Part shown: in pieces, positions 1-64,000 of the stretch
Numbering within the stretch: the stretch's first letter is position 1
How the letters are laid out: each line of letters opens with the position of its first letter
Assembly: GCA_032718475.1 (NCBI GenBank)
Contig: JAUCBJ010000343.1
Location: 3,762-67,761 of the forward strand
DNA: 64,000 nt
Direction: 5' to 3'
Origin: Nemertoderma westbladi
Taxonomy: Eukaryota; Animalia; Xenacoelomorpha
Position numbers and translations under genes: made by a program
Notes under the pieces: generated by a model
Databases searched by the model: none
What the model was told of the DNA's origin: nothing
The model's input: the letters and a program-made list of their open reading frames with translations, nothing else

Positions 1-194
1 TTATTTTCATATAAACTGCTCCCTACTGTATATCAACATTGAGCTACTTTGCATCCACTATGTTGAAGCTGATAGGTTTAGGTATATTAGTTTACCTATA
101 GGCAGATATATAGACCGTATTTGGGTCGATAAATTCATTCGCAGAAAATTTAATTTTCGTTGGTCAAAAGTAATTTATTTACCGTATTTCTAAA

Positions 195-299
195 ATGTTA
201 CAGACAATAACTCTTCCATTTTTTGCTCTGGCAGCACTTTTAGTGGTGTGTCTTGGTGAAATCAACAGGGAACCAAACGAATTGGTTGAAAGAGACAAT
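195..299 (+). CDS. Exon 1 (signal peptide) of a secreted fibrinogen C-terminal domain (FReD/ficolin-like) protein
   Basis: ATG at 195 reads MLQTITLPFFALAALLVVCLGEINREPNELVERDN (hydrophobic signal peptide). It ends at a GTAAGT donor at 300, phase 0, which matches the acceptor at 1643. Confidence 0.8.
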
Positions 300-1643
300 G
301 TAAGTTTGATATTTAAACATATTTTTCACATTAAGTATGTACCGTAGGCCCTATAGTTGTGTGACAATGTCTGAAGGTCTAACTACACTGAACTACATTT
401 TGTTGTTAAAGTGCTCAACCAAAATTTAAAAATTATTTTAAAGATATGATTAGTGCATACCGATATCTATCTGCATCGCTTTTGGCTATTAGCACATGAA
501 TGTAGGCCTACGTTTTTCAGTATACTGTGAACTAAACACCAAAATACAGTATAATGTAGAATCTACTGTAGTGCCAAACTAGTGGGTGAAAGTTAACTGT
601 ATTCGATTTTTACATAAAATTAGCTTTAAGTGCAAACGTACATAGTGTAAGAAACTGCGATTATCTGTATCACAAATCAACCCAGGATCTGAATGGATGC
701 GTGATAGGAGGGGACCGGACGGGATGAGCGGAAATATATGTGACCGACCGGTGCTCATACAGTATAATGAAACCTGAAATCAGATAGAAATACTTGTATC
801 ATGCAGACAGGTGCGTGATACCGTGGATAACACAGAATGAATGTACGTCAGTACATTCATGTAGGCTACGTGCTACAGTATTGCACTGTATACTGAAAGT
901 AATGTCTGTGGTTCTGGGGCGAGCCGCGTAGTGAGGCGAGTCCGTGTGTCCGTGGTATCCCTACATGATCCATACCCTCTGTGTGTCCAATCTCCCTTCT
1001 CTCTACCTTCCCCAGCCCCTCGGCACCCCAACTCATCTCAAACCTCCTTCACCCTCTCTGCACCCCAACTAATCTCTACCCCCTATACCCTCGCCGTGTT
1101 CCATCTCTTCTGTTGTTTTGTATCAGATATATAAAGTATATCTGTTGGCCTAACTGCTTAAATAATAATTATTAGGAACAGTGAGCCTCCCTACCCTAGA
1201 TATGCACAACTTTTATCTGTCCTCCTAACAGAGGACCCCTCTCTGTACCAGCTGCTCTCGACCCCATAAAAGAGGAACTGCTGTATCTGAGTACCAACTC
1301 TTTTTTGTCTTCCATGCCATCTGTCTCCCAACTCTTATCTGACCTTCCTATACCCTCTCGCTTTCTGTATATCAACTTCTCACTGGCCTCATTCATTAAC
1401 TTTTAGTTTTAAATATTCGTCAACAAACTTTCCCTATAATTCGGTAATAAAGTCACTTTTTATAAATAAATTATATCCCTTGGCTGAAGGGCTCTTTCTT
1501 GTTCCTCATAAAACAATCTAAATAAATTTATTTGTAGCTTGAAAAAAGGCTTTGTATATTATTTATCTAATGGTGATGAAAAACTCAAATATTATCGAAT
1601 AAGTAGGCCTATTATTAATTTTACGAAATAATTGTTGTTTTAG

Positions 1644-2300
1644 GATACTGACCGAAACAATGAATTGAAAATATACCCAGCTTTCGTCCAAACATACGCA
1701 GACCTTGTCTATATGAATGTGAAGATTCAACAAAGAGTAGACGGAAATATCAACTTCTATCGAAACTGGAATGAATACGTTGAAGGATTTGGCGACCCGA
1801 AAACAAATTTTTGGATGGGTTTAGAAATGATTTACAAGCTCAGCAAAGGTGGGGTTCAGTTGAGAGTCGATTTGTGGTTCACTGGAAAAGGATGGAGAAA
1901 TCCAGAAGCGAGAAATAAATTAGTTGATATCAACGATGAACACCGATACGCCGAATACAACTTCTATCTTGGATCTGCCGAAACCAATTACACCCTACAT
2001 GTATCCGGTTACAATGGCAATGCTGGTGATAATATGGCCGATCAAGATGGTCAGCCATTCTCCACAAAAGACCACGATAATGATCATAGTCTCGATTATA
2101 AAGGCCAGGACCGCGTCTGCCCCTATCATTGTAGAGGAGCATGGTGGTACAAAAGTTGCTTGGATCTGAAGCTGGCCAGCAACTTGAATGGAATCTATGG
2201 TAGGGGGTTGGGAAGAGGACCTTTTTGGTTTGGATTTACCGCAAATAACGCGGCTTCTCGAGTTGAAATGAAGATTTCGCGAAAGTTAAAATGTAAGTGA
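1644..2300 (+). CDS. Exon 2 of the fibrinogen-related domain protein
   Basis: Acceptor ttgttgttttag|GAT at 1643/1644 is in frame with ORF 1665-2300. FReD motifs: IQQRVDGNINFYRNWNEYVEGFGD, FWMGLE, LRVDL, YTLHVSGYNGNAGD, FSTKDHDND, GAWWYKSC, SNLNG, VEMKI. Confidence 0.9.
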   Translation, partial: DTDRNNELKIYPAFVQTYADLVYMNVKIQQRVDGNINFYRNWNEYVEGFGDPKTNFWMGLEMIYKLSKGGVQLRVDLWFTGKGWRNPEARNKLVDINDEHRYAEYNFYLGSAETNYTLHVSGYNGNAGDNMADQDGQPFSTKDHDNDHSLDYKGQDRVCPYHCRGAWWYKSCLDLKLASNLNGIYGRGLGRGPFWFGFTANNAASRVEMKISRKLKCK

Positions 2301-2473
2301 AATTAATTGTTTTTCTACTTCTGATAGAAAAAAAAGACCCACCTTCAGTAAACTGTAGGAACCGTAGCGAGTACCGGTAGAAAATATAAAATGAATTATT
2401 ATTATTATTAAGTAATTAAACAGGACTAAGAATGATCCAACTCAATAGCAAATGGAGCGGAAAAAATGAATTC

Positions 2474-2544
2474 GCCACCAGCGGGGATCGAACCCGCGTC
2501 TCTCGATAAACGTTCAGGTATGCTAACCACTACACCACGGAGGC
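2474..2544 (-). pseudogene. tRNA-derived sequence (SINE head or tRNA pseudogene)
   Basis: Minus strand reads GCCTCCGTGGTGTAGTGGTTAGCA...GCGGGTTCGATCCCCGCTGGTGGC, with Pol III A and B boxes, a T-arm and a partly paired acceptor stem. The anticodon arm does not pair. Confidence 0.7.
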
Positions 2545-2599
2545 TCCTGCATCTTTCCGATTGATTTGCTATAGGTGGTATGCTACCTTACGGTTGCTA

Positions 2600-2858
2600 T
2601 TATTGTTTTTAAGAAAATGTCATTTTTAACCAAATGATACGAATGAACTGAACCGGGTTGTCGTTTTCTCAGATTATAGTTGATTTGTAAAACACACCAC
2701 TATACTATGGGCCGCCGTTTGGGCAATTTATTTGGCCCAAACGGCGGCCCATAGTATAGTGTTGTGTTTTACAAATCAACTATAATATGAGAAAACGACA
2801 ACCAGGTTCAGTTCATTCGTATCATTTGGTTAAAAATGACATTTTCTTTAAAATAATA
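2600..2858. mobile_element. Near-perfect hairpin/foldback MITE (about 125-bp arms, 10-nt loop)
   Basis: aagaaaatgtcatttttaaccaaatg...gggccgccgtttgggc is mirrored by gcccaaacggcggccc...catttggttaaaaatgacattttctt. Loop at 2725-2734. Confidence 0.8.
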
Positions 2859-3002
2859 AACAAGTTTGATTTTAAAATTTATGTTGGTTATTCTGCAGGT
2901 TGAATTCCAGACTGTGAAGAAGAATTATAACTCCATTACTGTAACTATTATATCTTATGATGCCTATCAATAGGAATGTATCTAATATGTTATACTGTAT
3001 GC

Positions 3003-3611
3003 ATGGGGCGCCGTTCCGGCAAAAAGTACATGACATTCTCGGCCCGATTTAGATCAAACTTGCCCCGATATTGCTTTCTCGGCCCGAGAACGCAAACTCG
3101 GTCCGAGAATGCAAACTCGGCCCGAAAAGCATTCATCAGCAATACTTGTAATATCAAATTAGAATAAATTTTCTTGTCTATTGAAATCACCCATATACGT
3201 TTGTCCGCTGATTTAGGCAGAGGCTAAATCAACACTGAAATCAGCAGTCAGGCAGCCCATAACTCGTTATGCTACAGTAAATTCATAACAAAATGCGACA
3301 AAAAAGTCAAAAGAACGGACATAAAAATCACCAGGGAGCACTGAAATTCAGCACTGCGATATACTGTATGAATAACCAGATGCTGGTAGGGTAGCAGTAA
3401 TGCAGAAATGAAAGAAAATGGAAAGCATACTACGAGAGTGACTAATACAATACTGTACATTCAAACACTTTGCATTCTCGGGCCTAGTTTTCATTCTCGG
3501 ACCGAGATTACATTCTCAGGTCAAGAATGCATTCTCGAGCCGAGTTTGGTCTAGTTTCTCAGGCCGAGAATGTCATGTAGGCCTACTTTTGGCCGGAACG
3601 CCGCACCACAT
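3003..3611. mobile_element. Non-autonomous TIR DNA transposon with ctcggcccga subterminal repeats
   Basis: Left end ggcgccgttccggcaaaaagtacatgacattctcggcc versus right end ggccgagaatgtcatgta(ggccta)cttttggccggaacgccgc. Repeated ctcggNccga motifs near both ends. Confidence 0.7.
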
Positions 3612-4117
3612 ACTGTATGGTTGTTGGGAACAGTACCAATAGGACTATCTATAATGTTACAGTATATGGTTGTTGGGTACCGTAAAGTACAGTATAAGTA
3701 TAGGCCTATAGTATACTACATGTATATAATTATTGTACAAGGCCATGCCATCGAGTCGACAGGGGGCGGTGATTGGGGTAAGATTTTCTTATGATTTATA
3801 CCTGTGATCTAGTTACATAATTAAAATTAATTTAATTTATTCAATTTATTAAGCAATACACAAATAAATTGATTTATATACATTTGATAGGCTACATGTA
3901 TAGAAAGTATGGTTCCATTTCGTTAGAGATTGACCGACGTAAACGTTCAAACATTTCCAACGGCGGCGACAGACGGCCCATTAATTATTTTTATTTGGTT
4001 TTAAAAGCTTCACATAGACTTCGTGGCTCGCCCCAAATGTAATTATAGTTTGGTTTCTGGGTTAACTTGTTTCCTGAATGTACAATATTAGTATTTCTAT
4101 TATTTACCTGAGTAAAA

Positions 4118-5606
4118 TAACGCCACTAATTGATTGCCACCCCAAATTACAGTAGATGATTTTACACCAAAAACTTAATAGGCACCAAATAAATTTTTTG
4201 TAGCACCAATTTACATCCCCCAATTTTGAATATCTCTCTCACCAAAAACAATTATTCATCCCCCAAAAACAATAATTCATCCCCAAAAACAACTATTCAT
4301 ACCCCAAAAACAACTATTCATACCCCAAAAACAATAATTCATCCCCAAAAACAATAATTCATCCCCAAAAACAACTATTCATACCCCAAAAACAATTATC
4401 CATCCCCCCAACAATTATTCACCCCCCAACCCCAAAAATCCCCCTCTCCCAAAAAAAGACAATTATCCCAAAGACAATTATTCTACCCCCAAAAACAATT
4501 ATTCAATCTCCCTAAAATAATTACTTGTCAACCAAAAACAATTCTTACAGCACCAAATATTTTATGGAAAATTTAATTATACAAATTCATTAATAATTTA
4601 TTTCCTTAAATCAAACAAAATATTTAATTATATTATACCGACGATCCTCGGATGAGTACAAAACAAAGACTCAATTATAAAAACCTGCATAATATTGTAC
4701 CATGTTAACTTTCGTTTATTGTTTTGGTTCCCCCAACACACCTCTGTAACCTGGTCCTTTACTAACCTGCTCCTTTAAATGGCAATGGGACCTAACGCTC
4801 TTTGGGACCTAACGCTGTTTGGGTCCTAACGCGACTTTACCTCTTGGTTTTGTACAGAACGTGCAGTAAAGTGTTTGTTTGGTCTTTGTTTTGTACTCAC
4901 CCGACGATCCTCGTAACAATAGTCTACAACTAAGTCTGTAACTGAGAGTCTGTTTATTTGGGTAGAATAGTTGATTATTTTTGGGGAATATGCATTTATT
5001 TTGGGGGTATGTGTATTTAATTTGAGGGATTATGTATTTATTTTGGGGGAATATGTATTTATTTTGGGGAAAATTATGTATTTATTTTGGGGGAATATAT
5101 GTAGGCCTACTGAATTTAATTTGGGGGATTATGTATTTATTTTGGGGGATTATGTATTTATTTTAGGGGATTATGTATTTATTTTGGGGGGAAATGTATT
5201 TATTTTTGGAAAATTTGTATTTGTTTTGGGAAAATTTGTATTTATTTTGGGAAAATTTGTATTTATTTTGGGAAAATTTGTATTTATTTTGGGAAAATTT
5301 GTATTTATTTTGGGAAAATTTGTATTTATTTTGGGAAAATTTGTATTTATTTTGGGAATATTTGTATTTATTTTGGTGCGAATAATTGATTTTGGGGAGC
5401 ATTTATTTATTTTAGTGTTAATAATTGTTTTTCGTGTTGAAAAATTTATTTTGGTGTTAGAATAATTTTATTTGGTGACTTTACTGTATTTTATTTAGTG
5501 TTAAATAATTTTTATGGGGTCACATTATTTAAATTGGTAATATAATTTTTTTGGTGAAATAATTTCATCGATTTTGGTATGACTTTAATTGGTAGGCCTA
5601 GCCGTC
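4118..5606. mobile_element. Foldback-like element with inverted subterminal 20-21-bp tandem arrays
   Basis: Array ccccaaaaacaataattcat (about 4240-4540) faces an oppositely oriented array ttttgggaaaatttgtatttat (about 4970-5460). Imperfect terminal inverted similarity at about 4118-4170 and 5550-5606. Confidence 0.55.
4650..4902. mobile_element. 253-bp MULE-type MITE nested in the foldback element
   Basis: TIRs ggatgagtacaaaacaaagac / gtctttgttttgtactcaccc, flanked by the 10-bp direct repeat GACGATCCTC (4640-4649, 4903-4912). Confidence 0.75.
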
Positions 5607-6733
5607 AAATAATCAAAGATTTCACGTAATAGACCTACACTTGGCTTCATTGTTATTTTATATATATTAGTGTTCCACACATTCTAGAATACCAAATACA
5701 CATATACACCAATACCAAATATCAAGTTCCGTTGTTTTAAATTGTTGGTGATAATTGCGTGGTTTCGAAAGTACAAATATCCGGCACTGCCACATATTGC
5801 AATTTACCTGTCACATTGAAATATATACTACACTGCATACTGCACTGCTACACTTAATTTCGTACATGTGATGTTTCTTTCCCAGGGTTCCCTTTAATTC
5901 CCAAATAAAAAAATACTCATCGGAAAGGAATTTGGCATACTCACTATATTAGGCAACTTTCTACCAACTTCCCAAACAGTAGTCTGGGAAGCTATTAAAG
6001 TATTTAGGAATTTCAAGACATGCGCGAAGGCATGAATTATTTGAGCGACTATTTGGTGCGCTATGACGGTCAGAAGGTGGCGGTCGGTCTATCTGTTGAT
6101 CGGGCGGCCGGACGGACGGTGATTGAGAAGTGAGTGGGTGTGAAGGTGTGTGTAAGGGAAGGTGAACCTGAGGGGATGGGAATGTGGGAAGATTGAAATG
6201 TAGGAAATTTGAAATGTGGTATGGAAGGTGGTAATGTTCGAAGATGGATCGATGGGAATGTTGGGAAGATGGATGTTAATGCGGGAAAGTGGATGGAATT
6301 TTGGAAGAGGATTGTAGAAAGATGGATGGGAAAGAGGATAATGTTACCCATCGAAATATCGAAAACAACATAACATGACATATAGAGCATTGACATGTAA
6401 TATTGTAACAGTCATCGAATATATTAACAAAATAACAATTAAACTAAAATATATTAAAAATGAATTGGAATCCGACAAGAAATATCATACCTGTAATCTG
6501 TCTGAACCTATAAAATTTTATCCAGAAATATAGAGACGTTGTAGCACGAGCCATTTCATTCAACGCTAGGGTAATTGTTATAAATCGGTGGTGAAGTAAT
6601 GTGATATAAAAGGAACACAATATTTGAAAACTACAGCCTGAATAATACAATCTTTAGCTACAGTAGAATATCAGTTTCTGGTCTATTGACCGCAGTATTA
6701 TAATTACAATGACGTACAAACTGTCTGGGTGGT

Positions 6734-9700
6734 TCATTCTGAAACAGTAGATTCATTAGCTTCAGTAGGTGATTGCTTTGGACTACCATTTGGAGTACCA
6801 TTTCCTGGACTACCAGGTGGTGAACTACAACTTAATGGCTCACTGGATGGTGAAGTTTTGGAACCAGTAGTTTGTGGCCTATCACAAGTTATAATTCCAT
6901 CAGTTAGAAGATCGTCGTTTTGAGAAATGGTGTGATCATCAATAGTTGCCACGCCTTCAATATCACCCATTGTTTTTCCGTCATCAATATCATCAATGGT
7001 TTTACCTATATCATCGATATCATCAATGTGTTTCAAGCCATTAATATCACCCATAGTTTTCCAGTCATCAATATCATCTATTGTTTTCACACAATCATTA
7101 ACATTCATTGTTTTTACAACATCAATATCATCTATTGCTTTCACACCATCATTGTCATCCATTGTTTTAGCGTTATCTGCATCATCCATTGCATTCCTGT
7201 CAACAATTGTTATTGGGCCATGAATATTATTTATTATTTTCCCATAATCAATACCGTCAATTGTTTTAATCACATCCTCGATAACATCAACAGACTCAAC
7301 ATCTTCAGTAGCATCACTTATATCAAGAGCGGCATGTTTGGCGTAATCCCCACTGCTGGGAACACCAGTATCTTTAACAGGATTGTCCAGGCCATCGGAT
7401 CCCTGCATAGCAATTGGTAAGGCCACATTAGCTTCAAATAATGGAATCATTTCAACACCATGAGACGACCTCATGTGAGATATTATAGAATGGGGGCGAC
7501 GGTAGCCACCACTTGGATCGGCTACACACAAGGGACAATGGAAGGTTTGCTTTTCTACGTGAGAATATACATGTCTTTTAAAGTGAATAGGGCGATAACC
7601 ACATAGCTTACAAACTTTAGCACCATCACAGTGTTTCTCTACAAAATGATCACGATATGAATTTGGAGAGGATTGCACTTCTTTGCACATTTGACACCAA
7701 ATGTTACAAAATCTCTCCACAGTTATGTCCCCATTCGAAGATACTAAACTGAGTGTTCGTTTATTTCTAGAGGGACTACACTTATTGCCACTTGATGTTT
7801 CATCCACAGCATTGGATGACAATGCGGTTGCTTGTTGAAGATTTATTTTTATACTTTTCTTGAATGATGCCGCTTTCTGAATAAATTTAGGCTGTTTCGA
7901 TATTTTCGTTGTCTTGATCGAAGGACAGATTTTGGAATGACGATGTAAATTACCTTTATTGGCAAAATTTCCTCCGCAATTGCTGCATTTAAATATAATT
8001 GCTGGACCAGTTGATGGTGACTTGTGTGCTCCTTGGGAGATTATCTTTTCTCCAATCATCTTATTTTCGCAAATATTTTTATGCCGAATTATATTTTTTT
8101 TGCTAAAAACCTTATTGCAGTAAGGGCACCTCTGTTTGGATAGTGCGATCTTTTTGCTTACAGTTGCAAATTTACGATTAGGTTGCCGAAACTTTTTATA
8201 AATGGGACATATTGCCATATGACGCAAACGACTACGAGGTGATGAAAAACACTTATTGCAATAACTGCATGGGTTTTCTGTGCCAGAATACCTTGCTCTC
8301 CTCAATTTCTTCCCCGTTACACCAGCGCCAATACCGGACGTAGCCTTTACTTTCCTTGATACAGCAGCACCAATTGCAGACTTCGCGTTTACCTTCGATT
8401 TTACAGCAGCGCCAATGGCAGATCGAGCCTTTACCTTCCCTGTTACAGTTACAGTAGCGTCAACAGCAGACCTAGCCTTTACCTTGCTTATTATACCAGA
8501 GTCGGCGGTAGACATCGCTTTTACCTTCCCTACTACAGTAGATCTACCAACGCCAGACCTAGTCTTTACCTTCCCTTTTATACCATCGCCTATGATAGGA
8601 TTGACATTTACTGAATGCCTCGAACACTGACCTAAACTCCTAGCTTGCCGAAACTCCTGGCGAACAGGACTGACCGAAATTATTGTATCAGAATCTTTGG
8701 AATTTTTCTTCCCTTTAGGACCACGACCACAGTCAAATCCTTTAATTTTATGATCAATTAATTGACTATAACTATCGAATATTTTCCAACATGTTCTGCA
8801 CTTGAAAGTATTACAAACCATCTGCTTTCTTGGGGCACTTCTAGAGCCTTTACTGGGAGTAATTTTGGAGACTGCAAACATATCAACCTTGGTTTTAATA
8901 TTACTGCTAGTTACTGCAGAAGCGTCAAAATTAATGTTGTGTTCTCTGAATTTGTGCACTTTCAAGGCGCTATTCGAGATACACTTTTTATCACAAATGT
9001 TGCACTTGTAAAGTGACTGGCAAGTATGAAAAGCAACATGATATTGCATGCGTTTCGAATTCATACCCAACTTGCAAATAGTGCAATATTTCCTATTTAT
9101 TGTATGTTTAGAATATAAATGTCCTTTAAGACTCAACTTATCAACACACACCTCTCCACAATCAACACAAGCAATTCCACTAGGCCTACCTGCATCTATA
9201 CGCGAGTGAAATTTAGAAAGAGAATTCGAAGTTGTGGGCACGAGATTAGAAACAGCTGGTGACTCAATGGTATTACTATCGCTATCCATAGAAACCACAG
9301 CAATGTCTGCCTTCAAAGTATCCAAAATATCATCATGTGGTGAACCCTTTGAATCCATAATAGAACTAGAGGAATCTTTAATAATTGAGACGTTAGATTT
9401 CAAAGTATCATTTGAATCCCTAATAGAACTACCGTTATAAGATTCTTTAATAACAGAGTTATTTGAGGATACCGGTAACACATTTTCACTGAATTCATGA
9501 TTCATGTCGTAAACCCCGCCATGCATTATTCTTATGTGATTAGCAAATAACTTGGGGCATTCAAAGGCATTACCACAAGTGCGACACTTATTAAACGCAA
9601 TGTTAACATGATAAAGAATGTGCTCCTCGACTATTTCCTTGGAACCAAGCGATACTTCACATGATAAACATGTATTACCTTTTATATGATTGTCGTTAAA

Positions 9701-9772
9701 ATGCCAAAAAAGGACTCCTGTACTGTTGTAACAATACTGGTGGCATATAGGACACGATCTGTCCTGATCCAT
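6734..9772 (-). CDS. Multi zinc-finger protein (C2H2 and C2HC fingers), 1012 aa, single long exon
   Basis: Uninterrupted ORF with many CxxC...H...H/C units (CRTCGNAFECPKLFANHIRIMH, CNICDKKCISNSALKVHKFREH, CSNCGGNFANKGNLHRHSKIC), a basic 13-aa repeat and an acidic 10-aa repeat. Confidence 0.85.
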   Translation of the reverse strand: MDQDRSCPICHQYCYNSTGVLFWHFNDNHIKGNTCLSCEVSLGSKEIVEEHILYHVNIAFNKCRTCGNAFECPKLFANHIRIMHGGVYDMNHEFSENVLPVSSNNSVIKESYNGSSIRDSNDTLKSNVSIIKDSSSSIMDSKGSPHDDILDTLKADIAVVSMDSDSNTIESPAVSNLVPTTSNSLSKFHSRIDAGRPSGIACVDCGEVCVDKLSLKGHLYSKHTINRKYCTICKLGMNSKRMQYHVAFHTCQSLYKCNICDKKCISNSALKVHKFREHNINFDASAVTSSNIKTKVDMFAVSKITPSKGSRSAPRKQMVCNTFKCRTCWKIFDSYSQLIDHKIKGFDCGRGPKGKKNSKDSDTIISVSPVRQEFRQARSLGQCSRHSVNVNPIIGDGIKGKVKTRSGVGRSTVVGKVKAMSTADSGIISKVKARSAVDATVTVTGKVKARSAIGAAVKSKVNAKSAIGAAVSRKVKATSGIGAGVTGKKLRRARYSGTENPCSYCNKCFSSPRSRLRHMAICPIYKKFRQPNRKFATVSKKIALSKQRCPYCNKVFSKKNIIRHKNICENKMIGEKIISQGAHKSPSTGPAIIFKCSNCGGNFANKGNLHRHSKICPSIKTTKISKQPKFIQKAASFKKSIKINLQQATALSSNAVDETSSGNKCSPSRNKRTLSLVSSNGDITVERFCNIWCQMCKEVQSSPNSYRDHFVEKHCDGAKVCKLCGYRPIHFKRHVYSHVEKQTFHCPLCVADPSGGYRRPHSIISHMRSSHGVEMIPLFEANVALPIAMQGSDGLDNPVKDTGVPSSGDYAKHAALDISDATEDVESVDVIEDVIKTIDGIDYGKIINNIHGPITIVDRNAMDDADNAKTMDDNDGVKAIDDIDVVKTMNVNDCVKTIDDIDDWKTMGDINGLKHIDDIDDIGKTIDDIDDGKTMGDIEGVATIDDHTISQNDDLLTDGIITCDRPQTTGSKTSPSSEPLSCSSPPGSPGNGTPNGSPKQSPTEANESTVSE

Positions 9773-11899
9773 TATTTATCAAAAACTACAGCCACAGTAG
9801 CACATGTCTTATCTATTTCGTGATATTAGTAGGCCTATAGAGCCAGACAGGAGAGAGAGAGGAGTCCTATTATAATTTGCATCTTAAAAACTGTAGGCCT
9901 ACTATAGTCAGATAGTCAGACAGTAAACTCAAACTGCGAGCTATAATGCGAATACCCAGCTATATGAACCAGTAGGCCTACTGCGAACTGAAAATATACT
10001 GACACCTGCGGTATAGCCAAAAGCTGAAATGAAAATGTAGGAAAGCGGTTTACCTTGGGTATAACTTTTCGCCGTATCCGTATCATCAGTCCGTATGCAT
10101 TTGCTTTGCCGTATCCGTATGTACATACGGATACGCGTATGTGTGTATGTAATGGATTCCTATGGAGAATAATTCGTATGTGATTTTAAAGATTAGGCAT
10201 TGCGGACCAGTAAGAAGTGCAAAGCACACATGCTGACTGAATATAGGTCTGTAGGTAGGCCTACTTAAAAGCGATATGATTTAAAGAGTGCGACTGCCTC
10301 TACCTACTGACCTAACAGCCTAATGGCAAATAAACATTGTAGGTCCAGCATGAGTGAGAGTCTGAGCGTGCCAGATGATGTCCTTCAGCCCCGGGATGCG
10401 CCACAGCGCTTGTTTTCTTGGACTAACTGATACCTGGCCGCCCGGTTGGACTTAGATTAATTACTGGCACCCGGTTGGACTCGCTGACACGTGGTTTGAC
10501 TAACTGGCACTAGGCAGCTAGGTTGGACTTGTTGGCACTTGGCTGCATATATATGGCTGTATAGTTAACTAAATACTGGCCCCGAAACAGCGAAAAGTAA
10601 ACTAGCAACTAGTAAAGGTATATTATATCTTAATAAATTTACAAAGAAGGACAGACTGATACTACGGTTTTCAATATCTGAGCGAATGTTTATTTCCTTA
10701 GCCTGTCAGCATTCTCATTCAGTCATTGCCGCTTCTATCAGTCTAGACTAGGCTATGTTAGTGCCATATACTGATATACTGGTTGCTAGTTGGTTGCTAG
10801 TTAGCAACCAACAGAACATAACACAACACAATCCTGGCAGCCTGGTGTCTATAGCCAGGTTGGTGGAAAAACAGTTCAGCGGCGTTAACTGGTTAAAAGA
10901 GTTAACTGGTTAATAGGCTGATAGGTACTGCACTGCTGGTTGGCTGGCAGCCAGGCAGCTGGCGCATCCTGGGGCTGGCGGACACCGGCTGTCACTCATC
11001 CTGGACCTGTCCTGCAATGTTTATTTGACAAAAGGTAGCGGCAGCCACACTCTTTAAATCACTTAGCTGCTTAGCTTTAACTGTTTAAGTACAGTCGGTG
11101 ATATAGGCGATTTTGGACTTATTCCAATTTTGGAACTTTGTGCGAGGGTAGATTCCGAAATCGGAATACACTCCAAAATTGGACTTTTCTAAATTAAAAA
11201 AAAATATTTTAAAGTCCTGCAAGTATATTTCCATCATAAATTCTATCATTTTTCAATAAATATATGTTTTTCGTACCAAATTCGTTATTCCTACCACGCT
11301 TTTGCAGAAATGTATTCATACATTCCAAAATTGGACTTTGTTTACAGAGATGCTATGGAGGATGACTGCTGTAACACTAACAAGTAACAAGGTACAGGGG
11401 TCCGATCATAAGGCTATATGGGCATGACTAGAGCTGTACCCTGTACAGCACAGTTCTACGCTAGAAGCACAGCTGCAGCTAGACCCTAGACCAAGCTGCA
11501 GCTTGGTCTATTGGTGACATTCCTGGGCTTCCAATTAGGAAGCCCTGTTTCGATCCCTAGATGGGGCACGCCAGTCTGGGCACGGTATGGTGCACAGGGG
11601 CAGCACTGTTTGAGCACAGCTGCACAGTCTGACAGTGCTTTAAATGCTTCAGCCTAGACCATCCCTAGCTTTCATCCTTGTGAGTGGTCTATAAATGGGA
11701 ACCAAGGCAACTTTGGAAAAGAAAATGGAAGAGGTTTACTATAGAATATCATCCATGATCAGGCATTCCTTGGCTTAATGAGCCTAAAAAGATTATCCCA
11801 TTCAATCAGTCAATATCATGAATTGGGGTGTTAGCGATGCCGATGATGGAAAATATATAGACCTCTTAATCGTTTCAATATATTGTTTTAGTAAAGGCC

Positions 11900-14050
11900 T
11901 TTGAACCGTTTCAACAGATTGTTTCAGTATCTCACATACTGCGCGAACGCGGAGGTATCTAAAACGTGTCAACAGTTCGTTACACCATGTTGGAGTACGC
12001 CACGCGCTGCGCGAAGGTCTCTCAAACGTTTCAACATATTGTTACACAATGTTACAGTAAGCCACGTGCTGCGCGAAGGTCTCTTAAACATTTGAACAGC
12101 TTGTTATACAATGTTACAGTGCGCCACGTGCTGCGCGAAGGTCTCTCAAACGTTTCAACAAATTGTTACACAATGTTACAGTAAGCCACGTGCTCCGTGG
12201 AGGTCTCTTAAACGTTTCAACAGCTTGTTACACAATGTTACAGTTCTCTACATGCTGCCCATTCTGCTAAGTAGGGCATGTACGCCGAACGCGTTCGGCG
12301 CACAATTTTTTCCATAATTTGGAGCAGGCGCAGAAAATTGAGAGCGCAGCGCCGCGCAGCGCGCAGGCGCAGAAAATTTAGAGCGCGGCGCCACAGGCGC
12401 AGGCGCAGAAAATTGATAGCACGGCTCAGACTTGCACTACAGCACTAAGTCAGTACCGATAAGTAGACCTACCCGCTACCCCTGGCAGTCTGCTGACTAC
12501 CGGTAACAGGGTAATGACAATACAGATAAGACTGTAAGAAATACTGAAATAATAAGCCTCCTACTTGCTACTTGGCTGCTTGGTGTGCTTTAGGCCAGTA
12601 CAGCAGTAGGCAGGCAGGTACGTGGTAGGAGATTTCGCGCAGTATTTCTGCTGTGCGCGCCAATCTCGCGCAGAATTTCTGCTGCGCGCGCCAATCTCGC
12701 GCAGTTTTTTTGCTGCGCACGCGGATTTTGCACTGTTTTCGACTGCGCAGGCGCACAATTTTTTCTGCGCCGCGTCGCGTTCGGCGCACAAAAAAATCAC
12801 TTAGCATACAGGCATGCTGCGCGAAGGTCTCAAAAGTTTTAACAGATTGTTTCAGTATTTCACATACTGCGCGAAGGTCTCTCAAACGTTTCAACAGATT
12901 GTTTCAGTAGGGCCTACCCCATGTGCTGCACGAAGGTCTATTAAACGTTTCAACAGCTTTTTATAGAATGTTACAGTGCGCCATGTGCTGCGCGAAGGTC
13001 TCTCAAACGTTTCAACAGAATGTTACACAATGTTACAGTAAGCCACGTGCTGCGCGAAGGTCTCTTAAACATTTGAACAGCTTGTTACACAATGTTACAG
13101 TTCGCCACAAGCTGCGCAAAGGTCTCAAACGTTTCAACAGATTGTTTCAGTACCCCATGTGCTGCACGAAGGTCTATTAAACGTTTCAACAGCTTGTTAT
13201 ACAATGTTACAGTGTGCCATGTGCTGCGCGAAGGTCTCTCAAACGTTTCAACAGAATGTTACACAATGTTACAGTAAGCCACGTGCTGCGCGAAGGTCTC
13301 TTAAACATTTGAACAGCTTGTTACACAATGTTACAGTGCGCCACGTGCTGCGCGAAGGTCTCTCAAACGTTTCAACAGATTGTTACACAATGTTACAGTG
13401 CGCCACGTGCTGCGCGAAGGTCTCTCAAACGTTTCAACAGCTTGTTAGGCCTACACAATGTTACAGTAAACCACGTGCTGCGTGAAGGTCTCTTAAACAT
13501 TTGAACAGCTTGTTACACAATGTTACTGTGCGCCAAGTGCTGCGCGAAGGTCTCTTAAACATTTGAACAGCTTGTTACACAATGTTACAGTGCGCCACGT
13601 GCTGCGCGAAGGTCTCTCAAACGTTTCAACAGCTTGTTACAATGTTACAGCAAGCCACGTGCTCCGTGGAGGTCTCTTAAACGTTTCAACAGCTTGTTAC
13701 ACAATGTTACAGTTCTCCACATGCTGCGCGAAGGTCTCAAAAGTTTTAACAGATTGTTTCAGTATTTCACATACTGCGCGAAGGTCTCTCAAACGTTTCA
13801 TAAGATTGTTACACAATGTTACAGTATCGCATGTGCTGCACGAAGGTCTCTTAAACGTTTCAACAGATTGTTTCAGTATCCAACGTGCTGCACGAACGTC
13901 TCTTAAACGTTTCAATAGATTGTTACAGTGCCCCACATGCTGCACGGAGGTCTCTTAAACCTGTAAACGTTTCAATGGATTTGTTTCAGTATCTCACATA
14001 CTGTGTGAAGGACATGGAAGGTATCTTAATCATTTCAACAGATTGTTACA
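11900..14050 (+). repeat. Minisatellite, about 62-bp unit (with about 52-bp variants)
   Basis: Unit aaggtctctcaaacgtttcaacagattgttacacaatgttacagtgcgccacgtgctgcgcg repeated in tandem, interrupted at 12259-12812. Confidence 0.9.
12259..12812. mobile_element. 554-bp insertion with 8-bp TSD inside the minisatellite
   Basis: CATGCTGC at 12251-12258 and 12813-12820. An uninterrupted unit at about 13711-13750 has it once. Imperfect TIR ccattctgctaagt / acttagcatacagg; inverted gcgcag repeats inside. Confidence 0.8.
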
Positions 14051-14510
14051 GTTCTAGTTTTTAAAATCTATTTACGTATGTCAGTATGTACATTGACAAT
14101 GTGAAACAAAATAGAGTAAATAAGATAAATTTCATTCAGAAAGACAACTGTGGACTTAAAGTGCTAAGTGCTGTTATGTGCTGTTCAATAGAAACAATAC
14201 GCTACCCATTCTGCCATTGTCCTGCAGTGTACTGTACGTACAGTAGTATAGCAGTGTAGTGCTGATGGAAAGACAAAATTGGACCTAAAGTCCAAAATTG
14301 GATGTGCAAAACTTTAAATGTCGGTTTTCTTTGTGGTGCACCGTGAAATTTTCTCGTGCACGGTTAAAACTCTTATTTTGTAGTAAAGAACATGTAGGTT
14401 AAATTTCAGATCCCGTCTGAAAAAATTGTAGGCCGTGGAAAATTCACTGTAATTCATATCAAAATTAATTCCGATATTGGAATGGAAGTCCAATTTTGAC
14501 TTAGCAAGTT

Positions 14511-17500
14511 CAGTTAGGTACAATGGCCAAATCTGGCAACCTCAAAAGTTGCCACATATGGCAATGTTTATTGCCAAATCTGGCAACTTTTGGTTTTTCT
14601 AATTTTCGCACGCCCAGAAGCAAAATCGCATTTAGGTAAATAGGTAAGTGAAAAGAGCGCGAAATTTAAATAGAATTCACCGTATAAGAAAAAAAATCAT
14701 CGTCTGAATTTCTGTTAGCAATAGGCCGAAATGTGCCTAAAATAATTATTGCCATTTTTGGCAACCATTAAAATTAAAGTAAAATAATGGTTGCCATATT
14801 TGGCAACCATTATTATTGTGCAGCCCTGTCAGTTACTCTGTCATTGTAAATTACTTCAAAATTGCTTACTGCTGGCTTACCCTTGTCGTGTTGTGGTGAT
14901 TTATAAACATTAGTCGATGAAATGTCAGAATGAAGGTGAGGTGACCTGCGGCGAAGTGGCAGTGCGGCGAGGTGACCAGCACCCGCTATACATGATATGT
15001 TGTTATTGTCAATATGTTAATGTACAGCTTCAAAGGCTGAAATGGAACTAAACGTAATAATATTTGACAACATGAACATCACCACACCACAAGGCAGCAA
15101 GCATGCAAGGGGGCATTAAAGTTTGAGAAACGGAGTGACAGAAGAAAAATAGAATTTGTGTCAAAATTTAGAAAGACTGATAAAACCAAAACTTGTGTTA
15201 AAGATACAACCAAATTGTTTCTTAGTAGGTAGGCCCTAATGAAAAACGGGATGAAATGATTTTCATTATATGTACAGATGTAAGAATGGAAAGATAGATA
15301 TACTGATTATAGAGTGAAGGATGATTTAGATTGCAGTGCAATTGTATCAGCATTACACTTACAGTTACAATCTTTAACTATTATTAGTACAAGCAACAAT
15401 CAACCACCTCCCCAAGCAGCACCAGAGATTACTAGCAAAAATAAACTATCATCAGTCAGGCTGTGTTTGTGTTATTGACTCTCATTTATTAGGGTATATC
15501 GCTGTATTGGTTAGTTTGGTTAGAATATGCCACTATCTGCTGATCTGACTAGGGCCTATAGGCCTAAGTATAACCTGGCCCAACCCCTAAATATTTCAGG
15601 CTGTCAGTATCTAAGGAATGACCATAGACCCAGGTTGGAATTTATGTAGAGTTTGCTCAACATGTGTGGCGCGGATTAAGGATCCTGGCGCGTAGTGACA
15701 GGGGCGTGTGGCGCGGATTAAGGATCCTGGCGCGTAGTGACAGGGGCGTGTGGCGCGCATTGAGGATCCTGGCGGTCCTGGCGCGAATATGGATGTAGGG
15801 TTAGGTTGGGATAGTAGGAGGTAGCGTAGCAGTGCACTAGCAACACATCCCACTCTACAGCTCTATTTGAAATTATTCCATAGGTTTAAAAAGGGGTTTG
15901 ACTAAATACGCCACCGACAACCACCGACACCTTTCGCATACCACCGACTACCACCGACAACAAAAGACACAAACCGACACAAACCGACAGGTAAAATCAC
16001 AAACCGACAGTATACTGACAACTTCGGCAATGTTAGTAAACTATTTCAGTACATGATTATACAATTTTTATTTCCAGTCCAAATATTTATAACAAATTAT
16101 ACCCAGTAAAAAATCCCCATGCGTAACGCATTAGTGCCACATCAGCACATGCAACATTCGTAAAAGGCTGAAAGGTGCGTGGAATGTTATTTAAGATTCG
16201 TGAAGCCTTCGTCTGTTCGTCAGTGGTTCGTCAGTCCGAATAATTTAGGTAACGAATGCGTATAGTATTCGTATCGCATGTGAGATTTCACTTGTCAATA
16301 TATTCGTGGCTCATCATTCGTGGCACATGTGATACGAATGCTTCCACTCCACGCAAAAAATAATTCGTGGTTCATTCGTTCGTGGCACATCATGCATAGC
16401 CGCGCCACGCTTAAAATTATTCGTGGTCCATTCGTGACGTGACGCAAGCGATATGCGTGCAAAGCATTCTCAATTAGAGTACATACTGTAATTTGGCCAA
16501 TCACAATTCGGCAAATAATCGAACATGGTGTTATTTAGTTCAGTAGTTAGTATCGTTCAAAGGCGCTTTGAAAGCTTATGTAAACCTGTTCCCTTTACCA
16601 ACATGCTTTATATAATATCTAGAGGTAATGTACTGTAGGCTAGGTGAGATAAATAAAATGACAACATAAAACTACTGCAGTAACTTAGGGAACTACAGTA
16701 TGTATGTAGGCACCGACCCCCCCACCACCCGTAGTTATACATATTTGTAGTATTAGTAGTCATATTTGGACTGGAAATAAACATTGTATAATCATGTACT
16801 GAACTGCTGAAATAGTTTACTAACATTGCCGAAGTTGTCGGTTTGTGATTTTACCTGTCGGTTTGTGTCGGTTTTGTGTCTTTTGTTGTCGGTGGTTGTC
16901 GGTGGTATGCGAAACGTGTCGGTGGTTGTCGGTGGCGTATTTAGTCAAACCCTTTAAAAAGATTGAAAAATGTCCGCTCGCTTCGCTCGCGTTTATACTG
17001 TAAATCTACTCTTTAGTACTGTCTGGCTGTGGACAAATGGAAACGGACAGATTGAGCATGACCATTAAAAACATGACTTGTTGTTTCAAAAGTTTTTTAA
17101 TTGTCAGATTCTTCAAACCAATAAAACCATGAAAGCCTGCATGATTCAGCAGAATTTCCGTGCTCGCTACGCTCGCAATTTACCGGTAATGACATCTGCA
17201 TTTGAAAACAGTCGGTTTGCCAACTTTAAATGCTGAAATTTTAAAATTTTCGTGCTCGCTACGCTCGCATCTTGATCACATCTGCATTTAAAAACAGTCA
17301 GTTGACGTTGACCTACTACTACTACTACTACAACTACAGCAGCACTGTCTGACTATTACTGTCAGACTGTATTTATGTTAACATAATTGGAAAATGTCCT
17401 TGCTCGCTACGCTCGCATTTTAATGTTAACATAGGGCCTACTGTCAGACTGTAGGGCTACCGAATTCAGGAATTATAAACTGATAAATTATTACAATTAA

Positions 17501-17839
17501 GCAATTACTGCAAAATTTCATAGTCAATTGTTGGCTTGGCGCGCATTAGATTTCATGGCTGGCGCGATTTTCGTTTAACCAGAACGCGTGTGGCGCGCTT
17601 TTTGTCAGTATTCCATATAGGCCATAGACTGACAGGACTTAATGATTCAGAAGTCAGAACCATACACCATATGGATATAAGCTATAGGCCTATTCAATGA
17701 GTTAGTTAAGTTGCCAAATATGGCAACAACGGGTTTATATAGTTGCCAAATCAGGCAATCAGAAATGTTGCAAGATTTTGCTTGGTTGCCAAATATGGCA
17801 ATCACAACCATTGCCAGATTTGGCCATTGTACCTAACTG
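14511..17839. mobile_element. Second CAG...CTG element with 5-bp TSD (nest layer 3)
   Basis: TIR cagttaggtacaatggccaaatctggcaa / ttgccagatttggccattgtacctaactg. TSD AAGTT at 14506-14510 and 17840-17844. ttgcca/tggcaa subterminal repeats. Confidence 0.85.
15894..16952. mobile_element. MULE-type MITE with about 190-bp TIRs (nest layer 4)
   Basis: gggtttgactaaatacgccaccgacaacc / ggttgtcggtggcgtatttagtcaaaccc. 9-bp TSD TTTAAAAAG at 15885-15893 and 16953-16961. Confidence 0.9.
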
Positions 17840-20270
17840 AAGTTCCAAAATTGGATCAAGTCCAAAATCGCCTATATCACCGACTGAAGTAGGCCCACCT
17901 GTCAGCCTGTCTGAAGTCCTGGAAGTCTGCATGTGTGCAGTGCACTTCTTACTGGTCCGCAATGCGGCAATGCCTAATCCAGTACCGTAATCTCTAAAAT
18001 CACATACAGACATAGCAGCATACTGCTGTACTGGCATAGGCCTATGGGCTACGGATTATTCTCCATAGGAATCCATTACATACGCACATACGCGTATGTC
18101 AGTAGGCCTATCAGCTGTCAGCCAGTCAGCCTATGTCAGTATGTACATACGGCAAATGCATACGGACAGACGGACGGATACGGCGAAAAGTTATACCCGT
18201 TTACCTTTCAGTCATTGTTTGTCGAGACGAGAACTGACGAAATGTATGTATAGGCCTACTTCCCATTAGACTACGACTACATGTTCTCATTGTTCCATGT
18301 TCTGACTGCTGATGATGTTATTTAAAGAAAACTAGGCTGTAGGCACTACCGCAGTACACAGTAGGCTACTCAGCTACTGGCTGACTGGTTAGATACGATA
18401 CAGGGCACAGGCTGACAGGGCTGCAGGGGGCCATCCTGAGTGCTGATTTCAGAATCACACCAAGTCACAAAAAAATTGAAAAGTAAACAGTAAAAGAGTT
18501 ACAGTGGTAGCCAGAACCAGAACTGCAGAAGCTGAGAAGCAGAGAAGACAGGAAGGAACTAAAACAATAAACGATTTCTGGATTTGCAAAAACAAAAGAG
18601 CAGAAAATTGCAAAAAAAACAGCTGTACCGGCTGTACCAGCTGTACAGCTGTATCTAAGATCTAACCAGTCCCGAAAACTGTACAGCTGCCTGCGCAGCG
18701 GTCAGCCCGGACGCTGCTAACTATCAGTGCTGCAGTGTCAGAGTCAGACTGTGTTCAGACTGTACGATACCGGTACAGCAGTAGGGTACCTAGCTACAGC
18801 ATACAGTATGCAGTACAAGTATAAACACTACCTGTCAGCCTGTATACTGCTATAAAAGCGAACAAGCCACACAAGCGACATAAGCCAACCATCAGGCAGT
18901 CAGGAGAAGGGGTACCTACAGTCCATGTGCAAAATGAATAAATCTGAAAGGTGAAAAAAATGTAAATCTTGAGATATGTTGTATGAAAAATATGTAAGTG
19001 ACTGGATATATTTTGGCAAAGGGACATGTCATTTTTGCATTTTTTAATTGATGCTTTTTATAATCGACTTTCGTTAACCATTCGACAATGTAAATTTATT
19101 TTCTTTTTTGTCGGTTTAAATTTTTCTAATCTCTTTATTAAGGTAGGTGCTAAAATGCACAACAAGCAACAATGACCAAACAACGAGCAACAACGAGCAA
19201 CAATGAGTAACAATGACCAACAAAGAGCAACAACGATGAGCAACAACCCAGTTAAACATGAGTATGTGTTTCATATATGGTTGCCATAAATAATTCGACA
19301 TGTGATACATATATGTAAATGTTATACAGTGTTGTCAAATGTGATCCATATGTGGAATGTTCACATCCCGGGTTGAAATTCTTAGTATATTTCCTAAGTT
19401 CAAAACAAGTCTGCTTAGTAAGACTTAGAACGCTTAGCAACGCTGGTGCCAAGGGTGAGTAAAGTCCTTAACAAATTTTCCAATTTTATAAAAAGGACAT
19501 TGCAAGTTTATAATGTTTAGCAAGTTGTTGCTATGCGACTGACAAGTATTACAGGATATATAAACGTGCTTTATATGTAACCGATGATATATGCAAGCAC
19601 TTTGCAAGTGTATTGAACTAATAACATGCGCATTACAAATATAGCATATACAGTATCTCTAACCTATATATTCCCGGCACTAGTTCGAACCTGCGTCGCT
19701 AATTTTTTTAAGTAATAATTATTTTTGAAAAATATATATTATGGGAAGAGTAGTGGAGTGGCGAATGAAAGTAAGTGATTACCCCCCCCCCCCCCCCCCC
19801 CCCCCCCCTCCCATCATTAGATAAGAGAAACAACACATGGAACATCATCATAGTGAGTGATGTATGATTGAAACATAGCACATGTGTTCGGTTTGATACT
19901 CTTTGTTGCCCCCCCCCCCCTCCCCCCCACCCCACCATCACATATGTAGACAAATTAATACAGAGACTCTTAATGTTTTTAATATAAACAACATAATCAA
20001 CAAACATATTATTACTCATAGATTACATAGATATATACACATCATATATAAATGCGTAAATACTGTAGGTCTACACTAAAACACAGTTACGTCGAAAACT
20101 TAATCAAAAAGTTCAAAAATGGTATTCCTAATTTCTGCAATAAAACTATTTAATTCAAATTTGTAATCTTATCAAGTACTACAGTAGATTACGACGAAAT
20201 AAAATAAAAAATTTATCACCCGTCATATAAAGATACTATCGGTAATAAAATCATCATATATTATAATTAT

Positions 20271-20857
20271 TGTGAGCGGATTCAATTCCGCCTCACCAAC
20301 CCCCATAAAGTTGGGAAACGGCGCCTTTAAGCAATATTGGGGAATACGAGATTGATTACCAATCAACCTCGTATCACCCCAATAAACGGGGACGACAAAC
20401 CCCCAAAGGGCCGCACACAATAGAGGTCAGAGGTTAAGCCTCCGGGAAAGGGAAAGTGACAGTAGCAAGGGGGAAACACTCCCACAGAGGTGGGATCCGA
20501 GAATTAGGTTATTGGCCAATGGGGGGCAAGCATCGACTGAGTAGTAAGGCCCCAAAGTAAGTAATCAATATATATTACCGGTCAGTGTCATATCACAGTT
20601 AGTTATCTCAGTCATCTAAGGCTGATCGGTGACATTTCTATACCGTCACCACCGTCACCATCATTACCGGTACTACAGTAGAACCATACACTGTAAACTA
20701 ACTACATCATACCATCAACTGTGCTATTGTATCTTATTGTCATATATTTACCGTCTACATTAATATCAGAACAACAACGAACTATTATCTTCCTTTTCCA
20801 ACGGTACGGTGACGCGTAATACAAACTAACCGGTCGGGATCCTCTGATCCCGTCACA
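20271..20857 (+). repeat. 5' LTR of Bel/Pao element 1
   Basis: tgtgagcgg...cccgtcaca, duplicated at 25829-26416. Confidence 0.95.
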
Positions 20858-20911
20858 GTATAGAAATCTAAGGACTGCCAAACTGTGACTGCCAGACACC
20901 AAAGAGTAAAG

Positions 20912-23900
20912 ATGAGCCAAGAGGGAGAGAGGACACCGCCGCGGACCCCGGACGACAACCTAACTATCCGCGAGGCTGCGGCGCGACGGTATCGACCCAT
21001 GACGCCGGATCCGTCGACTACAGACGATCCGGCAATCCAAGCGGAGGGGGGCCATCTACAACCGAGAGGGGAAGAGTCGACGCACAGCGGCGGTCGGAGC
21101 ACCGGAGTCGCCGGCCAGCCACAGGCCGAGGGCGACGGACGGCCCAACGGAACAGCGACGGTGGGGCCGCCGGTACGACGCCGAACACGGAGAGAAAGAG
21201 GGGATGTTGGCGACGAGGACGTCGGAGTCAGCGATCGGCTCCGACGAGCCTACAACGCAACCAGAAAACAGCTGAGGGAAGCCAAAGAAGGGGCAAAGAT
21301 GGAGCAGGTGAAGTTAGAGAAGCGGCTAGGTGAGTCGAATAAACATTTTGATTATCTAGTGCGCTTTGGGCAGGGAGAACTAGCCAATGAGAGAGCGAGA
21401 GGGGTCGTCACCGAACTGTTCGAACTGTGGGAATGTAGGGGTATGGAGCCTGGTGTAGTGTACATAGGGCCATACTTAGTTGATGCCCGGGGAATTAAGT
21501 TAGTGGGTTGGAGGGGACCGCAGGAGGGCGAATCCGAGGTTAACCCCGAGGATTCGGTCTCGTCGGTCAACGAAAACCCCGGAGAGCGGGGGAAAGTTAG
21601 CAGGACAGAGAGGCGACGGGAGTCCGTCGTGACCGATAAGTCCGCTACATCCTCCGCGAAAGAAAGAAGGGTGTTAGAAATAGATCTGGTGGATCTGGTG
21701 GGGTCGAACTCCGGAAGATTGCCGTCACCCCGGAGAAACGCACCGCACGCCAAGAGAAGGGTACAGGACGTACCGATACGAAGACGAGAACAGGAGAGGG
21801 GATCGAAGAGAAACTTCCTGACGGGATATAGCTGCCGATCGAGAGTACGGTAGTCGCGGGGAGATTCGAGATCCGAGAAGATTAAACTTCGGTTCGGAAG
21901 GGCACATGCAGACTGCAGGACATACTGTAGGCCTTACTGCACATACTATTATAGGCCATGCTGGGAGAGATAGTGTAGGTGATAGGGTAGCGCGGACGAC
22001 GGGATAAGATCCGGAAGTTGCGGAGTACATGCCTGTAGGTAGGCAAGAAGTAGATAGGCCTATATCGGTACCAGCACAGCAGCATGACTATAATATCCAG
22101 GGACATAACATATATCCAGGGGAGGGGAGAGTTATTGCAGATAGATGTATGGGCCCCAATATATTAACATCAACCCCAGTACCAAACATACCGGTGGGGG
22201 GGGGGGGGGCAGGGTGACATTCCCCCATTACAATATCAACAATATACTCGAACAGCAATGAGTACATCGAACCCCCTGGACGAGAACAGGTCGTGCGACA
22301 CGGAAATATGGAGGGGGCCATTACCCCCAATGATATATCCGACACAAGTTAGGTCAACAGACAGGACGGGCGGACCGCACCCAACGGGAGAATCTGTACA
22401 GCATCCATCGAACCCATTGGAAGCACAGGCAATGGGAATGGCGACACTAATCGATGCACTAAAGACTAGGATCGAGTTACCACCAGTCGAGCCATTTAAA
22501 TTCGACGGAAGTAGGACGGAAGAATACCTGCAATTTTGGCGCATGTACAGCAACGAGATATTAAGTAAGAACTTGACGCAGGCGGAGTGCCTAAAATATC
22601 TACAAGTGTATACAGGAGGCCCAGCATACGACATCGTGAGGCAGTACCAGGGCATCGAGGGTGGCTTCACGACAGCATGGCGGGCGCTAGACAGGGAGTA
22701 CGGGCACCCGGCCAAGATCATCCGGCAGACCCTGAGAGGTATAACATCGGGTGGCCTACAGGATAACCCCTCTAGCATAAAGACGTTTGCGAACAAAGTC
22801 GAGAAGGCGTTAATCGTGCTGAAGACACTAGACGCGCCATACGAACTCAACGCATCTAATAACATCACCACAATAGCGCAGGCACTGCCGATCTGGCTGC
22901 GGAGCAAGTGGAGGAAGATCGCCTTCTCCACTCGGGAGAAGAATGGTGCGGAGCCGGGGCTAGAGGAAATGTCAAACTTCTCAACTACGAAGCCGAGTTG
23001 ATCACAGACCCAGTCTATAGTGAGGATAGTTTGGGGAAGGCGCCAAAGACCGAATACAACAGGCCTAAACCCGAACACAATCCTGCAGATCCATTCCCGA
23101 GAGTAAGACAGTCGCTACCACACGCGGCCATACAGGGGGCTACAAGCCCACAGTTAGCTGGGAGTAGGGCCACACCGTGGCAGGGACAGAAAGAAAATAA
23201 CACCACAAATAAACATAATCCCAACATACCCAGTAGGCCGAATCTAGATAACCAAAACACTAAATTGGTAGATATAAACCTACGCGCGATATATGAAGGA
23301 CTATACAGGGAACGCTATATTCCAGGATTCGAATGTCAATTACATCGGGACGGAACCCATAAGACCATGAGTTGTAAGCACTGGCAAGCGTTGCCCAAAC
23401 AAGATCGTATAGCCTACACAGACGCAAACGGACTATGTCATCGATGTGTGGTAGAAGGACACAGATCCGGAGAGTGTAGAGAAACAGCAGCAAGAGAGGA
23501 TGAGACTGGAGGCCAAACCATGGCTACAAGCACGACAGTAGCAAGAAAAAAGAGGAAAGTACTACTCGGGGTAGTACCTGTTAAGATATCAGGAAAGGGC
23601 GGTCGATCAGTTACAACATTAATGCTGGTCGACAGCGGAGCAGCCTTCACGCTGGTGGAGAACTGGGTGGCCAAAGAGATAGGGCTAAAGACGAGGCCGA
23701 ATATGATTGCGGTAACTACCGTCTCAAGTAAGGATGAGGTCCTGGAGATGAGGATGGGGCGGTGCAAGATTAGCAGCGATAGCACCGGGATGCGATTATG
23801 GGGCGACGATCGACCCCATCCATGTGATAGAATCGATAAATATCAACACCAGGCGACCAACCAACATCGAAGTCAAACAATATAGATTCCTGGACAGTAT

Positions 23901-24717
23901 CGATTTCTCAATACCAAAGGTGGACGTTAGGAAGGTATCCATTATAGTAGGAATGGACTGCCCCACGGCCCACGAGAGAATGCAGACAGTCTTCGGCGAA
24001 GACAGATAGCGGGATCCGACGGCGATCCTCACGCCGTTCGGATGGACGCTTAGCGGCCCAGTTAAAACCAAGATTCCATCCGGGGTGACGGAGACATCAG
24101 GATGCATGTTACCAGGCACTGTAGACACAGAGGACGAAGAGAAGAAACAGGAGATGGTAGATGAGCAAGACGGGGAAGTAACAGTAGGAGAGTGGGCGGA
24201 GGAGAATGGATTTGATGCGGAAGATTTAGAGGCAACGGGATGGAACAAGGGTCCCAGCAAGTATCGGTATGGAGATGGAGAGGAGCGGACGGCGAGATGT
24301 CCAGAGGATAACCCGGAGGAGTGTCCGGTGGAGTGTCAGGAGGACAATGGTCCGGAGGAGTGTCCAGAGGAGTGTCCGGAAGAGACGCCGGTCCGGTCGG
24401 GAGGCATACCGACAAGGGGGAGATCGAGTAAGAAGACAGGATGGAAAGGGATAGGATTACTATTGTTCGTTCTGTTTTGTCTGTTCTTTCAGTTTCGTTC
24501 CATTCTGCCGCCGGGAGGCGACCAGCCGAAGGGTGGAATTTTGTTGCCAGGAGACGAGGAAGTTAAGAAGGCGGCGGAGAGACCCGATTTTAGGGTGGCA
24601 GAAGAGGGAGAACCAATTCCTGGTGAGTTGGAATTTGCGAAGAGAGTGTGGCGAATCCTACAGGACCTACAAGGGGAGCAGTGGGAGAGTGCCTGTTGGA
24701 AGAATCGCCCTAGTTAG
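20912..24717 (+). pseudogene. Disrupted Bel/Pao gag-protease polyprotein with vestigial pol tail
   Basis: Pieces in several frames: N-terminal ORF 20885-21853; gag core LPPVEPFKFDG...LKYLQVYTGGPA...ALDREYG (22258-23001); knuckle CHRCVVEGHRSGEC; protease LVDSGA; TPFGWTLSGP; then only short pol-like remnants (WNKGP, VPVGRIALV). Confidence 0.8.
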
Positions 24718-25828
24718 GTGAAGTTTAGTCGTCCAATATTTTGGACTGAGGGGGTGGGAATGAGGGCGAGACGCCCTTCCCACACAAATAAATAATTAAA
24801 AATAATTATAAATAATTAAATAACAATTAAGTAGAAAGTTAGAAGTATGAAAGTTAGTAAAAGTAAGTAGAAGTAAGTAGCAGTCAGAAAGTTAGTTAGA
24901 AAGTTAGAAAAATTAGGTTAGAAGTCGGCGGGTACAGGGAGTGTGGTATATAGACATACCACGGGAGTAGAGGGGTACGTGGTACCGTTAGGTTAGAAGT
25001 CGGCGGGTAAGGGAGTGTGGTATATAGACATACCACGGGAGTAGAGGGGTTGTGGGCACCGTAAGCGCCACGTAGAAAGTAGTAGTAGGGGGGTTGTGGG
25101 CACCGTAAGCGCCACGTAGAAGTAGTAGTAGAGGGGTTGTGGGCACCGAAAGCGCCACGTAGATAGAGGTAGTAGCTGAGAGTGGTTGTGGGCACCGAAA
25201 GCGCCACGTAGTTAGAGAGTTCTAGTTAGAGGGCTAGAGAGTTAGTAGACTTCGAGGAGTCGGAGAGTTAGTAGAGTTAGTAGAGTTAGGAGTTAGTTAG
25301 AGTTAGAGAGTTATTAGAATTAGAGAGTTAGTAAGTAAGTAGTAAGAGAGTTAGATAGTAAGTAAGAAGTAAGTAGTAGGTTGATAGAAGGATAGCACAG
25401 GGGTAGCATAAGAGAGTTAGCGCCTTTGAGGGCAGTATGAAAGGAGTATGGAGAGGAGCTGCTGGCGAGAGAGAGTGCGGACGAGTGCGATTCAGGTGTG
25501 GGGAGAGGACAGAGCGGAGTTAGAGTGGAGTTAGAGCGGAGTTAGAGATAGAGTAGAGTGAGAAGTCAGAGTTGAGAGTGAGTTTTAAAATTGTGTGAGA
25601 ATCCACAATCGTCTCGACACGAGACGCCAGATGTCTTGGTGCAACATAGGTTGGAGTTGCACCAAGAGAGGGTAGCGACATCATACCCAGAGGGAGCGGC
25701 CTGGAAAGCCGACTCCAGAGTAAAAGATAACTCCACCCCACACCCGATAGTAGATCGAGTTCCAGCGGAATTGAAGCGCACTCAGAGGTTGATGCAATCT
25801 TCTCACCGGGAAGATAGCATGGGGGGAG

Positions 25829-26416
25829 TGTGAGCGGATTCAATTCCGCCTCACCAACCCCCATAAAGTTGGGAAACGGCGCCTTTAAGCAATATTGGGG
25901 AATACGAGATTGATTACCAATCAACCTCGTATCACCCCAATAAACGGGGACGACAAACCCCCAAAGGGCCGCACACAATAGAGGTCAGAGGTTAAGCCTC
26001 CGGGAAAGGGAAAGTGACAGTAGCAAGGGGGAAACACTCCCACAGAGGTGGGAGCCGAGAATTAGGTTATTGGCCAATGGGGGGCAAGCATCGACTGAGT
26101 AGTAAGGCCACAAAGTAAGTAATCAATATATATTACCGGTCGGTGTCATATCAGAGTTAGTTATCTCAGTCATCTAAGGCAGATCCGGTGACATTTCTAT
26201 ACCATCACCGCCGTCACCATCATTACCGGTACTACAGTAGAACCATACACTGTAAACTAACTACATCATACCATCAACTGTGCTATTGTATCTTATTGTC
26301 ATATATTTACCGTCTACATTAATATCAGAACAACAACGAACTATTATCTTCCTTTTCCAACGGTACGGTGACGCGTAATACAAACTAACCGGTCGGGATC
26401 CTCTGATCCCGTCACA
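25829..26416 (+). repeat. 3' LTR of Bel/Pao element 1
   Basis: Copy of 20271-20857 with a few differences, followed by TSD ATTAT. Confidence 0.95.
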
Positions 26417-26999
26417 ATTATGGATTGCAGCAATTGTATTTTGAACAATAGGGTTAACTTTTCCTAACGAAAATGGTGGTTCAATGAACAAATTAACATT
26501 AGTTTTTAAAAATAATTTTAGTCATGTTCAACATCATTAATACAAGGAATTCCAAATACGATATAGATATAAAGTTATTATTGAGTTTAGATGCTGTGTG
26601 ATAACTAGCGGTTTATTGTGGTGGTCCAGTTGAATTTTATATACTGTAACTGTACAGGGCATTTTTTTTACAATTTCGTTACTACCCGGTGTCTGTGAGA
26701 AAATACGTTTTCCTTGGGAAAATGTCTGGAAAAAATCAGAATAAAAAATCAGGGAAAATATTTTTAAAGTAGGCCTACTTTTTTATCTTCATTTTGTTAT
26801 TTTTTATTGGGAGCTGCCGCTCCCAAACCCCAGACCCCCGTTTAGTACAATGAAACGGCTTTAACAATAATATAATATAAAGCAGAATTTACAATTAATA
26901 TTATACGCTGTGAATCTTACAAGAACCTACAGTCACTATAATTCCAAAGAGACTAGCACAGATACAAATAAGAGAAAACACAACACATTACATAGTTTA

Positions 27000-27598
27000 C
27001 AGATTCAGTTTACAGAGTCAGACGAGTGGATTGATCGGCAATCCAACTCCATCATCCGTAACCAGACCACTGCGCCACTTTAGCCTCGACAGCTCCACCC
27101 CCTGATGCAATCAGAAGCCCCTCGAACTAAAGTATGGCGAACTGCACACGGCGGCGAACCCACTCCATGACGGTGCTATACGGCCTGTCCCAGGTGTGGT
27201 GTAACCTATCAGTGAAGATCCTCAGGAGCTTGTTGGCCTGCGGTTCCAGAACTCCATCGCAAGAGACTACGAAGGGTGCAAAGTCCGCTCTCCTCTGTCT
27301 CTCTCGTTCCGCATATTGTGCAGTTTTAGCGTCCTCCGAAGATTCTAGGACCCTCATCGGGCGGCGTCCCACATACGACTCGGCGTCAATGTTTACGACC
27401 CTGACCCTTACCAATACCATATCTAACAACGCCTGGGTTTGCGGGTTGAATGCCCCTGGAACTCCTACATCACACCAAAGTCCTGCCTTTCCACTTAATC
27501 CAGGCTGGTGTATCTGACTATGGGTTCCGACTGTCACATTTCGTGGTTCAAATGCTAGAGAGGCCAAATACCCAACAACATCACGGAGTGCGAGGCCT
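27000..27598 (-). mobile_element. 5'-truncated non-LTR retrotransposon 3' end (restriction-like endonuclease domain, HERO/CRE-like)
   Basis: ORF 27127-27627: LRDVV...CDVGVPG...VRVVNIDAESY...VLESSEDAKTAQY...FAPFVVSCDG...W...YSTVMEWVRRRVQFAI, continuing past a lesion into CIRG. This is a typical REL-endonuclease C-terminus. Confidence 0.75.
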
Positions 27599-27720
27599 TT
27601 TTTAATTTCAAATTCTTCTAAATTCAATTGTTATTAATCAAATTTCACTAACATTTAAATAATTTGAATTTTAATTGTATCAATTAGGCATTAATTCAAT
27701 TACAATTGTAAATTAGCAAC

Positions 27721-28884
27721 TGTAAAGGCTTTTGCGGATATAACTAGTCATTTTCCCCGCAAAGTACTCTGTAGGTGTTTTAGCGGACATAAAAAGCCAT
27801 TTTTCTGTATGTGTACTTTAGCGGACATAACAAGCCATTTTATGCCGCAATACGCCAAAATACTCTTAATACAGTGTGGCTTCAGATGACGAAATCTATC
27901 AGCTGATTTTGATGTCGATGTGGAGCTTTCTTAACTCTCTTTGTTCAGCTCACTCGACCAATCAGAGCGATTTTCATTTTATTTGTACAGAAGCCTACGG
28001 GAAATCGCGCAATGCATGACGGTCTTTGTTTACCTTTTTCCTGAGCCCAGAACATCGGCTTTGGAATTATTCTTAGTTTCAGACTTTAGCCAAACATTCG
28101 ACGGCTTTGATTATAGGAACGTATAACTGTTATCGCACCAGACTCATACCAACCTGACCACAAATCAGCTCATATTATACATACCTTTCACCGCATTATT
28201 TTACTGCTATTTACTGTCGGTTATTAATTGTTAGAAGTTGATGGATATGTTGTTATATTTGGAGAATATCGATAAATAATCATAAAACCCCAATCTTCTT
28301 GATATACTGAAGGTTAGAGAGACCGGTTACCTGTAGCAATTGCGACTTACATTATAGTGGTTTTGGAGTGAATTGAATGCTATTTCATAATCCCTACATG
28401 TGTCAGTTACTATTCTCCTTATATATGATCAAATTTAGTGAAGGTCGGCAGATCAGTGTGCAGCAGTGTGCGGTAGTGTGCATGAGTGTGACAGATAACA
28501 AAGCATTTCCTAAAGAATGCGCTTTATACGAAAATCATTAGCCATCCCGTTGTGTTTAGTGTAAGTCATAACTCTGTTTACATACTTAGAGCGCCACGTC
28601 CTAAAGGAACTGTTAATATTTCCCGAAAGTAAATAATATTTGTCAGAGATTATATATTAACGATCAATCGAATAGTACAGTAAGTCTACACCGCAATAAG
28701 GTCAGAGCCTCCGAATCCAGTCTCCCTTAACTGTGGGTGAATGGTCGCGCATAGGCTGGCTTCGGCTAATGTAACTTTATATCTTATATGCAACAAATAC
28801 TTGTTATAGGCTAAAGTCGATTTATAAACTAGAAGACACCTAAAATTAGCGGGTTAAACTGCTAAAGGTCTAAAAGCGCGAACA
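27721..28884 (+). repeat. 5' LTR of Bel/Pao element 2 (1164 bp)
   Basis: tgtaaaggcttttgcgg...aaagcgcgaaca. Tandem ttagcggacataaNaagccatttt repeats near its start; CCAAT at about 27957. Confidence 0.95.
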
Positions 28885-30817
28885 ATAACAGTTATATTAG
28901 TTTCTTTATTGCAACGTAGGCAATAAAGTCGAAAGTACCGGTCGACCGGTAATCTGTAGGCCTAACTACATAACCACCCGAACCGGTACTTACAGCAGTA
29001 CAAGTACAGCAGTATTATTCGATTTTGGTAATTATATACCGGTAGGTCTTGATATTTAATCAGGGACTGCAGCCCTGGTTTTTTATTGGGATTTTACTTA
29101 TTTCTGTCAGTTTTATTTATCTGTAAGTTAATATTGAGCAGAAGGCGTGTAAGCCTGCTCAGATTGTATAAATAATTTGTAGGCTGGATTGTTGTCTGGT
29201 TGTTGTTAAGTCTGAAGAGATTGCAGTGTGTGTAGAGTGTATGTCCGATAAAGTACTAGTTAGGAACGTGGGACATCCAGAGCTGTAAGGTAAATCCCCC
29301 CCCCCCCCCCCCCCCGAAAGAATAAGTCGTACTACTCAGTTAGAACGCATACTAACTAACCATTTCGGAGTCTGCATATACTGTAGTTTATTTAGGCTTG
29401 ATAGTAGTCTGCCAGCGTTTGGTCTGTATTTTGTTTGTGTAGTCTGTACGGGTAGCGTAATATTTATTATTCAGAGTTTATGCGATTATTCGCAACATAC
29501 ACAACCCCAAGTTTATTCCTACAGTAATTGTGCTTGTTATACATACTGTTATAGTTAAATTAACCCCGGCACTACATCAGGGCTGTTTGGCATAGGTAAA
29601 GACTGGTGATTTTATGCTCTAGTCACTCCAGCAGATACCGTGGTTCTTTTAGCTGTACAAGTATTTTTAACTGCTGGTTATTTGTTGTATAAGTACTTGT
29701 ACCTAATTTAGGGTTTAGTGTACAGTGCTTTCCGAAGGTAATTAGTTTGTAGGCAGTATATTTGTGTTGTAAAGTGGTTAATAGGCACGTTAGCTATAGT
29801 TGGCTGCGGTAATTAACTTCTAGGTAGGAACACTCCGGGTACATAACGTAGTACTTATAGAGCTGTAAGCTAGAGACTATAAGTCGTCAGACGGTGGTAT
29901 TTTCTTATCTAGACAACGCAATATATTTACTACTGCTTAATTATTTTCAAATACCGTAGTATCCTGTCCGTTGTAAAAACCAGAAATTCTAACCCCTTGT
30001 TAGGCTGGTTTGTAGATTTCTTGTAAAATTAACCCTAAAATTTGTACGTGTAATTTTTGTGTTTATTTAGAGATTGTAATCTCATCCCTTAATTGTACGT
30101 AATTTGTAGTAATAAGTAACTTAATAAATTAGAATTATTTGTTTTAGTGTCCAATAAGTAGCACTCCACTGAGAGCGTTCAGCTTCTGTGAAGTGACTCC
30201 TTATCTAGAAATAATAACATTTATTTCGAATATTGTCAAAACCCATTAAACGGGTATATATATTATATTATAAATCAACTCAAACCGATTTACATAATAG
30301 TAGGCCTGTTATACATAAATTAGGTCTTAATATCAGTTGGACTACTGCTTAAATAACGGTAATAAAGTGAAGTAAAGTAACTAGGTAACCCTAAAATTCA
30401 GAAATTCAATTATTCTAAAATAATTGACATACCGGTATTTACGATAGGCTTATTATATTTATTCTATAAATTTATGCTGAAATTATATACCGGTATTCTG
30501 TAATTAATTTAGTCTATAATTATACTTATATATACTACAAGTGTAAGCTGTATACCGGTATTCACGGTAGGCTTATTATATATTTATATATATTTATGCT
30601 GAAATTATATACCGGTATTCTGTGACAAACCCTAGTCTGTAATAATACATATATATATACTATAAGTGTATACCGGTATTCTAATATATTGTATATATAT
30701 CACGTTACACTGAGTAACGATATCGGTAATTAATTACTAGGCTTTTAATTGATACTGAATTACTAGACTTGCTTTAACTGTAGTTCTAGCAGTAGGCATT
30801 CAACTGTACAAACAAAC

Positions 30818-33800
30818 ATGGCTGACACAAAGCAAAACCTGTCAGACAGTCTCCTAGATACAACCATCTGTGATCCAGATAGGAGTGCGGAACGTTTGAG
30901 ACCGAAGTTCAACTCCCCTCCTACTGTAAGAAAGGTCATCCCTCCAGTAGTAGTATCAGACCCTAGGCTAGTAAAGTACCGTAGGTCTATCATAGGCACT
31001 CGGGCTCAAGTCAAGCGGGACCAAGAGGCAGCTGTTAAACAACAGCAACACCCGAGCCGAGAACTTATTTCTCAGCGGCCCAATAGCTCCAGTAGTTCAG
31101 ATACTGTAGAGTTGACACCCGAGCGCGGAGCAAAGATGGCAGAAGCGGTTTATTCGGATCCACTTCTCATTCTTCCTGCAGCCGTACTCACTAGGGTATT
31201 GATTGCGGTGGAGGAACACCAAATGGATTGGGCGAGAAGTAAGCGATCAACCAAGGACAGTTATGCGGGATACACAAGGGAGGAACTGAAGTCTATTGTC
31301 GAGACGCAATGGAACTTCCCCAGACCCAGACTCCCGTTTAACTTATCGGAAGCTGCCTGGGAGGACTTATACAGGATGGGAGTGGTAAGGGCACAAGAGA
31401 TCCAGCTGTGTGGAAGAGGTTGGCAGCAGGATATGTACAGGGATTCTTCAGCTCTTTGGAGCGATTAGAGGAACAACTGTTTCAACAACCCCAAGGACCT
31501 CAAGAGCAGGGAGAGCTGCTTTATCAAGTTCGAGAACGTATCCTAAGAATCAGACTGATCCTATCGGCCTTTGAGGAAGCTTCGAAAAGAGGCCAAGACA
31601 CGTTGTTGCAAGTTGCCGTAAAGACTTGGTTCCAGCGGGTGGGTCTCAAAGTTCAAGGAACGTCCCAGTGGAAATTTCAGTTGGCTGAGCGCTCAACCCA
31701 CGGAGAATCAACAGACGCTACCTTTTCTCAAGTGGAAAGCGAAGCGACAGCAGAGAAACCTCAGAAGAAGGACGCTATTGACATATATCTGTCGGACTAT
31801 CAACGATTTCTAGGTGACGAAGAGTTGAGGAGACGGCTGGCTGGACTTCGTCCTAATAGTGAACGAGCCAAGTTTGTGTTGGACGCAATAGATGCGGAAA
31901 GGTTAGAAGCGGATCGAGCTAAATTTGATGAAAGAATCCGCATCGTTAGGGAACAGGAAGAACAATTAAAGAAAAAACAAATAGAAGACAGAAAGGCAGC
32001 AACAGCAGCAGCGGCAGAAGTGAAACGAAAAGCTGCAGTAGCAGAGGCAGAAAGAAAAGCGGCAGCGGCAGCGGCAGAGGCAGAAAGAAAAGCGGCAGTG
32101 GCAGAGGCAGAAAGAAAAGCGGCAGCGGCAGAAGCCGAAAGAACTGCGGCGGAGGCAGTGTTAGAAGCAGAACGGAAGGCATCTGAAGAGACAACCCAAC
32201 TAGAGTTGGAAAATCTTCAAGAGAAGCAAGACTACTTAAATAAACAGATAACAGCTAGTCAGATGCAGCTGATAAGTCGATCTACTCCCAAGCGACAGGG
32301 ATTTACATCATCTGATGAAGGCGAGACAACAGATCCTGAAGGCGGAGGAAATAGATCTCGTCTCAGCAGGCGTAGAAGAACGCCTCACCGTCAGAAATTG
32401 CCTAATTTGCCCCCAGCCGTGAGAAGGCAACTAGCTAGCACAGACTTAGGTAGTACAGAACCCACAGACCAAATTATTAGAGTTGAAAGACTCCCTACTA
32501 TAGTAGATGAGCCTGAAATAATTAGACCTGTTCTCGAAGCCACCCCTTCTGTGATAGAGACCCCTGTACTTCCAGAACCTAACTCTAAATTCCCTTTGCA
32601 CAGTACTAAACTACCTGTATCCAGTAGGACAGTTCCTCAGTCAACTCTGGTCCTGGACGCCGAGCGAGACATTAACAATTTGTCACCCGTCGTCCCTCGT
32701 CTACCCGCTACTATGTTGGCGGCTCCCGCTTCGGCGGTAGAGTGGGTGGATGAGCGACGGCGGGGGATGGATATTCTCCTCGGGCAGATAGAGGAGAATC
32801 AGGCACGCTCCTCCCAGCAGGTCCGAGAGTTGGAGGGGACTGTTCAACAGTTAAGGGGAACAGTAAGAGAGAGTAGGTTAGAATTACAGGAAGTGCAGCA
32901 GAGTATCGCGTTAGAATGAGATAAGTTAGTAAATCTACAAAAGGGTGTACCACCACCCTCTGTAACAATGTGTCAACCTGTTAGGTCTGAAGTATTTCAT
33001 GCGCAAGGTGTGGAGCCTACACGCCTCTATACTGCTAGTGAAGTAGAAACTCCTATAGTAAACCCTAATAAGGGTAATTATAAACCTGTTGGCAATGATA
33101 TTCCATATAGACCTGATAATAATCCGAGAAATTTATATACCGATAACTCGATATTAAATAATACGATGGCTCAAGAAAGTTTTACGCGTCAAATGGCTAG
33201 AACTGAAGCCCGTCAAGCGGTAAAGGTGGGAGAGATCGTCAAGTTCAATGGAGATGAGATGAAATGAAATGGTTACCATTTAATGAATATTATAAAGATA
33301 ACATACAGAACTCTGTGCTATCTAACGGAGAGAAACTTAGATTCCTCATCGAGTGCTTGGAAGGATCTCCCAAGTTAATGGCGTTAAAGTTTATTGGACA
33401 TCCAGATGGATTAAGACAAGTTTGGGATACACTAAACATCAGGTATGGTAATAGGAATAACATAGCTAGGTATTTGTATGCGAAATTGGTAGCGCCCCGA
33501 AAGTTTCTTAGCAGCGGGATTATAGAATTTTCCGATGAAATCCAGGAGATTTGTAGACAATTAGATTGGCTAGGTAAGTCTCATGAATATCAGAGTTCTA
33601 TGGTTATTGGAGCTGTAGCATCTACCTCGCCAAAGGGTGGAGTGGGTACTCGTTGGGACAAAAGAGTTCTATATATAATGGAACAACAACGAAGAGACCC
33701 TACCATGGCTGATCTCATGTCATTCTTGGATGGAGAGGTAAAATTACAGCTCCTAAAGCAGTCCAGAGAGAAGACACCGGAAAATAAGGTAAGTGAGAAA

Positions 33801-36800
33801 CCCGTTTCTAGGAGAAAGGTAACACCAGTGTGTTATACAGATGATGGCGAAAGCCAAACCTCTCAAGAGGAGAGCAATGGGAAAGACACTGAAAGATCTT
33901 ACTATGTCAACAAAACACCAAAGGATGTAAGTAAATTTAAGTCTCGAACCAGTGACAGGAGAGAACAGACAACAAAAACTCCTCCCACGTCTCCTAAGAG
34001 AGTTCATGGAAGAAAGCCCGAGGAAAAAACGAGTGTGCACAACACTACCCAAGGTAAAGTAAGTAACATCAAACCAAAATGTGCTTTGTGCGACGGGCCC
34101 CACCGTTTAAGTGTGTGTGAGGAATTCTTAAAGAAATCCCTGAAGGATAGACGCGAAGTCATGTGGGATAAGCGGTTGTGTTATAATTGTCTCAGACAAG
34201 GACACCAACGGCGAACCTGTTACTCCGACGCAAGGTGTGTGAAGTGCGGCACGAAACATCATATTTTGTTGCACACCGAATTCGAAAGAAACAGCCCGAG
34301 TCAAGTAAGTGAGTCCGAACTACATGTCCAATTCAGTGATGTGAACGACACTGACCTCAGTTCTGAGATGGAAGGATTCTACACGGATGAATTCTCCGAC
34401 GAAAACAAATCCTGTTATCTAATAAACACCGCAGTGTATCGAGCACTTACGTATGAGACTGAAACTGATAGTGAGCTCCCCCTAACTATTCCAGACCGAC
34501 AACCATCTTGGAAAGCGCCAACTTCCAACGTAGGAATCCGAGAATTTCCCGTAGTGCAGTTGAGAGTCCACGGGTTAGAAAAGAGCTATATAGTGAACGC
34601 CCTCCTTGACTCCGGCAGCACAGGAACATTCATCGACAAAGAACTAGCCGAAGACATCTTTGCTGGACAACCCAAGTTCCGAACTAAATTGAACCTTTCA
34701 GGAATTATGCAGGTTTGGAAATCTACAGTAACTACAGACTACTATGTAGGCGCGTTGTCCACCCCCCAGGATGAACTAGGAGAACACAGTATAAGGTCAG
34801 TAAAAATGGTGGCGATAAAGAACTTCGCTACCAGCCAAGTGAAACCTTATAACTGGGATGAAGACGATTTCACCCAGCAGCATGAGATACCTAGATTCAA
34901 CACCGACTACCCAGGGGTACAAATACTCATCGGCCAAAATGCGCATGAAGCGCTTGAGACATTATAGAAATGGCCTGCTCAACCGCAACCACTGCAAACC
35001 TATGCGGGAAGAACCAGAGTAGGTTGGTACTTTACTGGAAAGGCTACCTAAAGAGCAAGTCTACCAGGTGAGTGAATGGGAAGGGGAAATCAGTGAAGGA
35101 GACGACACACCTGAGGGAACACCATATTCCTCAGACAATGACGATATTAATCAACTATTCGACAAGGAGAATACCATCGACCTCCTTACGGAAAGTGAAA
35201 CTTGGCAAAACCAAGTGAACCTGTGTCACCTCATCCATCCAGCGGGACAAGTCGATTACAACAACGAACTGAATGAAGTGATAGATCGTTACAACGCGAA
35301 GACTCGCGATGAACACGCCGTACGATTCTTTACTCAAGAGGCTGTAGAGCCCAATTCCTACGATAAGGCCCTATCGGTAGAAGAGGAAAGAGCCAAGCAG
35401 ATACAGGAAACGACTACACGTTTTCTTAAAGATCAAGGTAGGTATGAGATTGGTCTGCCTTTCCGACGGCAACCCAATTTTATAAACAACCGACCCTTGG
35501 CGGAGAAGAGAATTGCGCAACTCCATCGATGCCTTACGGCAAATGCTTCAGCTAAGGAGATGTACCAGACCCAGCTGAAGAAATTCATTGACAAGGGATA
35601 TGCGGAGCGAGTACCGGAAGAAACACCTATAACTGAGAGAACGTACTATTTAACACATCATTACGTTCCCAAACCCGGTAAACCCAACGAAGTCCGGGTA
35701 GTATTTGACGGCTCTGCCCTCTACATGGGACAATCCCTTAACTCCGAGTTGTTGCCGGGACCCAACTTACTCCAATCCTTGTTGGGAATACTCTTAAGAT
35801 TACGACAATATTCGATCGCTTTCGCCTCCGATATAGAAGGCATGTTCTTACAAGTTAAGGCGCTGGATAAGGATCGGGACAGCCTACGATTTCTGTGGTG
35901 GCCTGAAGGAGACCTCAACCAGAAACCGGTGGAGTACTGGATGACCATTCAGGCTTTTGGGATCATCTCGATATATACATGGACGACAATTTAAAGTTCC
36001 TCCCATCAGTGGAAGAAGCCATTGATGTCGCCAAAGGAACGGTAGAGTGCTTGAAAAGAGGTGGATTTCGATTAACTAAATTCACCAGTAACTCCCGTGA
36101 ATTTCTGGAATCGATCCCGGTAGAAGACCGAGGAGTTAAAGATCTAGACCTTATCAAGGACGATCTTCCAGAAACCAAGACGGTTGGTTTGAAATGGGAC
36201 ACAGAGAGAGATATCCTGTTTTTCCAGCTAAAACAGCGAGATAATCCAGTTCGGACTAAATGGATTTGTCTAAGTATCCTGAGCACTTATTTCGATCCAT
36301 TGGGATTTATTAGCCCAGTTATATTGATTGCTTGGAGTTTAGTACAACAAATGTGGCTTGAAAACCACTCGTGGGACGATCCACTTAAGGGAGAACTATT
36401 AAAGAAGTGGATGAAATGGGAAGATTCTCTACCATCTATCGAGAATTTTACGATTTCCTGTTCATATTTTGGTCATGTTCTCCCCACGTATTCCTACCAA
36501 CTCCATGTGTTTGGAGACGCCAGCGATATGGGAATAGGTATAGTAGCCTACCTGAGAGTTGAAACTCCGGATGGAATTAAGGTCGCCTTGGTTACCTCTA
36601 AGGCCTTGATAAACAACAAGTTGAAAGTTCCTGGAGCGGAGTTAAAAGCAGCTCTATACGCTACGGCCATCGGCCGGAATGTAACAGAACAGATCGACTA
36701 TCCACTGGAGAAAACTGTCTATTGGACCGATGCTTTACTCGTGTTGGAGTATATAACCAATGAAGTCTGTCAGTTCAGCGTCTTCATTACCAACAGAGTA

Positions 36801-38861
36801 GCCATTATACTTAGTCGCACGAAGATAGATCAATGGAGGCATTGCCCTGGGACGATTAATCCAGCCGACATCGCCTCCAGGGGAGCAACTCCACAAGAAC
36901 TGATAGATACTCCAGACTGGTTAGGTGGACCCGACTTCCTAAGCAAGGAAGAGGATGAATGGCCTCCTCATCTTACTACGGCGGAGATTAGACAAGCCAA
37001 GGGAGCGGAGAAAGTCAAACCTAAAACCCGGGCGAGTAAATCGAAGTTATTTAAACCCGTGATAGATCTGTCTGTACTACACACTTCCGGAGACGACGTT
37101 TTGGATCCAAAATCCCCAGCCACAAACAAGTCTGTTGTGGAAATCAGAGAGAGAGATTGGAAATCTGGAACACCAGACGTCTCGCAGGGACTCTCACCCC
37201 TCCTGCAGAGAGCGATACATCACTATAGCTCCTGGAATCGGCTTTGTAAGGCTGTTGCTTATTTAAAGCGATGTTTTCATCATCACTACTCCAGGACGAA
37301 GATCGCTAGTGATGCCGCTCCACTGACATCTGCGCAGGTCCATGTTGTTAAAGATCTTCCCAAATACAAGATATCAGACAGATTTCTGAAGGAGAGGATC
37401 AGTTACCAGGAGCATGAAGAAACAAATAAGCAGATACTGAGACTCCTGCAATGCTATGAGGATTCCGATAAGTATTTCCTATTGTTGAGAAATCCACAGA
37501 TGCGCTTAAGGGATCGTTTCTCTAGCACAATGATAGATGGGTTAATACGCGTTGGAGGAAGACTAACTAATGCTCCATTATCCTTTGACACTAAGTTTCC
37601 CATACTCATTAGAAATCTTGAAATACAAATCAAGATGATTGTAGATGTTCACAGTAAGCTTTACCATGCTGGTAGAGAACGAGTTCTTAGCGAAATTCGA
37701 ACTCGCTATTATTTTCATAAACCCCGTAGAGCTCTGAACCAAGTTCTTAGGAACTGCATACCCTGTAGGAAAGCATTCAGTAGGCCTTTAACACAGCGAG
37801 AGACAGAATTACCTAGGGAACGAGTAAGCTTCTATGAACCACCCTTCACAAATACCGGTGTGGATTTATTTGGCCCTATTGAAGTATATCGTGCTAGGAC
37901 TATAGTCAAGAGATGGTGTGTCATCTTTGTCTGTATGACTTGTAGAGCTATCCATCTCGATATGGTGAACGATCTATCTACCAACAGCTTCATACTGAGC
38001 TTACGCCGACAGATCGCTCGCTTTGGAACTAGTAACACGATGAGATCTGATAAGGGAACGAACTTCATTGGTGCCAACAATGAAATCAAGGCTTACGTCA
38101 AAGATTGGAACCAAAGACAGGTGGACGATCAGCTAAGGGTAACAGCGTCTAGCTGGACCTTCAACGCCGCCGACGCCCCTTGGTGGGGAGGAAGTTGGGA
38201 GAGATTAATCAGAAGCGTGAAGACCGCATTTCACTTTATAGTGCCGTGCCGCGTGTATCTCACCGACGAACTTTTGCGGACGTTAATGGAGGAAATCGCC
38301 GCCTATCTCAACGAGAGACCGCTTATGCCAGTCTCATCGAGTCCCGATTCCCTGGAAGCGCTAACACCCACGCACTTCCTACTGAAGAAACCTGTAGCCA
38401 TGCTCTCACGATCGGAAATCACGGACGGAGACGAATACTGCCGGCAAACTTGGCAACTTATGCAGTTGTTATCCTGTCGTTTCGCTGACCATTTCGAAAA
38501 ACATTATCTGCCTACGCTACAACTTCGAACTAAGTGGTTTGCGCAGCAAGAAAGCGTCAGCGCCGGAGACATGGTCCTTATTGTGGAGTCAGATCTTCCA
38601 CGTAAGCGGTGGCAGACAGGTCGTATCATCGAGACTCATATCTCAGATGACGGTTTGGTGCGATCGGTAGAACTCGTCGTCATGCGACGTAACTTTAAGA
38701 AACCTGGAATTGTGTTCGAAACACAACAATTCAATCGCCCAGTTGGTCGTTTATGTTTACTGGAAAGAGACAGAGAACTCTCCGGAAACTATAGAAGGCA
38801 AGATACTCTTCCCACGACCACCTCCCTAATCCAACCAACACCCAGGGACTCCCCAACGTAA
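30818..38861 (+). pseudogene. Bel/Pao gag-pol polyprotein with at least six lesions
   Basis: Coiled-coil N-terminus (KAAAAEAER repeats); three Cys-His knuckles (CALCDGPHRLSVC, CYNCLRQGHQRRTC, CVKCGTKHHILLH); protease LLDSGS; RT VRVVFDGS/DIEGMFLQ/YMDD; RNase H LHVFGDAS, YWTD, NPADIASRG; integrase HAG...CIPC, GVDLFGP, SDKGTNF, WWGGSWERL. Stops or frameshifts near 31460, 32917, 33265, 34965 and 35049, plus a deletion just before YMDD (about 35965). Confidence 0.92.
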
Positions 38862-39383
38862 CAGTGTCTGGAGTGGGTGTGTGACTATATTATTTTATAT
38901 ATTTTATTATTTTTATATTTATGTGTGTATTATTATGTACTCTTATTATAATCGTTTTCTTTAATTTTATTTAGTAGAATGTTGTTCTAGCGATTATCTA
39001 GTAGATTAGTGCAATATATATTAGTCTTATTACTTAATTACTTATATATTATATATTTAGTGCGACGGCGAGAAATAATTATTTTTCTCTTTCCTTACTG
39101 TCCGTATCATATTATAAATGCGTGACTACAGTAAGATGAAATATCCGTACTTATTAAAGTACAATAAAGCTCCTACTATACTCAAGTATTATTGGTAAGT
39201 TGAGTATTAGGAATGCAAAATTCAGATCCTCGTGTCTCGGCTAAACCAAGCTCTGGGTAGACCTTGGAAACGACTTGCCTCTTCTCACTGGCATTGCTTC
39301 TTGCAATATTGCTCTCATACCGTATATTAAATAATACATATAGTAGCGTGATGTCCCTTTAACAGTAGCGTAAAACGCAAAAT

Positions 39384-39760
39384 AAATCTGTTGAACCCTT
39401 TGACCATCTGCAATTCTAGTCGATTAAGATATCGCGGCACCCACCGATATACTTGAAAGGCAAAATTCTAGAATCAGTGGTTAACGTCCCCAGACATGTT
39501 CTGGAATAAATCGGTGCCCATCTTAAATATTAACTATTAATATTTATAAAATCTGTCAAACAAATACAATATAGTAAATACTTACAAGTTAACTCTAGAA
39601 AATCTATAAATTAAAATCTGTCAAATTTTAGATCCTTTAAAATTCTAGTCGATTAAAATATCGTAGCACTTACCAATACTCTTAAAAGGACAAATTTCCT
39701 AGAATCAAGGATCACAGTTCCCAGACATGCTCTGGAATAAAATTGTGCTTATTCCAACAT
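39384..39760 (+). ncRNA. Tandem pair of putative structured cis-acting RNA elements in the pol-ORF3 spacer
   Basis: Two diverged copies about 230 bp apart keep the same helices through compensatory changes (see findings). Confidence 0.5.
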
Positions 39761-40564
39761 TAAATAATAAAATTTACGGGAATAAATTTAAATTCATCTC
39801 TTTTAATGAATTTGATAAATTGTCATTTTTATACAATTTATAACATTCCCAAAATTCCATTAATTAATAGATCATGGGAGCGGAGATTCACCCTATTAAG
39901 TATATTAGTGTGCGAGAATCTCCAATATATAGTCAATAGCCGATAAAATTTCATAAAATCATGTATAAAGGGGATATTGACAATTAAAGAATTACTATTA
40001 AATAGCATCCCAGATCTGTATGCATGGGAATTACCCTAATTCTACTGCTAGCTTTCCATAATGTCACCATAGCAACAACCACGCTAGAATTAGAAGCGAG
40101 TTAAAAGAACAATAGAAAGCTTGCCCCATTGAATAGCATACGGAATAAATAGCACCCTGCTAGTATCCAGGGATACATAATAATAACGTGGCATTCTGGA
40201 AGGCACTTTACTAACAGACAAATGGCCCGAATGTGTACAATTTGTGACAGGAGTGTGGAATTTGTGTATTTATAGGTGAATGTTACTACTAAAGTGTGTT
40301 TACAGTAGCGAGTCGCAGTTGTGAAAGTAGCCCTAACTCTGCAGTAAGAACCTGAAGTAAATCTAAGCCTTTGGGACGGACAGTGGAGTGACTCGCGCTG
40401 GTTATCATTGTCGTTGTGTAGCTACTACGTTGGCGAAAAACACAGCAACGACGGTACATCGGCGCTGAGGATCTTGCACTGTCCGGGTGCCGTGAGGGGT
40501 AGGCAGCAAAGCCCGCTAGCCTAATTATAACTAATTATAATATTGATAAACTCATCTAGCAGCT

Positions 40565-43500
40565 ATGACTGAGTTGATAGAAGATGATCTTGGTATCAGG
40601 GAGCGATATACTCTACCGTTACAAGCGTTTGTTGATAGCTTAATACGCGGCGACGCTAGCCCAACTACTACGGAATCCGCTGGTCTTTATATCGAACCGC
40701 CAATGTCCCAGGAGCAACTCACGCGTGAATTGGACTATAGAAAATTCACTGCTCGCTATACGCATCATAATGGTACGTATATGGACTTCTTAACTACTGG
40801 CCATCCTATCGATTTACACGACACGGACGATGTAGACACCGAAAGGGAAATGGTTTTATTTAAATATCATACCCAGCAGAGTCGGAACGATAAACCGAGA
40901 ATAGAACACGAGAATTCTATTCGAAACCGACTCGAAAGAGAAGAAGTTGAAGAGCCGGATAAATGCAGCGACTTCAACGATTATCTGGAATTCTTGAGAG
41001 AAACATATCTCAATATTGCCAGTCAACAGAATCTAGAAACTCGATATCCTCAAGGTATACATCATGACCCCATGATAGAACTCAAACGGCTCTATTTCAC
41101 CATGATGTATCTTACCGCCGATCGTCCACTACCTGTTATCCCGGATAGTTTTGAACAAATGGAAGAATATTGTAAAACTGGAGAACGATCACCCGCGTTT
41201 CCCTTGCAAGACGTGCGTCTTTGGTATTACTGTGATGAATGCCCTAGACCCAACCAGCAAACGGAAAGACATAAACATCCGCGGAGACGTTGCGCTAAAC
41301 ACAGTTTTACTCGTTATACCTATGGGAGTTTCGAGCGAAACTTGTTCGACGTATCACCTACGCTCGCTCGACTCAAACGATCCTTAAATAAACCCATGAT
41401 CAGAGTTCCGGAATACTTGGTCAGACCTCCTCATTCCTTAGTGAGACCTCAAACGCTTGATCCTAATAGTATAACGGATCCCCCTGAATTGTACTCACTA
41501 TTTAAAGATCTTGTGTTACCCGAACAATTAATCGGTGGCACTCCGGTAGTGGACTCGCTAGATATTCGCCCATCCTATCTAGCCGGATTGGGACGCGGGC
41601 ATCTAATATCGCCGTTCAACCCGTACAATCGTCCCGGTTTAACCCCGATACAACCCGTCACCGAAGTCGAGGAGAGCGTTGTACGAAACGCGTTAGACGC
41701 TATTCGGCAGAATATCGGAAAAGGAACTTACGATTGTTTAGAGAAACGCAAATTGCAGCAACAAGTCCAAGCGGTGAAGGAATTAGCTTTACCCCAGTTC
41801 GATCGAGAAATCCAGAACCTCGAGGAAGACATCGATCTTGGACGAACCTATTCTCTACAAGAGTTCCTAGATGAGCGTTTACAACGACAAGCGGAGGAAA
41901 ATCAGCTCGAGGAGAAACACATAGAAATGGATGAGAGAGAAGAAGCAGCTTTAGCCCAGCCAGAAGCTCAAATCCTTATGACTGATCTCTATTCTAAAAC
42001 CATCATTCATCCTTCGATGGTTCCCCATTTCGGAGACAAACTCTTCGCCACGGCACAACCTCAACTGGTTGATATCAACCTAAGATCTCGAGATCTTATC
42101 GCTGACGCTCCTATGTTGCAACATCCGCCTATCGAGGCCGCTCGTGTCAACGGTATACTCGTTGAACCTCCGGACAATAGAGCGGATCTTGTCCGTCGTA
42201 TGGTACACGAGGTTAACATACGCGCTAGACCTTTACCGAACTCGTTTTATGGGATCAAAGATCACCCTTATTATGTCAATCTAACTCAATATTACATGGT
42301 AAAACCGGAAGATCCTACACATAGTCTAAGGTTTCTACCACTAATAAATCCTCTCGATCTTGTCGAACTCGAACAACTGCAGAAACATCTGGATCAGTTA
42401 GTGAAAGTAAACTCATTCCGAAAACCCTATAATGTTTCCAGAATAGAGAAGGATATAATACCTCCGTATAATCTCGATGGATTTATCAAAACTCGATTAG
42501 TCCACTGGAATCTCGACGTGTTATTCGAGGAGGAGAGAATACAACGATATGGAGATGTAGAAACATATACTACACAGTATTTGAAGTATAGAGATCTACC
42601 TAACGCTAGCGAATGCACCACCTTGTGGCATCCAGTGGGAATGACCCTAGAAAACGCCACTAAAGAGTGGAACGAAACACTTAACGTTATAGAGATGTAT
42701 GGAGTTGTCACTTATGATAACGAAGGTAGCGTTCTGGTTGGAGAACTGGGAACTACGCGCATGATACATATACGAGGACTAGCTGGTTCTACCCACGTAT
42801 TTACTCAAGCATGTTCCGACGTGATTGATTATTCTTTTGAGACCCTCACCGAGATACAAAAGAAACTCCGACATGGACAATTCGAACTCGTGCAGCGTTA
42901 CGTCACTGACACCGAGCGCAAACCGGCCATGGGTATTGATGGATCGATGTTACCCCAGCCCGTGCTCGAGATGTTGTTTAACGAAAGAATCCTTAAAATC
43001 GGCTCAGCTGTTTATGGAGATCTCCAAAATGACTTTAGGAACATGGAGAATATCCCATATCCTTTCGTAGATACTCAGCTGATTGCTCCCTGGGCAGAAG
43101 GCCGAGGTTTCTTCCGCACTATGTATGCCAATACACCCAGCGGTATCACTAAAGTACAACGAACCTCCATCGGACATCTTGCCTTTCAAGAATACGGATG
43201 GAATTTCAAGGTCGGAAATCCTATCAACTATCAACAAGTATATGGAGATCATTATTCTCGATTATACTTCGATGGACCATTGACCGCACCTGGTGTCGTG
43301 TATAGCTTCATGAGTGTTCCACTTCGTCCCTCCTTAGCTATATACACGATCTTTGAAAACGCCACACTTGCCGGTTGGCTAGCTGATGTGTGCAGTCGTA
43401 CTATACGCGCCCATCCCTTAATACTTGGAACCAAACTCGCCAAGCTAGATGAACACAATAAATTCATCCGCTTCGAATGTTTCAGGCGCTTTCTGACTCC

Positions 43501-44770
43501 GTTCCGTAACGTTGATAGTCAGTTCAAGGACCGCGCTCTGACCAAGCTCAGACTAAGAGCTGAGAAGTTAGACAGCGCTGGATTCGCCATTTTCCAGGAT
43601 GTTTGTATACAGAACTTACATTCCTCTGTTATACAAAGACCTCGAATCCCCACGGGTTATTCTATCGTGGAAGTTCAGACAGCGGGTTCGCTTGAGGAGA
43701 CAGCCACACCTATCTCAGCTATGCAACTGGAAGACGAACCAATATGCTTAGAATCCGAGGAGATTCAGCCTACAGCGCCCCGGAGCAGCGACAACGACTA
43801 CGTCTTGGAATGGTATCAAGGTCCACAGTGTCTCACCGCATACAATTATCGGCATGCCAACTATGTTTCTCGAAAACGTTGCCGATTATGTGCATCGAGA
43901 GATCATTTCACCCCCATGGACTCAGACGTACCCTGCTCCTATTTCCATGAACAACCGGCGATGGAGATCTATTGTGCGTATTGCAGACTCAATAACTTGC
44001 ACATTTTCGCAGTCTGGCCCCAATTTATGACTCAATGCCATCATTGTCAACTTAAAGGACATGCCAGTTTTGATTGCCCTTTTAACCGCGATCTGGAAAG
44101 CGTAGATGTAATGACTACCCTACGCTACATCCGAGCTTGGGAAGCGAATGCGGATTTACATTGTGAGTCACGCCATCGCTATCCTTATCTATTCGCGTCT
44201 GTTGAACAAAAATCACGCACACCGAGTTACGAACTAATGAAGCGTGTTGGTGAGTGTATTTCAACCAAATTTGTTCGTAAATATCTCAGGAACATTAATC
44301 CTAATGATATTAATTCCTATAACTTGATTAACTTCATCCGTCAAGATCCGGAGTATGGCGATTTGTTCATCAACTCGCATCCAGAGTTACAGGAAGTGCA
44401 TCGACGGCCCTACAAATATCGAGCCCGAGAACGCGAGTTGGAAAGAACCATTAAACAGAGGAAGTTTCTCACTACCCATGGTCCACCCACCGCTCTCATT
44501 CAGACGACTCATCAGGGACCAGTAAGAGCTGCTGTCCTGAAACGCGCTCTAAAGGCCATCCGACCTCGCTCCACTGAGGTTGATATCGATCAACCAGGTA
44601 CCTCGACCGGCGGATACACCGACCATAATCCTAAACCTTCCGATGCAATTGTATTGCACCCTTCACCCAGGAGTTATAGCCCTCCTAGTAAAGTGGCTCG
44701 CCCCAAAGAGAAAAGGACTCTTGCTAGCCTCAAAAAACTGCGTAAACGCCGTCCGCTCAAGAAAGACTAA
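40565..44770 (+). CDS. Accessory ORF3 of the Bel/Pao element: 1401 aa with a DnaQ-like (WRN/EXD/Mut-7-type) 3'-5' exonuclease-like domain and C-terminal zinc knuckles
   Basis: Intact ORF between integrase and the 3' LTR. ExoI VVTYDNEG (D718/E720); LPQPVLEMLFNERILKIGSAVYGD (D819); FVDTQLIA; TSIGHLAFQEYG; candidate ExoIII PLRPSLAIYTIFE. Cys/His clusters CRLC...H...C, CAYC...H and CHHCQLKGHASFDC. Confidence 0.75.
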   Translation: MTELIEDDLGIRERYTLPLQAFVDSLIRGDASPTTTESAGLYIEPPMSQEQLTRELDYRKFTARYTHHNGTYMDFLTTGHPIDLHDTDDVDTEREMVLFKYHTQQSRNDKPRIEHENSIRNRLEREEVEEPDKCSDFNDYLEFLRETYLNIASQQNLETRYPQGIHHDPMIELKRLYFTMMYLTADRPLPVIPDSFEQMEEYCKTGERSPAFPLQDVRLWYYCDECPRPNQQTERHKHPRRRCAKHSFTRYTYGSFERNLFDVSPTLARLKRSLNKPMIRVPEYLVRPPHSLVRPQTLDPNSITDPPELYSLFKDLVLPEQLIGGTPVVDSLDIRPSYLAGLGRGHLISPFNPYNRPGLTPIQPVTEVEESVVRNALDAIRQNIGKGTYDCLEKRKLQQQVQAVKELALPQFDREIQNLEEDIDLGRTYSLQEFLDERLQRQAEENQLEEKHIEMDEREEAALAQPEAQILMTDLYSKTIIHPSMVPHFGDKLFATAQPQLVDINLRSRDLIADAPMLQHPPIEAARVNGILVEPPDNRADLVRRMVHEVNIRARPLPNSFYGIKDHPYYVNLTQYYMVKPEDPTHSLRFLPLINPLDLVELEQLQKHLDQLVKVNSFRKPYNVSRIEKDIIPPYNLDGFIKTRLVHWNLDVLFEEERIQRYGDVETYTTQYLKYRDLPNASECTTLWHPVGMTLENATKEWNETLNVIEMYGVVTYDNEGSVLVGELGTTRMIHIRGLAGSTHVFTQACSDVIDYSFETLTEIQKKLRHGQFELVQRYVTDTERKPAMGIDGSMLPQPVLEMLFNERILKIGSAVYGDLQNDFRNMENIPYPFVDTQLIAPWAEGRGFFRTMYANTPSGITKVQRTSIGHLAFQEYGWNFKVGNPINYQQVYGDHYSRLYFDGPLTAPGVVYSFMSVPLRPSLAIYTIFENATLAGWLADVCSRTIRAHPLILGTKLAKLDEHNKFIRFECFRRFLTPFRNVDSQFKDRALTKLRLRAEKLDSAGFAIFQDVCIQNLHSSVIQRPRIPTGYSIVEVQTAGSLEETATPISAMQLEDEPICLESEEIQPTAPRSSDNDYVLEWYQGPQCLTAYNYRHANYVSRKRCRLCASRDHFTPMDSDVPCSYFHEQPAMEIYCAYCRLNNLHIFAVWPQFMTQCHHCQLKGHASFDCPFNRDLESVDVMTTLRYIRAWEANADLHCESRHRYPYLFASVEQKSRTPSYELMKRVGECISTKFVRKYLRNINPNDINSYNLINFIRQDPEYGDLFINSHPELQEVHRRPYKYRARERELERTIKQRKFLTTHGPPTALIQTTHQGPVRAAVLKRALKAIRPRSTEVDIDQPGTSTGGYTDHNPKPSDAIVLHPSPRSYSPPSKVARPKEKRTLASLKKLRKRRPLKKD

Positions 44771-44847
44771 CTGTTTAGAGTATTTTTATATTTTAGAAAC
44801 TGTGATTTTTATATTTTATAGAATTAAATCCCATTTTCTGGGAGCGG

Positions 44848-46065
44848 TGTAAAGGCTTTTGCGGATATAACTAGTCATTTTCCCCGCAAAGTACTCTGTA
44901 GGTGTTTTAGCGGACATAAAAAGCCGTTTTTCTTACTGTGTAGGTGTTTTAGTGGACATAAAAAGCCATTTTTCTGTATGTGTACTTTAGCGGACATAAC
45001 AAGCCATTTTATGCCGCAATACGCCAAAATACTCTTAATACAGTGTGGCTTAGATGACGAAATCTATCAGCTGATTTTGATGTCGATGTGGAGCTTTCTT
45101 AACTCTCTTTGTTCAGCTCACTCGACCAATCAGAGCGATTTTCATTTTATTTTGTACAGAAGCCTACGGGAAATCGCGCAATGCATGACGGTCTTTGTTT
45201 TACCTTTTTCCTGAGCCCAGAACATCGGCTTTGGAATTATTCTTAGTTTCAGACTTTAGCCAAATATTCGACGGCTTTGATTATAGGAACGTATAACTGT
45301 TATCGCAGTGCCAGACTCATACCAAACTGGACACACAAATGCAGCTCATATTATACTATACGTAACTTTCACCGCATTATTTTACTGCTATTTACTGTCG
45401 GTTATTAATTGTTAGAAGTTGATGGATATGTTGTTATATTTGGAGAATATCGATAAATAATCATAAAACCCCAATCTTCTTGATATACTGAAGGTTAGAG
45501 AGACTGGTTACCTGTAGCAATTGCGACTTACATTATAGTGGTTTTGGAGTGAATTGAATGCTATTTCATAATCCCTACATGTGTCAGTTACTATTCTCCT
45601 TATATATGATCAAATTTAGTGAAGGTCGGCAGATCAGTGTGCAGCAGTGTGCGGTAGTGTGCATGAGTGTGACAGATAACAAAGCATTTCCTAAAGAATG
45701 CGCTTTATACGAAAATCATTAGCCATCCCGTTGTGTTTAGTGTAAGTCATAACTCTGTTTACATACTTAAAGTGCCACGTCCTAAAGGAACTGTTAATAT
45801 TTCCCGAAAGTAAATAATATTTGTCAGAGATTATATATTAACGATCAATCGAATAGTACAGTAAGTCTACACCGCAATAAGGTCAGAGCCTCCGAATCCA
45901 GTCTCCCTTAACTGTGGGTGAATGGTCGCGCATAGGCTGGCTTCGGCTAATGTAACTTTATATCTTATATGCAACAAATACTTGTTATAGGCTAAAGTCG
46001 ATTTATTAACTAGAAGACACCTAAAATTAGCGGGTTAAACTGCTAAAGGTCTAAAAGCGCGAACA
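44848..46065 (+). repeat. 3' LTR of Bel/Pao element 2 (1218 bp)
   Basis: Copy of the 5' LTR with one extra about 41-bp repeat unit and a small indel cluster. Preceded by GGGAGCGG, followed by TSD GCAAC. Confidence 0.95.
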
Positions 46066-46766
46066 GCAACAATCAGACAATTAGGCAAATTATAAATATT
46101 TCATTAACTATATAGACAGTACAAACAAAATAAAGAAACAATAAACAAAACAAAGTATAGTGTACAAAAGGCACTAAACAATTAAAGATTACAAAACTCG
46201 ATAAACAATTAGAGAATTAAAGAGTACAAAATACAATAAACAATTGAATTGAATTAAAGTAAACAAACAGCAATACAACACTACAGTACCAGTACCAGAA
46301 AGACATTTTATTACATTTCTATGAACCCTAGTCATCATATCCACCTAACCAAAGTTGCATAAGAGAGGTTTCTAAGAAAATATTATGAAACTAGTGTCAT
46401 AAATAGGGAAACGATTGGCCCACGCTAATTTCAGCTATCCGCTCGCTGCATGACATGTTATTTAGTACACCTTGCTGAGGCCTAAGCGTTTTGCATGACA
46501 TTTCTCTCGTATCTCATCTGGACCAATCAGGAAACAGTATTCGACTACGCGTATGCATACGCGTATGTCAAAGCGCTCAATGTAATGTATAGATTCGTGG
46601 TTACGTCAGAACATACGTGGATACGTACGGCGTACTGTATGTTGAAAAGTAAAACCCTTACATCAGTACCGGTATACTGCAGCACTGGCTGACTCGTGCT
46701 GTCGTGGTACGCCTACCGCAGTACCGGTACAGCAGTAACAGCATACAGTGCAGCAGCGATACAGAA

Positions 46767-46883
46767 ATGTCTACAAGAGCTTTCCGAAGATTTGTTGCTG
46801 ATAATACTAGGGGGGAAACACAATTAAAGGAATCCAATGAAAACAACGATTTGAATGTTCTAGACATCGAAGAAGAAATACTT
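46767..46883 (+). CDS. TCF25: Coding exon 1 of a TCF25/Nulp1 (Rqc1)-like gene
   Basis: MSTRAFRRFVADNTRG...DIEEEIL resembles the TCF25 start MSRRALRRL. GTAAGT donor at 46884, phase 0. CCAAT boxes upstream at about 46413 (reverse) and 46522. Confidence 0.6.
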
Positions 46884-47010
46884 GTAAGTCTGTCGGTTCG
46901 GTACCGGACCGGAACTGGGAACCGGTAGGCCTTAACCTGTTAGCGTCATAAACACAGGACAGCAGGAACACAGCAATTCCAAAATCTGAAAAATAGTACC
47001 GGTAGCCCGA

Positions 47011-48433
47011 GGCGGGTGTTTGAAAAAGGTGGACTGGATAGGTACAGAAAACATGGACAATGCAGCAATGGACATAGCAATCAGAAATGTATTAAGCATA
47101 CAGCCTACCGGTAGCAGTTTGTTGCGATTGGTCTGTCCACCTTTTCGCTTTCTTAATTACATTCTACCTGCATGCATACCGGTACCGGTCAGCCGGTACA
47201 GTAATTGGGAATAAGATGTGTGTTTGAAAAATGTGGACTGGAACTGGACACAGATAGATAATTGTCTCACCAATCAGAAACGTATCAAGCAATTACAGAA
47301 TTAGGCCTATAGGCCTAAATGCTGTTTTGTAGTGATTGGACTGTCCACCTTTTTCAGGTTTCACTGAAAGTTATCACAGGGACAGGATTATCTGATTATG
47401 GGGCGCGGTAAATAAGAACATTAGGCCTATTCACCTAGGTAGATGGGGATTATTGCTCCTCATCTTCAATTATTTATCTATAATCGGCATGCTGGAAGCA
47501 GCTGCATTAAGAATGCTATCTCGGGCTGTCGACTAAAATTGCGCCGCCACAACACAACTCCCATCACCCATGACTTTCGGGAGATTATCCGCAACTTCAA
47601 GGCCATAGTGTCTTTTGGGAGGCGCCTCAAGAAAGCCATGGTCTTCAATTACGGTAGTCAGACTGCTGTACTGTAATAAATAATATTCTGGAATATTTTG
47701 TTTATATAATAAGTAGCTACGGAATAGAATGACATCAAACTATTAATACTCGTAAACAAATAACTAAAATAGTAATATCTAAAAATATTGTGTACAGTAC
47801 AGTACTGTATGTATGAAATAGAATAAGTGGCCTGCAGATTGCATGCGCAAGCTAAATACCTGCAATTTTTTGAACGCCGATATCTCAGATATTTTTCAAC
47901 GAAACTAATAGTTATTTACATATTTAGAATCGTTGCAACGACAGCTTTCCATTGCTACTGTACGAGCCACTATAAGGACGAAGAATAACTGCGATGCGAC
48001 TGCGGTGTAATATCGACAAAATTATTGATTCAACAATTTCTTTTAATACAGTAATTATAATAATAAGCATAATTTTAACAATAAAACTACATAGAGGGCC
48101 TATTGTAGAATAAATAAAATACCGGTACAGTACTATATTTACCTTATCGCGAATCGATCTCACTTATTTGCCTCCCTCGCTGCGCTCGGTCTTTTATTAA
48201 CAGATCTCTGGACGAACGAAGTTATATTATATTTACTATTATTATTTACTATTATATTTACTATTTATATTTATTTACGTTATATTATATTTCCCGCACA
48301 ATAGATATTAATTATAGTTATAATCTGTCTCTGTTAGAATATTAACGTTCAAATGTTGATGCTAAAGGCCTGTGATTTGTCTGTCCATTGTCCATATTTT
48401 CTGTGTCCAGTCCACCTTTTTCAAACTCATCCC
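47011..48433. mobile_element. Non-autonomous TIR element in intron 1
   Basis: gtttgaaaaaggtggactgga (47018) versus tccagtccacctttttcaaac (48406-48426), with internal partial copies. Confidence 0.6.
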
Positions 48434-48684
48434 TTCTATTAAAGCTTATTACAGTATTATAGTTGTTGTCAAATTGTGTCGCCTAGGAATTCGAATAGCA
48501 AGTAGGCCTAGGCCTACTGAAAACTGTAGTACCTTTTCTCAAGAGCTTTAGTTTGGCGCTTTTCATGTGTAACTTAAATTTTCACAGTTTTTATCTTTTG
48601 TTCCTGTTACAGTGTTAGTCAATTTCAAGTTCCTAATACCTGAGTACAGCAGATAAAAAACCTCTGCCTTTGATTTCTTTATAG

Positions 48685-48877
48685 AACGTGCAATCCCGAC
48701 CCAATCTGTTCAACTTGCTCAATGATGAGACGCTACTTGTGGACATTGAGAATCTATCCTCTTCGGATGGCGATGGATTACCAACAGCCGATGTTTCCGT
48801 TGTTAGGAGTAAATCAAATAAAGCGAAACATTCTGGTCGTAACAGACGTAAGAAGAAGAAACAAGATAGTGTTAGGG
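48685..48877 (+). CDS. TCF25: Coding exon 2 of the TCF25-like gene
   Basis: Acceptor tgatttctttatag at 48684, phase 0. NVQSRPNLFNLLNDE...RNRRKKKKQD matches the TCF25 N-x-F-x-L-L/I-N motif plus lysine tract. Donor GTGAGT at 48878. The rest of the gene is not seen in the window. Confidence 0.6.
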
Positions 48878-51800
48878 GTGAGTCCGTCATTGTTAGGGCC
48901 CCTATGGGTCAGTGTTATTGTGTTAAGGGGTTAGTCCGTGAGTGTTAGGGGTCAGTCCGGCAGTGTTATTGTGTTAGGGGTGAGTCCGTGAGTGTTACAG
49001 GTGAGTCCGTGAGTGTTAAAGGTGAGTCCGTGAGTGTTACAGGTGAGTCCTGGAGTGTTACGGGTGAGTCCGTGAGTGTTACAGGTGAGTCCATGAATGT
49101 TATTGTGTTGCAACTGAGTCCGTGAGTGTTACAGGTGAGTCCATGAGTGTTACAGGTGGTCCGTGGGTGTTACAGGTGAGTCCGTGAGTGTTACAGGTGA
49201 GTCCGTGAGTGTTACGGGTGAGTCCGTGAGTGTTATTGTGTTGCAAGTGAGTCCGTGAGTGTTACAGGTGAGTCCATGAGTGTTACAGGTGGTCCGTGGG
49301 TGTTACAGGTGAGTCCGTGAGTGTTACAGGTGAGTCCGTGAGTGTTACGGGTGAGTCCGTGAGTGTTACAGGTGAGTCCATGAGTGTTATTGTGTTGCAA
49401 GTGAGTCCCTGAGTGTTACAGGTGAGTCCGTGAGTGTTACAGGTGGTCCGTGGGTGTTACAGGTGAGTCCGTGGGTGTTACAGGTGATCCGTGGGTGTTA
49501 CAGGTGGTCCGTGGGTGTTACAGGTGGTCCGTGGGTGTTACAGGTGAGTCCGTGAGTGTTACAGGTGAGTCCGTGAGTGTTACAGGTGAGTCCGTGCGTG
49601 TTACAGGTGAGTCCGTGAGTGTTACAGGTGAGTCCGTGAGTGTTAAAGGTGAGTCCGTGAGTGTTACATGTGAGTCCGTGAGTGTTACAGGTGGTCCGTG
49701 GGTGTTACAGGTGAGTCTGTGAGTGTTACAGGTGAGACCATGAGTGTTACATGTGAGTCCGTGAGTGTTACAGGTGGTGCGTGGGTGTTACAGGTGAGTC
49801 CGTGAGTGTTACAGGTAAGTCTGTGAGTGTTACAGGTGGTCCGTGGGTGTTACAGGTGAGTCCGTGGGTGTTACAGGTGAGTCTGTGAGTGACACAGGTG
49901 GTCCGTGGGTGTTACAGGTGAGTCTGTGAGTGTTACAGGTGGTCCGTGGGTGTTACAGGTGAGTCCGTGAGTGTTACAGGTGGTCCGTGAGTGTTACAGG
50001 TGAGTCCGTGAGTGTTACATGGAGTCAGAGAGTATTACAGGTGGTCCGTGGGTGTTACAGGTGAGTCCGTGAATGTTACAGGTGAGTCCGTGAGTGTTAC
50101 ATGGAGTCCATGAGTATTACAGGTGGTCCGTGGGTGTTACAGGTGAGTCCGTGAATGTTACAGGTGAGTCCGTGAGTGTTACAGGTGAGTCTGTGAGTGT
50201 TACATGGAGTCCATGAGTATTACAGGTGGTCCGTGGGTGTTACAGGTGAGTCCGTGAGTGTTACAGGTGAGTCCGTGCGTGTTACAGGTGAGTCTGTGAG
50301 TGTTACAGGTGGGTCCGTGAGTGTTACAGGTGGTCCGTGGGTGTTACAGGTGAGTCCGTGAATGTTACAGGTGAGTCCGTGAGTGTTACATGGAGTCCAT
50401 GAGTATTACAGGTGGTCCGTGGGTGTTACAGGTGAGTCTGTGAGTGTTACAGGTGAGTACGTGGGTGTTACAGGTGAGTCCGTGAATGTTACAGGTGAGT
50501 CCGTGAGTGTTACAGGTGAGTCTGTGAGTGTTACAGATGAGTCCGTGAGTGTTACAGGTGAGTCCGTGAGTGTTACGGGTGAGTCCGTGAGTGTTATTGT
50601 GTTGCAAGTGAGTCCGTGAGTGTTACAGGTGAGTCCATGAGTGTTACAGGTGGTCCGTGGGTGTTACAGGTGAGTCCGTGAGTGTTACAGGTGAGTCCGT
50701 GAGTGTTACGGGTGAGTCCGTGAGTGTTACAGGTGAGTCCATGAGTGTTATTGTGTTGCAAGTGAGTCCCTGAGTGTTACAGGTGAGTCCGTGAGTGTTA
50801 CGGGTGGTCCGTGGGTGTTACAGGTGAGTCCGTGGGTGTTACAGGTGATCCGTGGGTGTTACAGGTGGTCCGTGGGTGTTACAGGTGGTCCGTGGGTGTT
50901 ACAGGTGAGTCCGTGAGTGTTACAGGTGAGTCCGTGAGTGTTACAGGTGAGTCCGTGCGTGTTACAGATGAGTCCGTGAGTGTTACAGGTGAGTCCGTGA
51001 GTGTTAAAGGTGAGTCCGTGAGTGTTACATGTGAGTCCGTGAGTGTTACAGGTGGTCCGTGGGTGTTACAGGTGAGTCTGTGAGTGTTACAGGTGAGACC
51101 ATGAGTGTTACATGTGAGTCCGTGAGTGTTACAGGTGGTGCGTGGGTGTTACAGGTGAGTCCGTGAGTGTTACAGGTAAGTCTGTGAGTGTTACAGGTGG
51201 TCCGTGGGTGTTACAGGTGAGTCCGTGGATGTTACAGGTGAGTCTGTGAGTGACACAGGTGGTCCGTGGGTGTTACAGGTGAGTCTGTGAGTGTTACAGG
51301 TGGTCCGTGGGTGTTACAGGTGAGTCCGTGAGTGTTACAGGTGGTCCGTGAGTGTTACAGGTGAGTCCGTGAGTGTTACATGGAGTCAGAGAGTATTACA
51401 GGTGGTCCGTGGGTGTTACAGGTGAGTCCGTGAATGTTACAGGTGAGTCCGTGAGTGTTACATGGAGTCCATGAGTATTACAGGTGGTCCGTGGGTGTTA
51501 CAGGTGAGTCCGTGAATGTTACAGGTGAGTCCGTGAGTGTTACAGGTGAGTCTGTGAGTGTTACATGGAGTCCATGAGTATTACAGGTGGTCCGTGGGTG
51601 TTACAGGTGAGTCCGTGAGTGTTACAGGTGAGTCCGTGCGTGTTACAGGTGAGTCTGTGAGTGTTACAGGTGGGTCCGTGAGTGTTACAGGTGGTCCGTG
51701 GGTGTTACAGGTGAGTCCGTGAATGTTACAGGTGAGTCCGTGAGTGTTACATGGAGTCCATGAGTATTACAGGTGGTCCGTGGGTGTTACAGGTGAGTCC

Positions 51801-52291
51801 GTGAATGTTACAGGTGAGTCCGTGAGTGTTACAGGTGAGTCTGTGAGTGTTACATGGAGTCCATGAGTATTACAGGTGGTCCGTGGGTGTTACAGGTGAG
51901 TCCGTGAGTGTTACAGGTGAGTCCGTGCGTGTTACAGGTGAGTCTGTGAGTGTTACAGGTGAGTCCGTGAGTGTTACAGGTGGTCCGTGGGTGTTACAGG
52001 TGAGTCCGTGAGTGTTACAGGTGGTCCGTGAGTGTTACAGGTGAGTCTGTGAGTGTTACATGGAGTCCATCATGAGTATTACAGGTGGTCCGTGGGTGTT
52101 ACAGGTGAGTCTGTGAGTGTTACAGGTGAGTACGTGGGTGTTACAGGTGAGTCCGTGAATGTTACAGGTGAGTCCGTGAGTGTTACAGGTGAGTCTGTGA
52201 GTGTTACAGATGAGTCCGTGAGTGTTACAGGTGGTCCGTGGGTGTTACAGGTGAGTTCGTGAGTGTTACAGGTGGTCCGTGAGTGTTACAG
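48868..52291 (+). repeat. 20-21-bp minisatellite gtgttacagGTGAGTccgtga (about 160 units) with a 1361-bp higher-order duplication
   Basis: Read directly. The variant pattern at 49450 recurs at 50811. Confidence 0.95.
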
Positions 52292-52769
52292 CTACATCCG
52301 CCCAGTCCGGAGTGTTCGGGGAGTGAGGCCATGAGTGCTATAATTTATTTCAAATGGTGATAAAACCATCCTTGCACAATTCTGTGAGATTTTGACATCA
52401 TGTATGGGGTCCTCCAGGCCAATCAAATTAATCCATTTAATGGTTGCGACCGAAGAGTGACACGAAAGCACGAATTTAGAGAAATCCTACTCCATGGCGC
52501 ATTAGTGGGAGTAGCAGTAGAGATATTCAAAACAACAATACAGTGACTATAGTCATCGTGGTATTTGACAAAAAGTGTAGTACAAAAAGTAGTAGTGTAG
52601 CTCCAACATAAACTTCTTGCGTCGCGATATAAGTCTATTGATATTGCTTCGCAATGGTTTTTACCATTCATTTAATACTCACAGCTCACATTCCACTTCT
52701 GATTGAGATATTGCATTGTCAGAATAAAGGTATTCATTATTCGAGCAAGGTATGCCAGTCTAGCTATGG

Positions 52770-55700
52770 CTTGGCAACAACTTAAGTTTGTGTTGTTGTT
52801 TTGCGTTTCCGAACATTCGGGTGGTCTTTTCTGCCTTATTCGACCACTCGGAGAACATTTTGGAAGTGATCTTCGTCATTGATTACATTTATTGCCCCTA
52901 CACTATCCATTGCTGCCACATATGTTGGTCAGAAATTCTGTGTTGATTTGGTGTACACTAAAAGTGAAACATGAGTCAGGGGAAACCAAATCAACCAATG
53001 ACGACATCACCGATATCTCAGGAAACTCCGACTTTCCAAATCATGTGCCAAAATGAATGATTGAGTGGGACTTACGTTCCTCACGAGGCTTTGATGCGAG
53101 TATACTGTTTGCAAGATCCTGTTTCTCCTCATCTGACATATAGCTACTGAAGAGAGCAATATGTACCATATCGCAGTGAGATACCACAGGTACCGAAGAA
53201 ATGCTTTGACATCACTGTTGGAAATAACTTGGATAACAACCTGATATTGCACGAGCATTTGGATAATTTCTGGTAATTTGAAGGTGCATCCACAGCTGAT
53301 GCAAATGTAATCCACCACCAGCTGCAACTGTAAGTAAACAAATTTGTATGTCTCTCAAACAGACATATCTTAAGGGAATATACCTTTCCCATCCACCTGG
53401 CTTTGTGAATAGCACCTGGTCTGTGGAACATATATCCCCTTTGAGTTGTGCCCATCCACCTGGCGTTGTGAATAGCACCTGGTCTGTGGAACATATATCC
53501 CCTTTGAGTTGTGCCCATCCACCTGGCTTCGTGAATAGCACCTGGTCTGTGGAACATATATCCCATTTGAGTTGTGCCCATCCACCTGGCTTTGTGAATA
53601 GCACCTGGTCTGTGGAACATATATCCCATTTGAGTTGTGCCCATCCACCTGGGTTTGTGAATAGCACCTGGTCTGTGGAACATATATCCCATTTGAGTTG
53701 TGCCCATCCACCTGGCTTTGTGAATAGCACCTGGTCTGTGGAACATATATCCCATTTGAGTTGTGCCCATCCACCTGGGTTTGTGAATAGCACCTGGTCT
53801 GTGGAACATATATCCCATTTGAGTTGTGCCCATCCACCTGGCTTTGTGAATAGCACCTGGTCTGTAGAACATATATCCCATTTGAGTTGTGCCCATCCAC
53901 CTGGCTTTGTGAATAGCACCTGGTCTGTGGAACATATATCCCATTTGAGTTGTGCCCATCCACCTGGCTTTGTGAATAGCACCTGGTCTGTGGAACATAT
54001 ATCCCATTTGAGTTGTGCCCATCCACCTGGCTTTGTTAATAGCACCTGGTCTGTGGAACACATATCCCATTTGAGTTGTGCCCATCCACCTGGCTTTGTG
54101 AATAGCACCTGGTCTGTGGAACATATATCCCATTTGAGTTGTGCCCATCCACCTGGCTTTGTGAATAGCACCTGGTCTGTGGAACATATATCCCATTTGA
54201 GTTGTGCCCATCCACCTGGCTTTGTGAATAGCACCTGGTCTGTGGAACATATATCCCATTTGAGTTGTGCCCATCCACCTGGCTTTGTTAATAGCACCTG
54301 GTCTGTGGAACATATATCCCATTGAGTTGTGCCCATCCACCTGGCTTTGTGAATAGCACCTGGTCTGTGGAACATATATCCCATTTGAGTTGTGCCCATC
54401 CACCTGGCTTTGTGAATAGCACCTGGTCTGTGGAACATATATCCCATTTGAGTTGTGCCCATCCACCTGGCTTTGTGAATAGCACCTGGTCTGTGGAACA
54501 TATATCCCATTTGAGTTGTGCCCATCCACCTGGGTTTGTGAATAGCACCTGGTCTGTGGAACATATATCCCATTTGAGTTGTGCCCATCCACCTGGCTTT
54601 GTGAATAGCACCTGGTCTGTGGAACATATATCCCATTTGAGTTGTGCCCATCCACCTGGCTTTGTGAATAGCACCTGGTCTGTGGAACATATATCCCATT
54701 TGAGTTGTGCCCATCCACCTGGCTTTGTGAATAGCACCTGGTCTGTGGAACATATATCCCATTTGAGTTGTGCCCATCCACCTGGCTTTGTGAATAGCAC
54801 CTGGTCTGTGGAACATATATCCCATTTGAGTTGTGCCCATCCACCTGGCTTTGTGAATAGCACCTGGTCTGTGGAACATATATCCCATTTGAGTTGTGCC
54901 CATCCACCTGGCTTTGTGAATAGCACCTGGTCTGTGGAACATATATCCCATTTGAGTTGTGCCCATCCACCTGGCTTTGTTAATAGCACCTGGTCTGTGG
55001 AACACATATCCCATTTGAGTTGTGCCCATCCACCTGGCTTTGTGAATAGCACCTGGTCTGTGGAACATATATCCCATTTGAGTTGTGCCCATCCACCTGG
55101 CTTTGTGAATAGCACCTGGTCTGTGGAACATATATCCCATTTGAGTTGTGCCCATCCACCTGGCTTTGTGAATAGCACCTGGTCTGTGGAACATATATCC
55201 CATTTGAGTTGTGCCCATCCACCTGGCTTTGTTAATAGCACCTGGTCTGTGGAACATATATCCCATTGAGTTGTGCCCATCCACCTGGCTTTGTGAATAG
55301 CACCTGGTCTGTGGAACATATATCCCATTTGAGTTGTGCCCATCCACCTGGCTTTGTGAATAGCACCTGGTCTGTGGAACATATATCCCATTTGAGTTGT
55401 GCCCATCCACCTGGCTTTGTTAATTGCACCTGGTCTGTGGAACATATATCCCATTTGAGTTGTGCCATTGAGATAGAGAATACAAAGATCTATGAACTCC
55501 CGGTATTCGTCACGGCATAAATCCAGTTGTTAATGACAAAGCTCCAGAGCAGACACTTTGCAACTGCTGAGAATCGGTCAGCGAATCCTGATTATGGTCA
55601 GCTGGACTAGATGGAGATAGTTGTTGACCACCTTTCCTTGGAATAAGGTAAAAGCTCATGTTTGGACATTAATCTTGAGAATAGAGTAACATCTGGTGAT

Positions 55701-55784
55701 TTTGATATCTCGATTTGAAGATCCTCAAATACATGCATCGGTCTATTTAGAGATTGCTGAATAGCAACACCAACACATGCAGCA
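52770..55784 (-). pseudogene. Decayed hATm-like (CC8K15.2-like) transposase remnant split by a satellite
   Basis: Minus-strand pieces in conserved order: HVFEDLQIEISKSPDVTLF; RDEYREFIDLCILYL; FHRPGAIHKARWMGKVYSLKICLF; WWIT..AVDAP; KAFLRYLWYLT/MVHIALFS; LVDLVSPDS; DEDHFQNVLRVVE. Many frameshifts. Family name is from recalled motifs. Confidence 0.7.
53389..55466. repeat. 63-bp tandem array (about 33 copies) with a 944-bp higher-order duplication
   Basis: Unit cccatccacctggctttgtgaatagcacctggtctgtggaacatatatcccatttgagttgtg. A 1-bp deletion variant and the gttaat variant recur at a 944-bp offset. Confidence 0.95.
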
Positions 55785-55809
55785 GGGGCGTAGACGCTGT
55801 GCAGACATA

Positions 55810-56191
55810 GGTTCCGACAGAGGTGCCGACATAGGTGCCGACACAGGTGCCGACACAGGTGCCGACACAGGTGCCGACACAGGTGCCGACACAGGTGCCG
55901 ACACAGGTGCCGACACAGGTGCCGACACAGGTGCCGACACAGGTGCCGACACAGGTGCCGACACAGGTGCCGACACAGGTGCCGACACAGGTGCCGACAC
56001 AGGTGCCGACACAGGTGCCGACACAGGTGCCGACACAGGTGCCGACACAGGTGCCGACACAGGTGCCGACACAGGTGCCGACACAGGTGCCGACACAGGT
56101 GCCGACACAGGTGCCGACACAGGTGCCGACACAGGTGCCGACACAGGTGCCGACACAGGTGCCGACACAGGTGCCGACATAGGTGCCGACA
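55810..56191. repeat. 12-bp tandem array (ggtgccgacaca)n, about 31 copies
   Basis: Read directly; perfect in the middle, degenerate at the edges. Confidence 0.95.
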
Positions 56192-56833
56192 TAGTGACCG
56201 ACTTAGGCACTCAGGTTTCTCTCAATATGTTTATCTCACTAAATGGCTTACTTGTTGTGACGTTATTCACTATTAACTCCAATAAGTATGTTTAAGAATA
56301 TATATATAAAGATAAAGAACATGCTAAATGATTGCGATAAGCGATAAACAGACAAAATACAATGCGACCACCTCGATTATAGATTATATTAATAAGTAGA
56401 GCACTACTGATATTCTTTATATACAACTGATATTGATATTCCTTATATACTACTAATAATTTAGACCGCAGGATGTACCGCAGGATGGCGCTAAACCATC
56501 TGGAATTCTCAAGAATACTGACTATGGACTCTGTGAAAAGTTTAATTTTTTAAATAGAATTTGGGTGGGGCCATTGAGTATCACAAGTATGACTGTCTGT
56601 CTTTTTTCCAAATATTTTCGAACACTAATAATTCGGTCAATCCTCGATAAAATTAATCCAAACGTGAAACACAGTCTGTCAAAAATGTAGAAATTTTACA
56701 AAAGAATATCAGGATTCTCTCTATGGATTATAATCTAAAATTCATACGATAATAATTTTTATTAATATTATAAGTAAATTGGGTGTCTCGTGGCCCCACA
56801 TTTATCTAGTTTAAGATTACTCGGAATTTTTAT

Positions 56834-59744
56834 TCAAACTAATCCAAAAGATCTGAGTTTATCTATTTGTTTACTATCGAGATTGCGATACACAATATTT
56901 TCAATGAAGACATCGCTGAGGGAGAACTTGGTAAATTTCAACTGTACACAATTCATTTGAAGGTGAAAAGCAACTTTATCTTTAGTGATTTTAAGTTGCA
57001 ATTGGTTGGAGTTAGGTGTTCTATATGCTCGTTGACACCATGTGAATATGACAATATCTTCAGGAGATTGAACTACCTGACTGCCTGATCTGCGAAGAAA
57101 TCCATCACATCCATAGCATTTAAACCAATCTCCCTCATTTATTGAACCGATAATAAATTTACAAGATTCTTTGGCTATATCTAATTGATTGATTAATTGC
57201 TGTGTTAATTTCTTATTAACAATTTTTCTCTTCCCAGGCCCACACTTTCTACCTGCAACACTGGCGGCAGATAAAGCTGCCAGTTGTTCGAGCGTCCATG
57301 TTGAGTTCCACCAACTTATGTACTGATCAATTTCTCGAACGTGTTTCGCATATGCAAGTGTATGACAGCACATACTTAACTTCCGGAATGATTGACAGGT
57401 CAGACACCTGTAAGACCCATTACCAAATCTACGGACTCGTTTGTAGATACCACCACTCCCCATACTAACTACAGCGAATTCGTCATTATCAATGCATACA
57501 TTGAATCGATGAGCAAGGCGCCACATAGATACAAACTCTGGCGTTTTTGGTAGCTGTGGGAAATCACCAATAATATTATCATTTGAACAAGTCTGTTCTA
57601 TCTCACTGTCGTGACTCACTAATCCGTTATAAAACTTATGTAAATACACTCTTTTTTCATCACTCGATTTAATAAAAAATTCAGATTCCTCAATATGGTA
57701 TTCACGAATATAATATGGTTTCAAACAATATTCGCCCCGGCCCAGTAAGGCCATATCAATATCATTCCTGAATTTGCCAATGAACTCTTCCATCTGTTCT
57801 ATGAAATTATATATATTCATATGTTTAAAATTAATCCAGTTTTTTAACTCGAAATGAAGGGATTCCTCTGATTGATTCATGAAGAACTCAGAATGTAGTA
57901 GACCACATGCCATTCGATGATCAAGCAAAAAATAGTCTTTTATGTCGTTAAACACATACTTTCGAAACCATGTTGAAAATGTAGCTTCTTGTTTTATTGT
58001 TAGTTCTATTTGATCCCATTCTTTGAAAATTTCCTCACATTTAATATCAAAGTTATCGTTTGAAGAATTACAAATCATTTCAACATCATTGATAATTCTA
58101 TCAGAGTATGTGGAAAGTCCCTCCTCTTTTAAATGTCGATTAAGGTCACGTTTTAAATGTAAATAACACGGAAGAATTAATGATTCAATACACGTAGACC
58201 ATGCAGACATTATTGCTCGCTCCCTATCACAACCAATTACTCGTATATTCCGTAAAGAAGGTCTCAACTGTAACAGATCTCGTACAAAAATTTCATGTGC
58301 CTCTTTAAATTTCCGTGTATGAAGAAACAATGGACCAGGAATACGTGGTGATGCTTTCGAACGTTTTGAGTCAAGCATTTGCTCTTTAAAGCAAGTCGTA
58401 GTGACCCAGAAGTCACCACATTCAAACGTGGTATCTATGCACAAAGGAACAAACAGACCGACATCAGGATGGCAGCAATTTTTCTCAATTAAATCAAGTT
58501 GCCAGTCCATCACTATCAAAATGGACAGATGCGGAGTGTAGCTGATATGTCTAATATACGAAGAATCCGTTTGCATTTTCATTTGAACCTTCAGTAAAGG
58601 ATCCTTATCAGATTGTAAGTTGATTGACTTGTCTCCACCTTTTGAGTGCCATTGGACTTGACGAACGGATTTTGGAATTGCATCAGCGGATTGAACATTA
58701 ACTAAACCACCTGCATCTTTCAAAACAGCATTATACAATCGTTTACTGCTTGACATTGGCATTTCACGCTGAAGAGTTTGAATTCTGTGTTTTAGAGCCT
58801 GAGAAATTTTGGGTCTTTTAAAGCGTGTAATACGAAAAGAATTCTTATCACAATCGCTGCGTTCGTATTGAATTACCATAACTTTTGGGGTAATTGCTCC
58901 ACTACTACTACTATGGCCACGCTCATAAAACACAACCAACCGTTTGTGAAATTGCTTGTTATTCCTACTTACGTAGTAACTTCGAACAATCTTTGCATGA
59001 ACCTCCTCTTCATTTAAACCATGGTATGTTTCATACATTCTAGTATCATTATTAAAAAAAAATGAGTATGTTCTCTTCTTAGAACTTTTGAAGGAACCAA
59101 GTCCTTCCAATTTGTCAACATCCAAAAGTGTTAAATTTCCATTAACGTTAATAAAAAATGTTAAACTTTTTTGACACTTCACAGGTACTTTGGTATTAAG
59201 AAATTTCTCGGGAATGGTCTTCAAATCAATTATAAGACTCTCAGGAAGAGAAGAAAGAATTATTAGGTCTGTTGGAAAACATATTAAATCATCAAAATAA
59301 GTTGTACAAGATTCCATAATATCAATTAAATTCGAGTTACCAGTACTTTCATCTGAATTGCTCGCACTGCTGTTGTCTTGATGCTGTGTAAATATTAAAT
59401 CCAATAGTAGGAATAGATATGGAGTCGTACTCCAAAGGTCCAGATTCGGTAAGAGGATAAATTTCCCTGAAATGAAATCCATGAAATAAATTTCTGACCG
59501 GTGTAGAAGTATTGCAAGCATCTGTTTCAAATCTATTATAAGATTCAACTTCAACATCATCAGAATTTTCCAGCTGAGAAAGGGCCAATCTCTTTGGAGC
59601 TGGGGATTTCCCTGGTGAAGGCGAATTTATATTCGTCAATAGCTTCCTCGTTGGATTTGTTGATGCAATGGGCCTCCCGCTAATTTTACGAGGAGTACTG
59701 CCAGAATCTTCTACTGATACCGGCAGTTGCGCACTGGCTTCCAC
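56834..59744 (-). mobile_element. MULE (Mutator-like) transposase with SWIM zinc finger; probable frameshift near 59390, 5' end lost
   Basis: LCIDTTFECGDFWVT, GPLFLH, IGCDRERAIMSAW, PCYLHLKRD, NQSEESLH, and SWIM CLTCQSFRKLSMCCH in ORF 56834-59560. Upstream ORF 59349-59744 overlaps in another frame. Confidence 0.8.
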
Positions 59745-59867
59745 AATACCTACCGGTACCTAACGGCCTATATTGTTTCATTACACGATATCATTATATA
59801 TAATAACCTTTTGATATAATATAAGAAGTTGGAAGGCTAGAGGGACGACTCTCTAGCGCTCCCACAT

Positions 59868-59885
59868 TGGTGACCCGGACGAGAT
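59868..59885 (+). promoter_or_regulatory. Primer-binding site complementary to the tRNA-Trp 3' end
   Basis: TGGTGACCCGGACGAGAT one base after the LTR CA, close to the tRNA-Trp PBS TGGTGACCCCGACGTGAT. Confidence 0.75.
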
Positions 59886-59928
59886 TTGCTACCACCCGAT
59901 AACCGGAACAACCAACGTCACGATCGCG

Positions 59929-60591
59929 ATGGCAGAACAAAACGCGGTATCACTAAAACTACCAACGTTTTGGCCCCTCGAACCGCACGTGTGGTTCCTC
60001 CAGGCCGAGGCCCAATTCGCTACCCGCGCCATCACCACTGACGAAACGCGGTATTTCTACGTCGTCGCCGCACTGGAACAAACCGTGGCCAGTCGGATGG
60101 TAGCGACGATCTCGAACCCCCCAACCACCGGGAAATATGATTTCCTGAAGGCGGCTCTCCTGCGGTGTTACGGCCTGACACCGGAGCAGAAGGCCTCTAA
60201 ACTATTAAACCTTCCTGGACTCGGCGACAAACGACCTACAGAATTGCTGGACTACATGCTGGCATTAAACGGCAACAACCCCGTGGATCAACTGTTCCGC
60301 CAACTGTTTCTTCAGCAACTTCCAGACGATGTCCGGCTAATGGTTTCCGCCTTAAAAATTGCTGACGTTCGCGAACTCGCGGAAGCCGCCGACGCCGTTG
60401 TCGAGACCAAGGCCCAACAACCTCCCGCTTTCGGAGTCAGTCGCCCCCACCGCAGCGACGGGGGACGCGATACGCCAGCACGGTCCTCGACTTCCTCGAC
60501 CTTATGCTGGTACCACGCCAAGTACGGTGCCAAAGCGAAGAACTGTAAGGCCCCGTGTTCCTTCTCGGGAAACGGCCCGACCAGCCACTAA
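59929..60591 (+). CDS. gag: Gypsy Gag with CHCC motif
   Basis: [18 protein letters not shown] start; [18 protein letters not shown] (C-X2-H-X9-C-X3-C), typical of CsRn1-like elements. Confidence 0.9.
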
Positions 60592-63500
60592 TGGCGGCAA
60601 GTGCCGCTGGTCGAGACGGTACAAGTCGCCTCCTCTATGTCTGGGACCGGAACGCTGGTCTACGGTTTCTTGTCGACTCCGGGGCCGAACTCAGCGTTTT
60701 CCCCGCCTCCCCACGAGAACGGCGCCTCAACACGCCAACCGTTTCCCTCGTCGCAGCAAACGGCAGCCCAATTAAGACTTTCGGAACCCGGGAAATCCCG
60801 CTAAACTTGAATCTGGGCCGGATGAACTGGAAGTTTACCCTCGCCGACGTTTCACAACCGATTCTCGGCGCCGACTTTTTCCGCAACAACGGACTGCTCA
60901 TCGATATAAAGGGGCAACGTATAATCGATGCGAAGACCTTCACCAGTACACCGGCACGTCTTGCCGATACTGTCGCTCCTGGCCTCCATTCCATCGACCA
61001 AACCGACAATATGTACAACAAACTCTTGTCAGAGTTCCCCACTCTAACAGAACCCTGTTTTTCGCAGCCGAGCACCAAACACGGCGTGGAACATCACATA
61101 CCCACGAAAGGGCAGCCGGTTTACGCTCGGCCTCGTCGACTTTCCCCCGAGAAACTCGCCATTGCTCGGCGCGAATTCGAGCAGATGGAGCAGATGGGGA
61201 TCATCCGCCGCTCCTCGAGTACCTGGGCATCCCCGCTCCATCTCGCCCCTAAACCGAACGGCGGTTGGCGCCCCTGCGGAGACTACCGCCGACTCAACGA
61301 CGCGACAATCCCCGACAGATACCCCATTCCACACCTCCAGGATTTCTCCTCCCAACTCGCCGGCACCACAATCTATTCAAAGGTAGACCTGGTCCGGGGA
61401 TACCATCAAATCCCGGTTGCCGAGGAGGACATCCCAAAGACCGCAGTGATCACTCCATTCGGTTTATTCGAATTCCGCCGGATGCCTTTTGGAACCCGTA
61501 ACGCTGCTCAGTCTTTCCAGAGACTCATGGATAATGTCTGCCGGGAGCTCGATTTTGCGTTTATTTACCTCGACGACATCCTTGTCGCGAGTTCCAGCCC
61601 CGAAGAGCACCTCCGACACCTCCGATTGTTGTTCGAACGCCTCACTGCTCATGGACTAATCATAAACGTATCCAAGTGCGTTTTCGGTGTCGCCTCACTC
61701 ACCTTCCTGGGACACAACATCTCCGCCTCCGGTGCAACGCCAATCCCAGAGAAGGTCGAGGCCATCGCGGAGTTTCCCCGTCCAGCCGACAAGAAGGGCC
61801 TCCAACAATTCGTTGGGATTATAAATTTTTATCATCGTTTCATCCCCCAGGCCGCGGAGTTGCTCCATCCACTCCACAGTGCACTCGCTTCGACCGCGAA
61901 GTCCCTTAACTGGACACCCGCCATGGAGTCGGCGTTTGAGAACGCCAAGACCGCGTTGGCCTCCGCAACTCTCCTCGTCCATCCGAGTCACTCCGCCGCC
62001 ACCAGCCTCACCGTGGACGCCTCCGACAAGGCGGTTGGCGGAGTCCTCGAGCAGTTCCTCGACGGACTCTGGCGCCCCGTCGCTTTCTTCTCCCGGAAAC
62101 TGCGACCCGCCGAAACCCGATACAGCGCGTTCGATCGCGAACTCCTCGCAATGTATCTGGGGATCAGGCACTTTCAGTACTTCCTCGAGGGACGTAGATT
62201 CCACACCTACACGGACCACAAACCACTAACCTTCGCTTTCAGCAGCGCCTCCGAACGCTGGTCGCCACGTCAACAGCGCCACCTAGCGTTCGTGTCGGAA
62301 TTTACAACCGACATCCGACACATTGAAGGCAAGTCGAACTTCGTGGCCGACGCCCTCTCCCGGGTCGAACTTGCAGATGCAGATCCCCCGATCGAACTCA
62401 ACGCGACACTCCCCAACCAACACATCGACTACGCCGCATTGTCCCAGGCCCAGTACAACGACCCTGGTGTACAGGCATATCGCACCGCAATCACCAACCT
62501 CGTCCTACAAGACATCCCAGTAGACAATGGTACATTTTCCGTGTTGTGCGACGTGTCCACCTCCCGCCCACGTCCGATCATTCCGGACCAATGGCGTCGC
62601 CGGATTTTCAACGCCATCCACGACCTTTCCCACCCCTCAATACGTTCATCCCGCCGCCTCATTGCCAAACGTTTCGTCTGGCACGGTTTACACCGCGATG
62701 TCGGGAAGTGGGCCAAGGAGTGCGTCGGTTGCCAGCGGGCTAAAACTCAGCGCCACGTCTCCGCCCCACTCGAACGTTTTGAAACCCCAGACAGACGCTT
62801 TGAGAAGATCCACGTCGACATCGTGGGTCCCCTTCCTCCTTCTCAAGGCGCCTGTTACTTGTTTACCATTGTAGACCGATTCACCCGATGGCCCACGGCC
62901 GTCCCAATGGCTGACTCCACCACTGTCTCCTGCGCCCGTGCACTGCTCGCCCATTGGGTGGCCCACTACGGCGTCCCGGCACACATCTCGTCGGACCGTG
63001 GATCCCAGTTTACGTCCGAACTGTGGGCCTCCCTCAACGAGTTGCTCGGCTCCCATGCCCACCACACCACAGCCTACCACCCACAGTCCAACGGCATCGT
63101 GGAACGATTCCACCGGCAGCTTAAGGCGTCCCTTAAAGCTCGCCTCCGCGGCCCGAACTGGGTGGATGAACTCCCGATCGTCCTCCTCGGGATACGGACT
63201 ACCCCGAAAGAAGACCTCGGCTGCACATCAGCCGAACTCCTCTACGGGACAACGATTCGCCTCCCCGGAGAGTTCTTCTCATCCTCCGAACTCTCGAGCG
63301 ACACTCGTCCCGACCACGGCGAGTTTATCACTGGCCTCAGGAACTCGATGCGCCGCCTTCGCGCAACACCAACGACCAGCCATGGCCAGGAACACCGCCA
63401 CACACACGTCCCGTCTGACCTGCTGCGAACGGACAACGTCTTTGTCCGCCATGACGCCCACAAAGGCCCTCTGCAGTGTCAGTACGACGGCCCCTTCCGC

Positions 63501-63749
63501 GTTCTGGCACGGGCGGACAAGTTTTACACACTGTCTGTCAACGGTCGTTCGACCAACGTCTCTGTCGACCGCCTGAAGCAAGCTTTCGTGGACGACACAC
63601 CCACCCTGGTGGATACCACCACCCAAAACCCACCCTGTACACCGGAACAAACTGTTCAACCGCGACCCGCCGTAACAACTCGATCTGGACGCGTTTCACA
63701 ACAGCCCACGCGTTTTACAGGAACCAAAACACCTTGGGTTTATCACTAG
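60555..63749 (+). CDS. pol: Gypsy Pol (PR-RT-RNase H-IN), in -1 frame to gag
   Basis: LVDSGA; [11 protein letters not shown]; YLDD; VDASD/RELLA/TDHKPL; H...HP...CVGC; HVDIVGP; SDRGSQF; NGIVERFH; YDGPF. Confidence 0.95.
60567..60613 (+). promoter_or_regulatory. -1 ribosomal frameshift signal
   Basis: Slippery G GGA AAC (60567-60573) in the gag frame, followed by the stem CGACCAGC (60578-60585) / GCTGGTCG (60606-60613). Confidence 0.75.
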
Positions 63750-64000
63750 GGGGGGTGGTGTAGCGGACTGCCCCTTCGGGGCTAATGGTCACTGATAACC
63801 CGTGTTTTTGCTTGGTTGATCTCTGTGGCAACTGCGGGGGTTTCCTAGCAACTAGATCAACATTGAGTTCATATATATATATCTACCTACTGACCTAGTT
63901 CAAGACCTACCGGTACCTAACGGCCTATATTGTTTCATTACACGATATCATTATATATAATAACCTTTTGATATAATATAAGAAGTTGGAAGGCTAGAGG

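Follow-up and report, generated by a model that had tools for sequence, protein, structure and literature searches.

The question raised by this locus is how a Bel/Pao retrotransposon that lacks the TGG of a tRNA primer-binding site (PBS) could start minus-strand DNA synthesis. The window, a stretch of 64,000 nt from contig JAUCBJ010000343.1 of Nemertoderma westbladi, was compared with itself, which revealed two pairs of long terminal repeats (LTRs), belonging to elements referred to here as E1 and E2. The LTRs of E1 were 98.6% identical over 588 columns, and the element was flanked by a 5-bp target site duplication (TSD). The main features of E1 (positions in the window) were:

20266..20270 (no strand): TSD, left copy, ATTAT; the right copy is at 26417-26421
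20271..20857 (+): 5' LTR, 587 bp, TG..CA
20634..20643 (+): predicted self-primer, complementary to the PBS at every base and uninterrupted by an intron
20858..20867 (+): PBS position, GTATAGAAAT, not TGG, at offset 0 from the LTR end
20912..23001 (+): gag, in pieces, with DUF1759 within 22168-23001
22863..24100 (+): Cys-His box and aspartic protease (DSG), in pieces
25819..25828 (+): polypurine tract, adjoining the 3' LTR
25829..26416 (+): 3' LTR, TG..CA, in which the primer sequence recurs at 26193-26202

The DUF1759 match had an E-value of 5.5e-13 (Pfam). Downstream of the protease, RT, RNase H and integrase were not found with Pfam and Bel/Pao pol profiles; in the latter, only profile positions 6-194 of about 1,315, corresponding to the protease region, matched E1. 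Placed by gag and protease alone, E1 appears to be a non-autonomous Bel/Pao member, and its family likely moved with a borrowed pol. The insertion is polymorphic, because the joint of the empty site was present in contigs from all four public DNA runs compared. The family, with gag and protease only, was abundant, as thousands of contigs covered its internal region. Additionally, an 11-nt inverted repeat (25765-25775 and 25839-25849) flanked the polypurine tract, which it would place in an RNA loop.

According to the initial annotation, the 5' LTR ends in CA at 20857 and is followed directly by GTATAGAAAT instead of TGG, while the exact complement, ATTTCTATAC, lies inside the LTR and is kept in the 3' LTR. 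Both statements were confirmed: GTATAGAAAT occurred once in the window, at 20858, and ATTTCTATAC only at 20634 and 26193. Neither element, E1 or E2, had a TGG within 5 nt of its LTR end. When the LTR was shuffled with dinucleotides preserved, a 10-mer complement at offset 0 arose in 15 of 20,000 shuffles and at any offset from 0 to 3 in 45 of 20,000. Only three of 4,961 internal positions of E1, the PBS itself included, had a 10-mer complement in the LTR. The match in E1 is real and not due to chance. An A-to-G variant at primer position 20640 was common in DNA contigs, among the 40 of 87 rows listed; the variant base would retain pairing through G-U, or through G-C had the PBS changed as well.

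Members of the Belpaoviridae (Semotivirus) are described by the ICTV as tRNA-primed, with an 18-nt PBS for tRNA-Arg or tRNA-Gly, and their replication is called poorly understood (PMC8742986). Self-priming has been described for Tf1/sushi elements (available parts of PMC7175516 and PMC4600332): the PBS is bound by the first 11 bases of Tf1 RNA, and cleavage by RNase H falls between positions 11 and 12 (PMC7175516, available part). In plants it has been predicted for Tcn1 (gypsy) and for TAR, including Houba and Osr-1 (copia), according to the accessible text of PMC6317226. The self-priming proposed here for Bel/Pao would resemble that of Tf1 but lies outside the Tf1 group, and E1 departs from the tRNA-PBS description of its own family.

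The second element, for which the initial annotation had noted the same arrangement with unrelated letters, comprised the following features:

27721..28884 (+): 5' LTR of E2, 1,164 bp
28122..28133 (+): contiguous 12-nt stretch predicted to be the self-primer, 751 nt from the LTR end
28885..28896 (+): PBS position, ATAACAGTTATA, no TGG
33258..38861 (+): gag-pol, in pieces, with DUF1759, protease, RT, Peptidase_A17 (RNase H region), integrase and DUF5641
44848-46065 (+): 3' LTR, with TSD GCAAC

The 5-bp TSD fixes the LTR end at 28884, and a purine tract was present. The best homologs were Bel/Pao proteins with at most 35% identity, and the named ones were from animals. The 12-nt complement, found at 28122 and 45292, bore out the parallel with E1; it arose in 3 of 8,000 shuffles at offset 0 and in 15 of 8,000 at offsets 0-5, and the predicted fold gave the primer:PBS helix a probability of 0.54. 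Both TATATA boxes of E2 lie downstream of the match, which counts against this element: given their position and the 751 nt to the LTR end, the match could lie in U3. The first five letters of the E2 PBS, ATAAC, are also reported for the Tf1 PBS in the accessible text of PMC11042837, and most self-matching PBSs found here start with GT or AT. Shared start letters could be due to chance or to a preference of RT or RNase H. E2 also carries an extra ORF of 1,406 aa after pol (40550-44770, +), which brings the element to 18.3 kb. A Pfam search with the whole protein was empty; a weak zinc knuckle was seen near its end (E 0.0015), and its nearest atlas clusters were EXD1-like 3'-5' exonucleases (0.78-0.86), a lead only that found no support in Pfam or in a PDB sequence search.

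Co-variation of the PBS with the element's own LTR, the check proposed in the initial annotation, was examined in relatives. A search with an alignment of eight proteins yielded at least 105 loci (the metagenome part being the best 80 of 560), which formed 85 families at 80% pol identity; searches of viral contigs gave 0, 1 and 0 loci. The 3' end of the LTR was fixed by two LTR copies in 21 families, and the other 64, in which the end or the LTR was missing, were excluded. Judgement was needed for four LTR ends (L001, L068, L074 and L075). A match was accepted if it started at an offset of 0-5 nt from the LTR end, was contiguous or interrupted by one GTRAG..AG intron, and spanned at least 10 nt. 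Five of the 21 families had a TGG PBS, of a type (TGGTCC..TCGAGCCGG) that we take to be that of tRNA-Tyr, and 16 had a non-TGG PBS.

With E1 and E2 included, 16 of the 18 non-TGG elements had an own-LTR match of 10-15 nt, compared to none of the five TGG elements and 9 of 306 swapped PBS-LTR pairs, seven of these nine via the PBS of three kin that share one motif. Among 900 leader windows used as a control, two matched. Six of the 16 matches were contiguous and ten were split; a contiguous complement of 10-12 nt was present in four of the 16 non-TGG relative families. The two exceptions were L001, with a 13-nt match only at offset 6, and L075, whose LTR end is unclear; a loose GT..AG match in L075 was rejected for its poor donor. 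Outside E2, the distance from the primer end to the LTR end was 62-214 nt, and poly(A)-like hexamers were found downstream of the match in most LTRs. Several PBSs contained GTTCGAA, which resembles the tRNA T-loop. ARAGORN, run on the window and 105 loci, a very small set, gave one tRNA, a tRNA-Asn call at 2473-2544 on the minus strand of the window, with only 4 nt in common with either primer. An Rfam search of 19000-47000 returned no match.

A refinement invisible to the initial annotation is that, in most relatives, the predicted primer is split by an intron. In ten of the 16 matching elements, the same elements from whose inspection the intron idea arose, the match appeared only once a GTRAG..AG intron was removed from the LTR: the partial match started right after a pyrimidine-rich AG, and the missing letters lay directly 5' of an upstream GTAAGT. 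These introns were 71-697 nt long, and the junction was 5-8 nt from the primer 3' end in all ten. The 3-9 primer bases before the splice donor are probably too few for a first exon. When all 256 dinucleotide pairs were compared, a match was rescued by GT..AG in 11 of the 12 elements that had no contiguous one; the runner-up pair rescued five, and the median was 0. With GT as the only requirement, the donors were of the GTRAG form in 9 of the 11 best junctions vs. 16 of the 699 GTs in these LTRs. Thirty-seven families without a fixed LTR end, many of them without a full LTR, had been held out, and with thresholds set after a first look, a split match of at least 11 nt was found in nine of them vs. 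0-4 for 40 permuted motif pairs. One of these nine, L062, looked like a chance hit; it was kept in the count and left out of the trees. Permuted contigs with a downstream ORF gave a candidate in six of ten (four split, two contiguous), which, being uncontrolled, is a lead only.

A GTRAG-donor split match was sought in the LTRs of E1 and E2, and none was found. Removal of the intron raised the predicted pairing in five of the six elements folded; in L060 it fell after splicing, from 0.70 to 0.26. A TATAWA box preceded the donor in two of the ten split LTRs (by 142 and 171 nt) and was not found in the other eight. A match seen only in the spliced form cannot belong to the DNA, which makes RNA the likely place of the pairing.

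The distribution of the two forms was examined in unrooted, quick trees of pol. Among 29 labelled sequences, the six TGG rows lay on one side with weak support (58), the 22 self-matching rows grouped at 99, and E2 formed a long branch of unsure place. The five contiguous rows required five changes, and a single clade of them was rejected (p-AU 2e-45). In a tree of 75 rows, with 12 short rows omitted, the L011 group joined a TGG group at 92; the trees therefore fall short of one self-priming origin. E1 was not placeable in a pol tree; its closest gag match among the loci was L011 (28% identity), which has a split candidate. Repeated intron loss would be the simplest reading of the scattered contiguous forms together with the fixed junction position, and unsplit forms such as E1 are likely intron losses.

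The surroundings of the primer in E1 contained further signals, listed here with the structures predicted by folding:

20557..20562 (+): GTAAGT, a hexamer resembling a splice donor, 5' of the primer and used by no split match
20569..20577 (+): TATA-like run, likely promoter; loose ends from other members of the family also show one
20644..20660 (+): CGTCACC, twice, in a predicted helix with 20803-20814 that stacks on the primer:PBS helix
20808..20814 (+): GGTGACG, partner of CGTCACC in the predicted folds
20818..20823 (+): AATACA 3' of the primer, possibly a poly(A) signal; other members have AATAAA in their loose ends
20835..20852 (+): 7-bp hairpin at the LTR end, U5-IR-like, from fold prediction
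20852..20889 (+): predicted competing U5-leader stem (20852-20858 with 20883-20889), with most of the PBS in its loop

The TATA-like run and TCAGT motifs that had been reported upstream of the match were indeed found, the run at 20569 and the motifs at 20582 and 20608, the first of these motifs reading TCGGT in the 3' LTR; we infer a transcript start near 20595-20610. The suggested pairing of CGTCACC with GGTGACG also agreed with the letters present, GGTGAC at 20808 and GTCACC at 20645 and 20654. Loose contig ends suggest that other members of the E1 family are without the GTAAGT hexamer. The hairpin at the LTR end sits where the summed contig depth of the LTR end region peaks, by far. In nested folds, predicted without pseudoknots or Gag, the primer:PBS pair of E1 had a probability of 0.00-0.02 for four trial starts, in competition with a hairpin around the primer and with the U5-leader stem. 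The best fold left primer and PBS mostly single-stranded in loops, and forcing the duplex cost 3.2-3.3 kcal/mol relative to the best structure. The forced helix stacked on the CGTCACC/GGTGACG helix, with the U5 hairpin adjacent.

On this evidence, E1 probably primes minus-strand synthesis in cis with an RNA stretch from its own LTR and without a tRNA. Transcription would begin upstream of the match. In families with a split match, the spliceosome would excise the intron from the 5' copy of the LTR and so join the two halves of the primer, which would pair with the PBS, aided by the R-U5 helix and the U5 hairpin. A cut at the 3' side of the primer, by the RNase H of RT in analogy with Tf1, would yield the 3'-OH. 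Plus-strand synthesis would copy the primer back into the PBS, by which primer and PBS would be kept in step. The 3' LTR copy would usually have to remain unspliced, so that the intron passes on; if it were spliced, a primer already joined would be handed to the progeny, and the E1 form likely originated in this way. E1 would additionally need RT and integrase in trans. Because the TATA-like run of E1 lies approximately 65 nt upstream, and because so few bases precede the donor in split relatives, the primer is likely internal, as the 3' terminus of a longer fragment with a cap, rather than the first 10-11 nt of the RNA. Of the earlier proposal, priming without tRNA is thus supported by the co-variation across families, while a Tf1-like primer at the RNA 5' end is improbable. 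In its broader form, the proposal is that a large and widespread part of Bel/Pao may have dropped tRNA priming for a primer built by the spliceosome across an intron of the 5' LTR. The split form would be ancestral, only the 5' copy would be spliced, the primer would be cut internally, and primers of the E1 type would stem from repeated, reverse-transcribed intron loss. We hold this broader proposal with moderate confidence.

The complementarity could also reflect a primer that the element encodes but that works in trans: a short transcript of the LTR, made from a solo LTR or terminated at the poly(A) site of the 5' LTR, would be spliced if needed, trimmed and annealed to the PBS of another RNA. 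Every sequence result is compatible with this, as are the poly(A)-like hexamers 3' of the match in most LTRs, the cis fold of E1, which disfavours the duplex, and the abundance of the E1 family. However, the predicted R-U5 helix adjoins the primer helix of E1, as would suit a fold in cis, and priming in cis has a precedent in Tf1 (PMC7175516, available part), so that we consider a trans primer unlikely.

It is quite unlikely that the pairing is regulatory, serving packaging, translation or poly(A) control of the spliced RNA, with priming left to a host tRNA fragment or small RNA. The PBS letters vary by family and follow the element's own LTR, contrary to what a fixed host primer would produce; the match begins 0-5 nt from the LTR end, the point at which synthesis has to start; and the TGG elements were without a match. 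On the other side stand the PBSs with the T-loop-like GTTCGAA. Half-tRNA priming, known in Ty1/copia lineages (accessible text of PMC6317226), also speaks for a tRNA fragment. An SL RNA was rejected as primer by reasoning, one fixed sequence being set against varying PBSs. As E1 is broken and pol-less and has another 11-nt LTR complement near its polypurine tract, its 10-nt match might be taken for chance, or for an inverted repeat at the DNA level in an element that has decayed and lost its TGG PBS. This reading is largely refuted by the rarity of the match in shuffles (15 of 20,000), by the recurrence of the pattern in E2 and 14 of the 16 non-TGG relatives, and by split matches that exist only in spliced RNA, and we regard it as very improbable.

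Priming of E1 in cis from its own LTR would share with Tf1/Tf2 of Schizosaccharomyces pombe a PBS adjacent to the LTR and complementary to a short own-LTR sequence (11 nt in the available descriptions of Tf1), without a tRNA. The U5-IR-like hairpin predicted in E1 (20835-20852) beside the R-U5 helix may be a further likeness to Tf1, but the primer duplex is absent from the best nested fold. For Tf1, Lin and Levin reportedly described in 1998 a supporting RNA structure with a U5-IR-like stem-loop. In contrast to Tf1/sushi, the protein lineage is Bel/Pao and not Ty3/gypsy (chromovirus), as judged by Pfam and homolog searches, and unlike in Tf1, many relatives have a PBS offset by 2-5 nt. Cleavage has been shown for Tf1, as far as the accessible sources go, whereas here it would be a prediction by analogy, and E1 encodes no RNase H. 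As for Tcn1 and TAR, self-priming is predicted from sequence only, within a superfamily otherwise primed by tRNA; those elements are plant copia/gypsy, and no primer intron is mentioned for them in the accessible text (PMC6317226). Half-tRNA priming in the copia lineages Osser, Bryco and Bianca likewise uses a PBS that lacks the TGG expected for a mature tRNA end, but those PBSs are set by the host tRNA, whereas here they vary with the element's LTR (PMC6317226, accessible text).

The elements agree with the Belpaoviridae in LTR size (0.2-1.2 kb), TG..CA ends, TSD, polypurine tract and animal host (PMC8742986). The order gag-PR-RT-RH-IN (with Peptidase_A17 and DUF5641) was found in E2, whereas pol is absent from E1; the Gag and protease were of the expected type, with DUF1759 in both elements and an aspartyl protease in E1. 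Bel/Pao Gag-protease motifs (Cys-His boxes and LLDSG-type) are described in the available part of PMC554778. In contrast to the 18-nt tRNA PBS of the Belpaoviridae profile, E1, E2 and 16 of the 21 fixed-end relative families have no TGG PBS; the other five have TGG. Cer7 of C. elegans is said to encode its own tRNA primer.

Self-priming in Bel/Pao would extend a known mechanism to a third LTR superfamily. It was unreported in the accessible text of PMC554778, PMC3601003 and PMC8220671, and the words primer, PBS, tRNA and priming were absent from PMC3118150. A splice-built or Bel/Pao self-primer was not found in literature titles and the openings of abstracts; Repbase, GyDB or subscription journals may hold an earlier mention. 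If true, a primer built by splicing would make host RNA processing a gate on retrotransposition and offer a natural system for following intron loss through reverse transcription; the elements may also become independent of the supply of tRNA and escape silencing by tRNA fragments at the PBS. The own-LTR rule is a simple, testable way to find the PBS in elements missed by tRNA-based annotation.

Among the loci, 24 contigs in bacterial genome records (L081-L104; MAGs and Wolbachia assemblies) carried Bel/Pao pol genes, likely host DNA binned with bacteria. One of them, L091 (6860-13765), had LTRs that start with TA and end with AA instead of TG..CA, with a clean 5-bp TSD, and the held-out L094 had a similar LTR end. 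Elsewhere in the window, tandem arrays were present at 48900-56300, 11900-14000 and 4200-5470, with units of 63, 21, 12 and 62 nt, as was an ORF with a fibrinogen domain (Pfam), which, like the homologs of E2, points to an animal host. A Gypsy-type element with a DUF7041 gag, RT, RNase H and integrase (59857-63749, +) was situated where the window ends.

Follow-up and report, generated by a model that had tools for sequence, protein, structure and literature searches.

Background

Mut-7, Nibbler, EXD1 and Rrp6 act on the ends of small or structured RNA, and the dUTPase- and GPY/F-bearing lineages of rotifer LTR elements are Ty3/gypsy-like. In bdelloid rotifers, Juno, Vesta and the Terminons carry an ORF3 with a DEDDy exonuclease (Rodriguez et al. 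2017, PMC5408684); in the available parts of that paper, which also name Mut-7, EXD1 and Rrp6, the rotifer ORF3s are separate spliced units, and the DEDDy ORF3 has no clear tie to copy number. The sequence-only reading of the locus described here had named this precedent, and the paper confirms it. For Bel/Pao elements, the survey of de la Chaux and Wagner (2011; PMC3118150) gives a full-length upper bound of 15 kb, and the word 'exonuclease' is absent from the available portion of its text. The current study concerns a Bel/Pao-type element within a 64-kb stretch of DNA (the window) that contains an ORF3 of its own, which is very probably an accessory gene that is under selection and encodes a DEDDy-like domain.

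An atypical Bel/Pao-type carrier element

The carrier of ORF3 is a young element of 18,345 bp with LTRs that are 99.5% alike (Table 1). Like the Belpaoviridae (PMC8742986), it has TG...CA LTRs, a 5-bp target-site duplication, Pao-type Gag/Pol markers in PR-RT-RH-IN order, a polypurine tract and a third gene at the env position. It differs from them in genome length (18.3 kb versus 4.2-10 kb), in having no TGG-type tRNA primer-binding site and in that the third gene does not encode an envelope protein; it is classified here as Bel/Pao-type, but atypical. Bel/Pao elements can therefore reach almost twice the stated family size, and surveys with a 15-kb limit, the upper bound given in the available text of the 2011 survey, may miss them.

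Pfam matches in gag-pol include DUF1759 (E 1.5e-9), Peptidase_A17 (2e-32), Integrase_H2C2 (1.4e-7) and DUF5641 (1e-19), together with a weak Asp_protease_2 match and a YMDD motif. The gag-pol of the window copy, in which the RT is broken, gave no RVT match in Pfam, and no pol relatives were found among the metagenome contigs scanned. Some of the frame breaks in this copy of gag-pol may be assembly errors. Because of this possibility, and because the LTRs are so alike, the fact that ORF3 is open while gag-pol is broken carries no evidential weight. The spacer that follows pol contains an exact duplicate of the 9-nt polypurine tract at 39875 and ends in a splice-acceptor-like sequence (CTAAT at 40521 and 40531, AG at 40558 and 40561); it may serve as a promoter or splice acceptor.

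Table 1. Features of the 18,345-bp element and of its ORF3 (positions within the window).
Feature	Position	Strand	Remark
5-bp target-site duplication, left copy	27716..27720	+	identical to 46066-46070
5' LTR, 1164 bp, TG...CA	27721..28884	+	6 substitutions in 1163 aligned bases relative to 3' LTR, plus 10 gaps
LTR segment, 12 nt, candidate self-primer	28122..28133	+	complementary to first 12 nt past LTR
Primer-site position	28885..28896	+	no TGG; pairs with 28122-28133
gag-pol, Bel/Pao type	30767..38861	+	six stop-free stretches, changing frames in window copy
Spacer, 1.7 kb, non-coding	38862..40564	+	76% direct repeat; acceptor-like 3' end
Accessory ORF3, 1401 aa	40565..44770	+	uninterrupted; between pol end (38861) and 3' LTR start (44848)
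ORF3 N-terminal region, aa 1-699	40565..42661	+	unrecognised; Cys/His cluster at aa 223-246
DnaQ/DEDDy-like 3'-5' exonuclease domain, aa ~700-945	42662..43399	+	D718, E720, D819; likely Y927, E931
Three Cys/His clusters, aa 1106-1171	43880..44077	+	last is a canonical CX2CX4HX4C knuckle
Basic C-terminus	44681..44770	+	15 K/R within last 60 aa
Polypurine tract	44839..44847	+	abuts 3' LTR
3' LTR, 1218 bp, TG...CA	44848..46065	+	compared with 5' LTR
5-bp target-site duplication, right copy	46066..46070	+	matches left copy

The uninterrupted reading frame between integrase and 3' LTR that had been proposed from the letters of the DNA was borne out, and each of the exonuclease and knuckle motifs quoted for it is present at the place given (VVTYDNEG from residue 714, LPQPVLEML 796, GSAVYGD 813, FVDTQLIA 834, TSIGHLA 867, PLTAPGVVY 905, PLRPSLAIY 919 and CHHCQLKGHASFDC 1158). 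The view that ORF3 is not env-like also stands: it has neither a TM segment nor a signal peptide, since hydropathy over 19 residues peaks at 1.17 and the N-terminus is acidic, and identity as an env glycoprotein was ruled out for want of a TM anchor and signal peptide. The N-terminal 700 residues, already described as unrecognised, gave no Pfam or NCBIfam match and two PHROG matches at E 0.08-0.09; all PHROG matches of ORF3 (E 0.08-0.2) were to families of unknown function. The basic C-terminus is a possible nuclear localisation signal. No internal repeats were found in ORF3, nor any second ORF3 match within the window.

Exonuclease-like domain and zinc knuckles

Several weak lines of evidence agree in supporting a DnaQ/DEDDy-like domain at residues ~700-945 of ORF3. 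In an ESM Atlas feature search, 25 of 30 matches carried PF01612 (best score 0.93), with 156-164 shared features where true family members typically have 170. The RNase D model TIGR01388 matched the ExoII stretch at E 0.003 (16.9 bits, far under its cut-off). When ORF3 was paired with its homologue P0001 and compared with a DEDDy profile built from 13 bacterial domains, the score was 42.7, a value reached by none of 200 column shuffles (maximum 22.4), and hhalign gave a probability of 80%, over 52 columns only. The earlier claim of a DEDDy-type domain thus holds as far as profile, Atlas and RNase D model agree, but not at the PF01612 cut-off, below which ORF3 falls; the domain, which would adopt a DnaQ fold, is classified as DEDDy-like rather than as a member of PF01612. 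At ExoI, D718 and E720 align with D62 and E64 of P0001 and with the DTE of the 13 references, following a hydrophobic strand, and the ExoI of ORF3 alone ranked second within the ORF by PSSM. At ExoII, D819 matches the conserved Asp both of TIGR01388 and of the DEDDy profile built in this study. The catalytic acids of ORF3 would form a D-E-D-E set.

Relatives of ORF3 were few. Residues 600-1200 matched none of 5,725 candidate proteins (lengths 770-2452), residues 670-990 matched none of 862 shorter proteins, and alignment A1 as query matched P0001 alone among 7,989 proteins. Scans at locus level gave no relatives in the viral, metagenome or prokaryote contigs covered, and tblastn gave no match against phages and matches at E 4-10 only against plasmids. 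P0001, the sole homologue found, is encoded on a 9,449-bp contig and has the same exonuclease and three Cys/His clusters, a new architecture common to ORF3 and this one distant homologue. It aligns with the DEDDy profile over the stretch between and including ExoI and ExoII (E 2e-6) and scores E 0.2 against PF01612; its place in an EXD1-like Atlas cluster (score 0.77) is a lead only.

The three Cys/His clusters, including the CCHC knuckle, had likewise been noticed from the sequence, and zf-CCHC_3 matches the region at E 2.7e-4, with three of four ligands present in the middle cluster of the window copy. The ORF3/P0001 pair profile meets the knuckles of HIV-1 NC and Air2 at E 0.004-0.04, and the PDB search with this profile returned knuckle matches only. 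By these matches, the ORF3 knuckles resemble the RNA-binding knuckles of NC and Air2.

Copies and probable selection

Copies of ORF3 were found in four public runs, on 35,143, 12,008, 528 and 186 contigs, with 30 of 30 bins covered and identities spread widely from 80 to 99%. The claim of multiple copies rests on these contigs and this spread; summed read depth was excluded as a measure of copy number, and run X5, which may be RNA, as evidence of expression. At a divergence of ~16%, the frame is kept in 28 of the 31 in-ORF pieces listed (8,993 nt, 1,406 substitutions). Among the listed variants shared between copies, 15 of 18 are silent, compared to a neutral expectation of 29% (p 2.5e-6); of the copy-private variants, 4 of 20 are silent. 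The tables behind these counts are small and tool-selected (40 of 1,659 differences; 32 of ~48,000 pieces). ORF3 is thus likely to be a multi-copy family gene under purifying selection, and because the high-copy family shows a clear silent-site bias, the gene likely pays its way. Derivatives that delete the exonuclease domain exist at high depth in the public runs, so the domain is dispensable in cis. None of the contigs listed reaches from ORF3 into pol or LTR; the linkage of ORF3 to the element elsewhere therefore rests on the window copy and on how rarely unlike sequence runs on from ORF3 copies (0-1% in runs X1 and X3).

Potential roles of ORF3

There are several potential explanations for the maintenance of ORF3. 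The reading preferred here, which is plausible but tentative, is that an active exonuclease with zinc knuckles trims the 3' ends of silencing RNAs and so aids the element. ORF3 would be expressed from a separate, probably spliced transcript and act in trans, which is plausible since it would suit a distinct ORF that follows a 1.7-kb spacer ending in an acceptor-like sequence. Its domain would likely be an active 3'-5' exonuclease using the D-E-D-E set, with RNA as the probable substrate, bound by the knuckles, and host silencing RNAs as the presumed target, whose 3' ends would be trimmed or destroyed to counter silencing. A more ambitious version, according to which a Bel/Pao lineage built its own small-RNA trimmer from an active D-E-D-E-y exonuclease, three knuckles and a 700-aa domain, disarming piRNA or siRNA guides or maturing the self-primer and thereby enabling an 18-kb, very high-copy element, is speculative and rather doubtful as a whole. 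In that version, ORF3 and P0001 would form an undescribed protein family, and ORF3 would represent an enzymatic suppressor of silencing encoded by an animal retrotransposon. The locus makes it testable whether enzymes of animal retrotransposons act against small-RNA silencing or process the RNA ends of their own element.

The latter, a role in replication, is unlikely; here the exonuclease would trim element RNA to yield the 3'-OH of a self-primer, or process other RNA or cDNA ends. The 12-nt complement between LTR and leader starts at the first base past the LTR and is above chance, being reached in 9 of 5000 block shuffles and at none of 684 other internal positions; no tRNA-type TGG is present at the primer site, the nearest lying 141 nt downstream. 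The self-complementary, non-tRNA primer site is real. Fold-back RNA needs an exact 3' end, the NC-like knuckles could bind element RNA, and the available passages on rotifer ORF3s (PMC5408684) and on Dada transposases (PMC3706591) propose 3'-end processing. However, the Bel/Pao-type element next to it, at 20271-26416, weakens the supposed link between ORF3 and self-priming: it has a similar leader (10-nt complement, 17 of 5000 shuffles) but lacks ORF3, although this non-autonomous element could be helped in trans. In addition, one other copy (run X5) has changes at 4 of the 12 positions of the leader, and ORF3 lies outside Gag-Pol. The primer of Tf1 is made by the RNase H of its RT, and to our knowledge Tf1 self-priming requires no accessory exonuclease.

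It is comparably unlikely that the DnaQ-fold domain is dead or weak and that ORF3 serves as an RNA-binding decoy or scaffold, like EXD1 and Maelstrom, which the available text of PMC5408684 describes as inactive DEDD derivatives. The ExoIII register bears on this reading. Bacterial references favour Y913xxxS917 (ranked 5th of 1378 positions, with the Y927 register 22nd), as do MAFFT and global hhalign, and the resulting Ser at the last acidic site would make the active site dead. Even in the Y927 register the last acid is Glu instead of Asp in both ORF3 and P0001, strict YxxxD being absent from both registers, and an insertion of ~45 residues separates ExoI from ExoII. Alignment with P0001, in contrast, yields Y927xxxE931, with 9 identities (BLOSUM 29) compared to 4 (BLOSUM 1) for Y913, and the ExoIII of P0001 itself ranked first of 625 positions in the DEDDy profile test. 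D718, E720, D819, Y927 and E931 are kept in the pair at 25% identity, and acids kept at four positions despite such divergence would be rare in dead domains. The second ExoIII candidate of the sequence-only reading, Y927/E931, is therefore the likelier one, being favoured by the only homologue found, while the bacterial references still speak for Y913.

It is improbable that the motifs are convergent and that ORF3 has some other fold with knuckles. The ORF3 protein had no match to the Pfam exonuclease family (PF01612), the PDB sequence search with the domain returned one chance match, and AlphaFold2 models were of low confidence (pLDDT 30 and 28, the second being P0001, first row of A1). However, four partly independent searches agree on both family and stretch, and three weak tblastn matches (E 10) include a plasmid RNase D.

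The idea of an RT proofreader permitting an unusually long genome found no support and is very unlikely: the element is indeed long relative to the ICTV profile (PMC8742986), and A- and B-family polymerases use DEDDy domains for proofreading (PMC5408684, available text), but ORF3 is not fused to RT, ORF3 and spacer account for one third of the length in excess, the knuckles speak for RNA, and the available part of a review of the 25-30 kb Ogre and Burro elements makes no mention of an exonuclease. That ORF3 is a host gene transduced once, or a neutral passenger, is extremely unlikely and appears largely refuted. The private changes of the window copy, mostly non-silent (16 of 20), would fit this reading but are expected of any inserted copy. 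Against it, ORF3 exists in many divergent, frame-keeping copies with silent-biased shared variants, contains no introns and has a third-position GC (0.43) like that of pol (0.46) and unlike the 0.30 of two ORFs of non-LTR type in the window.

Comparison with known systems

ORF3 shares with the cellular DEDDy RNA exonucleases of PF01612 (RNase D, Rrp6, Mut-7/Nibbler, EXD1/EXD2 and WRN-exo) the ExoI DxE, ExoII, the segment D-T-Q and, at the candidate ExoIII, the pattern aromatic-x3-PL-x6-Y. It differs from them in the Glu as last acid, the insertion and the lack of HRDC or helicase domains, and it scores under every curated cut-off and is assigned to none of these subfamilies. In Laccaria and Ectocarpus, Dada DNA transposons (PMC3706591, available text) also place a DEDDy exonuclease on a mobile element, but the domain lies inside the DDE transposase and keeps DEDD. 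Tf1/sushi elements (PMC6317226, available text) likewise have a primer-site position complementary to their own LTR, although they belong to another superfamily; in the present element the pairing is predicted.

The closest known counterparts of ORF3 appear to be the DEDDy-type ORF3s that LTR elements carry in bdelloid rotifers, although a search that returned a single match brought up none of them by name. By the descriptions in the available parts of PMC5408684, both are non-env genes located after pol, without TM segment or signal peptide, with a DEDDy exonuclease and an altered acidic set, and the same roles are proposed for both, their function being predicted only. The carriers differ, being Bel/Pao here and dUTPase- and GPY/F-bearing lineages in rotifers, as does the acidic set (D-E-D-E compared to DEED). 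Unlike the rotifer proteins so described, the Bel/Pao ORF3 has 1401 residues, a 700-residue unrecognised N-terminus and three Cys/His clusters. The DEDDy ORF3 arrangement is now extended to Bel/Pao, in a high-copy family with silent-site bias, whereas the rotifer cases as described are low-copy and without evidence of selection.

The ORF3-bearing element and its surroundings

The accessory reading frame ORF3 lies between pol and the 3' LTR of a Bel/Pao element that measures 18,345 bp in total and is bordered by a 5-bp target-site duplication; self-comparison of the window shows one long direct repeat flanking ORF3. With just 6 substitutions across 1163 aligned bases, plus 10 gaps (9 falling in the 5' LTR), the two LTRs mark the insertion as young. 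Assembly errors may account for some small indels. In the stretch leading from the 5' LTR to ORF3, Pfam recognizes the Bel/Pao markers DUF1759, Peptidase_A17, Integrase_H2C2 and DUF5641; gag-pol of this copy consists of six stop-free stretches with the frame changing between them, and its reverse transcriptase (RT) stretch has no Pfam match. All of the ORF3 motifs quoted in the sequence-only reading were found where it placed them, and its exclusion of a transmembrane segment or signal peptide holds, since the top 19-residue hydropathy is 1.17.

The repeated polypurine tract in the spacer is possibly a central PPT, and the purine-rich tract after pol possibly a relic of an older 3' end predating the gain of ORF3. 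Elsewhere, judged by eye, the 908-aa ORF resembles a Mutator-like transposase that has a SWIM-type finger, and the 195-aa ORF a fibrinogen C-terminal domain. The 63-bp array gives rise to the ORFs called at 53-55 kb.

Positions of the Bel/Pao element, ORF3 and other features in the window
Feature	Position	Strand	Description
195-aa ORF	1713-2300	+	
1012-aa ORF	6734-9772	-	intronless; scattered C2H2 fingers, acidic repeat tail
Tandem array	11888-13977		62 bp
Second Bel/Pao-type element	20271-26416		6.1 kb; 587-bp LTRs 99% alike; 5-bp TSD; remnants of Pao-like gag and protease; lacks RT and ORF3
5' LTR	27721-28884	+	TG...CA ends
Imperfect direct repeats	30429-30681		non-coding, 5' of gag; 85%
Purine-rich tract, then TGTG	38867-38882		directly after pol stop
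Imperfect direct repeats	39412-39776		non-coding, 5' of ORF3; 76%
Polypurine tract	39875-39883		9 nt, exact repeat, in spacer 5' of ORF3
ORF3	40565-44770	+	ATG to stop, 1401 aa, open throughout
3' LTR	44848-46065	+	TG...CA ends
Tandem array	48872-52271		21 bp
Tandem array	53248-55454		63 bp
Tandem array	55703-56295		12 bp
908-aa ORF	56834-59560	-	open; no Pfam match
Gypsy element	59868-63749		GC-rich; TGG primer site; 220-aa gag; open 1052-aa pol (RVT_1, RNase H, rve)

Copies of ORF3 and selection

Five public sequencing runs matched part of the stretch, and copies were assessed on 40250-46100, where four runs yielded 35,143, 12,008, 528 and 186 matching contigs that covered 30 of 30 bins. In one of these runs (X1), 6,087 contigs were at least 99% identical, 11,369 were 95-99%, 13,492 were 90-95% and 4,195 were below 90% identical; single-contig depth within one run spanned about 25 to more than 7,000, and the ExoI motif was covered by pieces 82-87% identical. 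ORF3 is a family gene: with many divergent copies across four public runs, it is not the one-off that the sequence-only reading had allowed for. None of the contigs listed joins ORF3 to pol, so that their linkage in other copies is presumed.

Both the listed variants and the listed pieces are small, tool-selected subsets. After removal of one piece upstream of ORF3 from the 32 listed, gap totals were divisible by three in 28 of the remaining 31 (8,993 nt, 1,406 substitutions), a few of which represent the same variant in two runs. Inside ORF3, which accounts for 72% of the stretch, lie 3 of the 12 listed indels. Forty of 1,659 substitutions were listed, 38 of them inside ORF3; among those segregating in other copies 15 of 18 were silent, compared to 29% expected for ORF3 (binomial p 2.5e-6), and among those private to the window copy 4 of 20 (Fisher p 2e-4 against the segregating set). 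These patterns are consistent with active lineages being under purifying selection and inserted copies decaying neutrally. High-depth deletion joints at 40933-43729 and 41916-44421 mark derivatives that have lost the exonuclease and knuckles, the second in frame (about aa 451 fused to about aa 1286); the exonuclease/knuckle domain is therefore dispensable in cis.

Fold of the putative exonuclease domain

Neither the whole of ORF3 nor the isolated domain has a Pfam exonuclease match, a PDB sequence search with the domain returned just one chance match, and AlphaFold2 models were of low confidence (pLDDT 30.4 for aa 640-1039 alone, 27.7 for P0001 with ORF3 as second row). In an ESM Atlas feature search with aa 680-980, 25 of 30 matches were PF01612 (DNA_pol_A_exo1) clusters (best score 0.93), with 156-164 shared features, slightly below the 170 typical for true members; NCBIfam RNase D models matched aa 798-843 (E 0.003 and 0.015). 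Searching all 1.84 billion representatives with HMMER gave one match to aa 202-1401, the 648-aa protein P0001 (E 7e-5), a singleton encoded on a 9,449-bp contig. P0001 has both modules, putative exonuclease and three Cys/His clusters, and over the stretch corresponding to the ORF3 domain it matches PF01612 (E 0.2). Our own DEDDy profile combined 13 bacterial exonuclease domains of RNase D and polymerases, one being E. coli RNase D and 12 picked from the 60 plasmid matches listed. P0001 aligned to it over the region spanning ExoI and ExoII (E 2e-6), ORF3 over ExoII (E 0.002). The ORF3-P0001 pair scored 42.7 against this profile in hhalign (probability 80%, 52 columns), a value reached by 0 of 200 column shuffles (maximum 22.4). 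Several weak lines, none decisive singly, thus agree that the domain is very probably DnaQ-like, and a wrong fold assignment, which the missing Pfam match and poor models would suit, is improbable. Among Atlas clusters, P0001 comes closest to a euglenozoan family that combines PF01612 with zf-CCHC (0.86, no more than a lead), and the top two clusters of the ORF3 domain are from giant viruses; neither indicates an origin.

The knuckle region matched zf-CCHC_3 (E 2.7e-4), and, as a profile of the ORF3-P0001 pair, it matched HIV-1 nucleocapsid and Air2 knuckles (E 0.004-0.04). The middle Cys/His cluster of the window copy retains 3 of 4 ligands, a defect that looks private because the window copy departs from nearly all others at that codon. 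Residues 1-699 have no match in Pfam or NCBIfam, and the C-terminus is basic (15 K/R in its last 60 aa).

Primer site

Downstream of the 5' LTR, the initial 141 nt contain no TGG. The leader's opening 12 nt are perfectly complementary to LTR positions 28122-28133; an equally good match arose in 9 of 5000 block shuffles and at none of 684 other internal positions. In the second Bel/Pao-type element, leader 20858-20867 is a 10-nt complement of LTR 20634-20643, also from the first base after the LTR (17 of 5000 shuffles). The self-priming signature noted earlier is thus real, yet its suggested tie to ORF3 fails in cis, since the second element shows it without ORF3. Self-priming itself is something we infer, and the LTR segment also holds a TATAA word. 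At a loose end at 46065 in run X5, the leader of another copy departs from this one at 4 of 12 primer-site positions and keeps the bases that follow. The Gypsy element has an ordinary primer site.

Candidate active site and function

D718/E720 (ExoI) and D819 (ExoII) align with conserved reference acids and with D62/E64 and D130 of P0001. The references compared being bacterial, the WRN/EXD/Mut-7 label of the sequence-only reading stays tentative. ExoIII is ambiguous between two registers, as the sequence-only reading stated, and the closer homologue and the bacterial references disagree. In P0001, Y229-x3-E233 ranks best among 625 positions by our profile, and against it Y927/E931 of ORF3 gives 9 of 25 identities (BLOSUM 29) compared to 4 of 25 (BLOSUM 1) for Y913/S917; against the bacterial references, out of 1378 positions Y913 ranks 5th and Y927 22nd, and Y913 is also the register picked by MAFFT and by global hhalign. 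Because P0001 is trusted over the bacterial references, the Y927/E931 register is preferred, and both proteins would carry a D-E-D-E-y site.

Our leading, though tentative, proposal is that ORF3 is an active RNA 3'-end trimmer opposing silencing. It may be made from a separate transcript, the 1.7-kb spacer ending in acceptor-like sequence, which would parallel rotifer ORF3s, described as separate spliced units in the accessible text of PMC5408684. The exonuclease would be catalytically active with RNA as its substrate, and trimming of RNA 3' ends would counter host silencing. A primer or end-processing enzyme is unlikely. So is a dead RNA-binding decoy, which would draw on the Y913/S917 register and is opposed by the site that P0001 favours in both proteins. 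A proofreader is very improbable, and neutral cargo still more so, given mostly silent shared variants and a frame kept among copies.

Comparison with known systems

Accessible passages of PMC5408684, restated in parts of PMC6431247, PMC5718144 and PMC6338049, describe DEDDy ORF3s in rotifer Juno, Vesta and Terminons, whose activity had yet to be demonstrated and which showed no clear relation to copy number; these have a DEED set, whereas the ORF3 considered here would have D-E-D-E-y in the Y927/E931 register. In Dada transposases a DEDDy domain is located inside the protein (PMC3706591, in part), and self-priming is described in Tf1/sushi, Tcn1 and TAR (PMC6317226, in part). The ICTV profile gives Bel/Pao elements 4.2-10 kb, a tRNA primer and a third gene that is at most env-like (PMC8742986), in contrast to the size of this element and its leader complementary to its own LTR; the accessible text of PMC3118150 sets an upper bound of 15 kb for full-length elements. 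The word 'exonuclease' is absent from the accessible portions of PMC3118150 and PMC13524379, and the open literature searched yielded no description of an exonuclease ORF in Bel/Pao elements, although subscription journals, Repbase or supplements may hold one. ORF3 occupies the env position, exists in many copies that keep the frame and favour silent changes, and encodes DEDDy-like motifs and knuckles; it is well supported as a real accessory gene and likely to have a DnaQ-like fold. Compared to the known systems, what is new is the carrier superfamily, the domain architecture, the selection evidence and the unusual element size.
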